Source: Bacillota bacterium
GTDB taxonomy: Bacteria; Bacillota; Clostridia; Peptostreptococcales; Anaerovoracaceae
Assembly: GCA_041836105.1 (NCBI GenBank)
Contig: JBGYKY010000016.1
Location: 1-37,289, forward strand
DNA length: 37,289 bases
Direction: 5' to 3'
Both the position numbers and the translations under genes were made by a program. Shown piece by piece: positions 1 through 37,289 of this stretch. How positions within the stretch are numbered: the first letter of the stretch is position 1; each line of letters opens with the position of its first letter. The notes under the pieces were generated by a model. That model saw only the letters and a program-made list of their open reading frames with translations. It ran no database searches and was not told the origin of the DNA.

Positions 1-2746
1 CGGAGAAAAACGCGATCCGATGATTTTCCGGGTACTGAAACCCGCCGTGGAGGATGGAATAGTCGGAAATAAACCGATACAGGTGGTTCAGCGCCGCAGC
101 ATTGTTGAAAAATTCCAGATGGGATTCCTCCCGCTCCGTTATCAGTGTCAGCATCTTCTTGTAGATCAACCAGAAAAGCGTGTTTTTCTCCTCCGGATCC
201 AAGCTGTCGGCGCCGAAGAGGTACTTTCCGATCACGTGAAAGGCCTCCTGGCTGACCAGGGGGTCATAGTTGGCCAATCCTCGAAGAAGGAGCCCTGCCA
301 GCAGCTCCCTGCGCCCGGAAAACGCAAGTTGATCTTCATAAAACCTATTTTTGTAAACCGGATAATGAGTCAAGAGCACACCGATAGTGTTGAGGGTCAC
401 GGAAGCGATCCTTTCATTTCGGCTTTCCAACAGCTTTCCCAGGTGAGCGATCAGCTCGTCCAGCTCATTGGGATGGAGGAAAAGCGCGATCTCCCCTAAA
501 TACTCCGGAATATACTTGGAAAACTGATATTCCCCGATCTCCAGACCCTTGGTCAGCTCGATGACGATCTCGTTTCGCTGGTCCAGGGTCAGCAGACCGA
601 TGGCATACGTTAGCCCCTTCCCTGCGGAATGGCGCACCGTCACACGCTCACTGACCTTCAACAGATTGGACAGGTGGGTAGCGATGTGGAGGGTTTCCTC
701 CCGTCGCCCCAGGCGGAGCCGCTCCAGCAGGTATTCAATGTTGACGGCCTTAATAATCCAGGGGGTGCCCACCTTCAGGTTTTCTAAAAACAGATCGGAA
801 GCAGATTCTCCTGTCCCATACATCCGGCTTCGCATTTTTTCCAGCTCCTCCGGCAAATAGTCCATCCGGGAAAGGATCTGATATTTAAGGTAGAGGCTCC
901 CTGTGTAGACCTCCGGCAAGGCCAGGGTCGTCTGGAGGATCTGTTCCGCCAGCTTTGGCGGGATTTTTTCCGCGGGGAAGCTCTTAACGTAGTGCTCCAA
1001 TACCCGGAGAATACCCAGATGGATTTCATCGGAAGTGCGGCCGTTCAGGGAGAAGCAGAACTCCAGGAGGATTCGCTGCTCCTCTCCGGTACAGTCCTGA
1101 AGGGGCAGATACAGCATAGAATCCAGGAGGATAAAGGCGGTGGGATCGTCCAGAATACCACGGCGATAAAACCCGACGATCATCTCCAGATATTTCCTTC
1201 GCTCTGCCTTCGGTACCCGGTTTAACAAGGTGTTGATTATGATCTTCCAGGTGTACCCGATCCATCGCCGATGATTTTCCGTGACCTTGTGCTCGGGGAA
1301 AACAATTCGGCTGAAGTACTCCTCGCACAGCTCTGCGGCGCTTATTTCGCCGCTGATAGGCTTTACCCCGCTGGGGAGCTCCTTTCGGTATTCTTCGTCG
1401 AAGTGGGCTAGGAGCATACCCATCAGCTCTGCCGCCAGACGGCGGATGTCCCCCTCCCGGTGCATCAGTAGCTCATAGAGAAAGTTCATGGTCATGACCT
1501 TCTGCCGCTGGGTCATGTAGGTGAAATATTCATAGAAAATGTTGATATAGGATCGAACCTGCTTCCACTGCTTTTCCGAGCGAGCCGCTTCCAGCAGATC
1601 GCCGAACGCCACCTCGTCATTAAACAGCTTCATGACAGAGATGTTGTGCTCAATGGCCAGATCCTTCAGCCGCCGGATGGCGCCTTCGCTGTTCAGGAGC
1701 GGTTCAAAGGTCCTGGATGCGGGGCGGAGAACCGGATCCTCCGGGTCGGTGCTGACTCCCAGTCCCTTCATATATTCTTCAAAATCCTTCAGCTTGGCAT
1801 ACACCCGTTCGTAGCGCTTCCGCTTGGCATCGTCCACGTTGTCCAGCTTGCGGAGGATGACGTGGAAGGACTCATCCAGGGTATAGATCCGGATCTCTTC
1901 TTTTCCCTGAGCATCCCGTCCGCCTTTGACCCGAAAATCCGCATAAATCAGTACCAGCGACTCCACCGAAAGGTTTTCCAGCTCCAGATCCCAGGTGGAA
2001 TGATTGGTGGCGATGTGGCCGATAATGGGCATAAGGTTGGTCTTGAAAAACAGATCCGTGTAGTAATAGTGTAGATAGGGAATCCGCTGATTTTCCGAAT
2101 CCCGGCAACCAAACTTTCCGATATCGTGCCCAGCGGCCGCACCGGACACCAGGGCTTTATCAATAGGTACACCGGCCTGGCTCAACTGACGTCCGATGGC
2201 TACGGCGATCCGGTGAACTCCGTTGATGTGCCCAAGAATATTGTAGCCGGTCACTTCGCCGTATAGCAGCATAAACTCGTTGAGATAATGCTGCTCCCAG
2301 TATTGGGTCAGCCGCTGATATTCTCCGCGCCCGCTGCAAAGAGCCACTTCCTCTGAATCCAAAAACCGGATCTGTTCCTCGCCGCCCGGAACGGAACAGC
2401 CGGGCAGGGCTAAAAAAGTTCGGATGGCCTGCAGGATGACGTGACGAGCCAGGCGTCCCTCCCGGCTTTCCTGCACTCCTTTTTCTCCCGGGAAGAGCTG
2501 CCCCAGGGTCGCGTCCAGCACATATCTGGCCCAGCCCTGCTTCGGCTCGGGCGCAATGCGCTTTAGCAATGGAAAAAGAGCCCGGATCAGATCCTCACAG
2601 CAAAGGATCCGATCCGGCCCCAGGTCCGGAAGCCGCCCTGCCGCCTTCTCTTCGGTCAGCAGCTCTGACATCTGTTTTTTTGTAATGCTGTTTGCCTTTA
2701 AGAATTTCCTGCCCAGCAGGTCTCGCACAATGGGTTCAATGATCAT
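1..2746 (-). CDS. Very large HD-domain metal-dependent phosphohydrolase with a long helical-repeat (HEAT/ARM-like) C-terminal region. Partial: the C-terminus lies beyond the window start (>915 aa)
   Basis: Absent from the ORF track because it has no in-window stop. My manual minus-strand translation from ATG 2746-2744 stays open down to base 2. It reads MIIEPIVRDLLGRKFL...GYNILGHINGVHRIAVAIGRQL...AAAGHDIGKF (H-D at 2123-2128)...IGHIATNHSTWD...LIYADFRVK, which fits the H..HD..H..D signature. All listed minus ORFs in 1-2700 are short and in other frames. Confidence 0.8.
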   Translation of the reverse strand, partial: MIIEPIVRDLLGRKFLKANSITKKQMSELLTEEKAAGRLPDLGPDRILCCEDLIRALFPLLKRIAPEPKQGWARYVLDATLGQLFPGEKGVQESREGRLARHVILQAIRTFLALPGCSVPGGEEQIRFLDSEEVALCSGRGEYQRLTQYWEQHYLNEFMLLYGEVTGYNILGHINGVHRIAVAIGRQLSQAGVPIDKALVSGAAAGHDIGKFGCRDSENQRIPYLHYYYTDLFFKTNLMPIIGHIATNHSTWDLELENLSVESLVLIYADFRVKGGRDAQGKEEIRIYTLDESFHVILRKLDNVDDAKRKRYERVYAKLKDFEEYMKGLGVSTDPEDPVLRPASRTFEPLLNSEGAIRRLKDLAIEHNISVMKLFNDEVAFGDLLEAARSEKQWKQVRSYINIFYEYFTYMTQRQKVMTMNFLYELLMHREGDIRRLAAELMGMLLAHFDEEYRKELPSGVKPISGEISAAELCEEYFSRIVFPEHKVTENHRRWIGYTWKIIINTLLNRVPKAERRKYLEMIVGFYRRGILDDPTAFILLDSMLYLPLQDCTGEEQRILLEFCFSLNGRTSDEIHLGILRVLEHYVKSFPAEKIPPKLAEQILQTTLALPEVYTGSLYLKYQILSRMDYLPEELEKMRSRMYGTGESASDLFLENLKVGTPWIIKAVNIEYLLERLRLGRREETLHIATHLSNLLKVSERVTVRHSAGKGLTYAIGLLTLDQRNEIVIELTKGLEIGEYQFSKYIPEYLGEIALFLHPNELDELIAHLGKLLESRNERIASVTLNTIGVLLTHYPVYKNRFYEDQLAFSGRRELLAGLLLRGLANYDPLVSQEAFHVIGKYLFGADSLDPEEKNTLFWLIYKKMLTLITEREESHLEFFNNAAALNHLYRFISDYSILHGGFQYPENHRIAFFS

Positions 2747-3065
2747 CCTCTACCTCTTCCAGCAGGACCCGGTCCAAGAAGGATCCTCTGGCCTCTCGTT
2801 TAATCAGCCGGAGATAGTCAATGTGCATCGGCTCGTACTCCTTAAGCTTCACCAGGCAATCCAGGGCCTCGTAAATATCAGCGATCTCCTCTTCATTGCC
2901 GCTGATTTGGTACTCCTTGATTTCTTCAATGATCTTTTCGATCAAGGCCTGCTCATACTCCTGCTCGCCCAGAATCCTGGAGACCTGCCTTCTCCCGCTT
3001 TCTTCAATCAACTGAGGGATGCGGTCTCGAACCAGCTTGTTGTACGATATCTTCACTTCGTCCAC
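2736..3065 (-). CDS. Small MazG/HisE-like all-alpha nucleoside-triphosphate pyrophosphohydrolase
   Basis: The N-terminus ISYNKLVRDRIPQLIE and the later EEIADIYEAL are typical of predicted house-cleaning NTP pyrophosphatases. AGGAGG (reverse complement of 3066-3071) abuts the GTG at 3065, so the GTG at 3056 (8-nt spacing, MKISYNKL...) is the likelier start. The TGA stop at 2736-2738 overlaps the HD-gene ATG by 11 nt. Confidence 0.75.
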   Translation of the reverse strand: MDEVKISYNKLVRDRIPQLIEESGRRQVSRILGEQEYEQALIEKIIEEIKEYQISGNEEEIADIYEALDCLVKLKEYEPMHIDYLRLIKREARGSFLDRVLLEEVEDDH

Positions 3066-3093
3066 CTCCTGTCTATCTCGCCGCTATACTTTT

Positions 3094-3121
3094 ATTATAT
3101 AAAATCTGCGGATATTTACAA
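3094..3121 (-). promoter_or_regulatory. Sigma-A-like promoter for the MazG-like/HD operon (TTGTAA-16 nt-TATAAT)
   Basis: On the minus strand, -35 TTGTAA is the reverse complement of 3116-3121 and -10 TATAAT is the reverse complement of 3094-3099. This lies about 30 nt upstream of the start. Confidence 0.5.
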
Positions 3122-3161
3122 GCCATCCCTTCTCCCTGTTTTTTTATTTTCATTTTTCCTC

Positions 3162-3190
3162 TTGACATTAATAGTCACGTAGACTATACT
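3162..3190 (+). promoter_or_regulatory. Sigma-A-like promoter of the nrtR/NAD operon (TTGACA-17 nt-TATACT)
   Basis: Perfect -35 TTGACA at 3162-3167, a 17-nt spacer, and -10 TATACT at 3185-3190. Confidence 0.65.
3169..3189. promoter_or_regulatory. Candidate NrtR operator 1 (palindrome ATAGTC-ACGTA-GACTAT with a GT-N7-AC core)
   Basis: The arms at 3171-3176 and 3182-3187 are perfect 6-nt inverted repeats. GT at 3174-3175 and AC at 3183-3184 are separated by 7 nt, which matches the published NrtR core. The site sits inside the spacer and -10 of the promoter. Confidence 0.55.
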
Positions 3191-3196
3191 GTGTTT

Positions 3197-3217
3197 AAAT
3201 AGTTTAATTGACCATTA
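3197..3217. promoter_or_regulatory. Candidate NrtR operator 2 (AAATAGT-TTAATTG-ACCATTA)
   Basis: GT at 3202-3203 and AC at 3211-3212 are spaced by 7 nt. The half-sites AAATAGT and TAATGGT (reverse complement) match in 5 of 7 positions and resemble the operator 1 half-site TAATAGT. The site lies just downstream of the -10. Confidence 0.4.
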
Positions 3218-3303
3218 TTGCTTTCAGCCCGCCCGGCAGAAGCTGCCGCTTCCCTTGGGATCCGCGGGAAAACAGGGTCCTTTCATGAAAGGTGGTAAAC
3301 AAA

Positions 3304-4050
3304 ATGAACACGGAAGAAAAATTCTTACGGGAGTATCGGGAACAGGATTACGAAAAGCTTTCCTGCACCACCGATATCCTGATTTTTACCATCGGCCGGG
3401 AGCATCAGCTGCAGGTGCTGCTGAAAAAGCGGCGGCAGCTTCCCTTTCGGGGGCGGTGGGCTCTGCCCGGCGGAGTCGTAGGCATCAGGGAGTCTCTGGA
3501 AGACTCAGCCCGGCGGGTGCTTTTGGAAAAAACCGGGCTGTCCCGGCTTCATCTGGAGCAGCTGTACACCTTTGGCCAGCCGGACCGGGACTCCCGAATG
3601 CGTTTCGTCAGCGCTGCGTGTCTGGCCCTGCTGCCCTGAAATTCCCATCCGGCGCTGGAAGAGGACTCCGCTTTTTTCTCTGTCCGGCGCCAGGGGTCGG
3701 AATGGGTCCTGCAGGGAAGCGAGCCGCTCTCTCCGGCGGATCTGGCCTTTGATCACCGGCACATCCTCCAGACCGCCCTGGAGAGAATAAGCGGCAAGCT
3801 GCACTATTCGGATATCGGGCTCCGATTGGTGCAGGATCCGAACAGATTCACCATTTTCGAGCTGCAAAAGGTTTTTGAGGCCATTGAAAACAAAAGCTAC
3901 GATGTCCCCAACTTTCGCCGCTACTTTAAAAATCGGTACGAAAGCACCGGCATTGCCGAAAAGACGCCGGAGGTTTCCACGGAGCTTTCCAAACGTCCCA
4001 GCAGCTATTACCGGCTGACGGCCCCCCTGTTTAGCGGGGAGCATGCATAA
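3304..4050 (+). pseudogene. nrtR: NrtR-family regulator (N-terminal Nudix-like domain plus C-terminal winged-helix) interrupted by one in-frame TGA at 3637-3639
   Basis: Track ORFs 3292..3639 and 3826..4050 are in the same frame. My translation across the gap reads ...FVSAACLALLP*NSHPALEEDSAFFSVRRQGSEWVLQGSEPLSPADLAFDHRHILQTALERISGKLHYSDIGLRLVQDPNRFTIFELQKVFEAI...NFRRYF..., with no other stop. The Nudix-fold region is GRWALPGGVVGIRESLEDSARRVLLEKTG. The likely start is ATG 3304 (SD AAGGTGG 8 nt upstream). Confidence 0.8.
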
Positions 4051-4064
4051 AGGAGGAATCTGCC

Positions 4065-4616
4065 ATGAAAAAGAAGCTGTTGCTGGTTATTGATATGCAA
4101 AAGGATTTTATCACCGGCCCCCTGGGCAACGATGCATGCCGCGCCGTTGTTCCCCGTGTCATACGGCGCATGGAAGAGGCGCGGGCGAAGGGATGGCAGA
4201 TCCTTTGCACCCGGGATATCCACGAGGAAAACTATCTGAGCACCGGCGAAGGAAGGCGACTGCCGGTCCCTCACTGCCTCCGGGGCAGTCGGGGCTCAGA
4301 GCTGATCGACGAAATCCGGGCGCTTGAGGAAAGCTGGGCGGACCGGGAGCAGGTCTTTCTTCCCATCCACCCCCTGGAAAAAAGCGCCTTTGGCAGCTTG
4401 AAGCTTCCACAGCTTTTGGGCGCCGAAGAATGGGAGGAGATCCAGCTGGTCGGCGTCTGCACCGATATCTGTGTTCTGTCCAATGCCATCATCCTTCGTT
4501 CTGCCTACCCGGAGGCAGAGATCACCGTCCTCTCCGACTGCTGCGCCGGCGTCACCGGAGAGAGTCACCGGGTTGCGCTGCAGGCCATGGCAGGATGTCA
4601 GATCCGCATACTTTAA
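4065..4616 (+). CDS. pncA: Isochorismatase-family cysteine hydrolase, nicotinamidase-like
   Basis: LLVIDMQKDF, a conserved Lys context (EKSAFGS) and the catalytic Cys in GVCTDICV. SD AAAGGAGGA precedes the start. It begins 14 nt after the nrtR stop. Confidence 0.75.
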   Translation: MKKKLLLVIDMQKDFITGPLGNDACRAVVPRVIRRMEEARAKGWQILCTRDIHEENYLSTGEGRRLPVPHCLRGSRGSELIDEIRALEESWADREQVFLPIHPLEKSAFGSLKLPQLLGAEEWEEIQLVGVCTDICVLSNAIILRSAYPEAEITVLSDCCAGVTGESHRVALQAMAGCQIRIL

Positions 4617-4637
4617 GCACCGGCAGGAGGAATCGCC

Positions 4638-5462
4638 ATGATTTTTGTAAACCATAAGCCCATCGACAAAAAGCAGTTCCCCGACGGAACCTTTCTCCTG
4701 CACTGCCCGGAAGCCTCGGAAGAGGTCCGACTGGAATGGCGCTATGAGGAGGATGGCGAGCTGTTTCAGCTTATCTGCCTGACCAGGCATCTGCAAAATG
4801 TGCCGGGAAGAAGGCTGATCCTTTCCCTTCCTTATCTCCCCAATGCCCGCATGGATCGGGTCCATGCCGACGATGAGGTGTTTACCCTGAAGCATTTCTG
4901 CCGAACGATCAACGATCTCGGTTTTGATCGGGTGGAGGTGCTGGATGCCCACTCCACCGTGGGACTGGCCCTGTTGGATCGGGTACGGGCGCTCTCCCCG
5001 GCTCCTTATCTGGAGCAGGTGCTCCTGCAGCTGGACCGTCTCCACGGAAAGGTCCTGCTGTATTTCCCCGATGAAGGAGCCTATAAGCGGTACCAGCCCA
5101 TGCTCCCTGAGCGGCCCTGCTGCTACGGACGAAAAAAAAGGGACTGGAATACCGGCACGATTACCGGTCTGGAGGTGGCCGATAACGGGAATCCCCCGGA
5201 GGGTGCCGCCGTACTGATGGTGGACGATATCTGCAGCTATGGCGGGACCTTCTACTACAGCGCCTTAGCGCTCAAGGAGCGAGGCGCCGCTGCCCTTTAC
5301 TCCTTCGCCACCCATACGGAAATGAGCCTACTGGAGGAAAAAAGCAACTATCTGTCGTTGCTGAAGGACGGTTCGGTCCTCCGGCACTTCACCACCGCCA
5401 GCCTCTACACTGGTCGCCTGGAATCCATTGAAGTGGTTTCCCCGAATCCCGACGCATACTGA
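4638..5462 (+). CDS. Divergent ribose-phosphate pyrophosphokinase (Prs)-family protein, 274 aa
   Basis: Prs-like motifs are present in altered form: FPDGT, PYLPNARMDR (canonical Prs has YARQDR), VLDAHS, a GRKKRD loop, and the PRPP-type loop VLMVDDICSYGGT. SD AGGAGGA precedes the start. Confidence 0.75.
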   Translation: MIFVNHKPIDKKQFPDGTFLLHCPEASEEVRLEWRYEEDGELFQLICLTRHLQNVPGRRLILSLPYLPNARMDRVHADDEVFTLKHFCRTINDLGFDRVEVLDAHSTVGLALLDRVRALSPAPYLEQVLLQLDRLHGKVLLYFPDEGAYKRYQPMLPERPCCYGRKKRDWNTGTITGLEVADNGNPPEGAAVLMVDDICSYGGTFYYSALALKERGAAALYSFATHTEMSLLEEKSNYLSLLKDGSVLRHFTTASLYTGRLESIEVVSPNPDAY

Positions 5463-5476
5463 AAGGAGAGCCTCCC

Positions 5477-6946
5477 ATGAAAAAGACCCATCCCCTGCTC
5501 CTGATCGATTTTTACAAAGCGGTTCATTCGGATATGCTCCCCGCGGGCATTACCAAATCCGTTTCCTACTTTACCCCTCGCATGAGCCGGGTGGATCAGT
5601 GGCCCTCGGTCGTGATGTTCGGCCTGCAGGCCTTCATTAAAACCTACCTGATCGACTACTTCAACGAAGAGTTTTTTAAAAAGGACTTGGAAGAGGTGGT
5701 CCATGAGTACCGCCGTGTTCTGGATGCTGCGCTGGGCAGAGGCGTTTACTCCTGCGAGAGGGTCTCTCATCTCCATCGCCTGGGGTATCTTCCCATCGAA
5801 ATTATCGCCCTGCCGGAGGGAACCCGGGTCCCCATGCGCCTGCCCATGTTTGGCATTACCAACACCCATAACGATTTTGCCTGGCTGCCCCAGGCTCTGG
5901 AAAGCCTGCTTTCCGCTGAGCTGTGGCACCCCATGATCAGCGCTACGGTGGGCGCCTCCTATCGGGATATCGTCAACGAGTACGCAGAGAAAACCTGTGA
6001 TGCTGCCGTGGCTCCGGCCCGATTGCTGGGGGATTTCTCCTTCCGCGGTCAGGAGTGTCTCCAGTCTGCCGTCAAAAGCTCCGCCGGCTTCTGCCTGTCT
6101 TTTCTGAACACGGCAACGGTTCCGGTCATCCCCTTTCTGGAGGAAAACTACAACTGCGACTGCCAGCGGGAGCCGGTGGCCTTTGGCAGCCCCAGCACCG
6201 AGCACAGCGTCATGTGCAGCAACTATGCGGTGGATGGCGATGAAATCACCCTGCTGCGAAGGCTTCTCCGGGAGATTTATCCTCATAACAGCTTTTCCGT
6301 GGTGCTGGATTCTTACGATTACTGGAACGTCATCGACAATATCCTCCCTCAGCTGAAGGATGAAATCCTGGCCCACGACGGCTGCATGCTGATGCGAGGG
6401 GACTCGGGGGACTGCGCGGAGGTGGTGACCGAAACCGTCTTTCGCCTGTGGAAGCTGTTTGGCGGCACGGTCAACAGCAAGGGATACAAGGTGCTGGATC
6501 CTCATGTAAAGGCGATTTACGGGGACAGCATCACCCTGACTCGCTGCCGACGGATCTATGAAATCCTGGAAGCAAACGGATTCGCCATTTCCAATGTTGC
6601 CCTGGGTGTTGGAAGCTTTTCTATGCAGTGCATTGAGGAAGGAGACCAGCTAAAGCCCTTTACCCGGGATACCTTTTCCTTTGCCGTCAAAGCCACCTAC
6701 ATGGAAATCAGCGGAAAGCCCTACCCCATTTTCAAAAACCCCCGGGAGAGCGGCTTTAAAACCAGCCAAAAGGGGTGCTGTATCGTTTGGGAGAAGGAGG
6801 GAAAGTTGACCTACGAGGACGGGTATTCCTGGGCAGGGTCGCAGGTACCGGGCAATCGGCTGGAGAGCATTTTCCGTGACGGGCTCCTCCTGAAGCAGCA
6901 AACCCTGTCTGAAATCCGTGAAATCCTGCACGGCGGGAAATTCTGA
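5477..6946 (+). CDS. nadV: Nicotinamide phosphoribosyltransferase (NAMPT/NadV) family protein
   Basis: LLLIDFYKAVH (compare NAMPT DSYK.sH), PSTEHSVM (the EHS histidine motif), MRGDSGD and AIYGDSIT. 489 aa. SD AAAGGAGAG precedes the start. Confidence 0.8.
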   Translation: MKKTHPLLLIDFYKAVHSDMLPAGITKSVSYFTPRMSRVDQWPSVVMFGLQAFIKTYLIDYFNEEFFKKDLEEVVHEYRRVLDAALGRGVYSCERVSHLHRLGYLPIEIIALPEGTRVPMRLPMFGITNTHNDFAWLPQALESLLSAELWHPMISATVGASYRDIVNEYAEKTCDAAVAPARLLGDFSFRGQECLQSAVKSSAGFCLSFLNTATVPVIPFLEENYNCDCQREPVAFGSPSTEHSVMCSNYAVDGDEITLLRRLLREIYPHNSFSVVLDSYDYWNVIDNILPQLKDEILAHDGCMLMRGDSGDCAEVVTETVFRLWKLFGGTVNSKGYKVLDPHVKAIYGDSITLTRCRRIYEILEANGFAISNVALGVGSFSMQCIEEGDQLKPFTRDTFSFAVKATYMEISGKPYPIFKNPRESGFKTSQKGCCIVWEKEGKLTYEDGYSWAGSQVPGNRLESIFRDGLLLKQQTLSEIREILHGGKF

Positions 6947-7006
6947 AGCAGGCCCGGGGCGCAGGATCAAAGAGCACAGCTCCATACAGAAAGCGCATAT
7001 GATACG

Positions 7007-7027
7007 TAATGGTATGTAATACTGCAC
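7007..7027. promoter_or_regulatory. Weak candidate NrtR operator upstream of nadE (TAATGGT-ATGTAAT-ACTGCAC)
   Basis: The left half TAATGGT is identical to a half-site of operator 2, and GT-N7-AC spacing is present (GT 7012-7013, AC 7021-7022). The right half is poor (3 of 7). Confidence 0.25.
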
Positions 7028-7076
7028 AATGATAACACGCATATCCGATAAAAACAGATCGTGGAGGTTATGAACG

Positions 7077-7826
7077 ATGGAAGCCAAAGTATTTCAAGCG
7101 GAAAAGGTTACCGAAGACTGCATTTGCTGGATTCGGGAATGGTTTGAGGAAAACGGCCGGGGATGCAGCGCCGTCGTCGGTATCTCCGGAGGGAAGGATT
7201 CCTCTCTGGTCGCCGCTCTCTGCGCCCGGGCCCTGGGCGCAGAGAGGGTCATCGGGGTACTGATGCCGGAAGGCACCCAAAAAGACATCGACGCCGCGCA
7301 CCTGCTCTGCAGGCATCTTGGCATCGAGTCTCTTGTTATTAACATCGGAGAAGCGGTCCGGCAGGTCAAAAACGCCGTGACGACGGCTCTGGGTCAAGAG
7401 CTGTCGTCACAATCTGTCATCAACCTGCCCCCCCGAATCCGCATGTCAGTGCTTTACGCCGTATCCCAAACCCGAAACGGCCGGGTAGCCAATACCTGCA
7501 ATCTGAGCGAAGATTGGGTCGGCTATTCCACCCGGTACGGGGATGCCGCCGGAGACTTCTCTCCCCTGGCACACTTGACGGTACAGGAGATCAAGCAGAT
7601 GGGCCGCGTCCTGGGGCTTCCCCCGGAGCTGATCGAAAAGGTCCCCAGCGACGGGCTTACCGGGAAGTCCGATGAGGAAAACCTGGGGTTCACCTATCAG
7701 GAGCTGGATCAATACATCCGGGAGGGCGTGATTGAGGATCCGGCTCACCGAGAAAGGATTGATGCCCTCCATCAAAGGAACCTCTTCAAGCTTCGTCCCA
7801 TCCCCTTTTTTCCCTACGAGGGGTAA
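7077..7826 (+). CDS. nadE: Ammonia-dependent NAD+ synthetase
   Basis: PP-loop VVGISGGKDSSLVAAL. The size (249 aa) and the C-terminal region match NadE. Confidence 0.9.
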   Translation: MEAKVFQAEKVTEDCICWIREWFEENGRGCSAVVGISGGKDSSLVAALCARALGAERVIGVLMPEGTQKDIDAAHLLCRHLGIESLVINIGEAVRQVKNAVTTALGQELSSQSVINLPPRIRMSVLYAVSQTRNGRVANTCNLSEDWVGYSTRYGDAAGDFSPLAHLTVQEIKQMGRVLGLPPELIEKVPSDGLTGKSDEENLGFTYQELDQYIREGVIEDPAHRERIDALHQRNLFKLRPIPFFPYEG

Positions 7827-10492
7827 TCTTTCCTCTGCTCTTTCTCCTGCTCCGGCCTGATGGCCCTTCTGCCACAGGCCTTTTTTCCTGCTGTATTTTT
7901 GTAGATCTCCAGCACCAGTACCGGTACCAGCGCCAAGGCCAGGCCGATCCCGTAGAGGGATGCGGGCAGCGCCGTCAGCCCGAAGGCGGTGCACACCGGC
8001 GGAACGAAAAGCACCAGAGCCACCAGCGCCAAGGATAGCAGGACGGCGCCGTTAAGGATCCTGTTGGTAAAAACGCCTGTCATCCGCAAAGAAAGAGAGG
8101 ACCGCATGTTAAAGGCGTGAAAGGTCTGTGAAAGCGCCAGCACCATGAAAGCCAGCGTTCTGGCGCCCTCCAGTTCTCCCGTATGCGACCAGGCCAGGGC
8201 GAATCCGCACAGAGTCAACAGAGCAAACATCAGCCCCTGCAGAACGATGCGAAGACCGTATCCGTTGGCAAAGATTCCCTCCTCTTTGGGCTTGGGCTTT
8301 TGCGTCATCACATCGTCCCGGACAGGCTCCATGCCCAGGGCGATAGCCGGCAGGCTGTCTGTGATCAGATTGATCCAAAGGAGATGGATAGCCAGGAAGG
8401 GGGATACCTTCCAGAGAACCATGGCTGCCAGCACGATCAGCACTTCCCCGATGTTGGTTCCCAACAAGAATCCGACAGTGTGGCGGATATTTTCATAGAT
8501 TCCCCGTCCCTCCCGGACTGCATCGACGATAGTGGCAAAATTATCATCGGAAAGGATCATATCCGAAGCGCCCTTGGCCACATCCGTTCCCGTAATTCCC
8601 ATGGCGCACCCAATATCGGCCGCCTTCAGGGCCGGGGCATCGTTCACGCCGTCCCCTGTCATGGACACCACGGCTCCCCGTTTCTGCCAGGCTTGAATGA
8701 TCCGGATTTTATCCTCCGGTGAAACCCGCGCGTAAACAGAAATCTCTTCGACCTGGGTCACCAGCTCTTCTTCCGACAGCGCCGACAGCTCCATCCCCGA
8801 TATGGCCCGGTCCCCTTCCTTTAAGATGCCCAGTTCATTGGCAATGGCGGAGGCCGTCAGCACATGATCCCCGGTAATCATGACCGGTCTGATACCGGCT
8901 TCCCGGCATAGAGCGACAGCTGCCGCCGCTTCCGGCCTCGGGGGATCGATCATTCCCAGCAGCCCCAGGAAGGTCAGTTCTGTTTCCAGATCCTCCGAGG
9001 TCATCTCCGGGCGGTATTCATCAATATACCTCACCCCTACGGCCAGCACCCGCAAGGCCCGGCCGCCCATATCCCCATTGGCCTGCCGGCCGCCTTCCAA
9101 ATTTCCAGCGGCACAGCGAGCAGCCATTTCATCAAAGGCGCCTTTAACGATCACCAAAATCCGTCCGTCAGGATCCCGATGGATCGACGCCATCATTTTT
9201 CGATCCGAATCAAAAGGCAGCGTACCCAGCCGGGGATACTGCTCCATAGCCTCGCTCTTTCGGATCCCCCGCTTTTCTCCTTCCATCAGGATAGAGGTTT
9301 CCGTAGGGTCACCGATGGGCACCGGTTCTCCGGTTTCCGCGGCGCCGATTTTCCCTTCAGAGCACAGGGCACCCCAGCGCAGCAGCTCCAGTGCCTGTGC
9401 GGACAGCGGGCCCTCCGTCTTTTCCAGGGTATTGGCCGCAGCAACATATACCTGAGTCAACGTCATCCGATTCTGGGTCAGGGTCCCCGTTTTGTCGGAG
9501 CAGATGACCGAGGTGCTTCCCAGGGTTTCCACGGCTGGCAGCTTTCGGATGATAGCATTCTTCCGAACCATTTTCTGGACGCCCAGCGCCAGTACCACGG
9601 TCACGATGGCCGGCAGCCCTTCCGGGATCGCCGACACGGCCAGCGCTACGGCGATCATGAAAATTTCAACAATCTCCATGCCGTCCAGCAAGCCGAGAAT
9701 AAAGATGACGATGCACACGCCAACGGCCAGCAGGCCAATCCACCTGCCCAGCTGCTCCAGCTTATGCTGGAGGGGTGTTCCCGTATCCTCCGCTCCGGCG
9801 ATAAGCCGGGCGATTTTTCCGATTTCCGTATCCATTCCCGTCGCCGTAATCACCGCCTTGGCTGTACCGTAGGTAACGCTGCAACCGGAATAAATCATGT
9901 TGGTTCGGTCTCCTAAGGGGATATTCCCCTCCTCCAGGATGCCCGCCTGCTTTTCCTCCGGCTCCGACTCCCCCGTCAAAGCCGACTCTTCGGTCTTCAG
10001 GCTGCTGGACTGAAGGATCCGTCCATCGGCGGGCACAAAATCTCCCGCTTCAAGAAAAATCAGATCCCCCGGAACCAGCTCTGACGCGTCGATAACCCGT
10101 TCCTCTCCTTTCCGAATGACTCGGGCTTTTGGGGCTGACATTTTCTTTAAGGCTTCCAGTGCTCTCTCGGCCTTTCCTTCCTGAACGGTCCCGATAATAG
10201 CGTTGAGAACCACGATCAACAAAATCAGGATGGGCTCAAAATACCCTTCCTTTTCCATGAAAGCGATCACAAAGGAAACGCCTGCCGCAGCCAGCAGGAT
10301 CAGGATCATCAGGTCCTTAAACTGGGAAAAAAATTGCTGGATGACCGTTTTTTTTCGGCCCTCCGTCAGACGGTTCAGACCATTTTCGCGAAGCCGTTTT
10401 TGCGCTTCCTCTTCGCTGAGCCCCTGCTCTCCATGGGAAGAAAGCCGGTCCAGCAATTCCTGCTCACTCATCTGATACGGGGTTCTCTGCAT
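7814..10492 (-). CDS. Cation-transporting P-type ATPase (Ca2+-ATPase, P2A-like)
   Basis: CSDKTGTLTQNRM, MITGDH, TGDGVNDAPALKAADIG and about 10 TM segments. The track ORF extends to 10636, but ATG 10492 (MQRTPYQMSEQELL) follows SD GGAAGGAGAGG and lies just after the upstream gene stop at 10506. Confidence 0.9.
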   Translation of the reverse strand: MQRTPYQMSEQELLDRLSSHGEQGLSEEEAQKRLRENGLNRLTEGRKKTVIQQFFSQFKDLMILILLAAAGVSFVIAFMEKEGYFEPILILLIVVLNAIIGTVQEGKAERALEALKKMSAPKARVIRKGEERVIDASELVPGDLIFLEAGDFVPADGRILQSSSLKTEESALTGESEPEEKQAGILEEGNIPLGDRTNMIYSGCSVTYGTAKAVITATGMDTEIGKIARLIAGAEDTGTPLQHKLEQLGRWIGLLAVGVCIVIFILGLLDGMEIVEIFMIAVALAVSAIPEGLPAIVTVVLALGVQKMVRKNAIIRKLPAVETLGSTSVICSDKTGTLTQNRMTLTQVYVAAANTLEKTEGPLSAQALELLRWGALCSEGKIGAAETGEPVPIGDPTETSILMEGEKRGIRKSEAMEQYPRLGTLPFDSDRKMMASIHRDPDGRILVIVKGAFDEMAARCAAGNLEGGRQANGDMGGRALRVLAVGVRYIDEYRPEMTSEDLETELTFLGLLGMIDPPRPEAAAAVALCREAGIRPVMITGDHVLTASAIANELGILKEGDRAISGMELSALSEEELVTQVEEISVYARVSPEDKIRIIQAWQKRGAVVSMTGDGVNDAPALKAADIGCAMGITGTDVAKGASDMILSDDNFATIVDAVREGRGIYENIRHTVGFLLGTNIGEVLIVLAAMVLWKVSPFLAIHLLWINLITDSLPAIALGMEPVRDDVMTQKPKPKEEGIFANGYGLRIVLQGLMFALLTLCGFALAWSHTGELEGARTLAFMVLALSQTFHAFNMRSSLSLRMTGVFTNRILNGAVLLSLALVALVLFVPPVCTAFGLTALPASLYGIGLALALVPVLVLEIYKNTAGKKACGRRAIRPEQEKEQRKDYPS

Positions 10493-10505
10493 AAGCCTCT
10501 CCTTC

Positions 10506-11978
10506 CTATTCCAGCCCATCGAAAATCCGAAGGTTCTCACAGCCGATATCGGCATAGGAAATGGAAAAATACAGGCCGTCACGCACCCCTCTCCAGTCGA
10601 TAGACCTGGTACAAAATTCAATCTCGGAAACACCAATAATGAACTGAATATCGGGAAGCAGCGCCGCCGGATCGATATCTTCCTCCCCTACATCGGTATA
10701 TTGAAGCTTCTCTTCCATGGCTGCTATCAGCATCGCATCGATATCCACACCTTCCCGGAAGACGTCCGAAAGCTCCAGCAGGCGACCGGAGGCATCATAG
10801 CAATAGCTGCTGCGGGCTCGAGACTCGTGTTCTCCCGCTACAAAACCGACTTCCTGAGAAAGACAGGTATACGGGCCCGACTGCAAAACCCAGACATGCT
10901 GACTCGCCCAGACAGTATCGGCATCCGCGCCGACCTGCAGCGCTTCCTCCCACAGGGGGAGGAAAAAGTCGCTCCGGAGCTGGAGCAGCTCCTCGACCTT
11001 TTCCCGGGTAATCTCGGACATATCCGAGGGACGGGAACAGCTCAGCTCTATCGGTAATCCTTCCAGCTCCAGCTCTTGTCGTTCCAGCGCCTCACCAGCG
11101 CTTGGGACATGGACAAACTGATAAACCGGTGGCGCATCCGATTCGTAGATGTTCACTTCAGGATCATAAAACTGCCGGGTGATATCCAGAATTGATGCTA
11201 CATCAGAAAATGGAATGTGAAACTCGATAGCCATCTGCTCCGCGGCAAACTCCGGAGTGTCATAGTCCATAACCAGGGTTATTCCCTGGGGCCCCAGGTA
11301 AAATTTTTGATCCTCCTTAATGCCGGTAAAGGGGGCAACCAGCCTGTCGGTCCACTCATCCTCAGAACCCGACAGCTGCTTGTACAACGAATCGCTCAGC
11401 AGGGTCAAATAGTCGGTTCCCTCCGCAAAGAGATCCCGGAGCTGAAGCTCTCTGCCCGTGTTGAGATCAAAGGTCAGAGGCTCTATGCGGCCAGTATGTG
11501 TCGTGTACTCTTCTCCTACTGCAAACCTTCGATCATCCCGGGCCAAAACAGACAGCACATTGTTATGGTTGAAAGAGAGATGGAGCCATACACCGGTATA
11601 CGTTTCCTCCGCGCCGACGGGGATAGCCCTCCGGATGCCGCGATAGGGCGGCAGCGAACCATTGCGCAGCTCTTCGTACAGCATCTCCAACCGCTGGTTG
11701 ATCGAACCCTCTACCTCCGGATCCCTTAGCCCGTCGATAGCCAGCCTCCGCCTGCTGTCGGTGTCACTGCTGCTCTCCTCCAGCACGACCTCTTCCAGAG
11801 GGTTCACCACCAGATAGGAGATAGCGGCGGCTTGGGTATTTGCGGGAGCACTCCCGGCGCTACCGCTTGAGCTGTTATCCGCTCCCGATCCGGCCGGCCG
11901 GCATCCGGCAAGGAGCACGCCCAGAAGCATCAGAACGATGACAAGCTGTACCCGCCCTCTCTTATTTAGCTCGCACAT
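10506..11978 (-). CDS. Lipoprotein of unknown function with an internal duplication (RsiV/DUF3298-like by motif resemblance)
   Basis: The signal peptide plus lipobox reads LLGVLLAGC. Two similar modules are present: IEPLTFDLNTGRELQLRDLFAEGTDY and SYCYDASGRLLELSDVFREGVDI. Confidence 0.6.
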   Translation of the reverse strand: MCELNKRGRVQLVIVLMLLGVLLAGCRPAGSGADNSSSGSAGSAPANTQAAAISYLVVNPLEEVVLEESSSDTDSRRRLAIDGLRDPEVEGSINQRLEMLYEELRNGSLPPYRGIRRAIPVGAEETYTGVWLHLSFNHNNVLSVLARDDRRFAVGEEYTTHTGRIEPLTFDLNTGRELQLRDLFAEGTDYLTLLSDSLYKQLSGSEDEWTDRLVAPFTGIKEDQKFYLGPQGITLVMDYDTPEFAAEQMAIEFHIPFSDVASILDITRQFYDPEVNIYESDAPPVYQFVHVPSAGEALERQELELEGLPIELSCSRPSDMSEITREKVEELLQLRSDFFLPLWEEALQVGADADTVWASQHVWVLQSGPYTCLSQEVGFVAGEHESRARSSYCYDASGRLLELSDVFREGVDIDAMLIAAMEEKLQYTDVGEEDIDPAALLPDIQFIIGVSEIEFCTRSIDWRGVRDGLYFSISYADIGCENLRIFDGLE

Positions 11979-12882
11979 ATCCAGCCTCCTCTACCAGCTG
12001 CTGCCCTTCCTCCGACAGCAGCCAGCTGATCATCTGCCGAACCGGGCTGTCCACCGGTTCATCCTTGCGGATAACGGCATAATACGCTGTATGTAAGGGG
12101 TAAGAGGTGTCCCGGATGGTTTCCTTGTCCGGATACACGCCATCCACCTTCAGCAGTTTGATCTTTTCATTTCCCCACATATCCATGACAAAATAATAAT
12201 AGGAGTATCCCAGAGCATCCGGCTGGTTGTCGTAGGTGGCTACAGCATCGATCAGCTCGCCCATCTCCGCAACGACCTGCTCTGTGATGGGCTCCATGGG
12301 CGTTTCTTCCCCCATGACCAGCTCCAGAAAGCCCGTCTGGCTGCCGGAGTTTTCCGGGCGCTGATACGCCCGAATCTCCAGATCTGGGCCCCCCACCTCC
12401 TGCCAGTTGGAGATCTTCCCCGTATAAATGTCCCGGATCTGCTCCAGAGTCAGCCCATCTACCGGGTTATCCTCGTTGACCAGGAAAACAAAGCCTTCGT
12501 GGACCACCGGGATCACCTCCATCTCCACTCCTGCCTCTGCAGCCAGGCTCAGCTCTTCTTCCGATGGCCCGGTCACAAAGATGATATCCGCCGTCCCGGC
12601 GATCAGGTTCAGATACGCCGGATGGGTACGGTTGTGCAGCACATAGGTACGAGCTTCTTCCAGCGGCAGGTCCATCAGCCGCGCGGCCAGCGCCTCTGAA
12701 AGAGGGATCGTCACCGTCGATCCGTCCACCACCGGATAGGTGTCCGGTGTGAAGACGGGAGCATCCACCTGGCCTTCTCCGGGCCCCTCCCCTGATCCTG
12801 CGGGATTGCTGCATCCGGCAGATAGCAGCATCAGCAGCGCTGTCAGCAGCAATGCCATCCATCGTTTTTTTTCTCGGTTCAT
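11962..12882 (-). CDS. PstS-family (PBP-like) substrate-binding lipoprotein with no adjacent permease genes
   Basis: Lipobox LLSAGC. DGSTVTIPLSEALAARL, GTADIIFVTGPS and ISNWQEVGGPDLEIRAYQRPENSGSQTGF are typical of phosphate-binding-protein-like domains. ATG 12882 follows SD AGGAGGAG. The track ORF extends to 12930. Confidence 0.7.
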   Translation of the reverse strand: MNREKKRWMALLLTALLMLLSAGCSNPAGSGEGPGEGQVDAPVFTPDTYPVVDGSTVTIPLSEALAARLMDLPLEEARTYVLHNRTHPAYLNLIAGTADIIFVTGPSEEELSLAAEAGVEMEVIPVVHEGFVFLVNEDNPVDGLTLEQIRDIYTGKISNWQEVGGPDLEIRAYQRPENSGSQTGFLELVMGEETPMEPITEQVVAEMGELIDAVATYDNQPDALGYSYYYFVMDMWGNEKIKLLKVDGVYPDKETIRDTSYPLHTAYYAVIRKDEPVDSPVRQMISWLLSEEGQQLVEEAGYVRAK

Positions 12883-12919
12883 TTTTCGTCTCCTCCTTTT
12901 TCCTTTCGTACAGGCGCGC

Positions 12920-13597
12920 TCAGCGCTCAAATACCACCAATCCGCCCAGCGTGGGATGATCCACGTACACTGTCTCCTTTTTCCCGGCAGGGTAGCTCAG
13001 AAGCTTTAGAACAATGAGGACATCCCCCGCAGCGGCCACCAGCATAATGATGGAGATGACGAGCAGCGGGGCAGAGCCCACCCCCATCGCCACGATCCAC
13101 GGGACCAGTCCCAGAAGAAGCCCCGGCATCAGACCGCCCGCCACATACTGCCAGCGGGTCAGCGGATCCACACAGGTACAATAGGGAGTAAGAAATTGTA
13201 TCATAAAACCGAAGCGGATGCTTTTCATGCCGTTGGGCGCCACCAATGCCCAGGTGAGGCCATGGATTCCTTCGTGGAGGAAAAGTGTAAAAAGGATCAA
13301 CAGCAGAAAGGCAAATCCGGTACCCAAGCTGCCCAGGTCAAAGACATATATCTGCGGCCAGCCCTCCGTGTAACCCAGAGAAACGAAGAGGGCTATTGAG
13401 CCGATCATCAGCGGGATCAGCGCTGCCACCGCCACTACGTTGGCAAAGATGAGACTGATGGTCAAGTCCTTGGCGGTGTAGCCCTCGGATTCCAACGCCT
13501 CCCGTATCCGATCAAAATCTGCTTTTCGCCTTTCCTCATTCGGTGTAAGGGCACGGCGACTTTCTGCGCTGCCGACCCCTGTGTTCACCTTCTTCAT
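12920..13597 (-). CDS. Polytopic membrane protein with an HExxH motif (DUF3267-like putative zincin peptidase)
   Basis: LFLHEGIHGLTWAL (HEGIH) is embedded between several hydrophobic segments. 225 aa. Confidence 0.6.
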   Translation of the reverse strand: MKKVNTGVGSAESRRALTPNEERRKADFDRIREALESEGYTAKDLTISLIFANVVAVAALIPLMIGSIALFVSLGYTEGWPQIYVFDLGSLGTGFAFLLLILFTLFLHEGIHGLTWALVAPNGMKSIRFGFMIQFLTPYCTCVDPLTRWQYVAGGLMPGLLLGLVPWIVAMGVGSAPLLVISIIMLVAAAGDVLIVLKLLSYPAGKKETVYVDHPTLGGLVVFER

Positions 13598-13667
13598 CAG
13601 AATCTCTCCTTTCCCTTTCCTCCGGGTATTCCGGGAAACCGTTGGAATATCCGGTTTTCACCTCAAC

Positions 13668-13696
13668 ATTCTACCACGCATACTGTGAAAAGACAA
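13668..13696 (-). promoter_or_regulatory. Sigma-A-like promoter for the DUF3267/SBP/lipoprotein/ATPase gene string (TTGTCT-17-TAGAAT with TG extension)
   Basis: On the minus strand, -35 is the reverse complement of 13691-13696 and -10 is the reverse complement of 13668-13673, preceded by TGg. Confidence 0.45.
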
Positions 13697-13794
13697 GAAA
13701 GCCCTTAAAGGTTTCACGCCGACGGCATACGATCCCGGCGCACTCCCGCCCACCCGAATCCCCCTTTTGCGTTTTTCGTTTTCATACCGCCTGC

Positions 13795-13823
13795 CCTTGC
13801 CAAGCCGCTGCTTTTCCGGTATG
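13795..13823 (+). promoter_or_regulatory. Sigma-A-like promoter (TTGCCA-17-TATGAT)
   Basis: -35 at 13795-13800 and -10 at 13818-13823, about 50 nt upstream of the GTG at 13877. Confidence 0.45.
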
Positions 13824-13876
13824 ATGGAGGGCAGATCGTCTATCGCTTATCGCTGCCGTCGAAGGAGGACATCAGA

Positions 13877-14416
13877 GTGAAAAAGCGGCTCATCGCAGAA
13901 TATTTTCTTTATTTTGTCCTGTATTCCGTGATCGGCTGGATCTATGAGGTTTTTTTGGAGGTCGTTGTCTACCGCTGGGGCTTCACCAACCGGGGTGTGC
14001 TGTTCGGGCCCTGGCTGCCCGTTTACGGGACGGGAGCATTGCTCTTTCTGCTGCTGTGGTACCGGTTGCTTCACCGGAAGCCTGCCAGGGAACGCTTGAA
14101 ATTTCTGCCGGCCATTTTTCTTCTTACCATGCTGACAGCCACAGCGCTGGAACTGATCACCAGCTATCTCTGTGAATGGACCATCGGCACATGGCCCTGG
14201 CAGACGTACGTTAGCTATCCTCTTAATTTTCAGGGCCGGATCGCGCTGAATCCCAGCATCCGTTTCGGCCTGGGCGGCGTATTTTTTCTGTACGTCCTCC
14301 AGCCGCTCTTTGAGCGGCTCCGAAGCCGCCTGAGCGACCGCCAGCTGCTGCGGTTATCGGCGGGACTGTCTGTCCTCTTCGTCTGCGACGCAGCGCTTAC
14401 CCTCCTTTTGAGGTAG
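13877..14416 (+). CDS. Small polytopic membrane protein (putative 'ABC-transporter type IV'/CmpB-like family)
   Basis: YFLYFVLYSVIGWIYEVFLEVV resembles the N-terminus of that family. GTG start with SD GAAGGAGGA 6 nt upstream. Confidence 0.55.
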   Translation: MKKRLIAEYFLYFVLYSVIGWIYEVFLEVVVYRWGFTNRGVLFGPWLPVYGTGALLFLLLWYRLLHRKPARERLKFLPAIFLLTMLTATALELITSYLCEWTIGTWPWQTYVSYPLNFQGRIALNPSIRFGLGGVFFLYVLQPLFERLRSRLSDRQLLRLSAGLSVLFVCDAALTLLLR

Positions 14417-15122
14417 GGCCGGGGGCTGGCTTTTCCCCGCCGCGCCTCCAGCTCTTCAGCTCCTCCTTCTGTTTCCAAGTAATCCGATAGCTCTCCACGG
14501 ATTTTTGGATTGCCTTATTGTGCGTCCATGAATCCAGTCTATGTTTCGTTATGTATGGCAAAATTTCATCATACCGCTTCGCCAACGCTGTAGCAAAATA
14601 CCAGGCGATCATCATGTTGACATAGTATTCGTCAGACCTGATCTCTGCAACCATATCAGAGTATGCAGGATCAAATCCTTCATCCAGGAAATGCTGCATC
14701 AGCATCCCTATCCCGAATCTGACAGTGTACGTTTCCTCTGATCGTATCCAGATCTTTATTTGTTCAAGCAGCTCCGACCGGTGCTTCGCAAACACCTTTG
14801 GAGACATCTGATCGCATGTTGCCCAATTGTCTACGAATGGCAAAAACCGATTCACCTCTTCTATACACTGCTCATACTCCTTCATCTCGGAAAGGATAAA
14901 CGCATGGAGCTGGTTTTCATCAAAGTACCGATGCGGAAGATCCCTCAAATAGTCCAGGATATCTTCCCGAGTGAAAAGCTGCTTTGCATATTTCCGAAGC
15001 TCCGGTGTTCTTACACCGATAATTCTATCCGATTCAACCGTCGGGATAAGCCTGCTTTGGAAATCACGATACTTCCCGTCCTGCAACCGAAACAGCTCTG
15101 CTTTGATTTCCTCACGCACCAT
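14397..15122 (-). CDS. DNA alkylation repair protein (AlkD-like HEAT-repeat family)
   Basis: EIKAELFRLQDGKYRDFQSRLIPT...IIGVRTPELRKYAKQL is the typical N-terminus of the DNA_alkylation family. The gene is AT-rich compared with its flanks. Confidence 0.75.
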   Translation of the reverse strand: MVREEIKAELFRLQDGKYRDFQSRLIPTVESDRIIGVRTPELRKYAKQLFTREDILDYLRDLPHRYFDENQLHAFILSEMKEYEQCIEEVNRFLPFVDNWATCDQMSPKVFAKHRSELLEQIKIWIRSEETYTVRFGIGMLMQHFLDEGFDPAYSDMVAEIRSDEYYVNMMIAWYFATALAKRYDEILPYITKHRLDSWTHNKAIQKSVESYRITWKQKEELKSWRRGGEKPAPGPTSKGG

Positions 15123-15166
15123 TTTTCCATCTCCATTCTCATACCTGGGGCCGGCTTACCTGCTCC

Positions 15167-15985
15167 TTAAAGGGCATCCTTCGGGCAATTCCTGACGCAT
15201 TCCATGCACAAAATGCATTCTGTCCCGTTTGCCCGTTTTCTGGAATTGTCGGTTACATCCACATCCATCGGGCAAACGCTTTTACATTTGCCGCAGGAAA
15301 TACATTTTTTTTGATCGCATGTTATCCTCAGCAAGGAAAAATAGCTCATCGGCTTCAGAAACACGGTGATCGGGCAAACGTATTTACAGAACGCCCTGTT
15401 GTCCTTAAAGGCATACGCAAGAGCAATACCGGTTCCATAATAGGCCACATTGCCGATGATAAATGCCCAGAACATGATCCGTTCAAGATTTCCAGCCTTT
15501 GCCAGGAATAATGCTGACACCAGGAGGAAAGACACCGCAAAGATCATATATCTGATCCATCCGATCGCCTTTCTCGGTCGTTTTGGAACCTTGTAGGGAA
15601 GGAAATCCAGCACCATCATCGTCCAGCAGGCGTATCCGCACCAGCCCCGCCCAAACAACAGAGGCCCAAAGATCTTGGCAACAGCATAATGGATCGTCGC
15701 CGCTTCAAACACCCCGGAGAACAGATAGTACCAGAAGCCTTCTATCTGCATATTCTCATTGCAAATAAGCCCCAGATAGACGAGCATGTACAGACCGACA
15801 AGCAGCTGAACGATGCGGCGAGCATGTCTGTATCCCCTCATAAACAGAAACGCACCGAGTGATATGGACAGGCCGATGTAGCTGAAGTTAAAAAGATAAA
15901 ACAGATTATCCTTCGTCAGCCACAGCACGACTGCTATTATTTCGAATATTGCCAGCATCATTGCCGGCAGCCAGTATTTTTTCAA
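15167..15985 (-). CDS. Membrane-bound 4Fe-4S ferredoxin-domain protein (NapH/MauN-like topology)
   Basis: Several TM helices, followed by CISCGKCKSVCP and CILCMECVRNCP cluster motifs. TTG start with AGGAGG 9 nt upstream. Confidence 0.7.
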   Translation of the reverse strand: MKKYWLPAMMLAIFEIIAVVLWLTKDNLFYLFNFSYIGLSISLGAFLFMRGYRHARRIVQLLVGLYMLVYLGLICNENMQIEGFWYYLFSGVFEAATIHYAVAKIFGPLLFGRGWCGYACWTMMVLDFLPYKVPKRPRKAIGWIRYMIFAVSFLLVSALFLAKAGNLERIMFWAFIIGNVAYYGTGIALAYAFKDNRAFCKYVCPITVFLKPMSYFSLLRITCDQKKCISCGKCKSVCPMDVDVTDNSRKRANGTECILCMECVRNCPKDAL

Positions 15986-16065
15986 GCAGTTCGTCCTCCT
16001 TTGCGACTATCCATCCGGCAGCGAAAGGCGTTGGCGCATTTCCCCCTGACTTTATCGATGAGCCA

Positions 16066-17220
16066 TCAGTCTTTTTGCAGCAGCGCGATCGCCTCGACAT
16101 GGCGAGTGTTGGGGAAGTTGTCATAGATTTTCCAGGCGGAGACCCGATAGCCGTAGAAATCTACATGGCGCAGGTTCTCTACCAGGGTTTTGGGATTACA
16201 GGAAATATACAGTATCTGAGGGACGCCGTACTGAAGAATTTTTTCCATAGCCTTGGGGTGAATGCCCATGCGGGGCGGATCCACCACTATCACATCCGGT
16301 GATTCTCCCGCCTCATCCAGCACCTTCAGTACATCCCCCGCAAGAAAGCGGCAGTTCTCCAAGCCGTTTAGAGCTGCGTTGGTTCGAGCTGATTCCACCG
16401 CGTCTCCCACCAGCTCCACGCCAATCACCTGACGGGCTCGAAGTGCCAGAGCCTGAGATATGGTACCGGTGCCGCAGTAGAGGTCATAGACGGTCTTGCC
16501 CTCCGGATGATCCAGTAGAGACAGCGCTTCTCCATACAATCGCTCTACGGCTTCCACATTGGTCTGAAAAAAGGAAAAGGCGCTGACGCGGAACCGCAGC
16601 CCCAGGATTTCCTCCTCGTAATAATCCCGTCCGAAAAGGATCCGAAGCCGGTCACAGAAGACGGCATCGGCCATCCCGTCATTGATGGTGTGAAGGATCC
16701 CGACGATTCGATGATCCAACTCCAGCCCTTGCAGCATGGCAACAAAGGCATCCTCAGCCAGCCGGTCCTGCGACGAGGTGACCAGATTGATCAGTAGTTC
16801 TCCCGTTCGGACCCCCCGCCGCAGGATCAGGTTCCGCAGAAATCCCTGATGGCTTTTTTTGTGATATCTACAATATCCCTTCTGGCGGCAAAAGAGTAGC
16901 ACCGCCGATAAAATCCGGTTGAAATCCGGCGGCACCAGCAGGCATTCGTCTGTCGTAAGAATCGACATGAACCGTCCCTTCTGGTGCAGCCCCAGTGTCA
17001 TCTCGCCATCCTTAACCATGTCTCCGAAGGTATATTCCATTTTATTTCGATACGCCAGCTGCCGGGGGCTCCCCTGAATCCCCAGATAAACACCGGGGTG
17101 AATCGCCTTTTCCGCCAGCAGCTCCAGCACCTGCTTTTCCTTCATGGCCAGCTGCTCCCGATAGGGGATCCCCTGCATGGAGCAGCCGCCGCAGCATTCC
17201 GTGTGCTTACAGATTTCCAT
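16066..17220 (-). CDS. 23S rRNA (uracil-C5)-methyltransferase, RlmD/RumA family, lacking a TRAM domain
   Basis: N-terminal Cys cluster CKHTECCGGCSMQ, SAM-binding fold DLYCGTGTIS, and the C-terminal ILYISCNP motif. Confidence 0.8.
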   Translation of the reverse strand: MEICKHTECCGGCSMQGIPYREQLAMKEKQVLELLAEKAIHPGVYLGIQGSPRQLAYRNKMEYTFGDMVKDGEMTLGLHQKGRFMSILTTDECLLVPPDFNRILSAVLLFCRQKGYCRYHKKSHQGFLRNLILRRGVRTGELLINLVTSSQDRLAEDAFVAMLQGLELDHRIVGILHTINDGMADAVFCDRLRILFGRDYYEEEILGLRFRVSAFSFFQTNVEAVERLYGEALSLLDHPEGKTVYDLYCGTGTISQALALRARQVIGVELVGDAVESARTNAALNGLENCRFLAGDVLKVLDEAGESPDVIVVDPPRMGIHPKAMEKILQYGVPQILYISCNPKTLVENLRHVDFYGYRVSAWKIYDNFPNTRHVEAIALLQKD

Positions 17221-17243
17221 GATGTTTCCCTTGTTCCCTTCCC

Positions 17244-18377
<1,134 letters not shown>

Positions 18378-19421
18378 TTATTTTATCAGCATGGCATCCC
18401 CATAGCTGAAAAAGCGATAGCCCTCCTCAACAGCCCTTTCATAAACGCGCAAAACCTCCTGACGATTATAAAATGCGGAAATCAGCATCATCAACGTGGA
18501 TTTTGGCAGATGAAAATTGGTGATCAGGGCATCCGTCATCCGGAATTCATAGCCGGGATAAATAAAAATATCGGTCTCGCTCCGCGTGTCTGCGTCGGGG
18601 AGCCGCCAGCCCTCCGCTCCCGATACAGCAGCGCTTTCAAGGGTCCTGGCAGAGGTAGTCCCCACCGCGATCACCCGCCCCCCGCTTTTCTTGGTTTCAT
18701 TGACAATGCGGGCGTTTTCCCCGGTGATTTCAAATTCTTCAAGGTGCATCCGGTGCTCTTCAACTTTCGAGACCTTTACCGGACGAAAGGTTCCGATGCC
18801 TACATGAAGGGTTACATACGCCAGCCGGACGCCTTTTTCCTTTGCTTTACATAATAATTCTTTTGTAAAATGAAGGCCTGCCGTCGGCGCCGCGACCGAC
18901 CCTTCCGTTTTACAATAGACGGTTTGGTAGCGATCCTTGTCCTCGCCGGTGCTCTGCCGCGCAATATAGGGAGGAAGCGGCATGGAGCCCAGCTCCTCCA
19001 ATCGTTCCAGGAAAACACCCGGATAGCGGAAGAGAACCAGCCTGGCGCCGTCTTGCCCATGACCGAGCACCTGAGCGGACACCTCCGGGGAAAAATCGAT
19101 TACATCCCCCTGGCGTACTTTCCGGCCCGGACGCACCAGGGTTTCCCATACATCCCCATTCCTGCGCTTCAGCAACAGAAATTCGATTCGAGCACCGCCC
19201 GGCCTTTTGACACCGAACAGCCGGGCTGGCAGCACCTTGGAATCATTCATCAGCAGGCAGTCTCCCGGATCCAAATACTCCAAAACATCATAAAAATGCC
19301 GGTGCTCCAGCTTTCCGGAATCCCGGTGAACCACCAGCAATCTCGCATTTTCCCGCTCATCGGCCGGGTGCTGGGCGATCCGATCCGGCGGAAGGTGATA
19401 GTCAAATTCGCAAACGTCCAT
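18378..19421 (-). CDS. queA: S-adenosylmethionine:tRNA ribosyltransferase-isomerase
   Basis: FDYHLPPDRIAQHPADERENARLLV, AAPTAGLHFT and FFSYGDAMLI. Confidence 0.95.
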   Translation of the reverse strand: MDVCEFDYHLPPDRIAQHPADERENARLLVVHRDSGKLEHRHFYDVLEYLDPGDCLLMNDSKVLPARLFGVKRPGGARIEFLLLKRRNGDVWETLVRPGRKVRQGDVIDFSPEVSAQVLGHGQDGARLVLFRYPGVFLERLEELGSMPLPPYIARQSTGEDKDRYQTVYCKTEGSVAAPTAGLHFTKELLCKAKEKGVRLAYVTLHVGIGTFRPVKVSKVEEHRMHLEEFEITGENARIVNETKKSGGRVIAVGTTSARTLESAAVSGAEGWRLPDADTRSETDIFIYPGYEFRMTDALITNFHLPKSTLMMLISAFYNRQEVLRVYERAVEEGYRFFSYGDAMLIK

Positions 19422-19438
19422 ACCTCGCGCTTCCCTCC

Positions 19439-20965
19439 TTATCTGATTTCAATGCCGGTGAAATAAAACTGCAGGATCTCCCGGAAGCTTGCCCCCGCCT
19501 GCGCCATGGCAATGGCGCTGTCCTGGGGCATTCCCACCCCATGACCGTATCCCCGGCCCTCCAGCCGGAAAACCTCCCCGGCAGAAAGCTGAACCTCCTG
19601 GATCGTCTGACTGCCCTTCTCGTTCTGTCCGTCAGTCCTCAGCCGCTCCACACCGGAAATGGATACCACATACTGATCCTTTAGGTTGACCCGCGCCGAG
19701 GTGCCGGAATTACCCAACACGAAAGCCTGTGCGTCTTTCACCTGTTTCAGGTTTCCCAACAGCGACCAAACCGGTTCCCCGACCAATGCTGCGGCCGCTG
19801 ATGAAGAGGCGGGAGCTGCCGCTGTTGATCCGGTCCGGGCCTGCCCGCCGCTTAGCTCAAAATGTGTGGATTTCACCTGGGTCATGCCCAGCACCGACCG
19901 AATCTTTTCCTTATTCAGAACTGCCGTTCCCTGGGTTCCCCGAATGGTCAGGGATGCTACGGCCCCCGATTCGTTCCGACCGGTGATGGCCATCGAGACC
20001 ACTTCTCCCGTCACAAATCCGGCAGCCCGCAATTTTGTTTCCAGCTGGGCGGGGGTAAATTCCGCTGTCCAGCTGTAGGCAGGAGAATGAGGATCCTTTA
20101 CCGCTTTCAGGTATGCAACCTCCGAATTCCATACATCCTTGGCGTTCTGGGTATAGCCTCCGCTGTTCTTATAAAAATATCCGGCGGCCGGGGCATTGCC
20201 GTAATACAGGCCCAGCATACCCGTCTCGTCTACCGCCTGATTGCTCCTCTGGTGCTCCTGTCCGTACCCTTTATACACCTGACAGTGGGTGGAATCGCAC
20301 ACATCGTATCCGCCGGCCCCGTGACGACCCATGTTGGTCAACGCATAGCTCCGCACCAGCACCGCTTGGGCTTTCAATGCTTCTTTAGGACTGGAATATC
20401 CCATTTCGCTGTTGATAACGCCGTAGGCATACTCATCTATGGTCAAGGTGTTGATCAGGCGGAAGGTTTGATTGGCATTGATAAAAAAACCGATCCCGCC
20501 CCGATACGGCACCCCATCGACGCGCAGGATCGAAGAGTTTCCCTGAGCCGTCCCGGCAGGTTTGGCTTCATAGTCGCTGCTGCACAGGGCATAGCCTCGC
20601 TCCAGCAGCGAGGCAGCGGTCACAGCGCCGTCGCCCGTCGTTACCCGCAGATCACTGCCGGAAGCGTCCGTCGCCCGAAGAAAACCTCCCTCTAAGGTCA
20701 CTACCGCTTCCGAAAGCCCGGGAAGGGGTAAAACGGTTCTGTCATCGGGATTCCACAGCGCAAGCCCCGAGGCTCCCGTAATGGTGCAGCGGGAAAGGCC
20801 GGTCTGAGTATATTGCAGCCCGACCCTGATCAACGCTGATTCCCCGGCACCCGCCGCGCCGCTGACGGAGGCCGGCGGCACAGGCATCAGCGCCAGCCCC
20901 AGAAGAAGCGCCAAGACCGTGACTGCCGCTCTTCCCAATCGGAGAAGCACCGTCCGTAACTTCAT
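19439..20965 (-). CDS. SpoIID/LytB-domain protein (secreted, 508 aa)
   Basis: Signal peptide. [41 protein letters not shown] and [13 protein letters not shown] 20965 overlaps the ruvB TGA (ATGA). The track ORF extends to 20992. Confidence 0.85.
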
Positions 20966-22056
20966 GTCGCTCCCCCGTTTCCGTTCATGCACAGCTGCTC
21001 CCCTGGCTCTGAATCAGACGGCTCCGCTGCCGCTGCCGAAGGCGGCCCCTCTGCCTCCGGTGCCGGAAGCCCCAGATGGAGATACGCCTCCCGGGACACC
21101 ATCCTTCCCTTTTGGGTCCGATGTAGCAAGCCTGCCTGGATCAAAAAAGGCTCGTACACGTCTTCTATCGTGACCCGCTCCTCGCCGATGGCGGCAGCAA
21201 TCGTATCAATGCCCACCGGCCCTCCGTTGAAGCGGTGAATAATGACCTGAAGGATCTCTCGATCCAGGGCCTCCAATCCCAGTCGGTCAATTTCCAGAGA
21301 ATTGAGGGTGCTTTCGGCGATTTCCGCATCGATAAAGCCTCTCCCCCGGACCTGAGAGAAGTCCCGAACCCGCTTAAGCAGCCGGTTGGCTACCCGAGGG
21401 GTTCCGCGAGAACGCATGGCCATCATGGTCAGGGGGGCATCATCGATTTCAATTCCCAAAATGCCAGCGGAGCGCCTGAGAATGGTTTTCAGCTCCTCCA
21501 CCGTGTACAATTCAAACTTACTGATGACGCCAAACCGATCCCTGAGAGGCGCCGATAAGCTGCCTGCCCTGGTGGTAGCGCCAATCAGGGTAAAGCGGGC
21601 CAGATCGATGCGGATAGATCTGGCAGAGGGGCCCTTTCCGATAACAATATCCAGCGCATAGTCCTCCATGGCAGAGTAGAGCACCTCTTCCACAGATCGG
21701 TTGAGGCGATGGATTTCGTCAATGAACAACACGTCATGCTCGTTCAGATTGGTAATAATGGCGGCCAGGTCTCCGGCCCGTTCGATGGCCGGCCCCGATG
21801 TGATCCGAATGTCTACGCCCAGCTCGTTGGCCACGATACCGGCCAAGGTGGTTTTCCCCAGCCCGGGCGGCCCATAAAACAGTACGTGATCCAGCGGTTC
21901 GCCCCTCAGCCTTGCGGCCTCAATGAATACCTTCAGATTTTCTGTGGCTTTCTTCTGGCCGATGTATTCCTCCAGGCGCTTGGGGCGCAGCGTCCCCTCG
22001 GACAGCTCGTCTTCTTCCCTTACGCCGGTGGTCGTCAATCTGTTATCCTGCTCCAT
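20962..22056 (-). CDS. ruvB: Holliday junction branch migration helicase RuvB
   Basis: Walker [12 protein letters not shown] and DEIHRL. It has a low-complexity Pro/Ala/Glu C-terminal tail. Confidence 0.95.
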
Positions 22057-22092
22057 TCCCGTTCCCTTTCGGCGATTCTTCCTAAATGATCC

Positions 22093-22686
22093 CTACATCA
22101 GTCTTTTTAATGCCCGTTTTATATATTCCTCCGGGGAGAGGCCCTCCTCCGGGATCCCGGACAGCGCACTCCATGCTTCGCTCCTGGAATACCCCAAGGC
22201 CAGCAGCGCATCCGCCGCCTCCCCTCTGGCATCGGCGGCCGTCCCGGCCCCCTTCTCTATTTGAGGCGCGTGGAGGCCGTCTGCTGCTTCCACCTTATCC
22301 TTCAGCTCCAACACCACCCGTTGGGCTGATTTTTTCCCGATGCCGTTCGCCCGGGTCAGCGACGCGGCATCTTCGAAAAGAATGGCTCGAACCAACTCTT
22401 CCAAGGGCATCGCCGAGAGGATGGACAGGGCTGCTTTCGCCCCGATCCCCGACACCCCGATAAGCCGATGGAACATCCGCTGGGTCTCCCGGTCGCTGAA
22501 GCCGTAAAGGCTGATATCGTCCTCCCGGACCATCATGGACGTATAGGCCAGCGCCTCCTCTCCCTCTCCCAACAGAAAAAAAGCGGAATTTTCCGGAACG
22601 GACATGCCGTAACCGATTCCGTTGTTTTCGATAACGATATGGCCGGGGCCGGCAAAGGCCAGCCTGCCTCTGACAAATTGGATCAT
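22093..22686 (-). CDS. ruvA: Holliday junction DNA-binding protein RuvA
   Basis: [31 protein letters not shown] and the HhH motifs [14 protein letters not shown] / [19 protein letters not shown] 22686 overlaps the ruvC TGA (ATGA). The track ORF extension to 22920 lies inside ruvC. Confidence 0.9.
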
Positions 22687-23192
22687 CCCATCCTCCCCTG
22701 CTTCCATTGGACCCGCTTCCGATAATTGCCGCAGTGGCCGTGACAGATGGCCGCCGCCAGGGCATCGGCCGTATCGTCGGGCTTCGGAGCCTCCTCCAGC
22801 TTCAGAATGGCCTTCACCATTGCCTGAATCTGCTTTTTCTCCGCACGCCCGTACCCTACCAGTGCCTGCTTGATTTGGAGCGGTGTGTATTCGGCAATCT
22901 CCAGCCCGGAATGAATGCACGCCAAGATGGCGACTCCCCGGGCCTGGCCCACCAATAGCGCCGTTTTAGCATTATTGTTGAAAAATAATTCCTCAATGGA
23001 CGCCGCCTCCGGCCGGTGGCGGCCGATGACCTCCATCAAACCGGAATACAGGCATTTTAACCGGTCGGGCATATCCATACCCGCATCGGTGGTGATGGCG
23101 CCGCAATCCAGCATCCGAAAAAAATTTCCCTTCATTTCCACGATTCCATATCCCAGAATAGCGTACCCCGGGTCAATTCCGATAATCTTCAT
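22683..23192 (-). CDS. ruvC: Crossover junction endodeoxyribonuclease RuvC
   Basis: [19 protein letters not shown]. 169 aa. SD AGGAG lies 5 nt upstream. Confidence 0.9.
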
Positions 23193-23216
23193 CTGATCTC
23201 CTGCAGCGCCTGCGAT

Positions 23217-23245
23217 ATTATATCATACAACGGCTTTATTGTATC
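23217..23245 (-). promoter_or_regulatory. Extended -10 promoter of ruvCAB (TGaTATAAT)
   Basis: The reverse complement of 23217-23225 is TGATATAAT. A weak -35 GATACA lies 17 nt upstream. The promoter is about 25 nt from the ruvC ATG. Confidence 0.55.
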
Positions 23246-23247
23246 AT

Positions 23248-23263
23248 ACAAACATATGTTTGT
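23248..23263. promoter_or_regulatory. Perfect 16-bp palindrome ACAAACATATGTTTGT (degenerate Cheo/LexA-box-like)
   Basis: Read directly from the sequence. It equals the Firmicute LexA consensus CGAACATATGTTCG with a symmetric G-to-A / C-to-T change in both half-sites. Confidence 0.4.
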
Positions 23264-23385
23264 CCAGAATGCCTTGTCCCTTTGAGGCGGCCCGCAGCTT
23301 TGCGAAACGGCTCGGACGCGCCGCCGTATCCCGCACAAACGAATTCATCCCCGAGAGTTCGGACGCGCTCACATCACAATCGCTC

Positions 23386-23414
23386 TTGAATTTTTTATGC
23401 ATATCGCGTATAAT
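23386..23414 (+). promoter_or_regulatory. Sigma-A-like promoter of argR-recN (TTGAAT-17-TATAAT), overlapped by a possible ARG box
   Basis: -35 at 23386-23391 and -10 at 23409-23414. CTTGAATTTTTTATGCAT at 23385-23402 loosely resembles the AhrC/ArgR box CATGAATAAAAATTCAAG. Confidence 0.6.
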
Positions 23415-23448
23415 TATAAGCAATCTCTGTCGATGAAAGGAGCTCGCC

Positions 23449-23898
23449 ATGCGCTATTCAAGACAAAACAAGATTCTGGACCTGATCCGGGAATATGAGA
23501 TCGAGACCCAGGAAAAGCTGGCTCACCTGCTGAAGGAGGCCGGCTATGATGTCACTCAGGCCACGGTTTCCAGAGACATCAAGGAATTACAGCTGATCAA
23601 GGTGCTCTCCTCCGGCGGCAAATACAAATACGCGCTGGGTGTTTCCGGTGATGCTTCCGTCTCGGATCGATTTGTCAAAATCTTTAAGGAAACGATTCGA
23701 AGCGTAGCTTCCTCAGGCAATATCATCGTTATCAAAACACTGACCGGGTGCGCCAATGCAGCCTGTGAAGCCATCGACTCCCTCAATCTTCCCCATATGC
23801 TGGGAACCATCGCCGGCGACAATACCATCATGATCGTGGTAGATGACGTAAGCCATGTGCCCTACCTGGTCAAAAAATTCAATGATCTTCTCGGATAA
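23449..23898 (+). CDS. argR: Arginine repressor
   Basis: RQNKILDLIREYEIETQEKLAHLLKEAGYDVTQATVSRDIKEL and the C-terminal GTIAGDNTIMIV. Confidence 0.95.
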   Translation: MRYSRQNKILDLIREYEIETQEKLAHLLKEAGYDVTQATVSRDIKELQLIKVLSSGGKYKYALGVSGDASVSDRFVKIFKETIRSVASSGNIIVIKTLTGCANAACEAIDSLNLPHMLGTIAGDNTIMIVVDDVSHVPYLVKKFNDLLG

Positions 23899-23910
23899 AG
23901 GAGGCTTCCC

Positions 23911-25578
23911 ATGATTGCCCACATCCGCATTTCAGATTTTGCCATTATCGACAGTATATCGATCGATTTTTATCCCGGCCTCAACATTATCACCGGCGAG
24001 ACCGGGGCCGGAAAATCCATTATTATTGAGGCTCTCAGCCTGGCACTGGGCAGTCGCGGAGATTCTTCCCTTATCCGCTCCGGCCGGGAAAAAGCTCAGA
24101 TCCAGGCCGTTTTTGACGAAATCCCGGCTGCCACCCTTTCCCTGCTGAAAGAATTAGGAATAGCGGAGTGCCAAGAGCTGATCGTCACCCGGGAGATTTC
24201 TGTAAACGGCAAAAACATCTGCCGGATCAACGAGCAGATCGTCCCGGTTTCCGTCTTGTCCCGCCTGTGCGGCAGGTTAGCCGATATCCATGGCCAATAT
24301 GACCATCAATCTCTTCTCCATCCCGAGCATCACCTGGACTTTGTAGACCGGTTTGCCGCCGCGGAGCTCCCGCCCCTTCTGGCTGCGGTTCGCCAGGCTT
24401 ATCGAGAGGTAAAACGACTCCAAGCCGCGCTGGCCGATCTGGAGGCCAGAGAATCCGAGGCCCTCAGAAAAAGGGATTTCATGGAGTTCGAGCTGGCAGA
24501 GATTACAGCCGTCAGCCTTCTTCCGGGAGAGGATGAATCACTGGAGGAGGAGATTTCCTTGCTGCAAAACAGCGAGCAGATCACCTCCAGTTTGATCCAC
24601 GCCTATGAATTATTGCAGGGCGGGGACTCCTCCGCAACGACCCGGATCAAAAAAGCCTCGGACAGTCTGACCCGGGCAGAAGAGTTTTCCCGGGAGCTCC
24701 GTCAGCAGAACGAGGCGCTACAGGATTGCTATTACCGGCTCCAGGACATCGCAGAAGAGCTGCGGCGGTTCCGCGACCGTTTTTCTTACGACAAGGATGC
24801 CTTGGATCAAGCCATCGACCGCCAGGAGCGGATCCGCCAGTTGAAAAAAAAGTATGGTGGCACCGCGGAAAGTGTGCTCACCCATCAAAAACAGCTTCAG
24901 GAACATCTGGGGCTACTGGAGGACGCCTCCTACAACAAAGACCATTTGCTAAAGGAGTTGGCCTCGGCACAGGAAATCCTGGATCAGCACTGCGCTGCCC
25001 TGACCGCTCTTCGCCGGGAGACAGGACACCGCCTGAAGCTGGCGCTGGAGGCACAGCTGGAAGAATTGAATTTTAAAAACGCCGAAATTCAGATCCCCTT
25101 CCAGAAAATTGCCGCCGGAGAAAATGGCGCGGATTCGGCGGAATTTTTGATTGCCACCAACAAGGGAGAACTCCCTAAGTCTCTGGCAAAAACGGTCTCC
25201 GGCGGCGAAATGTCACGGATCATGCTGGCCTTTAAAAGCATTCTCGGACAGGACGACTCCATTCCCTCTCTGATCTTTGATGAGATCGATAACGGCATCA
25301 GCGGCATCACCGCCAGTGTGGTAGGGAAAAAGCTTCGCTCCCTGGCGCGGGAGCATCAGGTGCTGTGCATTACTCACCTGCCGCAGATTGCTGCCTGCGG
25401 CGATCATCACTACCGAATTTCCAAGGAGGAATCCCATGGCCGAGTGACCACCTCCATCGACCCCTTGGATACTGACGGAGTGCTGTCCGAGCTGGCCAGG
25501 TTGACCGGCGGGCTCTCCGTTACCCCGGCAGCCCTGGAAAATGCGCGGGAGCTTCTGGCTGCGGGCAAACAGGAATAG
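23911..25578 (+). CDS. recN: DNA repair protein RecN
   Basis: N-terminal Walker A GETGAGKSIIIEAL, a coiled-coil middle region, and the C-terminal signature SGGEMSRIMLAFK / LIFDEIDNGISG. Confidence 0.95.
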   Translation: MIAHIRISDFAIIDSISIDFYPGLNIITGETGAGKSIIIEALSLALGSRGDSSLIRSGREKAQIQAVFDEIPAATLSLLKELGIAECQELIVTREISVNGKNICRINEQIVPVSVLSRLCGRLADIHGQYDHQSLLHPEHHLDFVDRFAAAELPPLLAAVRQAYREVKRLQAALADLEARESEALRKRDFMEFELAEITAVSLLPGEDESLEEEISLLQNSEQITSSLIHAYELLQGGDSSATTRIKKASDSLTRAEEFSRELRQQNEALQDCYYRLQDIAEELRRFRDRFSYDKDALDQAIDRQERIRQLKKKYGGTAESVLTHQKQLQEHLGLLEDASYNKDHLLKELASAQEILDQHCAALTALRRETGHRLKLALEAQLEELNFKNAEIQIPFQKIAAGENGADSAEFLIATNKGELPKSLAKTVSGGEMSRIMLAFKSILGQDDSIPSLIFDEIDNGISGITASVVGKKLRSLAREHQVLCITHLPQIAACGDHHYRISKEESHGRVTTSIDPLDTDGVLSELARLTGGLSVTPAALENARELLAAGKQE

Positions 25579-25615
25579 GCCCGTGGAAATCCCATCACGC
25601 GCGATAAAGCGGGAA

Positions 25616-25647
25616 AAAGGCTCTTTGCCATCGGGCAAAGAGCCTTT
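25616..25647 (+). terminator. Rho-independent terminator after recN
   Basis: A 14-bp perfect stem, AAAGGCTCTTTGCC-ATCG-GGCAAAGAGCCTTT, followed by a modest T-rich tail. Confidence 0.7.
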
Positions 25648-25696
25648 CATTGTAGCTTCAGCATCGGTTCATCGAACAAATGTGAGATGACCAATA

Positions 25697-25719
25697 AACC
25701 ACCGGCTTAGCCGGTGGTT
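25697..25719 (-). terminator. Rho-independent terminator after ispH/S1
   Basis: A 10-bp stem, AACCACCGGC-TTA-GCCGGTGGTT. On the minus strand it is followed by TTTATTGG. Confidence 0.55.
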
Positions 25720-25770
25720 ATGATCTGTCCTGCGTATCACGGGATTTTCCCTATCGGCGCGAGACGAGGC

Positions 25771-27867
25771 TTACACCTCGGAAGGTTCGGCTTCCACAGT
25801 CTCTGCGATTTCTCCTCCGGCCTCCTCCACTGCTTCCGCCGTTTTCACGGGTTCGGCGGGCTCGACCGTTTCTTCCGCCGGCTCAGCGACCTCCACAGCC
25901 CTAACGACCTCCGCTGCTTCCTCTGCCGCGGTGGCAGGAACGACGCTGTCCAGGGTCTCCTTGATGCTGAGACTGATCCGCTTCTTTTCCTTATCGATTT
26001 CCAGGATCTTCGCTTCCACAGCCTGACCCACCGACAGCTCGTCAGCAATGTTGGTCACGCGCTTATGAGCGATTTCTGAAATATGCACCAGTCCGTCCAG
26101 ACCCGGCTCCAGTTCCACAAAGGCACCGTAATCCTTGATCTGCACCACCTTCCCCGCAATGATCTGACCAACAGAATACTTTTCGTCGATGACGGTCCAG
26201 GGCTCCGGCTGGTTCTGCTTTAAGCCCAAGGAAATCTTGCCCTTCTCCGTATTCATGGCCAGGATCTTGACATTGATCTGTTCTCCGATGGACAAAACCT
26301 CTTGAGGATGCTTCAGCTTGCCCCAGGAAATTTCGGAAATGTGCAGCAGCCCATCCAGGCCGCCGATATCAACAAACGCGCCGTAATCGGTAAACCGCAT
26401 GACCGTTCCCGGCACCACGTCTCCAACATGGAGTGACTCCCAAATCTCGGCGACCCTCGCCTGCTTTTCTTCCACCAAATGCATCTTGTGGGAAAAGACC
26501 GCCTTGCCCTTCTTCTGATCCACACGGGTTACCCGAACAGGCAACACCTTTCCGACAAATTCGGCCGCGGATTCCACAAACCGGTCAGACAGCTGAGACA
26601 GCGGGATGAACCCGAAGACCTCCTTATAGGAGGCAATCACGCCACCGTTGACTTCCTTGACAACCCTGACGTTCACGAAGGTTCTGTCTTCAAGAGCGGC
26701 ATTAATCTCATCCCAATGCTCGTTGACCTCCAGCTTTTTCTTGGATAGCAGAATGTTTCCATCGCCGTTGTCGGTCTTGATGACCTTGGCCTGGACCTCA
26801 TCCCCTTCCTTAAACAGGTCGGTCAGCTTCTGATCCCCTTCCAACGTTAATTCATCCTTCGTAATGATCCCGTCTTTTTTGCATCCAAGATTCACTACAA
26901 CTTCCCGGTCGTTCACCTGGATCACTTCTCCCGTAACGATTTCCCCGGTTCTTGGCAATCGCAATGACTTCTCGATTTCTTCCATCAACTCGTGCATCAG
27001 ATTGTCTTCTTGGTTTTCGGTGATAAATTCACTCATGTTAGAAATAACCTCCTTAATTATGCGTTCTGGCGTCGATGCTCCAGCCGCTACGCCTATTCTA
27101 TTATATTTCCGTAAATCTTTCAATGGTAAATCTTCAATATTTTCAACAAAATAGCTGTTGGGACAGGTTTTTTGAGCAATTTCCATGAGCTTTTTTGTGT
27201 TGGAGCTGTCTCTGCTGCCGATGATGATCATGGCATCGCACCGGGCCGCCGTCTCCCTGCAGCTTTCCTGGCGTTCCCGGGTGGCATGGCAAATCGTGTT
27301 GTGAACCTGAACGTCTCTGCCTTCCCTCGCCAAGGCCGCCAGTATTTCCTCCAGCAATTCCTGTCGCATTGTGGTCTGGGCTACCACAAACAGATGATCG
27401 CCCTCCAGCTGCTCCGCTTCCTCCGGCGAGTCGATAACGATGGCCTGCCTGCCGCACCAGCCGACGATGCCCCGGACCTCCGGATGATCCCGGTCTCCCG
27501 CCACCACCACCTGAAGACCCTCATCCCTGGCGCAGCGAACCAGCCCGTGGATTTTCCGGACAAAGGGGCAGGTGGCATCCACCACCTCCAGGCTCTGATC
27601 GGCGGCCGCTCTGTAAAACCACTCTCCCTCTCCGTGGGAACGGATAATAATCACATCTCCCGGCCGTGCTTCCTTCAAATCCTCCAAAATGCCGGCGCCC
27701 TTGGCCTCCAGCTCCTCCGTCACTTCTCTGTTGTGGATCAGGGGGCCGAAGGTAAAGACACGCTGACCCTCGGGTCGGCGTTTTCTGAGGATTTCCTCCG
27801 TTTTTTCTATAGCGGAACGCACTCCGAAACAAAATCCGGAATGCGCTGCCCGAATCAGCTCTGCCAT
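25771..27867 (-). CDS. ispH: Bifunctional 4-hydroxy-3-methylbut-2-enyl diphosphate reductase (IspH/LytB) / ribosomal protein S1-domain fusion
   Basis: The N-terminal roughly 280 aa form the IspH part (GFCFGVRSAI, HNREV, THNTICHAT). Four S1 repeats follow (GEVIQVNDREVVVNLG..., GTVMRFTDYGAFVDIG, GKVVQIKDYGAFVELEPG), and then an acidic Ala/Glu/Val/Pro tail. Confidence 0.9.
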   Translation of the reverse strand: MAELIRAAHSGFCFGVRSAIEKTEEILRKRRPEGQRVFTFGPLIHNREVTEELEAKGAGILEDLKEARPGDVIIIRSHGEGEWFYRAAADQSLEVVDATCPFVRKIHGLVRCARDEGLQVVVAGDRDHPEVRGIVGWCGRQAIVIDSPEEAEQLEGDHLFVVAQTTMRQELLEEILAALAREGRDVQVHNTICHATRERQESCRETAARCDAMIIIGSRDSSNTKKLMEIAQKTCPNSYFVENIEDLPLKDLRKYNRIGVAAGASTPERIIKEVISNMSEFITENQEDNLMHELMEEIEKSLRLPRTGEIVTGEVIQVNDREVVVNLGCKKDGIITKDELTLEGDQKLTDLFKEGDEVQAKVIKTDNGDGNILLSKKKLEVNEHWDEINAALEDRTFVNVRVVKEVNGGVIASYKEVFGFIPLSQLSDRFVESAAEFVGKVLPVRVTRVDQKKGKAVFSHKMHLVEEKQARVAEIWESLHVGDVVPGTVMRFTDYGAFVDIGGLDGLLHISEISWGKLKHPQEVLSIGEQINVKILAMNTEKGKISLGLKQNQPEPWTVIDEKYSVGQIIAGKVVQIKDYGAFVELEPGLDGLVHISEIAHKRVTNIADELSVGQAVEAKILEIDKEKKRISLSIKETLDSVVPATAAEEAAEVVRAVEVAEPAEETVEPAEPVKTAEAVEEAGGEIAETVEAEPSEV

Positions 27868-27876
27868 ACTGCTCCT

Positions 27877-29175
27877 CTATCCCTTTCCCCTCTTCTCAGC
27901 TTCTCCGCCGCTTTTTTTCAAGCTCTCCAGATACCTTTTAAAGGCGCTCTCCCCGCCGTTCTCCGTCGGCGAGTAGTAGGTGGTCCCTTCCCGGTGCAGA
28001 TCGTCGGGCAGATACTGCTGAGGCACATAGCCGCCAAAATCATGGGGATAGCGATACCCCGCAATACCTCGATCGGCAGCGCCTGAATAGTGCGCATCTT
28101 TTAAATGAAGGGGAACATCCGCGATCCTTCTTTTCTTCAGGTCTGCCATAGCCTCCGCGATAGCCGTATAGCAGGCATTCGATTTGGGACAGGAGGCCAG
28201 CAGGATGGCGGCCTCTGATAGATTGATCCTGGCCTCCGGAAACCCTACCATGGACGCTGCCTGCACGCAGGCGGTCACAATGGACACGGCCTGGGGATAA
28301 GCCAGCCCCACATCCTCGCTGGCCATCACCAGTAGCCTGCGGCCGATGGTCATCACATCCGAACCGCCGTCGATGAGGCGCCCCAGATAGTGGACCGCTG
28401 CGTGGGGGTCGCTACCCCGAATAGATTTTTGCAGGGCGGACAACAGGTTGTACAGGTCTTCCCTTCTGTCAAAGAACAGGGCTCTCCGCTGCATGGCCTC
28501 TTCTACCAGAGAGATCGTAATCTCCTGCGTCCCGGAAAGATTGTCGGCAATAAAACCCAGCGCATCCAGGCCGATCCTGGCGTCACCGCTGCTCATGTCC
28601 GCCAGCACCTCCAGAGTCGACTCCCCCATTTTCAGGGGACGGGCACCCAGGCCTCGCCTTTCATCGGCCAGAGCCCTTTTTAAAATTTGCAGAATTTCCT
28701 CCTTGCTGTGATGATAAAATTCGTAAATACTGCCCACTCTGGACAAAATGGCCGGGTTCACGGAAAAGTACGGATTTTCAGTGGTACTCCCGATGAAGCG
28801 GACGGCCCCCTCCTCCAACGCCTTCAGCAGCGTATCCTGCTGGAGCTTATTCCATCGATGCAGCTCATCCACATAAAGGTAGGTCGCTTCCTGCTGTAGC
28901 CCGAAAAAGCGAGCCCCCGCCCTTTCCAAAAGCTCCTTCAGCTCCTTTGTCCCCGTACTGGAGGCGTTCAGCTCATGAAATTCACCGCCCATCTCCCGCA
29001 CGATAATCCGGGCCAGGGTGGTCTTTCCCGTCCCCGATGGCCCGAAAAAAATGGCCGAATCGAAATTCCGGCTGCGGACCGCATTGTAAAACAGGGAATT
29101 TTTATACATAAAATGAGTCTGTCCAACGAAATCATCCAGCGATTCCGGCCTCATTCTGGTCGATAACGGTATCAT
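27877..29175 (-). CDS. rarA: Replication-associated recombination protein A (AAA+ ATPase)
   Basis: MRPESLDDFVGQ, GPSGTGKTTLARII, YVDELHRWNK, and the C-terminal MgsA region YRYPHDF. Confidence 0.92.
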   Translation of the reverse strand: MIPLSTRMRPESLDDFVGQTHFMYKNSLFYNAVRSRNFDSAIFFGPSGTGKTTLARIIVREMGGEFHELNASSTGTKELKELLERAGARFFGLQQEATYLYVDELHRWNKLQQDTLLKALEEGAVRFIGSTTENPYFSVNPAILSRVGSIYEFYHHSKEEILQILKRALADERRGLGARPLKMGESTLEVLADMSSGDARIGLDALGFIADNLSGTQEITISLVEEAMQRRALFFDRREDLYNLLSALQKSIRGSDPHAAVHYLGRLIDGGSDVMTIGRRLLVMASEDVGLAYPQAVSIVTACVQAASMVGFPEARINLSEAAILLASCPKSNACYTAIAEAMADLKKRRIADVPLHLKDAHYSGAADRGIAGYRYPHDFGGYVPQQYLPDDLHREGTTYYSPTENGGESAFKRYLESLKKSGGEAEKRGKG

Positions 29176-29204
29176 ATTGCTCTCCCTTTTTCAATTATAT
29201 AACT

Positions 29205-29213
29205 ATTATAGCA
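29205..29213 (-). promoter_or_regulatory. Extended -10 element (TGcTATAAT) upstream of rarA
   Basis: The reverse complement of 29205-29213 is TGCTATAAT, about 30 nt upstream of the rarA ATG. I saw no good -35. Confidence 0.4.
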
Positions 29214-29250
29214 TTTTCACCGGATTCGTCCACAATTATCCAAAATCTTG

Positions 29251-29279
29251 TAGACACGCTGATTTTCCTTCGTTATAAT
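29251..29279 (+). promoter_or_regulatory. Sigma-A-like promoter (TAGACA-17-TATAAT) for the small zinc-ribbon gene
   Basis: -35 at 29251-29256 and -10 at 29274-29279. Confidence 0.55.
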
Positions 29280-29324
29280 ACTCATTGAGTTTATTTTCTT
29301 TTATTTGTTATATGGAGGATCAAA

Positions 29325-29486
29325 ATGGAAGACAGAACACTTACGTGCCAGGATTGCGGTTCGGAATTCGTCTTTACCGCAGGCGAACAGGAATTCTACA
29401 AGGAAAAGGGCTTCGATAACGAACCGAAGCGATGTAAGGAATGCAGAGACAAGAAGAAGGCCGAACGAAGACAATTCCAGGGATAG
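29325..29486 (+). CDS. Small zinc-ribbon protein (53 aa), below the ORF-track size cut-off
   Basis: My manual translation reads MEDRTLTCQDCGSEFVFTAGEQEFYKEKGFDNEPKRCKECRDKKKAERRQFQG*. It has CxxC...CxxC and the FxF.AGEQEFY..KGF...PKRC pattern of a widespread zinc-ribbon family. SD GGAGGA lies 5 nt upstream, with a promoter and a terminator flanking the gene. Confidence 0.8.
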   Translation: MEDRTLTCQDCGSEFVFTAGEQEFYKEKGFDNEPKRCKECRDKKKAERRQFQG

Positions 29487-29512
29487 GCGATCCTTTCGCA
29501 TATGAACGCATC

Positions 29513-29543
29513 AAAGAACCGTACTATCCAGTACGGTTCTTTT
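29513..29543. terminator. Bidirectional rho-independent terminator
   Basis: A 13-bp stem, AAAGAACCGTACT-ATCC-AGTACGGTTCTTT, followed by T. It has an A-tract on the left and a T-tract on the right. It ends the zinc-ribbon gene (+) and contains the stop of the last tad-operon gene (-). Confidence 0.75.
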
Positions 29544-30084
29544 GGATCCATCCGCAGACGGTCAGCTCTCGAAGAAGCTGAACCACCATGCGTCGCAGCT
29601 TCACCACGCCGGGATTCTCGCGTTCGATCCGATCTGCAAGCATTTGCAAATAATCGGCGGCAATGGGATCCCGATTCAGGGCAAGGAACTCCTCGATCAG
29701 CTGCGTCAGCATTACCCTGCGCTCCCTGGGCGCCGACGGGCGATAGAGCAAACATACCTCCTGCTCGTCTTCGGTTTCAGTGGACGCCCAGATGGTTTGC
29801 CGGTCCCATCGCATCTCTCCGGGATCCAGCAGGTATTCCTGACACAGAGCCATTTTTCCCAGCAGCCGATCCAGCAGGCTCAACTGCTCCGGCAACGTCG
29901 GTGCCCGCCGCTCCATCCATTGCTCCAGAGGCAGGAACCCTTCCGTTTCCGCCACCCATTCCTCCCCTGAAGCTTCACATCTCCCTTCATTCTCATCGTT
30001 CCGCTCGGCCCTGTGCAAAAGACTGCCGGGCAAAAAGATGCGCCCCCGATTTTCCAGAACGATTCTTGCCTGATATTCCTTCAT
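29524..30084 (-). CDS. Hypothetical cytoplasmic protein (186 aa), last gene of the Tad-like operon
   Basis: SD GAGGGGAG lies 5 nt upstream of ATG 30084, 12 nt after the upstream stop. The protein is acidic and has no TM segment. The LLDPGEMRWDRQTIW...VCLLYRP pattern is the only motif-like stretch I can point to. Confidence 0.6.
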   Translation of the reverse strand: MKEYQARIVLENRGRIFLPGSLLHRAERNDENEGRCEASGEEWVAETEGFLPLEQWMERRAPTLPEQLSLLDRLLGKMALCQEYLLDPGEMRWDRQTIWASTETEDEQEVCLLYRPSAPRERRVMLTQLIEEFLALNRDPIAADYLQMLADRIERENPGVVKLRRMVVQLLRELTVCGWIQKNRTG

Positions 30085-30096
30085 CCTGACTCCCCT

Positions 30097-30864
30097 CTAT
30101 CCGGAGCCGCCGCACAGACGGCACGGCGTATACCCCTGCGCTTCCGCCGACTCCTGATCAATTTCGATAACATATCTGGTAACCAACGAGCAGGCCTTCT
30201 GGTGATAGACCTCTCCGGCCCTGGGGAAGCAATATACCAGGCTTCCATTGCCCCTTTTCTCCGGCCGGCAGTGACTGCACGGCCGGTATCGGGTGCGGAC
30301 GGAGGTCGTGAGGATCGTCTGATGGGGAAAGACCTCGATAACGCTGCAGGTCCTCTCGTGGTAACGCTCTCCCGCTTTGGGGAACACCCATACCATCCTG
30401 CTTTCTTTTTTTTCCTCCAGCTCCTTAGGATCCATGGCATCCCCCCGGTATTTCCGACCTACAAAAGGCCGAAATCGCACCGACTCCTTCCCCGCCACTC
30501 CTTCATAAATCTGTATGGGGAACGGGATTTTCTGGTAGTATTTCCCCTCGTAATGAACCACCTGGTCGGTCAGCCGTGTCTGAAGGGGATAAAGGAACAG
30601 TCGATGGCGATAAAACTCCGTCTCCAAATGGCTTTGGGAGAGGCGGTGAGAAACGACCAGAGGGTAGGTGATCGACAGGTCCGCTGCGACGGACTGCCGG
30701 ATCTGGATCCTGGCTTCCCGGCAAAGCTGATAGAGAATCGCCTCCTGCAGATAGACGAATTTCATCAGGTATGCGACAGTCAGAATCCCTATCAGAAATA
30801 TGGGAAGGAACAACGATGCTTCTAAAGTGATCCCTCCCTCCTGCCTCTTAATATTCCTTTTCAT
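30097..30864 (-). CDS. TadE-like pseudopilin with two C-terminal H/C3 zinc-ribbon repeats
   Basis: The N-terminus MKRNIKRQEGGITLEASLFLPIFLIGILTV gives a G-xxxx-E prepilin-like motif followed by a hydrophobic helix. The C-terminus carries the repeats FPKAGERYHERTCS...YRPCSHC and FPRAGEVYHQKACS...YTPCRLC. ATG 30864 is preferred over the TTG at 30903. Confidence 0.7.
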   Translation of the reverse strand: MKRNIKRQEGGITLEASLFLPIFLIGILTVAYLMKFVYLQEAILYQLCREARIQIRQSVAADLSITYPLVVSHRLSQSHLETEFYRHRLFLYPLQTRLTDQVVHYEGKYYQKIPFPIQIYEGVAGKESVRFRPFVGRKYRGDAMDPKELEEKKESRMVWVFPKAGERYHERTCSVIEVFPHQTILTTSVRTRYRPCSHCRPEKRGNGSLVYCFPRAGEVYHQKACSLVTRYVIEIDQESAEAQGYTPCRLCGGSG

Positions 30865-32089
30865 AGGAATACGCCTTTCCGCTGACCGTTGCCACGAAGG
30901 CAAATCCCTTGCACCGGCTGGACATGGTAAAATTTCGATCGCACTCCAGCTTCATATTGATCTGAATGAGATCCATCATGCGGAGCAGCTTTTTTTCGTG
31001 GTTGGCCAGGTATAGGAACAGCTCCAGGTGCTCGGCATAGTTTTTCCCGGCCCGCACCGAAGGATAAATGGCTCCGCCCTCCTGCCGGTGAAGGTTTTCG
31101 ATGGAAAGCGCCCAGTGAACGCTCTGCTTGAGAAGAGGTACCGTTCCTCCTTCATTTAAAATCTTTCGATCATTGATGGCTTCAGAAAGCGCCCAGGCAG
31201 CGGTCAGCGTCGCCAGAGCCGCCGGTGCGCCGGGACCCGGCGCTACCGTATTTGCCAGAGCGGTCAGCTCCTTCATCTTTGCTGCGTCGCTGAGGATATG
31301 CGCCAGGTTCAGAGCGGTTCGCAGCGCAGTAAAATCGTTGAGAAACCGGTTTTTGTTTTCCCAGTCACTGTCGGCTCCGTACAGCAGATATTCCATCTCA
31401 TTCCTGAAAAAAGCCGGGGCCTCCGGTAGCTTGGACTCCTTATCGTGACTAAAGTAGTGCTTGGCGTATTCATTGGCTAAGTAATAGCGATGCGCTTTGG
31501 TGACCATGTTCCCCAGCTGCTCGGGAGAAAACTCCAGGATTGCCTGGGTCACCAGGCTCAGGTTCCCTTTTCCTCCCGACGGCAGCGTTTTAAGAACATT
31601 TTTGTTTTTAAGCTTCCGCTGCGGACGCTGATCGCTTCCCTTCGCTGCTTCCGGCATCGAGCGCAGCGCATTTCCCGCCAGTCGGAGCACCATAATCTCT
31701 GCCAGCTCGTCCTCAAATCTCTGGCAGTCGAGCAGGCTGTAGGGCGCCAGAGATACCTCTATCGACTGAAGATCATTGCGAAGCAAATCCATGGGGCGCT
31801 TGTTCCGAAAGGTGGTATTTCCATACATGCGGATCAGGGCTTCGATTTCCTCTTCGCTCCTTCCGTGGGCAATGATCCCATATCTCCGATATAGATCCAG
31901 GTCATATTCCCCCAGCACGGACAGTGCGGCCAGACGAAATACCGAATCAGCCGTGCTTTCCGCCGCTTTTTGGGCAGCCGCCTGGACAAAGGTCAATGTC
32001 ATGACCATCATGGATCCCAGGATGAGAGTTAGAAAAACGGCGGAAAACCCATTTTGTCCAGTGCGTGTGGTTTTCTTTTGCCCACTCAT
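30848..32089 (-). CDS. Large TadG-like pilus-associated protein (about 413 aa)
   Basis: An N-terminal hydrophobic segment, GFSAVFLTLILGSMMVMTLTFV, is followed by a large soluble domain. ATG 32089 overlaps the upstream TGA (ATGA) and lies 8 nt after AAGGA. The track ORF starts at 32098. Confidence 0.65.
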   Translation of the reverse strand: MSGQKKTTRTGQNGFSAVFLTLILGSMMVMTLTFVQAAAQKAAESTADSVFRLAALSVLGEYDLDLYRRYGIIAHGRSEEEIEALIRMYGNTTFRNKRPMDLLRNDLQSIEVSLAPYSLLDCQRFEDELAEIMVLRLAGNALRSMPEAAKGSDQRPQRKLKNKNVLKTLPSGGKGNLSLVTQAILEFSPEQLGNMVTKAHRYYLANEYAKHYFSHDKESKLPEAPAFFRNEMEYLLYGADSDWENKNRFLNDFTALRTALNLAHILSDAAKMKELTALANTVAPGPGAPAALATLTAAWALSEAINDRKILNEGGTVPLLKQSVHWALSIENLHRQEGGAIYPSVRAGKNYAEHLELFLYLANHEKKLLRMMDLIQINMKLECDRNFTMSSRCKGFAFVATVSGKAYSYEKEY

Positions 32090-32307
32090 TCTATCCATCC
32101 TTTCACAAAATCCGCCAATCTCAGCGCAGTGCCCATATCCTCCGGTTCCGCCTCCCGAACCATCTCTCGCCGATGCTCCTGGTATCGCAGGGTGGTCTTA
32201 TCGTATAACGCCGCGATCACGCCGATGAGCAGGACCAATGCAAGCAAAACCAGCGGAATCACCAGAGAAGCTTCTACGATAGCGGAACCGCGGGTTTTGC
32301 CGCTCAA
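32086..32307 (-). CDS. Small TadE-like pseudopilin (about 73 aa)
   Basis: SGKTRGSAIVEASLVIPLVLLALVLLIGV shows the classical TadE N-terminus with G-SAIVE (Glu at +5). The only in-frame start outside the flp coding region is TTG 32307, which overlaps the flp TGA (TTGA). The 152-aa track ORF overlaps flp out of frame. Confidence 0.55.
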   Translation of the reverse strand: MSGKTRGSAIVEASLVIPLVLLALVLLIGVIAALYDKTTLRYQEHRREMVREAEPEDMGTALRLADFVKGWIE

Positions 32308-32489
32308 AACCCGCTGCTCATCAGCTTGGAAAATATTCCATCGACAAAGGCGGTAATCTGACTTCGGAAGATGAGCGCCAGCCCGATGGCAATGCTCACC
32401 AACAGGGCGACCTGCACCATTTCCATTCCCTTTTGATTTTGATACCTTCTCGATCGACAGATTTCCTTTGTTGATTTCACTGTTCGCAT
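32304..32489 (-). CDS. flp: Flp-family type IVb pilin precursor
   Basis: ...RRYQNQKG|MEMVQVALLVSIAIGLALIFRSQITAF is a short protein with a basic leader, a Gly, and then a hydrophobic helix. The ORF is open to 32513, but AGGAG 7 nt upstream favours ATG 32489 (MRTVKS...). Confidence 0.7.
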   Translation of the reverse strand: MRTVKSTKEICRSRRYQNQKGMEMVQVALLVSIAIGLALIFRSQITAFVDGIFSKLMSSGF

Positions 32490-32577
32490 CTTCATGCTCC
32501 TTTCCATGTTCATTCCTGCTTTCCTTTCTTGTTCTCTTTTTCACTCTCTACCTCCCGTTTTCTGCCTTGCAATAGTT

Positions 32578-33696
32578 CTATGAGGAAAGTATTGCCGGTG
32601 CGATAGCCACGGCTATCAGAACCAGCAGATACAGACAGAGTGGCATGGTTAGCCGTGTTTCCTTGACCCGGATCTCTTCCTCCAGCTTTTTGCGATGCCG
32701 GTGCATCAGATCGTTCCGCTCCGTCAGTAGCTTTTCAGACAACCGGATTCCCCGATGCAGATTATCCCGAATGATCCCTGCGATCCGGATGAAGTCTGCA
32801 TCGTCGATGCGCCTGGCAAACGCTGCCAGCTGTGCATCCAGCGGATCTTTGGTTTCCAGGTATCGCAGTCGGATCATCTCCAACTGCCGGTAGAAATATG
32901 AGGTCTCTTTTTTCTTCATTTCATTGCGGAGAATGTCCAGAAAAGCCGTTTCAAATATGGCGCCCGCGTTAAGCTGCAGTACCAGTTGATTGATGAATAG
33001 GGGCAGCTCCTTTTGCACTGTGGACCGGGCGCTCCGGAATTCTCCGTTCAGACTTACGTATCTGGCACGATAGAGGAGAACGGCGATGAAAAGCGTTCCT
33101 GTCAGAAGATAGACGGGATCCCTGCGACTGCTTTGCGACCATCGAACAAACTCCCCCTCTTCCGTATAGAGGGGCAACATCAGGACCTTTCCTTCTCCTT
33201 CGGCAGCGTCCCGCAGTCGGATATCCAACTCTCGTCGCAGCCTTTGTGCAGCCTCTCCATCTCCGGCAGCCTGTCCCTTCCGGCCTGTCCCCTCATGATC
33301 TTTTCCTTGCCCGGCTGCCGGAATTCGAATGGAAATCTGCGCCTTCATCTCCCTGCCCTCCTGCTGGACCGCAGCGGTCAAATCTTCCCGAAGAACCCCC
33401 TGATCCGGCCGCAGGATCCCCACCAGCGTCTTTTCACCTTCCTCCTCGTAAAGAAAGTGCTGATGCTGTCTCCCGGCAGTGATCCCCGTCACAAGAATCA
33501 GCATCGTCACAGCGATCAGAGCAGTCGTCAATCTTTTTTTATTCTTTTGGATATCCTGCCGGGCCTTTTCCTCCTGCCGTGTACCGTACAGGCATCGGTA
33601 CCGGCTCTCCAAATAATCCGGATCACCGCAAATCCCGCGGAGTATCCTGTTCGCTCCTTTTTGCAACGTCGATTTTACTGTGCCATGCCCTCTCAT
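32578..33696 (-). CDS. TadC-like type II secretion system F-family membrane protein with a long non-homologous N-terminal half
   Basis: The C-terminal region LPLFINQLVLQLNAGAIFETAF...RLTMPLCLYLLVLIAVAIAP is T2SSF-like. ATG 33696 overlaps the tadB-like TGA (ATGA). The track ORF extension to 33987 lies inside the upstream gene. Confidence 0.7.
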   Translation of the reverse strand: MRGHGTVKSTLQKGANRILRGICGDPDYLESRYRCLYGTRQEEKARQDIQKNKKRLTTALIAVTMLILVTGITAGRQHQHFLYEEEGEKTLVGILRPDQGVLREDLTAAVQQEGREMKAQISIRIPAAGQGKDHEGTGRKGQAAGDGEAAQRLRRELDIRLRDAAEGEGKVLMLPLYTEEGEFVRWSQSSRRDPVYLLTGTLFIAVLLYRARYVSLNGEFRSARSTVQKELPLFINQLVLQLNAGAIFETAFLDILRNEMKKKETSYFYRQLEMIRLRYLETKDPLDAQLAAFARRIDDADFIRIAGIIRDNLHRGIRLSEKLLTERNDLMHRHRKKLEEEIRVKETRLTMPLCLYLLVLIAVAIAPAILSS

Positions 33697-34442
33697 GCCT
33701 GCACCTCCATGATCCGATCCGACCAATAATACCCCGCTCCGATAGCCAGGAGCGCCAGGGTCATAATCAAGGCCCCGGCTCCGGTCTGATACAGGGGCTG
33801 TAAGTATTCCGGTGAAGTGATTCGCAGGAAAAACAGTACCAGCACCGGCATCAGGCTGATCATTCTGGCTTCTGATCTTTTTTGTGCGCTGAGCACCTGC
33901 AATTCCTGATGAAGCTTCATTTTGTCCGAAATAATCTGACAGGTCAGGCGAATGGCCTGCTCCATGTCCCCGCCCGTTCTGCGGCAAACGGAATAGGAAC
34001 GGACAAAATCCTTCAGATCCTCCAATGGGGATTCGTCGGCCAGCCTTTCCAGCAGCAGAATATCAGCCTCCCGACTGTTTTTCCGATCCGCTACCAGCTT
34101 TTCCAGCCCAGCAATAAGCTCCGTTTTCCGATGATGATGGAGCAACAGGCGGGCCAGGGATTCCTCCGTACCTTCTTCCATAGACCGCCCGCTTTCAATG
34201 GAAGCGGCCAGCGTCTGCAAAAATTCCAGGAACTGGCCCTGCTGACGCTGCAGCTCTTTTCTGACGGCCATCTGCCGAAAGACAGCCCAAAGAGCACCGG
34301 TCAGCACCACACTTCCTACAGCGGCCACAACCGGCCTGTTATAAAAAAGGGTCAGCACTGCCGCCCAGCATAAAATGGAAAGCACCCCATATTGGATATC
34401 ACTGCCGGCTACACGCCGAGGCATCCGGGAAAGAAGCTTCAT
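33693..34442 (-). CDS. TadB-like type II secretion system F-family membrane protein
   Basis: Three TM regions flank a helical cytoplasmic domain (LQTLAASIESGRSMEEG..., ARMISLMPVLVLFFL). The ATG overlaps the cpaF TGA (ATGA). Confidence 0.7.
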   Translation of the reverse strand: MKLLSRMPRRVAGSDIQYGVLSILCWAAVLTLFYNRPVVAAVGSVVLTGALWAVFRQMAVRKELQRQQGQFLEFLQTLAASIESGRSMEEGTEESLARLLLHHHRKTELIAGLEKLVADRKNSREADILLLERLADESPLEDLKDFVRSYSVCRRTGGDMEQAIRLTCQIISDKMKLHQELQVLSAQKRSEARMISLMPVLVLFFLRITSPEYLQPLYQTGAGALIMTLALLAIGAGYYWSDRIMEVQA

Positions 34443-35635
34443 GATCTTCCTCCGTTCATTTCAAGCTTTCGGATATTTTTTAGAGGATTTCCCGTAGCGA
34501 CCAAGCCATTATTTATGTCATAAATAAATAATTTATTTAGCGAAATCCGATCCTGCTCCAGCCCTGTAATTTCCGCAATCTCCATGACCACCCTCCGCTG
34601 ATCTGCCATGCGCCCCAGATGGACCATCAGGTCAATGCCCTCCGCGAGCTGCCCCCGAATAGCCGGGATCGGGTAATCTGCCGCCTGAAGAAACATGGCC
34701 TCCAGGCGGTACAGCATCCCTTCGGGAGAATTGCCATGACCTGTAGATAAGCTGCCGTCATGCCCCGTATTCATAGCCTGGATCATATCGACTACCTCAC
34801 TGCCCCGAACCTCCCCTACCACAATCCGGTCCGGACGCATTCGCAGACTGGCCCGGATCAGTTGATTCATCTCGATCTGCCCCTTCCCCTGTGCATTGGC
34901 AGTCCGGCACTCCAAACGAACCAGATTGCGGGTCGGATCCAGCTGAAGCTCTGCAGAGTCTTCAATGACGATGATCCGATCCTTCCGCGGGATGTAATCG
35001 GATAGAATATTCAGGAAAGTGGTCTTGCCGGATGAGGTACCGCCGCTGATAAAAATGTTGTATCCGGCCCGCACCATTTGCCTTAAAAACTCAGCGGCTT
35101 CCCGGGTGACGGTTCCGCTACGGATGAGGTGTTCCATGGTCAGCGCCTGCCGGGGAAATTTGCGAATGGTTAAAACCGGACCATCCAACGCCACATTGCT
35201 GTATACGGCATTGACTCGGGAGCCGTCCGGCAGCCGGGCATCCAAAATAGGGGTGCGCTCGTTGATTTCCCGGTGGACACGTGCGCCAATCCGCCGTATG
35301 ACCTCGTGAAGCTCCTGTGCATTCATAAAATTCAGCTCTGTTTTTTCAGTGTGACCACGCCTTTCAATGTAAATGGAATCCGTACCGTTTACCATGATTT
35401 CCGAGATGCTGTCATCGGCGATCAGCGGTTCCAAAATCCCCATATCCCGCCTCAATGTGCAGAAGATCTGATTGACGATGCGCACCTTCATTTTGAAATG
35501 GGTTTCCGCCAGCTCCGGGTCCCGAAGCACCATCTCCTCGGCCAGCTCTGCTACCTGCTGATCCGAAATGACCTCTCCCGCCTGCTGTATCTGCTTCCGT
35601 ACTTCTTCGGTAATGCGAAGAATAATGTGATTCAT
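34439..35635 (-). CDS. cpaF: CpaF/TadA-family secretion ATPase (T2SS/T4P/T4SS ATPase superfamily)
   Basis: EIMVNG, Walker A ISGGTSSGKTTFLN, IVIEDSAEL, RMRPDRIVVGEVRG and TGHDGSLSTGH. Confidence 0.9.
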   Translation of the reverse strand: MNHIILRITEEVRKQIQQAGEVISDQQVAELAEEMVLRDPELAETHFKMKVRIVNQIFCTLRRDMGILEPLIADDSISEIMVNGTDSIYIERRGHTEKTELNFMNAQELHEVIRRIGARVHREINERTPILDARLPDGSRVNAVYSNVALDGPVLTIRKFPRQALTMEHLIRSGTVTREAAEFLRQMVRAGYNIFISGGTSSGKTTFLNILSDYIPRKDRIIVIEDSAELQLDPTRNLVRLECRTANAQGKGQIEMNQLIRASLRMRPDRIVVGEVRGSEVVDMIQAMNTGHDGSLSTGHGNSPEGMLYRLEAMFLQAADYPIPAIRGQLAEGIDLMVHLGRMADQRRVVMEIAEITGLEQDRISLNKLFIYDINNGLVATGNPLKNIRKLEMNGGRS

Positions 35636-35662
35636 GGCTTTATCCTTTTTACATTTTTTACC

Positions 35663-35691
35663 ATTATACCATAAAAAATATCGGCTGTAAA
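35663..35691 (-). promoter_or_regulatory. Promoter of the Tad-like operon (TTTACA-17-TATAAT with TGg extension)
   Basis: On the minus strand, -35 is the reverse complement of 35686-35691 and -10 is the reverse complement of 35663-35668, with TG at 35670-35671. It lies about 28 nt upstream of the cpaF ATG. Confidence 0.6.
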
Positions 35692-35708
35692 CATTTACCA
35701 GCCGATAT
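35678..35708 (-). terminator. Rho-independent terminator after the histidine kinase gene
   Basis: A 10-bp stem, ATATCGGCTG-11 nt-CAGCCGATAT. On the minus strand it is followed by TTTTTTAT. Confidence 0.6.
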
Positions 35709-35728
35709 AGAAAAAATTTTTTCCATCC

Positions 35729-36679
35729 TCAGTCTGATGCAGAACCGTCGCCCGGCGTCTCAACGCTGCGCCGGTCATCCTTCCAAGGGAGAATGATGGA
35801 AAATACCGTCCCTCGGTTCAGCTCGCTCTCCACTCGAAGCTCCCCGTCAAAAAGCGGGACGATATGCTTCACGATAGACAGTCCGAGACCGGTTCCCCCC
35901 GCTTTAGATGATCGAGAGGGCTCCACCCGGTAAAACCGCTCGAAAAGACGATCCAGATGCTCCGGAGCAATACCGATTCCCTGGTCCGCCACCTGAAGCA
36001 GCAGCCGATGAGCTTCCGGCATGGAACGGCCGGTGATTCGAACCTCTCCTCCCTCTTTGGAATATTTTATGGCGTTCTCAATCAGGTTCAGCATCATTTG
36101 CTTAAATCGGTCTTCGCTTCCAAAAACAACCAGATCTGGCTCCACCTCCAAAATGATCCGGATCCCCCGATCCTCCGCAATGGGGATGATGGAAGAAACA
36201 ATCTCCAGCAGCGATCGGCGGATAGGGATCGGATGATCTGCCGGAATGCTGCGCTTGTTTTCAATATCGGAAAGGATCAGCAGGTCTTCGATCAGGCGCG
36301 TCAGCCTGGCAGTTTCGATGGACATTATATCGAGAAATCTGTTCCGCACCTCCGGGTTCTCCGCAGCGCCTCCCTGAAGGGTCTCCAGGAATCCCTGAAT
36401 AGAGGTCAGGGGCGTTTTCAGTTCATGGCTGACGTTGGCCACAAATTCGCTTCGGATCCGCTCGGAGCGAGTATTTTCTTCCCGGGCCTTTTCCAGCTGC
36501 CCTTTCAAAGCCTCAATGGGCCGGATGACCCAGCGGTACAGAAGGGCCGCCAGGGCCAAAGAAAGGCCCACGCTTACGACCATCCCATAGAAGGGATGGT
36601 CGTAATGCCCGGCCAGTAAAAATATAGAATAATTCATGATCGCCGTCAGCGCCGCAAACGCCAGCCATTTGCTTTTCAT
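35729..36679 (-). CDS. Sensor histidine kinase (PhoR/ResE-like core, two TM helices with a minimal extracellular loop)
   Basis: H-box FVANVSHELKTPLTSIQGF, N-box MLNLIENAIKYS, and G-boxes DQGIGI / GTGLGLSIVK. The ATG overlaps the response regulator TGA. Confidence 0.9.
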   Translation of the reverse strand: MKSKWLAFAALTAIMNYSIFLLAGHYDHPFYGMVVSVGLSLALAALLYRWVIRPIEALKGQLEKAREENTRSERIRSEFVANVSHELKTPLTSIQGFLETLQGGAAENPEVRNRFLDIMSIETARLTRLIEDLLILSDIENKRSIPADHPIPIRRSLLEIVSSIIPIAEDRGIRIILEVEPDLVVFGSEDRFKQMMLNLIENAIKYSKEGGEVRITGRSMPEAHRLLLQVADQGIGIAPEHLDRLFERFYRVEPSRSSKAGGTGLGLSIVKHIVPLFDGELRVESELNRGTVFSIILPWKDDRRSVETPGDGSASD

Positions 36680-37289
36680 GCCATCTTATACCCTTTCCCC
36701 CGGACAGTCTGAATATAGTTGAGCTCCTGGTCTGAAAGCCCCAGCTTGCGTCGGATATATCGGATGTGGACATCAACGGTCCGCGTTTCACCGGCATAAT
36801 CGATGCCCCACACCTTATCCAGCAGCTGATCCCGGGTGAAAACAATCCCTCGATTGATGCTGAGGAAAGTAATCAGATCAAATTCCCGCGCGGTCAGATC
36901 AATCCTTTCTCCCCGGAAGGAAACCTGGTGACGATGGGAATCAATGATCAGCTCGTCAATGACGATCAGCCCCGCGGCCTCTGATGCCCCAGCGGCTCCC
37001 CGATTGTCCTCCCTCTCGTCCGTGCGCCGCAGAACGGCGTTGATCCTGGCCATCAGCTCCCGGATACCGAAGGGCTTTGTGATGTAATCGTCGGCCCCGA
37101 ACTCCAGCCCCATGACCTTATCCACCTCATCGCTTTTGGCGGTCAGCATGATAATAGGCGTATGATTTCCCTCACTTCGGAGCTCCCTGCAGATGTCATA
37201 GCCGTCTTTCCCAGGCAGCATGATGTCCAGCAGGATCAGATCCGGCTTTTCCACATGCACCAGGGTGATCCCCATGATACCGTCATCCG
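36676..37289 (-). CDS. OmpR/PhoB-family response regulator. Partial: the N-terminus lies beyond the window end
   Basis: The receiver region reads PDLILLDIMLPGKDGYDICRELR...IIMLTAK...DDYITKPF. The C-terminal winged-helix region reads LTAREFDLITFL...TVDVHIRYIRRKL...IQTVRGKGY. The reading frame is open to base 37289. Confidence 0.9.
   Translation of the reverse strand, partial: DDGIMGITLVHVEKPDLILLDIMLPGKDGYDICRELRSEGNHTPIIMLTAKSDEVDKVMGLEFGADDYITKPFGIRELMARINAVLRRTDEREDNRGAAGASEAAGLIVIDELIIDSHRHQVSFRGERIDLTAREFDLITFLSINRGIVFTRDQLLDKVWGIDYAGETRTVDVHIRYIRRKLGLSDQELNYIQTVRGKGYKMA

Follow-up and report, generated by a model that had tools for sequence, protein, structure and literature searches.

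A chromosomal NrtR-type operon predicted to encode a four-enzyme, deamidated variant of NARP1 NAD reconstitution

In a 37,289-nt stretch of Bacillota DNA (here called the window), five adjacent genes form what we judge, on balance, to be a chromosomal NrtR-type operon encoding a deamidated, four-enzyme variant of the NARP1 NAD-reconstitution pathway. The operon's probable role is to make NAD anew from ADP-ribose (ADPR) and nicotinamide, the two products of NAD breakdown. The preliminary description of this DNA had proposed that the cluster starts from ADPR, not from PRPP, and each testable part of that proposal held, in profile scores, structure matches and predicted operators. Its most speculative idea, a deamidated branch, gained the most support: pncA and nadE belong to a conserved four-gene cassette, and its presence goes together with changes at three residues of the predicted pyridine pocket, one of which removes the nicotinamide-binding Asp. 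What we observed is which genes are present, the families they fall into, the operators, how well the cassette is conserved and which residues vary with it; from these we infer every catalytic step, the specificity for nicotinate and the ammonia source of NadE.

In the proposed pathway, NAD-consuming enzymes would set free ADPR and nicotinamide, and ADPR would normally lift NrtR off two promoter operators. PncA would convert nicotinamide to nicotinate and NH3, and an Adps-like kinase would convert ADPR and ATP to ADPR-PP and AMP. A Namat-like enzyme, in whose pocket Asn and Ser have appeared and the nicotinamide-binding Asp is gone, would then join nicotinate and ADPR-PP to give NaAD and PPi. 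NadE would amidate NaAD, at the expense of ATP and probably with NH3, to yield NAD. The net reaction would be ADPR + nicotinamide + 2 ATP to NAD, bypassing NaMN, NMN and any adenylyltransferase.

Gene layout, promoter and operators

The five genes are co-directional on the + strand, with gaps of 14, 21, 14 and 130 nt (Table 1); positions and gaps are as first described. Domain assignments along the operon are NUDIX and NrtR_WHD, Isochorismatase, a weak Pribosyltran, NAMPT_N and NAPRTase, and NAD_synthase. The neighbourhood, with P-type ATPase, tgt, queA, ruvAB, spoIID and ispH-S1, is ordinary chromosomal DNA. The four intergenic gaps are free of terminator-like sites and, in agreement with the preliminary description, the window's large ORFs showed no NMN/NaMN adenylyltransferase gene.

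Table 1. Features of the locus, in window coordinates
Feature	Position	Strand	Basis
Sigma-70-type promoter	3162-3190	+	TTGACA 3162-3167, 17-nt spacer, TATACT 3185-3190
Predicted NrtR operator 1, ATAGTCACGTAGACTAT	3171-3187		Perfect palindrome ATAGTC-ACGTA-GACTAT, GT-N7-AC core, 0 mismatches
Predicted NrtR operator 2, ATAGTTTAATTGACCAT	3199-3215		2 mismatches
nrtR	3304-4050	+	Nudix-like effector domain and winged-helix DNA-binding domain; in-frame TGA 3637-3639
pncA-like nicotinamidase, 183 aa	4065-4616	+	Isochorismatase domain, 5.7e-29
Adps-like ADP-ribose diphosphokinase candidate (divergent Prs homologue), 274 aa	4638-5462	+	Profile scores
Namat-like transferase (NAMPT-like gene), 489 aa	5477-6946	+	NAMPT_N and NAPRTase; structure matches; residue tables
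Spacer between Namat-like gene and nadE, 130 nt	6947-7076	+	Without terminator-like site
nadE, single-domain NAD synthetase, 249 aa	7077-7826	+	PF02540, TIGR00552

The promoter-like site ahead of nrtR matches the consensus at 11 of 12 positions, the best in 2900-8100. Predicted operator 1 occupies its spacer and overlaps the −10 hexamer, and predicted operator 2 lies 28 bp past operator 1, near the transcription start; the GT-N7-AC core is that of known NrtR operators (Rodionov 2008, PMC2330246). Only 0.46 matches with two or fewer mismatches are expected by chance per whole window. The box is repeated upstream of orthologous nrtR genes in the closest loci (twice each in L011 and L013, and in L012 and L005/L006), and the tandem boxes of L011 and L013 are 26–30 bp apart. 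The assignment to an NrtR-type operon is supported by two predicted, conserved operators. A single-promoter operon led by nrtR, as originally described, agrees with the one strong promoter-like site and the terminator-free gaps, but nrtR itself is interrupted.

The nrtR gene carries NUDIX (1.7e-10) in its N half and NrtR_WHD (2.2e-11) in its C half, both covered by NF050029, and its frame is broken by the TGA between ACLALLP and NSHPALEE. Orthologues have a conserved Arg at this codon; among the five closest, L011, L005, L010 and L013 have AGA and the fifth has CGC. Because the NAMPT-like gene terminates with TGA, we read TGA as a normal stop in the source genome, so the nrtR product as sequenced would stop at 111 aa, a Nudix fragment from which the DNA-binding domain is missing. 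Expression of the operon is therefore probably constitutive here, and we make no claim of ADPR-responsive control for this genome.

The kinase, the transferase and its pyridine pocket

Curated profiles set the Prs-like protein apart from canonical PRPP synthetases and beside validated Adps, which upholds the earlier view that it is unlikely to be the housekeeping enzyme. Its TIGR01251 score is 64 bits (cutoff 113), compared with 98 for the validated ICP1 Adps, 106 for SPbetaL1 Adps and 423 for E. coli Prs. An HMM built from 77 classic Adps gives it 194.6 bits and E. coli Prs 126.8; phrog_619 does not discriminate between Adps and Prs, giving 188 bits to the window protein and 193 to E. coli Prs. 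The window protein shares 35% identity with SPbetaL1 Adps, lacks the C-terminal Prs module and retains F18, R87, H121, D161, K185, D212, D213, C215 and F221 (ICP1 numbering), which include the catalytic K185 and the Adps PP-loop markers C215 and F221. The motifs first quoted are all present, both here (FPDGT, YLPNARMDR, VLDAHS, GRKKRD and VDDICSYGGT) and in the transferase (DFYK, EHS, RGDSGD and YGDS).

Against solved structures, the NAMPT-like protein scores 410 bits with 9w5x/9w5w, 341 with 9ke8, 158 with Xanthomonas Nampt and 135 with human NAMPT. We take 9w5x/9w5w to be SPbetaL1 Namat because the protein is 44.7% identical to the phage's own (~45% over the full length); its placement is thus much closer to that crystallised Namat than to NAMPT/NadV. 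In the pyridine pocket, N-T-A-T replaces G-T-D-T and Ser replaces Ala242. Across the clade, the pocket switch involves only three positions, which change together (G213N/K, D215A/S and A242S), with the ribose, phosphate and catalytic residues invariant. All 131 clade members retain R40 and F392 of the adenine clamp. Against the proposed reading, Y396 varies and a 9-aa insertion splits the clamp helix motif; relative to phage NARP1, a 13-aa loop following DSGD is missing as well.

Substitution at the position of this Asp in human NAMPT, D219S, reportedly switches affinity towards nicotinate. The human position corresponds to SPbetaL1 D215, and D219S is tabulated as a substrate-affinity switch (Khan et al. 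2006, in PMC4919578) and D219A as a loss of activity (PMC4919578); that enzyme is engineered and uses PRPP, unlike the natural change here, which comes with two further pocket changes. The crystal structure of SPbetaL1 Namat shows a hydrogen bond between D215 and nicotinamide, and NAD formation by the D215A mutant is 8.1-fold lower; R40 and F392 of that enzyme are required for use of ADPR-PP and dispensable for use of PRPP (PMC12774641). From these residues, the active site appears to have switched to nicotinate, and the enzyme may use both nicotinate and nicotinamide.

Conservation of the cassette and residue co-variation

Some 80 Clostridia genomes and 51 large viral contigs carry the cassette pncA-adps-namat-nadE, and its gene order is kept in nearly all of these 131 related loci. 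NrtR lies beside it in 64 of 80 genome loci versus none of the 51 viral loci. We compared residues and neighbourhoods over an alignment of 218 homologues, classed by position 215 in SPbetaL1 numbering. Switched (A/S215) Namats have pncA nearby in 128 of 136 cases, and pncA, adps and nadE together in 112 of 136, whereas neither pncA nor nadE is near any of the 82 acidic-type (D/E215) Namats; these counts come from two samples drawn by similarity to different queries and are largely a contrast of two clades, so that one event in evolution may underlie the correlation. In a neighbour-joining tree, the PncA/NadE-linked proteins group together as a single clade of 136. A few switched loci, such as L019, L075 and L087, have no pncA or nadE in the examined flanks.

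The best solved relatives of the pncA-like product are pyrazinamidase/nicotinamidase 1im5 of P. horikoshii and nicotinamidase 3o90 of S. pneumoniae, and D10, D51, H53, H70, K106 and C136 are invariant in 127–128 of the 128 cassette copies, which by alignment keep the catalytic and metal residues of nicotinamidases. The nadE product matches PF02540 (1e-52) and TIGR00552 (177 bits, cutoff 63.65) and has no glutaminase domain; it probably uses NH3. In 18 of 53 viral cassette copies, the Namat-like gene is separated from nadE by a Macro/phosphatase gene (phrog_335, 1.7e-44); such a gene is absent from the window, where the 130-nt spacer takes up that position.

Competing readings and known systems

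Three other readings have to be weighed against a deamidated NARP1. A PRPP-based deamidated salvage, in which PRPP comes from the Prs-like protein, the switched NAMPT-like enzyme replaces PncB to give NaMN, and a NadD encoded elsewhere supplies NaAD to NadE, would explain the pocket switch and the presence of pncA and nadE just as well. In vitro, classic Namat can use PRPP too (PMC12774641), so the switched enzyme could make NaMN; acceptor-site residues are common to Prs and Adps, and the NF006629 cutoff is passed (436 versus 405). We nevertheless consider this reading unlikely: the Prs-like protein falls far under every Prs cutoff, has an Adps-type PP loop and is missing the C-terminal and regulatory modules of Prs, the cassette has no linked adenylyltransferase gene within the window, and the clamp residues, which are known only to stack adenine, do not vary across 131 sequences. 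Quite unlikely, in our view, is classic NARP1 chemistry, with nicotinamide and ADPR-PP giving NAD directly and pncA and nadE merely co-regulated parts of Preiss–Handler salvage, whose pncB and nadD would lie at other genomic sites. NrtR regulons do often hold pncA, pncB, nadD and nadE (PMC2330246), and the catalytic core, R40 and F392 are intact. The residue that should hydrogen-bond nicotinamide is, however, Ala, the change that impairs both SPbetaL1 Namat and human NAMPT; moreover, pncA and nadE accompany the pair in the 51 viral contigs without NrtR and are absent near acidic-type Namats.

Ordinary housekeeping, a PRPP synthetase with a NadV-type NAMPT making NMN, is how source databases ('ribose-phosphate pyrophosphokinase') label the relatives and how Rodionov 2008 interpreted NrtR-linked prs-nadV pairs (PMC2330246). 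It is very improbable here, given the TIGR01251 score (64 bits versus 423 for E. coli Prs), the structure matches (410 bits to Namat versus 135–158 to NAMPTs), the missing nicotinamide-binding Asp and a window without an NMN adenylyltransferase gene.

The deamidated NARP1 proposed here resembles several known systems. Phage NARP1, a counter-defence pathway, consists of Adps and Namat (SPbetaL1, Bas63, ICP1 and FADO; Osterman et al. 2024, bioRxiv 10.1101/2024.02.11.579819), and this locus shares the adjoining pair and the catalytic and clamp residues but has four genes instead of two, the altered pocket, clamp insertion and lost loop, and a chromosomal setting with NrtR operators. Chromosomal NARP1 as such is already published, discussed by Osterman et al. 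2024 and demonstrated by Lan et al. 2026 for Paenibacillus foliorum, whose Adps–Namat pair makes NAD from ADPR and nicotinamide in vitro and in vivo (PMC12774641). That Namat is 71.9% identical to SPbetaL1 Namat and hence presumably of the classic Asp type; pncA, nadE and nicotinate are unmentioned there (PMC12774641). NARP1-AP (Adps, the Macro-domain phosphatase Adpp and Namat; bioRxiv 10.64898/2026.01.28.702374) likewise illustrates the gain of accessory genes, as do the viral copies with a Macro gene, but PncA and NadE would act on the pyridine half and not on the ADPR half.

Among NrtR-controlled operons, nrtR-pncA-pncB-nadD-nadE of C. acetobutylicum (2008, PMC2330246) similarly has GT-N7-AC palindromic operators, pncA first and nadE last, with pncB and nadD (nicotinate to NaMN to NaAD) in the place taken here by the Adps-like/Namat-like pair. 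The prs-nadV operons of the gamma-proteobacteria Shewanella and Acinetobacter, in which a dedicated Prs was called 'quite unexpected' (PMC2330246), share NrtR, a second Prs paralogue and a NAMPT homologue but are without pncA or nadE. We found no description of a deamidated NARP1 variant in the searchable literature, and the reaction of nicotinate with ADPR-PP to NaAD is unreported; if the proposal is true, nicotinate-switched NARP1 relatives would constitute an undescribed route to NAD. The deamidated route would cost one ATP more than classic NARP1, an expense that counts against it.

Layout and control of the operon

The five genes listed in the table are separated, from nrtR to nadE, by gaps of 14, 21, 14 and 130 nt, none of which holds a terminator-like site, and they lie downstream of the sole strong promoter-like site within 2900-8100, TTGACA(3162)-17-TATACT(3190), with 11 of 12 matches. 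Rereading of the sequence bore out every gene, gap and quoted motif of the preliminary description, and searches against Pfam and NCBIfam upheld the family assignments of all five genes; its account of nrtR needs amending, because this gene is interrupted by an in-frame TGA (3637-3639).

Positions of the NAD genes in the window
Gene	Positions	Strand	Place in the operon
nrtR	3304-4050	+	first of five head-to-tail genes
pncA-like gene (isochorismatase family)	4065-4616	+	second
Prs homologue, 274 aa	4638-5462	+	third
NAMPT homologue, 489 aa	5477-6946	+	fourth
nadE	7077-7826	+	fifth

The TGA separates the Nudix-like half of NrtR from its C-terminal winged-helix half, both of which are encoded, and stands where all five of the closest orthologues have an Arg codon (AGA in four, CGC in one); the remainder of nrtR aligns to these orthologues without defects. 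In this genome TGA serves as an ordinary stop: it closes the NAMPT-like gene where the homologues predict. Together with the orthologous Arg, this rules out recoding of TGA or selenocysteine and leaves two explanations for the interruption, a recent nonsense change of a single base or an error of sequencing. With a genuine TGA, the repressor has no DNA-binding domain and the operon is probably constitutive in this organism. The nrtR product scores 78 + 53 bits on NF050029, whose cutoff is 400, which makes it a family member rather than an equivalog.

Two putative NrtR operators lie upstream of nrtR. The first is the perfect palindrome ATAGTCACGTAGACTAT (3171-3187), which occupies the whole spacer of the promoter and reaches into its -10 hexamer, and the second is a copy with two mismatches at 3199-3215; 0.46 matches of this kind would be expected by chance in the whole window. 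The palindrome has a GT-N7-AC core, a feature common to NrtR sites (PMC2330246). Like boxes, often in tandem and 26-30 bp apart, precede nrtR in four orthologous loci (L005, L011, L012 and L013), so that a palindromic GT-N7-AC operator upstream of NAD genes is kept across orthologues.

Elsewhere, the window is ordinary chromosome, with a P-type ATPase gene, tgt, queA, ruvAB, spoIID, ispH-S1, a recN-like gene and two-component genes; its Tgt is 79% identical to Tgt of Aminipila and Anaerovoracaceae, which makes an uncultured relative within that group the probable source, and tRNA and Rfam scans of the window returned no tRNA and no Rfam family. A prophage origin of the locus was ruled out on the grounds of the housekeeping flanks and of the place of the Namat-like protein in an all-bacterial, NrtR-linked subclade. 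Two minus-strand ORFs are divergent from the nrtR promoter: one of 109 aa (2736-3065) precedes another (2-2749) that stays open for at least 916 aa and continues past the window's left edge, and neither matches a family in Pfam, NCBIfam (above noise) or PADLOC.

Enzymes encoded by the operon

The PncA-like protein is a short form of 183 aa, scoring 31 against a cutoff of 174 with PRK11609. Its catalytic D10, K106 and C136 and metal-binding D51, H53 and H70 align with those of P. horikoshii PncA, and these residues are invariant in 127-128 of 128 copies of the cassette pncA-adps-namat-nadE. NadE, judged by its profile matches (177 bits with TIGR00552, whose cutoff is 63.65, and 1e-52 with PF02540), is a standard single-domain NAD synthetase.

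The enzymes between these two were compared with those of NARP1, a phage route of NAD reconstitution in which Adps makes ADPR-PP from ADPR and ATP, and Namat then makes NAD from ADPR-PP and nicotinamide. By its profile scores, the Prs homologue is Adps-like and not a housekeeping Prs, as the preliminary description had proposed. It falls far below the cutoffs of all 11 NCBIfam and TIGRFAM Prs models; the best of these, TIGR01251 (cutoff 113), gives it 64 bits, in keeping with validated Adps proteins (98 for ICP1, 106 for SPbetaL1) and against 423 for E. coli Prs. An HMM built from 77 Adps proteins encoded beside classic Namats, with the window's clade left out, scores it at 194.6 bits against 126.8 for E. 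coli Prs, the sole canonical Prs sequence used in the comparison. No canonical prs occurs in the 220 related loci, and the best PDB match is an archaeal Prs (64 bits) in a PDB copy that contains no Adps chain.

The residues of ADPR binding and catalysis in the ICP1 Adps structure (F18, R87, H121, D161, K185, D212 and D213, in ICP1 numbering; PMC13586617) are kept in the window protein and in 131 of 131 cassette copies. Published hallmarks of Adps are a PP loop of its own type and the absence of the alpha11-alpha12 module found at the C-terminus of Prs (PMC13586617). The window protein is without that module, and its PP loop is Adps-like, with C215 and F221 (I and L in E. coli Prs) that recur in all 131 cassette copies; F92 and D216 are not kept, and both also vary among classic Adps. 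The gene adjoins the Namat-like gene across 14 nt, an adjacency seen in nearly all related loci, and 97% of the Adps clade is encoded beside a Namat-clade gene (Osterman 2024). The profile phrog_619 was dropped as an Adps marker, as it gives the window protein 188 bits but E. coli Prs 193. In phrog_12872 (547 positions), the N-terminal part matches the Adps-like protein and the C-terminal part the Namat-like protein, which suggests that some phages encode fused Adps-Namat proteins.

The product of the NAMPT-like gene of the preliminary description falls in the Namat clade, nearer to Namat than to NAMPT/NadV. Among solved structures it comes closest to 9w5x and 9w5w (410 bits), which we take as SPbetaL1 Namat because these chains align with the window protein as SPbetaL1 Namat does, followed by 9ke8 at 341 bits, against 158 bits for Xanthomonas Nampt and 135 for human NAMPT; SPbetaL1 Namat is 44.7% identical to it over 99% of the query. 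The protein exceeds the cutoffs of PF04095, PF18127 and NF006629 (436 bits against 405), the last being a broad NAMPT/NadV family that also takes in validated Namats (594 and 488 bits). On sequence grounds, we regard it as very probable that the Adps/Namat pair belongs to the NARP1 lineage rather than to housekeeping Prs/NadV.

Distribution of the four-gene cassette

A search with the window Namat-like protein yielded 80 bacterial genomes or MAGs, including Filifactor, Peptostreptococcaceae, Mogibacterium and many Lachnospiraceae and Oscillospiraceae, and 51 IMG/VR viral contigs, among which those that match over the full length at 65-75% are mostly of 40-170 kb. The order pncA-adps-namat-nadE recurs in nearly all of these genome and viral loci. 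Of the 80 genome loci, 64 also carry NrtR, which lies upstream in 22 of them and downstream in 42; of the 51 viral loci, none does. A second, wider scan of viral sequences, with SPbetaL1 and ICP1 as seeds, returned 80 loci; 79 are without pncA and nadE, 74 of them with Adps beside Namat, and one holds the four-gene cassette. One viral contig with the classic Adps-Namat pair (L160) has a weak (25%) NrtR/Nudix-like match directly upstream of Adps, at 4441-5043, which may point to a Nudix enzyme and not to a regulator.

Gene neighbourhood tracks residue 215 (SPbetaL1 numbering) in a joint alignment of 218 Namat-like proteins. All 82 acidic-type proteins (D/E215) are without pncA and nadE within the flanks examined; among the 136 with A/S215, pncA is present in 128, and pncA, adps and nadE together in 112. 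Neighbour joining groups the PncA/NadE-linked proteins into one clade (n=136), so the correlation between residue and neighbourhood may rest on a single origin. Basal members of this clade are viral or element-borne (L220, L001-L004 and L007), and bacterial NrtR-linked groups are nested within it in at least three places, a pattern that fits repeated phage-host exchange with NrtR control added on the bacterial side. The window protein sits with Filifactor and Peptostreptococcaceae in an all-bacterial subclade of 24 members, NrtR-linked in 21 of 23 related loci.

Among 50,697 GenBank phage records, the only close copy is MT835544.1 (L007), an unannotated human faecal scaffold at 62%, which is the sole record to reach at least 60% identity among the 2,042 with a homologue. 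This near-absence may be why surveys of cultured phages missed the variant. Gene order in MT835544.1 is rearranged, to Adps ... Namat ... NadE-PncA.

The pyridine pocket and a predicted nicotinate route

Only three of the residues that contact nicotinamide or NAD in the SPbetaL1 structure switch, and they do so together. D215 becomes Ala in 131 sequences and Ser in five; G213 becomes Asn in 128 of the 131 Ala-type proteins and Lys in five of five Ser-type proteins; and A242 becomes Ser in 136 of 136. Practically all sequences share D13, Y15, F189, R192, R306, D308, G360, D361, G390, T398, R399 and D400. The window protein has Asn213, Ala215 and Ser242, and keeps the remaining pocket residues.

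In SPbetaL1 Namat, the nicotinamide pocket comprises F189, R192, D215, A242, R306, D13' and Y15'; D215 is hydrogen-bonded to nicotinamide in the crystal, and D215A lowers NAD formation 8.1-fold (PMC12774641). For the homologous position of human NAMPT, a published tabulation (PMC4919578) records a switch in substrate affinity for D219S and loss of activity for D219A. The window protein, with no D215 in its pocket, is a Namat-clade enzyme that probably does not act as a nicotinamide transferase. We infer that accepting a carboxylate in place of an amide would call for such changes, with an acidic residue lost and hydrogen-bond donors gained near the pyridine substituent.

The selectivity clamp for ADPR-PP consists of the SCL stacking residue R40 and the SCH motif GS-X-phi-X-phi-X-phi-TRD, whose positions 3 and 7 are aromatic. 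The double change R40A/F392G in SPbetaL1 Namat abolishes ADPR-PP-dependent NAD synthesis and leaves PRPP activity (PMC12774641). Given this phenotype, the conservation of R40 and F392 (motif position 3) in 131 of 131 Ala-type sequences favours a substrate that carries adenine, and the obligatory Adps-like neighbour points the same way. The same two observations speak against a route based on PRPP, in which the Prs-like enzyme would make PRPP, the NAMPT-like enzyme would make NaMN, and a NadD encoded elsewhere would make NaAD. We consider that route unlikely, and do not lower it further because the clamp helix motif is interrupted in the window (GSFSMQC-IEEGDQLKP-FTRD): a conserved 9-aa insertion displaces position 7 and Y396 is lost, with a Phe still directly before TRD despite the insertion.

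With ADPR-PP as the donor, PncA would deamidate nicotinamide to nicotinate, the Adps-like enzyme would supply ADPR-PP, the Namat-like protein would act as a 'nicotinate ADPR-transferase' converting nicotinate and ADPR-PP to NaAD and PPi, and NadE would turn NaAD into NAD; in bacteria, the cassette would be placed under the ADPR sensor NrtR. Judged from the sequences compared here, this nicotinate-based mechanism as a whole is reasonably likely. A deamidated branch had been raised in the preliminary description, and it gains support from the conserved four-gene cassette and the concerted three-residue switch; the broader interpretation there, a NARP1-like recycling of ADPR to NAD, is likewise supported. 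We lean, narrowly, towards the wider proposal that the undescribed step from nicotinate and ADPR-PP to NaAD and PPi defines a deamidated NARP1 pathway (PncA-Adps-'nicotinate ADPR-transferase'-NadE), which would remake NAD from its own breakdown products without NaMN, NMN or an adenylyltransferase, be widespread in gut and rumen Clostridia and in their large phages, and form an NrtR-controlled closed NAD-repair loop in bacteria.

Operons that link NrtR with prs-nadV have been on record since a 2008 catalogue, which gave no explanation for their dedicated Prs (PMC2330246). When NARP1 was published in 2024, bacterial copies outside prophages were noted and ADPR-linked housekeeping or regulatory roles were speculated (Osterman 2024, bioRxiv 10.1101/2024.02.11.579819), and an Adps-Namat pair from Paenibacillus foliorum is active (Lan et al. 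2026, PMC12774641). We found no literature tying NARP1, Adps, Namat or ADPR-PP to PncA, NadE, NaAD or deamidation, in a search whose coverage was incomplete and whose outcome is no proof of novelty; the only paper found with both 'NARP1' and 'nicotinic acid' is the NARP3 paper (PMC13464706). If correct, the proposal would extend the NAD salvage map by a reaction and a route not yet on it, bypassing the near-universal NadD/NadM step, and would give the counter-defence pathway NARP1 a second, nicotinate-based form. It would also offer a concrete role for the bacterial NARP1 copies left open by the published papers, namely ADPR-induced recycling of both halves of cleaved NAD, and a three-residue rule (N/K213, A/S215, S242) with which these enzymes could be annotated in gut metagenomes.

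The deeper-branching cassette subgroup L001-L004 and L220 has Lys213, Ser215 and Ser242, and its clamp residue R40 is replaced by Met or Lys; many small ORFs and a radical-SAM gene surround these loci, in settings that resemble phages or mobile elements. Accessory genes known from NARP1 to date encode the Macro phosphatase Adpp (bioRxiv 10.64898/2026.01.28.702374) and RyDEP. A Macro-domain gene (phrog_335 'phosphatase', 1.7e-44) lies between the Namat-like gene and nadE in 18 of 53 viral cassette loci, for example at 8283-8789 in L001, and probably encodes the ADPR-1''-phosphate phosphatase known from NARP1-AP as Adpp. At this position (6947-7076) the window has no more than the 130-nt spacer, which carries a short inverted repeat, ATAC-N6-GTAT at about 7003-7016, unlike the NrtR box.

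Follow-up and report, generated by a model that had tools for sequence, protein, structure and literature searches.

The window, as we call the whole 37,289-nucleotide stretch of DNA that was analysed, carries eight co-directional ORFs at 29524-35635 on the minus strand, all of them intact, with a promoter-like site and a stable hairpin flanking the set. Read along the minus strand, the features are as follows (arrows mark the processing site within a motif):

35729..37275, minus strand: OmpR-type response regulator (truncated at the window end) and HisKA kinase (Pfam)
35663..35691, minus strand: promoter-like site, TTTACA-17 nt-TG-TATAAT (11/12 matches, TG extension)
34439-35635, minus strand: cpaF/tadA, hexameric secretion ATPase (Pfam T2SSE, 3e-55)
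33693-34442, minus strand: tadB-like platform protein, 249 aa, 4 hydrophobic segments (Pfam T2SSF, 2.4e-5)
32578-33696, minus strand: tadC-like platform protein, 372 aa (weak T2SSF match, residues 234-367, E 0.17)
32304-32513, minus strand: flp, Flp1_like major pilin (PF16982, 1.2e-12, 47.5 bits vs cut-off 33.5)
32086-32307, minus strand: small TadE-like pseudopilin, 73 aa, TTG start, RG↓SAIVE (PF07811, 6.2e-6)
30848-32089, minus strand: DUF5702 protein, 413 aa (PF18960, 1.3e-45)
30097-30864, minus strand: TadE-like pseudopilin with Zn modules, 255 aa, EG↓GITLE (G/A↓xxxxE motif, orthologues)
29524-30084, minus strand: DUF6382 protein, 186 aa, pI 5.0, no TM segment (PF19909, 1.2e-7)
29513..29543, minus strand: terminator-like hairpin with a 13-bp stem, overlapping the DUF6382 stop codon

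The ORF coordinates agree with the original prediction, made from the sequence alone, of an eight-gene minus-strand operon. Its assignment to the Tad/Flp type in a monoderm also held, as Pfam and PDB sequence searches recognized a CpaF-clade ATPase, a Flp1_like pilin and TadE. The HMM searches of the products that it had suggested were run as Pfam scans, which assigned families including T2SSE, Flp1_like, TadE, DUF5702 and DUF6382. The four ATGA/TTGA overlaps that it listed can be read directly off the sequence, at cpaF/tadB-like, tadB-like/tadC-like, flp/tadE-like (TTGA) and tadE-like/DUF5702 (ATGA). The flp gene is preceded by a gap of 64-82 nt, and the other two junctions are a 17-nt overlap and a 12-nt gap.

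The promoter-like site lies ≈28 nt upstream of the cpaF ATG and ties for the top score in the scanned region, where such sites overall are not enriched (7 found vs 6.3 expected). In the relative L145, TTTACA-17-TAGAAT(TG) occupies the equivalent place before cpaF, despite a different upstream gene. The number of matches, the tied best score and the L145 counterpart all speak for the promoter predicted at 35663-35691. The response regulator/HisKA kinase pair is directly upstream of the operon and reads in the same direction; because the terminator scan found no terminator-like site between the kinase gene and cpaF, there may be read-through from the kinase gene into the operon. The terminator predicted at 29513-29543 is a real hairpin, with a 71-nt fold of -29.4 kcal/mol (shuffled sequences average -14.4; z = -5.4), and L145 also has a hairpin at the equivalent position. 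The simple terminator scan missed it because its U-tract is weak.

In the PDB sequence search, the ATPase matched Caulobacter CpaF (8.8e-82), FlaI (3.9e-43) and VirB11 (3e-26). Together with a Walker A motif, GGTSSGKTT, at residue 198 and the Asp, Walker B and His boxes, all of which are there, this places it in the CpaF clade. The T2SSF match of the tadB-like protein (24.7 bits) falls under the cut-off of 25.2, and its orthologues in the related loci L006 and L007 likewise match weakly. For the tadC-like protein, the assignment from the window sequence itself (E 0.17) is weak; PF00482 hits are recorded for its orthologues in L006, L007 and L089. It has an N-terminal extension of ≈230 aa, which is dispensable, since the L007 orthologue is only 167 aa long.

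The start codon of flp is uncertain (32513, 32507, 32495 or 32489), and an NCBI-derived cluster member is 67 aa long. The pilin consists of a basic leader followed by G↓MEMVQVALLV..., with a predicted mature form of 40 aa. All three processing signatures of the original prediction, RG↓SAIVE, G↓GITLE and KG↓MEMVQ, were found. It had described the last of these as atypical, correctly so as to Glu at +2 and the lack of EY, but the feature is not peculiar to this genome: among 78 loci, the residues M+1, E+2, V+4, Q+5 and V+6 are invariant (G↓MExVQV), using several different codons, and the -1 residue is G in 77/78 and A in 1/78. With on average ≈11 synonymous codon differences over 31 codons, the pilin is under strong purifying selection. 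Judged from these comparisons, Gln at +5 instead of the usual Glu, and the lack of a peptidase gene nearby, are traits of the whole subtype.

Family assignments also bore out the prediction that the genes after flp depart from the textbook tadE-tadF-tadG set. The small TadE protein scores 26.7 bits against a PF07811 cut-off of 22.9, and the G/A/S↓xxxxE/D motif is found in 71 small TadE proteins of related loci. The 413-aa protein had been called TadG-like, a label that rests on position only and is unsupported: the protein belongs to DUF5702, Pfam does not match it to the N-terminal family of TadG, and its AlphaFold2 model (pLDDT 83, pTM 0.79), with an N-terminal hydrophobic helix (13-59) and a mainly helical outer domain, has no structural match at E <= 0.001 in PDB or BFVD. 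Across 25 homologues (27-66% identical to the window protein), 32 columns are invariant, including G14, although there is no Glu at +5 after it. The term DUF5702 was absent from the literature searched. The 255-aa TadE-like protein carries two C-terminal His-Cys3 modules (YH..C ... PC..C). G/A↓xxxxE is present in 81/81 orthologues, and two YH..C plus two CxxC motifs in 66/81; H169, C173, C248 and C251 are invariant, and C196, C199, H221 and C225 nearly so. There is a weak Ada_Zn_binding match (13 residues, E 0.003, below cut-off) and no sequence relative in the PDB. Literature, PDB and structure searches found no characterised relatives of either this protein or DUF5702.

The last gene product, previously listed as an acidic orphan, turned out to be DUF6382 (32 bits vs a PF19909 cut-off of 26.7), whose gene is the constant final member of the cassette, in last place in 80/89 sequences first compared. 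Its AlphaFold2 model (pLDDT 91.7, pTM 0.86) gave top Foldseek matches that were all kinases or pseudokinases, namely Rv3910 (prob 0.99, TM 0.58), PRPK/Bud32 and Tribbles, with E-values of just 0.02-0.1. No conserved Lys or Asp was found in 90 homologues. From the model, the protein is probably a cytoplasmic pseudokinase, with a kinase-like fold lacking conserved catalytic residues. DUF6382 has been seen in another Gram-positive export machine: the DUF6382-FHA proteins TseJ/TsfJ are a fixed cytoplasmic component in variants of type VII secretion (bioRxiv 10.1101/2024.01.30.577966). The pseudokinase domain of Rv3910, among the best structural matches of the model despite the weak E-values, was solved in complex with an FHA domain and is bound by FhaA. 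Unlike TseJ/TsfJ and Rv3910-FhaA, the window's DUF6382 protein stands alone, without FHA, in a Tad operon.

The operon occurs well beyond this genome. A genome scan found relatives in at least 299 species-level genomes of Clostridia, mostly Anaerovoracaceae; the carriers are thus mostly this family and its allies rather than the Oscillospiraceae and Lachnospiraceae proposed for a synteny comparison. Metagenome contigs carry the same cassette too. The exact eight-gene order is found in 58/88 loci, most others being cut contigs, and the reduced gene set is kept in >100 loci with proteins only ≈30% identical. Downstream neighbours are shared (rarA in 38 loci, ispH-S1 in 31), pointing to vertical inheritance. 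The cassette can decay, as in the L003/L004/L005 lineage, where cpaF is only 115-133 aa long beside inserted DUF4379 genes. On these sequence comparisons, we regard the operon as an uncharacterised variant and a conserved cassette.

When all sizeable ORFs of the window were scanned with Pfam, no Peptidase_A24, ParA/CpaE, SAF/CpaB or secretin turned up, in agreement with the predicted absence of peptidase, TadZ and secretin. Among Gln5-subtype loci, an A24 gene within ≈10 kb on either side was found in 0/113, whereas the sister (Glu5) subtype has A24 genes inside the operon in 19/23 loci, the other four being contigs cut before that part. The missing peptidase is no oddity, however, since Bifidobacterium Tad loci already show it, with tadV always outside the Tad cluster (PMC13091076). 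MSH loci are a further precedent for peptidase genes located elsewhere, and it is common for systems to share a peptidase (PMC6668835). As the class III leaders ending in Gly are kept, and a homologous pilin in the sister subtype is encoded together with A24 genes, the pilin and both TadE-like proteins are most likely substrates of an A24 prepilin peptidase whose gene is elsewhere in the genome.

TadZ had been expected elsewhere or missing. It is not in the window, but synteny suggests a place just beyond its end. The profile of an upstream gene family matches E. rectale TadZ (3FKQ) at 3.9e-30, identifying TadZ as a member of this locus family; tadZ adjoins cpaF in 14 loci and is displaced in 11. 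In L009, L010, L015 and L016, a NaPi-RR-HK-antiporter module lies between tadZ and cpaF, and L145 has the same module up to the sequence edge. Since tadZ is upstream of the same RR/kinase pair in the nearest relatives, the window's tadZ is probably just off-window, separated from cpaF by the inserted transporter/two-component module.

With the Tad/Flp (type IVc) system of Aggregatibacter actinomycetemcomitans and Caulobacter Cpa, the operon shares a CpaF/TadA-clade ATPase, a split TadB/TadC platform, a very small helical pilin with a class III leader, TadE-type pseudopilins (G↓xxxxE) and a TadZ homologue in the locus family. Unlike them, it lacks a secretin, RcpB/C and TadD (monoderm), and TadV is absent from the operon and its vicinity. 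It also has DUF5702 in place of TadG, two His-Cys3 modules on one pseudopilin, an extra DUF6382, and a pilin with Gln+5 and Val+6 where theirs have Glu-Tyr, and with Glu at +2. The loci of Bifidobacterium breve UCC2003 and other bifidobacteria are likewise Gram-positive, chromosomal and vertically inherited, with the peptidase gene outside the cluster or absent (PMC13091076), but they are actinobacterial, tadZ heads the cluster, the order is flp-tadE-tadF, and DUF5702, the Zn-module pseudopilin and DUF6382 are lacking. The uncharacterised sister subtype (L090-L123, from human-gut and other metagenome contigs) has the homologous order tadZ-cpaF-tadB-tadC-Flp1_like-DUF5702-Zn-module pseudopilin-DUF6382 and a pilin whose C-terminal half is clearly homologous to the window's. 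Its pilin, however, has Glu+5 (G/A↓xGxIE), its operon includes one or two genes for A24 peptidases, its DUF6382 is fused to FHA (≈416-456 aa), and the small TadE is absent between flp and DUF5702. In an earlier survey, tad operons were most widespread in Clostridia, some Flp-like pilins lacked Tyr6 and operon content varied (Imam et al. 2011, PMC3244431). Most of the loci that it describes contain tadV, unlike the window operon, and it does not report a cassette with DUF5702, the Zn-module pseudopilin, DUF6382 and a Gln5 pilin.

What the sequences show in gene content, family membership, conservation, folds and synteny is best explained, with reasonable though far from complete confidence, if the operon encodes a filament machine of a reduced Tad/Flp (type IVc) kind in a monoderm Clostridium from the Anaerovoracaceae group, with the peptidase most likely acting in trans and TadZ probably off-window. 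From the genes, we infer filament assembly, processing in trans and the accessory roles as follows. The CpaF hexameric ATPase would drive a membrane platform of the TadB-like and TadC-like proteins, which would lift the 40-residue single-helix Flp1_like pilin from the membrane and polymerise it. The small TadE, DUF5702 and His-Cys3 TadE-like proteins, membrane-anchored, would prime or cap the filament, the cytoplasmic DUF6382 protein could be an adaptor or regulator at its base, and an A24 prepilin peptidase from elsewhere in the genome would process the pilin and both TadE-like proteins.

Against cleavage by A24, Glu5 (and Tyr6), which type IV and Flp pilins would be expected to have, is missing from the major pilin. 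The absence of Glu5 coincides with loss of the operon's own peptidase, so the same machine might mature by a different route, the Gln5 pilin being cut by another protease or inserted and assembled uncut, with Glu+2 replacing the role of Glu5. The A24 distribution (0/113 vs 19/23) fits this, as do the 12 Bifidobacterium species with Tad loci reported without any tadV (PMC13091076) and M+1, E+2 and Q+5, whose invariance in 78 loci shows the change to be fixed and selected. We nevertheless consider this route quite unlikely: a -1 residue that is still Gly (Ala once) and the canonical G↓xxxxE kept in both TadE-like proteins are hard to explain without a prepilin peptidase, peptidase sharing is common (PMC6668835), and since each subtype forms its own clade, one event may account for the correlation.

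Also unlikely is a short pseudopilus, serving to take up DNA or to export proteins through the wall, as the product of the machine in place of a long adhesive pilus, although the present results do not distinguish long from short filaments. The system is minimal, with one ATPase and a very small pilin, a CpaB/RcpC-type protein was not seen in the window or the annotated loci, the two His-Cys3 modules on one minor subunit look Ada-type, and switches between adhesion, secretion and DNA uptake have occurred repeatedly among type IV filament systems (PMC6668835). However, the cassette and its conserved flanks hold no comEA/comEC-like genes or candidate secreted substrates, and the Ada-like match spans 13 residues and is below cut-off. 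That the operon is a decaying remnant that makes nothing, having lost peptidase, adjacent TadZ and FHA domain, seems very improbable. The A24 genes and FHA domain are indeed gone relative to the sister subtype, and cpaF is reduced in the L003/L004/L005 lineage, but none of the eight window ORFs is truncated, their start and stop codons are coupled, the reduced set persists in >100 diverged loci, selection on the pilin is strongly purifying, and both promoter and hairpin are conserved in L145.

The eight ORFs of the operon all lie on the minus strand, one behind the other, from 35635 to 29524. ATGA or TTGA overlaps join them at four junctions (cpaF/tadB, tadB/tadC, flp/tadE and tadE/DUF5702). 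The DUF5702 gene overlaps the gene for the 255-aa TadE-like pseudopilin with two His-Cys3 modules, referred to in the following as the Zn-module protein, by 17 nt, and a gap of 12 nt separates the latter from the last gene, which encodes a DUF6382 protein. The sole real spacer lies between tadC and flp and measures 64–82 nt, according to the flp start chosen. Two flanking signals were predicted:

5' of cpaF, minus strand: promoter, TTTACA-17-TG-TATAAT, 11/12 matches
3' end, minus strand, over the operon's stop codon: terminator hairpin with a 13-bp stem (−29.4 kcal/mol, z = −5.4) and a weak U-tract

Promoter-like sites were not enriched across the region (7 observed vs. 6.3 expected), so the case for the cpaF promoter rests on its position and conservation. 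In the related locus L145 another gene lies upstream, yet the sequence TTTACA-17-TAGAAT with a TG extension precedes cpaF, and the same locus has a hairpin at the equivalent 3' position. No terminator-like site was found between the operon and the upstream kinase gene, so read-through from that gene is possible. The tadE frame is open through all of flp, forming a 152-aa ORF (32086–32544, minus strand). The TadE ORF of almost every related locus starts near the flp stop, long upstream extensions also occurring in L070 and L076; the extended frame is probably due to chance and not a longer protein.

The cpaF product is an ATPase of the CpaF/TadA clade (Pfam T2SSE, 3e-55) with intact nucleotide-binding motifs, and its best PDB sequence match was Caulobacter CpaF (8.8e-82), with FlaI (3.9e-43) and VirB11 (3e-26) far behind. 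The TadB-like protein scored 24.7 bits against T2SSF, just below the Pfam cut-off of 25.2, and the TadC-like protein reached only E = 0.17. Orthologues in the TadC position of three related loci (L006, L007 and L089) carry recorded PF00482 (T2SSF) hits. TadB and TadC are thus probable as two separate T2SSF platform proteins, the TadC call in the window being made through its orthologues. The motor gene seems to have been shortened in one lineage, whose species are ~65% identical to the window: cpaF encodes just 115–133 aa (L003 126–473, L004 6728–7075 and L005 786–1187), and the remaining seven genes are intact. Immediately upstream of the short cpaF, L004 has two large DUF4379 genes.

The flp product matched Flp1_like (PF16982) with 47.5 bits against a cut-off of 33.5 (E = 1.2e-12), and its predicted mature form has ~40 residues. 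Its N-terminus departs from the canonical Flp motif G|xxxxEY: the leader and Gly-1 are kept, and the window pilin then reads G|MEMVQV, with Glu at +2, Gln at +5 and Val at +6. Across 78 loci, the consensus is (K/R/S)(K/R/S)G|MExVQV(A/G)(I/L)L..., with Gly at −1 in 77 and Ala in one, and with M+1, E+2, V+4, Q+5 and V+6 invariant. These invariant residues use several different codons, showing that the constraint acts on the protein. The pilin had been called atypical in the original prediction; the Gln5/Glu2 pattern is indeed present, but it is not peculiar to this pilin, being the hallmark of a whole subtype, here called the Gln5 subtype. Two ways of restoring a conventional N-terminus were ruled out. 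M+1 is not the true start codon, as the frame through the leader is open in every case and the leader is basic, with Gly or Ala at its end, and cleavage at a site that places Glu at +5 would need cut sites that differ between loci.

The two pseudopilins predicted to carry a G|xxxxE signature do so, as RG|SAIVE and G|GITLE. The small TadE-like protein (73 aa) matched PF07811 with 26.7 bits against a cut-off of 22.9, and 71 small TadE proteins from related loci carry G/A/S|xxxxE/D. The corresponding G/A|xxxxE occurs in 81/81 Zn-module proteins. The latter contain two repeats of the form YH...C ... PC..C, in which His and Cys are invariant or near-invariant, and we infer that these modules bind metal. 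In Pfam, the Zn-module protein matched no family except for a 13-residue Ada_Zn_binding hit, and PDB sequence searches with this protein and with Flp returned chance-level matches only.

By its motor, platform and pseudopilins, the operon is a member of the Tad family. Compared with canonical Tad systems, it is without the G|xxxxEY pilin motif, a dedicated peptidase nearby, or TadG, and it adds three uncharacterised components. A catalogue from 2011 (PMC3244431) already covered Tad operons of Clostridia, Flp-like pilins that lack Tyr6 and differences in operon content, and another Tad-like cluster of Clostridia, in TANB77, was reported in 2024 (PMC11680825). The literature searched gave no description of the cassette or its accessory families and no mention of DUF5702 or "Flp1-like".

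Homologues of DUF5702 were at most 67% identical to that of the window and most were ~30% identical; despite this low identity, the contigs that carry them keep the eight genes in the same order. In a scan with one genome per species, 299 genomes had a relative, and the best 80 of these belonged mostly to Anaerovoracaceae and other "Family XIII" taxa. Named carriers include Anaerovorax, Aminipila, Lentihominibacter, Ihubacter, Emergencia, Zhenpiania, Brotomerdimonas, Eubacterium pyruvativorans and Clostridium aminobutyricum, and the closest relative in the scan was an Anaerovoracaceae MAG at 66% identity. When HMMs built from four cassettes were run against all loci, the exact order cpaF-tadB-tadC-flp-tadE-DUF5702-ZnR-DUF6382 (ZnR being the Zn-module gene) was found in 58/88, the exceptions being nearly all at contig ends. 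The cassette is followed by rarA in 38 loci and by ispH-S1 in 31. These conserved flanks indicate a chromosomal, vertically inherited locus, and a mobile or conjugative locus was rejected because of them. At 90% identity, the window's proteins each form a cluster of their own, which points to sparse sampling of the species; searches for exact matches to the window's kinase and DUF5702 proteins returned short Logan contigs only. A gene for a small SPOR-domain membrane protein (1.1e-10; e.g., L015 13476–14072) is found close to the cassette in 22 loci, on the downstream side in 21 of them, and is absent from that place in the window.

Although Anaerovoracaceae and related Clostridia are common in the gut, rumen and digesters, they have been little studied, and the literature searched contained nothing on their surface filaments. 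In these bacteria, the cassette seems to form a core system for surface filaments that is passed on vertically.

The prediction that the window encodes no A24 prepilin peptidase was borne out by Pfam searches of its sizeable ORFs, and the expected lack of a secretin also held in the Pfam scans, SAF/CpaB being likewise absent. Outside the window, more distant DUF5702 loci, collected from three look-ups and one metagenome scan, have fuller operons with the order [A24]-tadZ-cpaF-tadB-tadC-Flp1_like-DUF5702-ZnR-A24-DUF6382+FHA. These include a sister subtype on metagenome contigs (L090–L123), which carries one or two A24 genes within its operon and in which DUF6382 is fused to FHA. Its pilin reads G/A|xGxIE..., with the canonical Glu5, and the C-terminal half is plainly homologous to that of the window's pilin. 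The two subtypes compare as follows:

Gln5 pilin subtype (the window's): A24 in 0/113 loci, within ~10 kb, by motif search and an HMM from the sister subtype's A24 proteins; small TadE in 107/113; median DUF6382 ORF 184 aa
Glu5 pilin sister subtype: A24 in 19/23 loci, the other four being on contigs that stop short of this part of the operon; small TadE in 0/23; median DUF6382 ORF 416 aa

An intermediate locus, L089, has a Gln5 pilin and no A24 gene and retains FHA.

The simplest reading is that the peptidase is encoded elsewhere in the genome, since Gly-1 and the G|xxxxE signature of the minor subunits are kept. There are precedents for such an arrangement: tadV of Bifidobacterium lies outside the Tad cluster and is absent in 12 species (PMC13091076), and MSH loci have no peptidase gene, peptidases being sometimes common to several systems (PMC6668835). 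A more far-reaching proposal is that the Gln5 subtype is a separate Tad branch, in which a changed pilin N-terminus (Glu5 to Gln5, with a fixed Glu+2) was coupled with loss of the operon's TadV and FHA. Maturation or subunit registration would then be unlike that of every type IV filament studied, and the stand-alone, pseudokinase-like DUF6382 would be a new cytoplasmic part. The Gln5/Glu5 split follows clades and may thus reflect a single evolutionary event, which gives no statistical proof of coupling with A24. We consider the proposal as a whole unlikely, and a peptidase encoded elsewhere remains our preferred reading. The cassette is a natural test of the need for Glu5 in type IV-like pilins.

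The window also has no ParA-like TadZ/CpaE protein, as originally predicted, but the absence of TadZ probably reflects the position at which the window stops. In some loci, the gene directly upstream of cpaF belongs to a family with a receiver domain-like region followed by a degenerate P-loop. A profile of this family matched TadZ of E. rectale (3FKQ) at 3.9e-30, with weaker matches to ParA, MinD and FleN. This tadZ was found in 44/113 Gln5-subtype loci. Among the 54 genome loci with enough upstream sequence it was present in 25, adjoining cpaF in 14 and lying 2.5–6 kb upstream in 11. The window's nearest relatives (L009, L010, L015 and L016) have the order tadZ, Na/Pi transporter, response regulator, histidine kinase, antiporter, cpaF, and L145 has the same transporter-regulator-kinase-antiporter module up to the edge of its stored DNA. 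The inserted module was located as follows:

L009, 74–6391, between tadZ and cpaF, and L145, 275–5899, up to the edge of the stored DNA: Na/Pi-type transporter, OmpR-type regulator, histidine kinase and ~780-aa antiporter

In the window, a two-component regulator-kinase pair lies directly upstream of cpaF, without the antiporter, and the window ends inside the regulator gene. Given the shared pair and this end point, TadZ would be expected a few kb further on, and tadZ probably lies just beyond the window end. A ClpP-family protease homologue (CLP_protease, 8.7e-21) is encoded directly upstream of tadZ in three loci (L011 1829–2644, L032 52–732 and L049 771–1451), and 11 loci have a gene of this family upstream of the cassette; it may be an old neighbour only.

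The cassette brings three accessory families without known function, namely DUF5702, the two-module His-Cys3 pseudopilin and DUF6382, and the annotation of two of its genes could be corrected. The 413-aa protein had been described as TadG-like. It matched DUF5702 at 1.3e-45, and in Pfam at E ≤ 1 there was no TadG or Tad N-terminal family, only DUF5702 and one chance-level match. The predicted model (pLDDT 83, pTM 0.79) consists of an N-terminal helix of 47 residues and, after it, a mainly helical domain, and fold searches against the PDB and viral models gave no structural match. The likeness to TadG is therefore limited to the operon position and the hydrophobic N-terminal helix. A role as a wall hydrolase was rejected, as there was no lysozyme-like fold match. 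Across homologues 27–66% identical to the window protein, 32 DUF5702 columns are invariant.

The 186-aa product, previously taken for an acidic orphan, is a DUF6382 protein (PF19909, 32.0 bits vs. a cut-off of 26.7). Word-indexed searches found 5 and 8 homologous proteins, and in a large library the family comprises 1161 representative clusters, some of whose members have FHA domains fused to DUF6382. PDB sequence searches gave chance-level matches only. When the predicted model (pLDDT 91.7) was used in Foldseek, the top matches listed were all kinases or pseudokinases, with probabilities up to 0.99 and TM scores up to 0.58. The best neighbours were the Rv3910 pseudokinase domain, PRPK/Bud32 and Tribbles, at modest E-values of 0.02–0.1. 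The model thus suggests that DUF6382 likely has a protein-kinase-like fold. In an alignment of 90 homologues, P19 and G49 alone were near-invariant, and no conserved catalytic Lys or Asp (VAIK, HRD, DFG) was found, so that DUF6382 is best read as a putative pseudokinase-like adaptor. DUF6382–FHA proteins have been reported as constant components of variant type VII secretion systems (bioRxiv 10.1101/2024.01.30.577966), the one paper in the literature searched in which DUF6382 turned up. The cassette thereby links Tad systems to the DUF6382/FHA modules of type VII secretion.

Housekeeping genes make up the other sizeable ORFs of the window, among them those for NAD salvage and a P-type ATPase, tgt/queA, spoIID, ruvABC, argR, recN, ispH-S1 and rarA. 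An Rfam scan of the window gave no hits, and involvement of an RNA family at the locus was rejected on that basis. Positions 1–3200 hold only short overlapping ORFs on both strands, without Pfam or Rfam hits and with GC slightly below the rest of the window; this part could represent decayed genes or the badly assembled end of a contig. Next to it, an NrtR-type regulator is split over two frames (3292–4050, plus strand) and adjoins the NAD salvage cluster:

3292–3639, plus strand: NUDIX domain of the split NrtR (1.7e-10)
3826–4050, plus strand: winged-helix domain of NrtR (4.5e-12)
4065–4616: isochorismatase/nicotinamidase-like protein, NAD salvage cluster
4638–5462: phosphoribosyltransferase-domain protein (weak Pfam hit)
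5477–6946: NAPRTase-family protein, NAD salvage cluster
7077–7826: NAD synthase, NAD salvage cluster

The split regulator gene is either a frameshifted pseudogene or the result of a sequencing error. A gene for a 53-aa treble-clef zinc finger (zf_Tbcl, 3.2e-25; 29325–29486, plus strand) converges on the operon terminator. L003 and L004 retain this gene in the equivalent position, where L145 has a similar small ORF.
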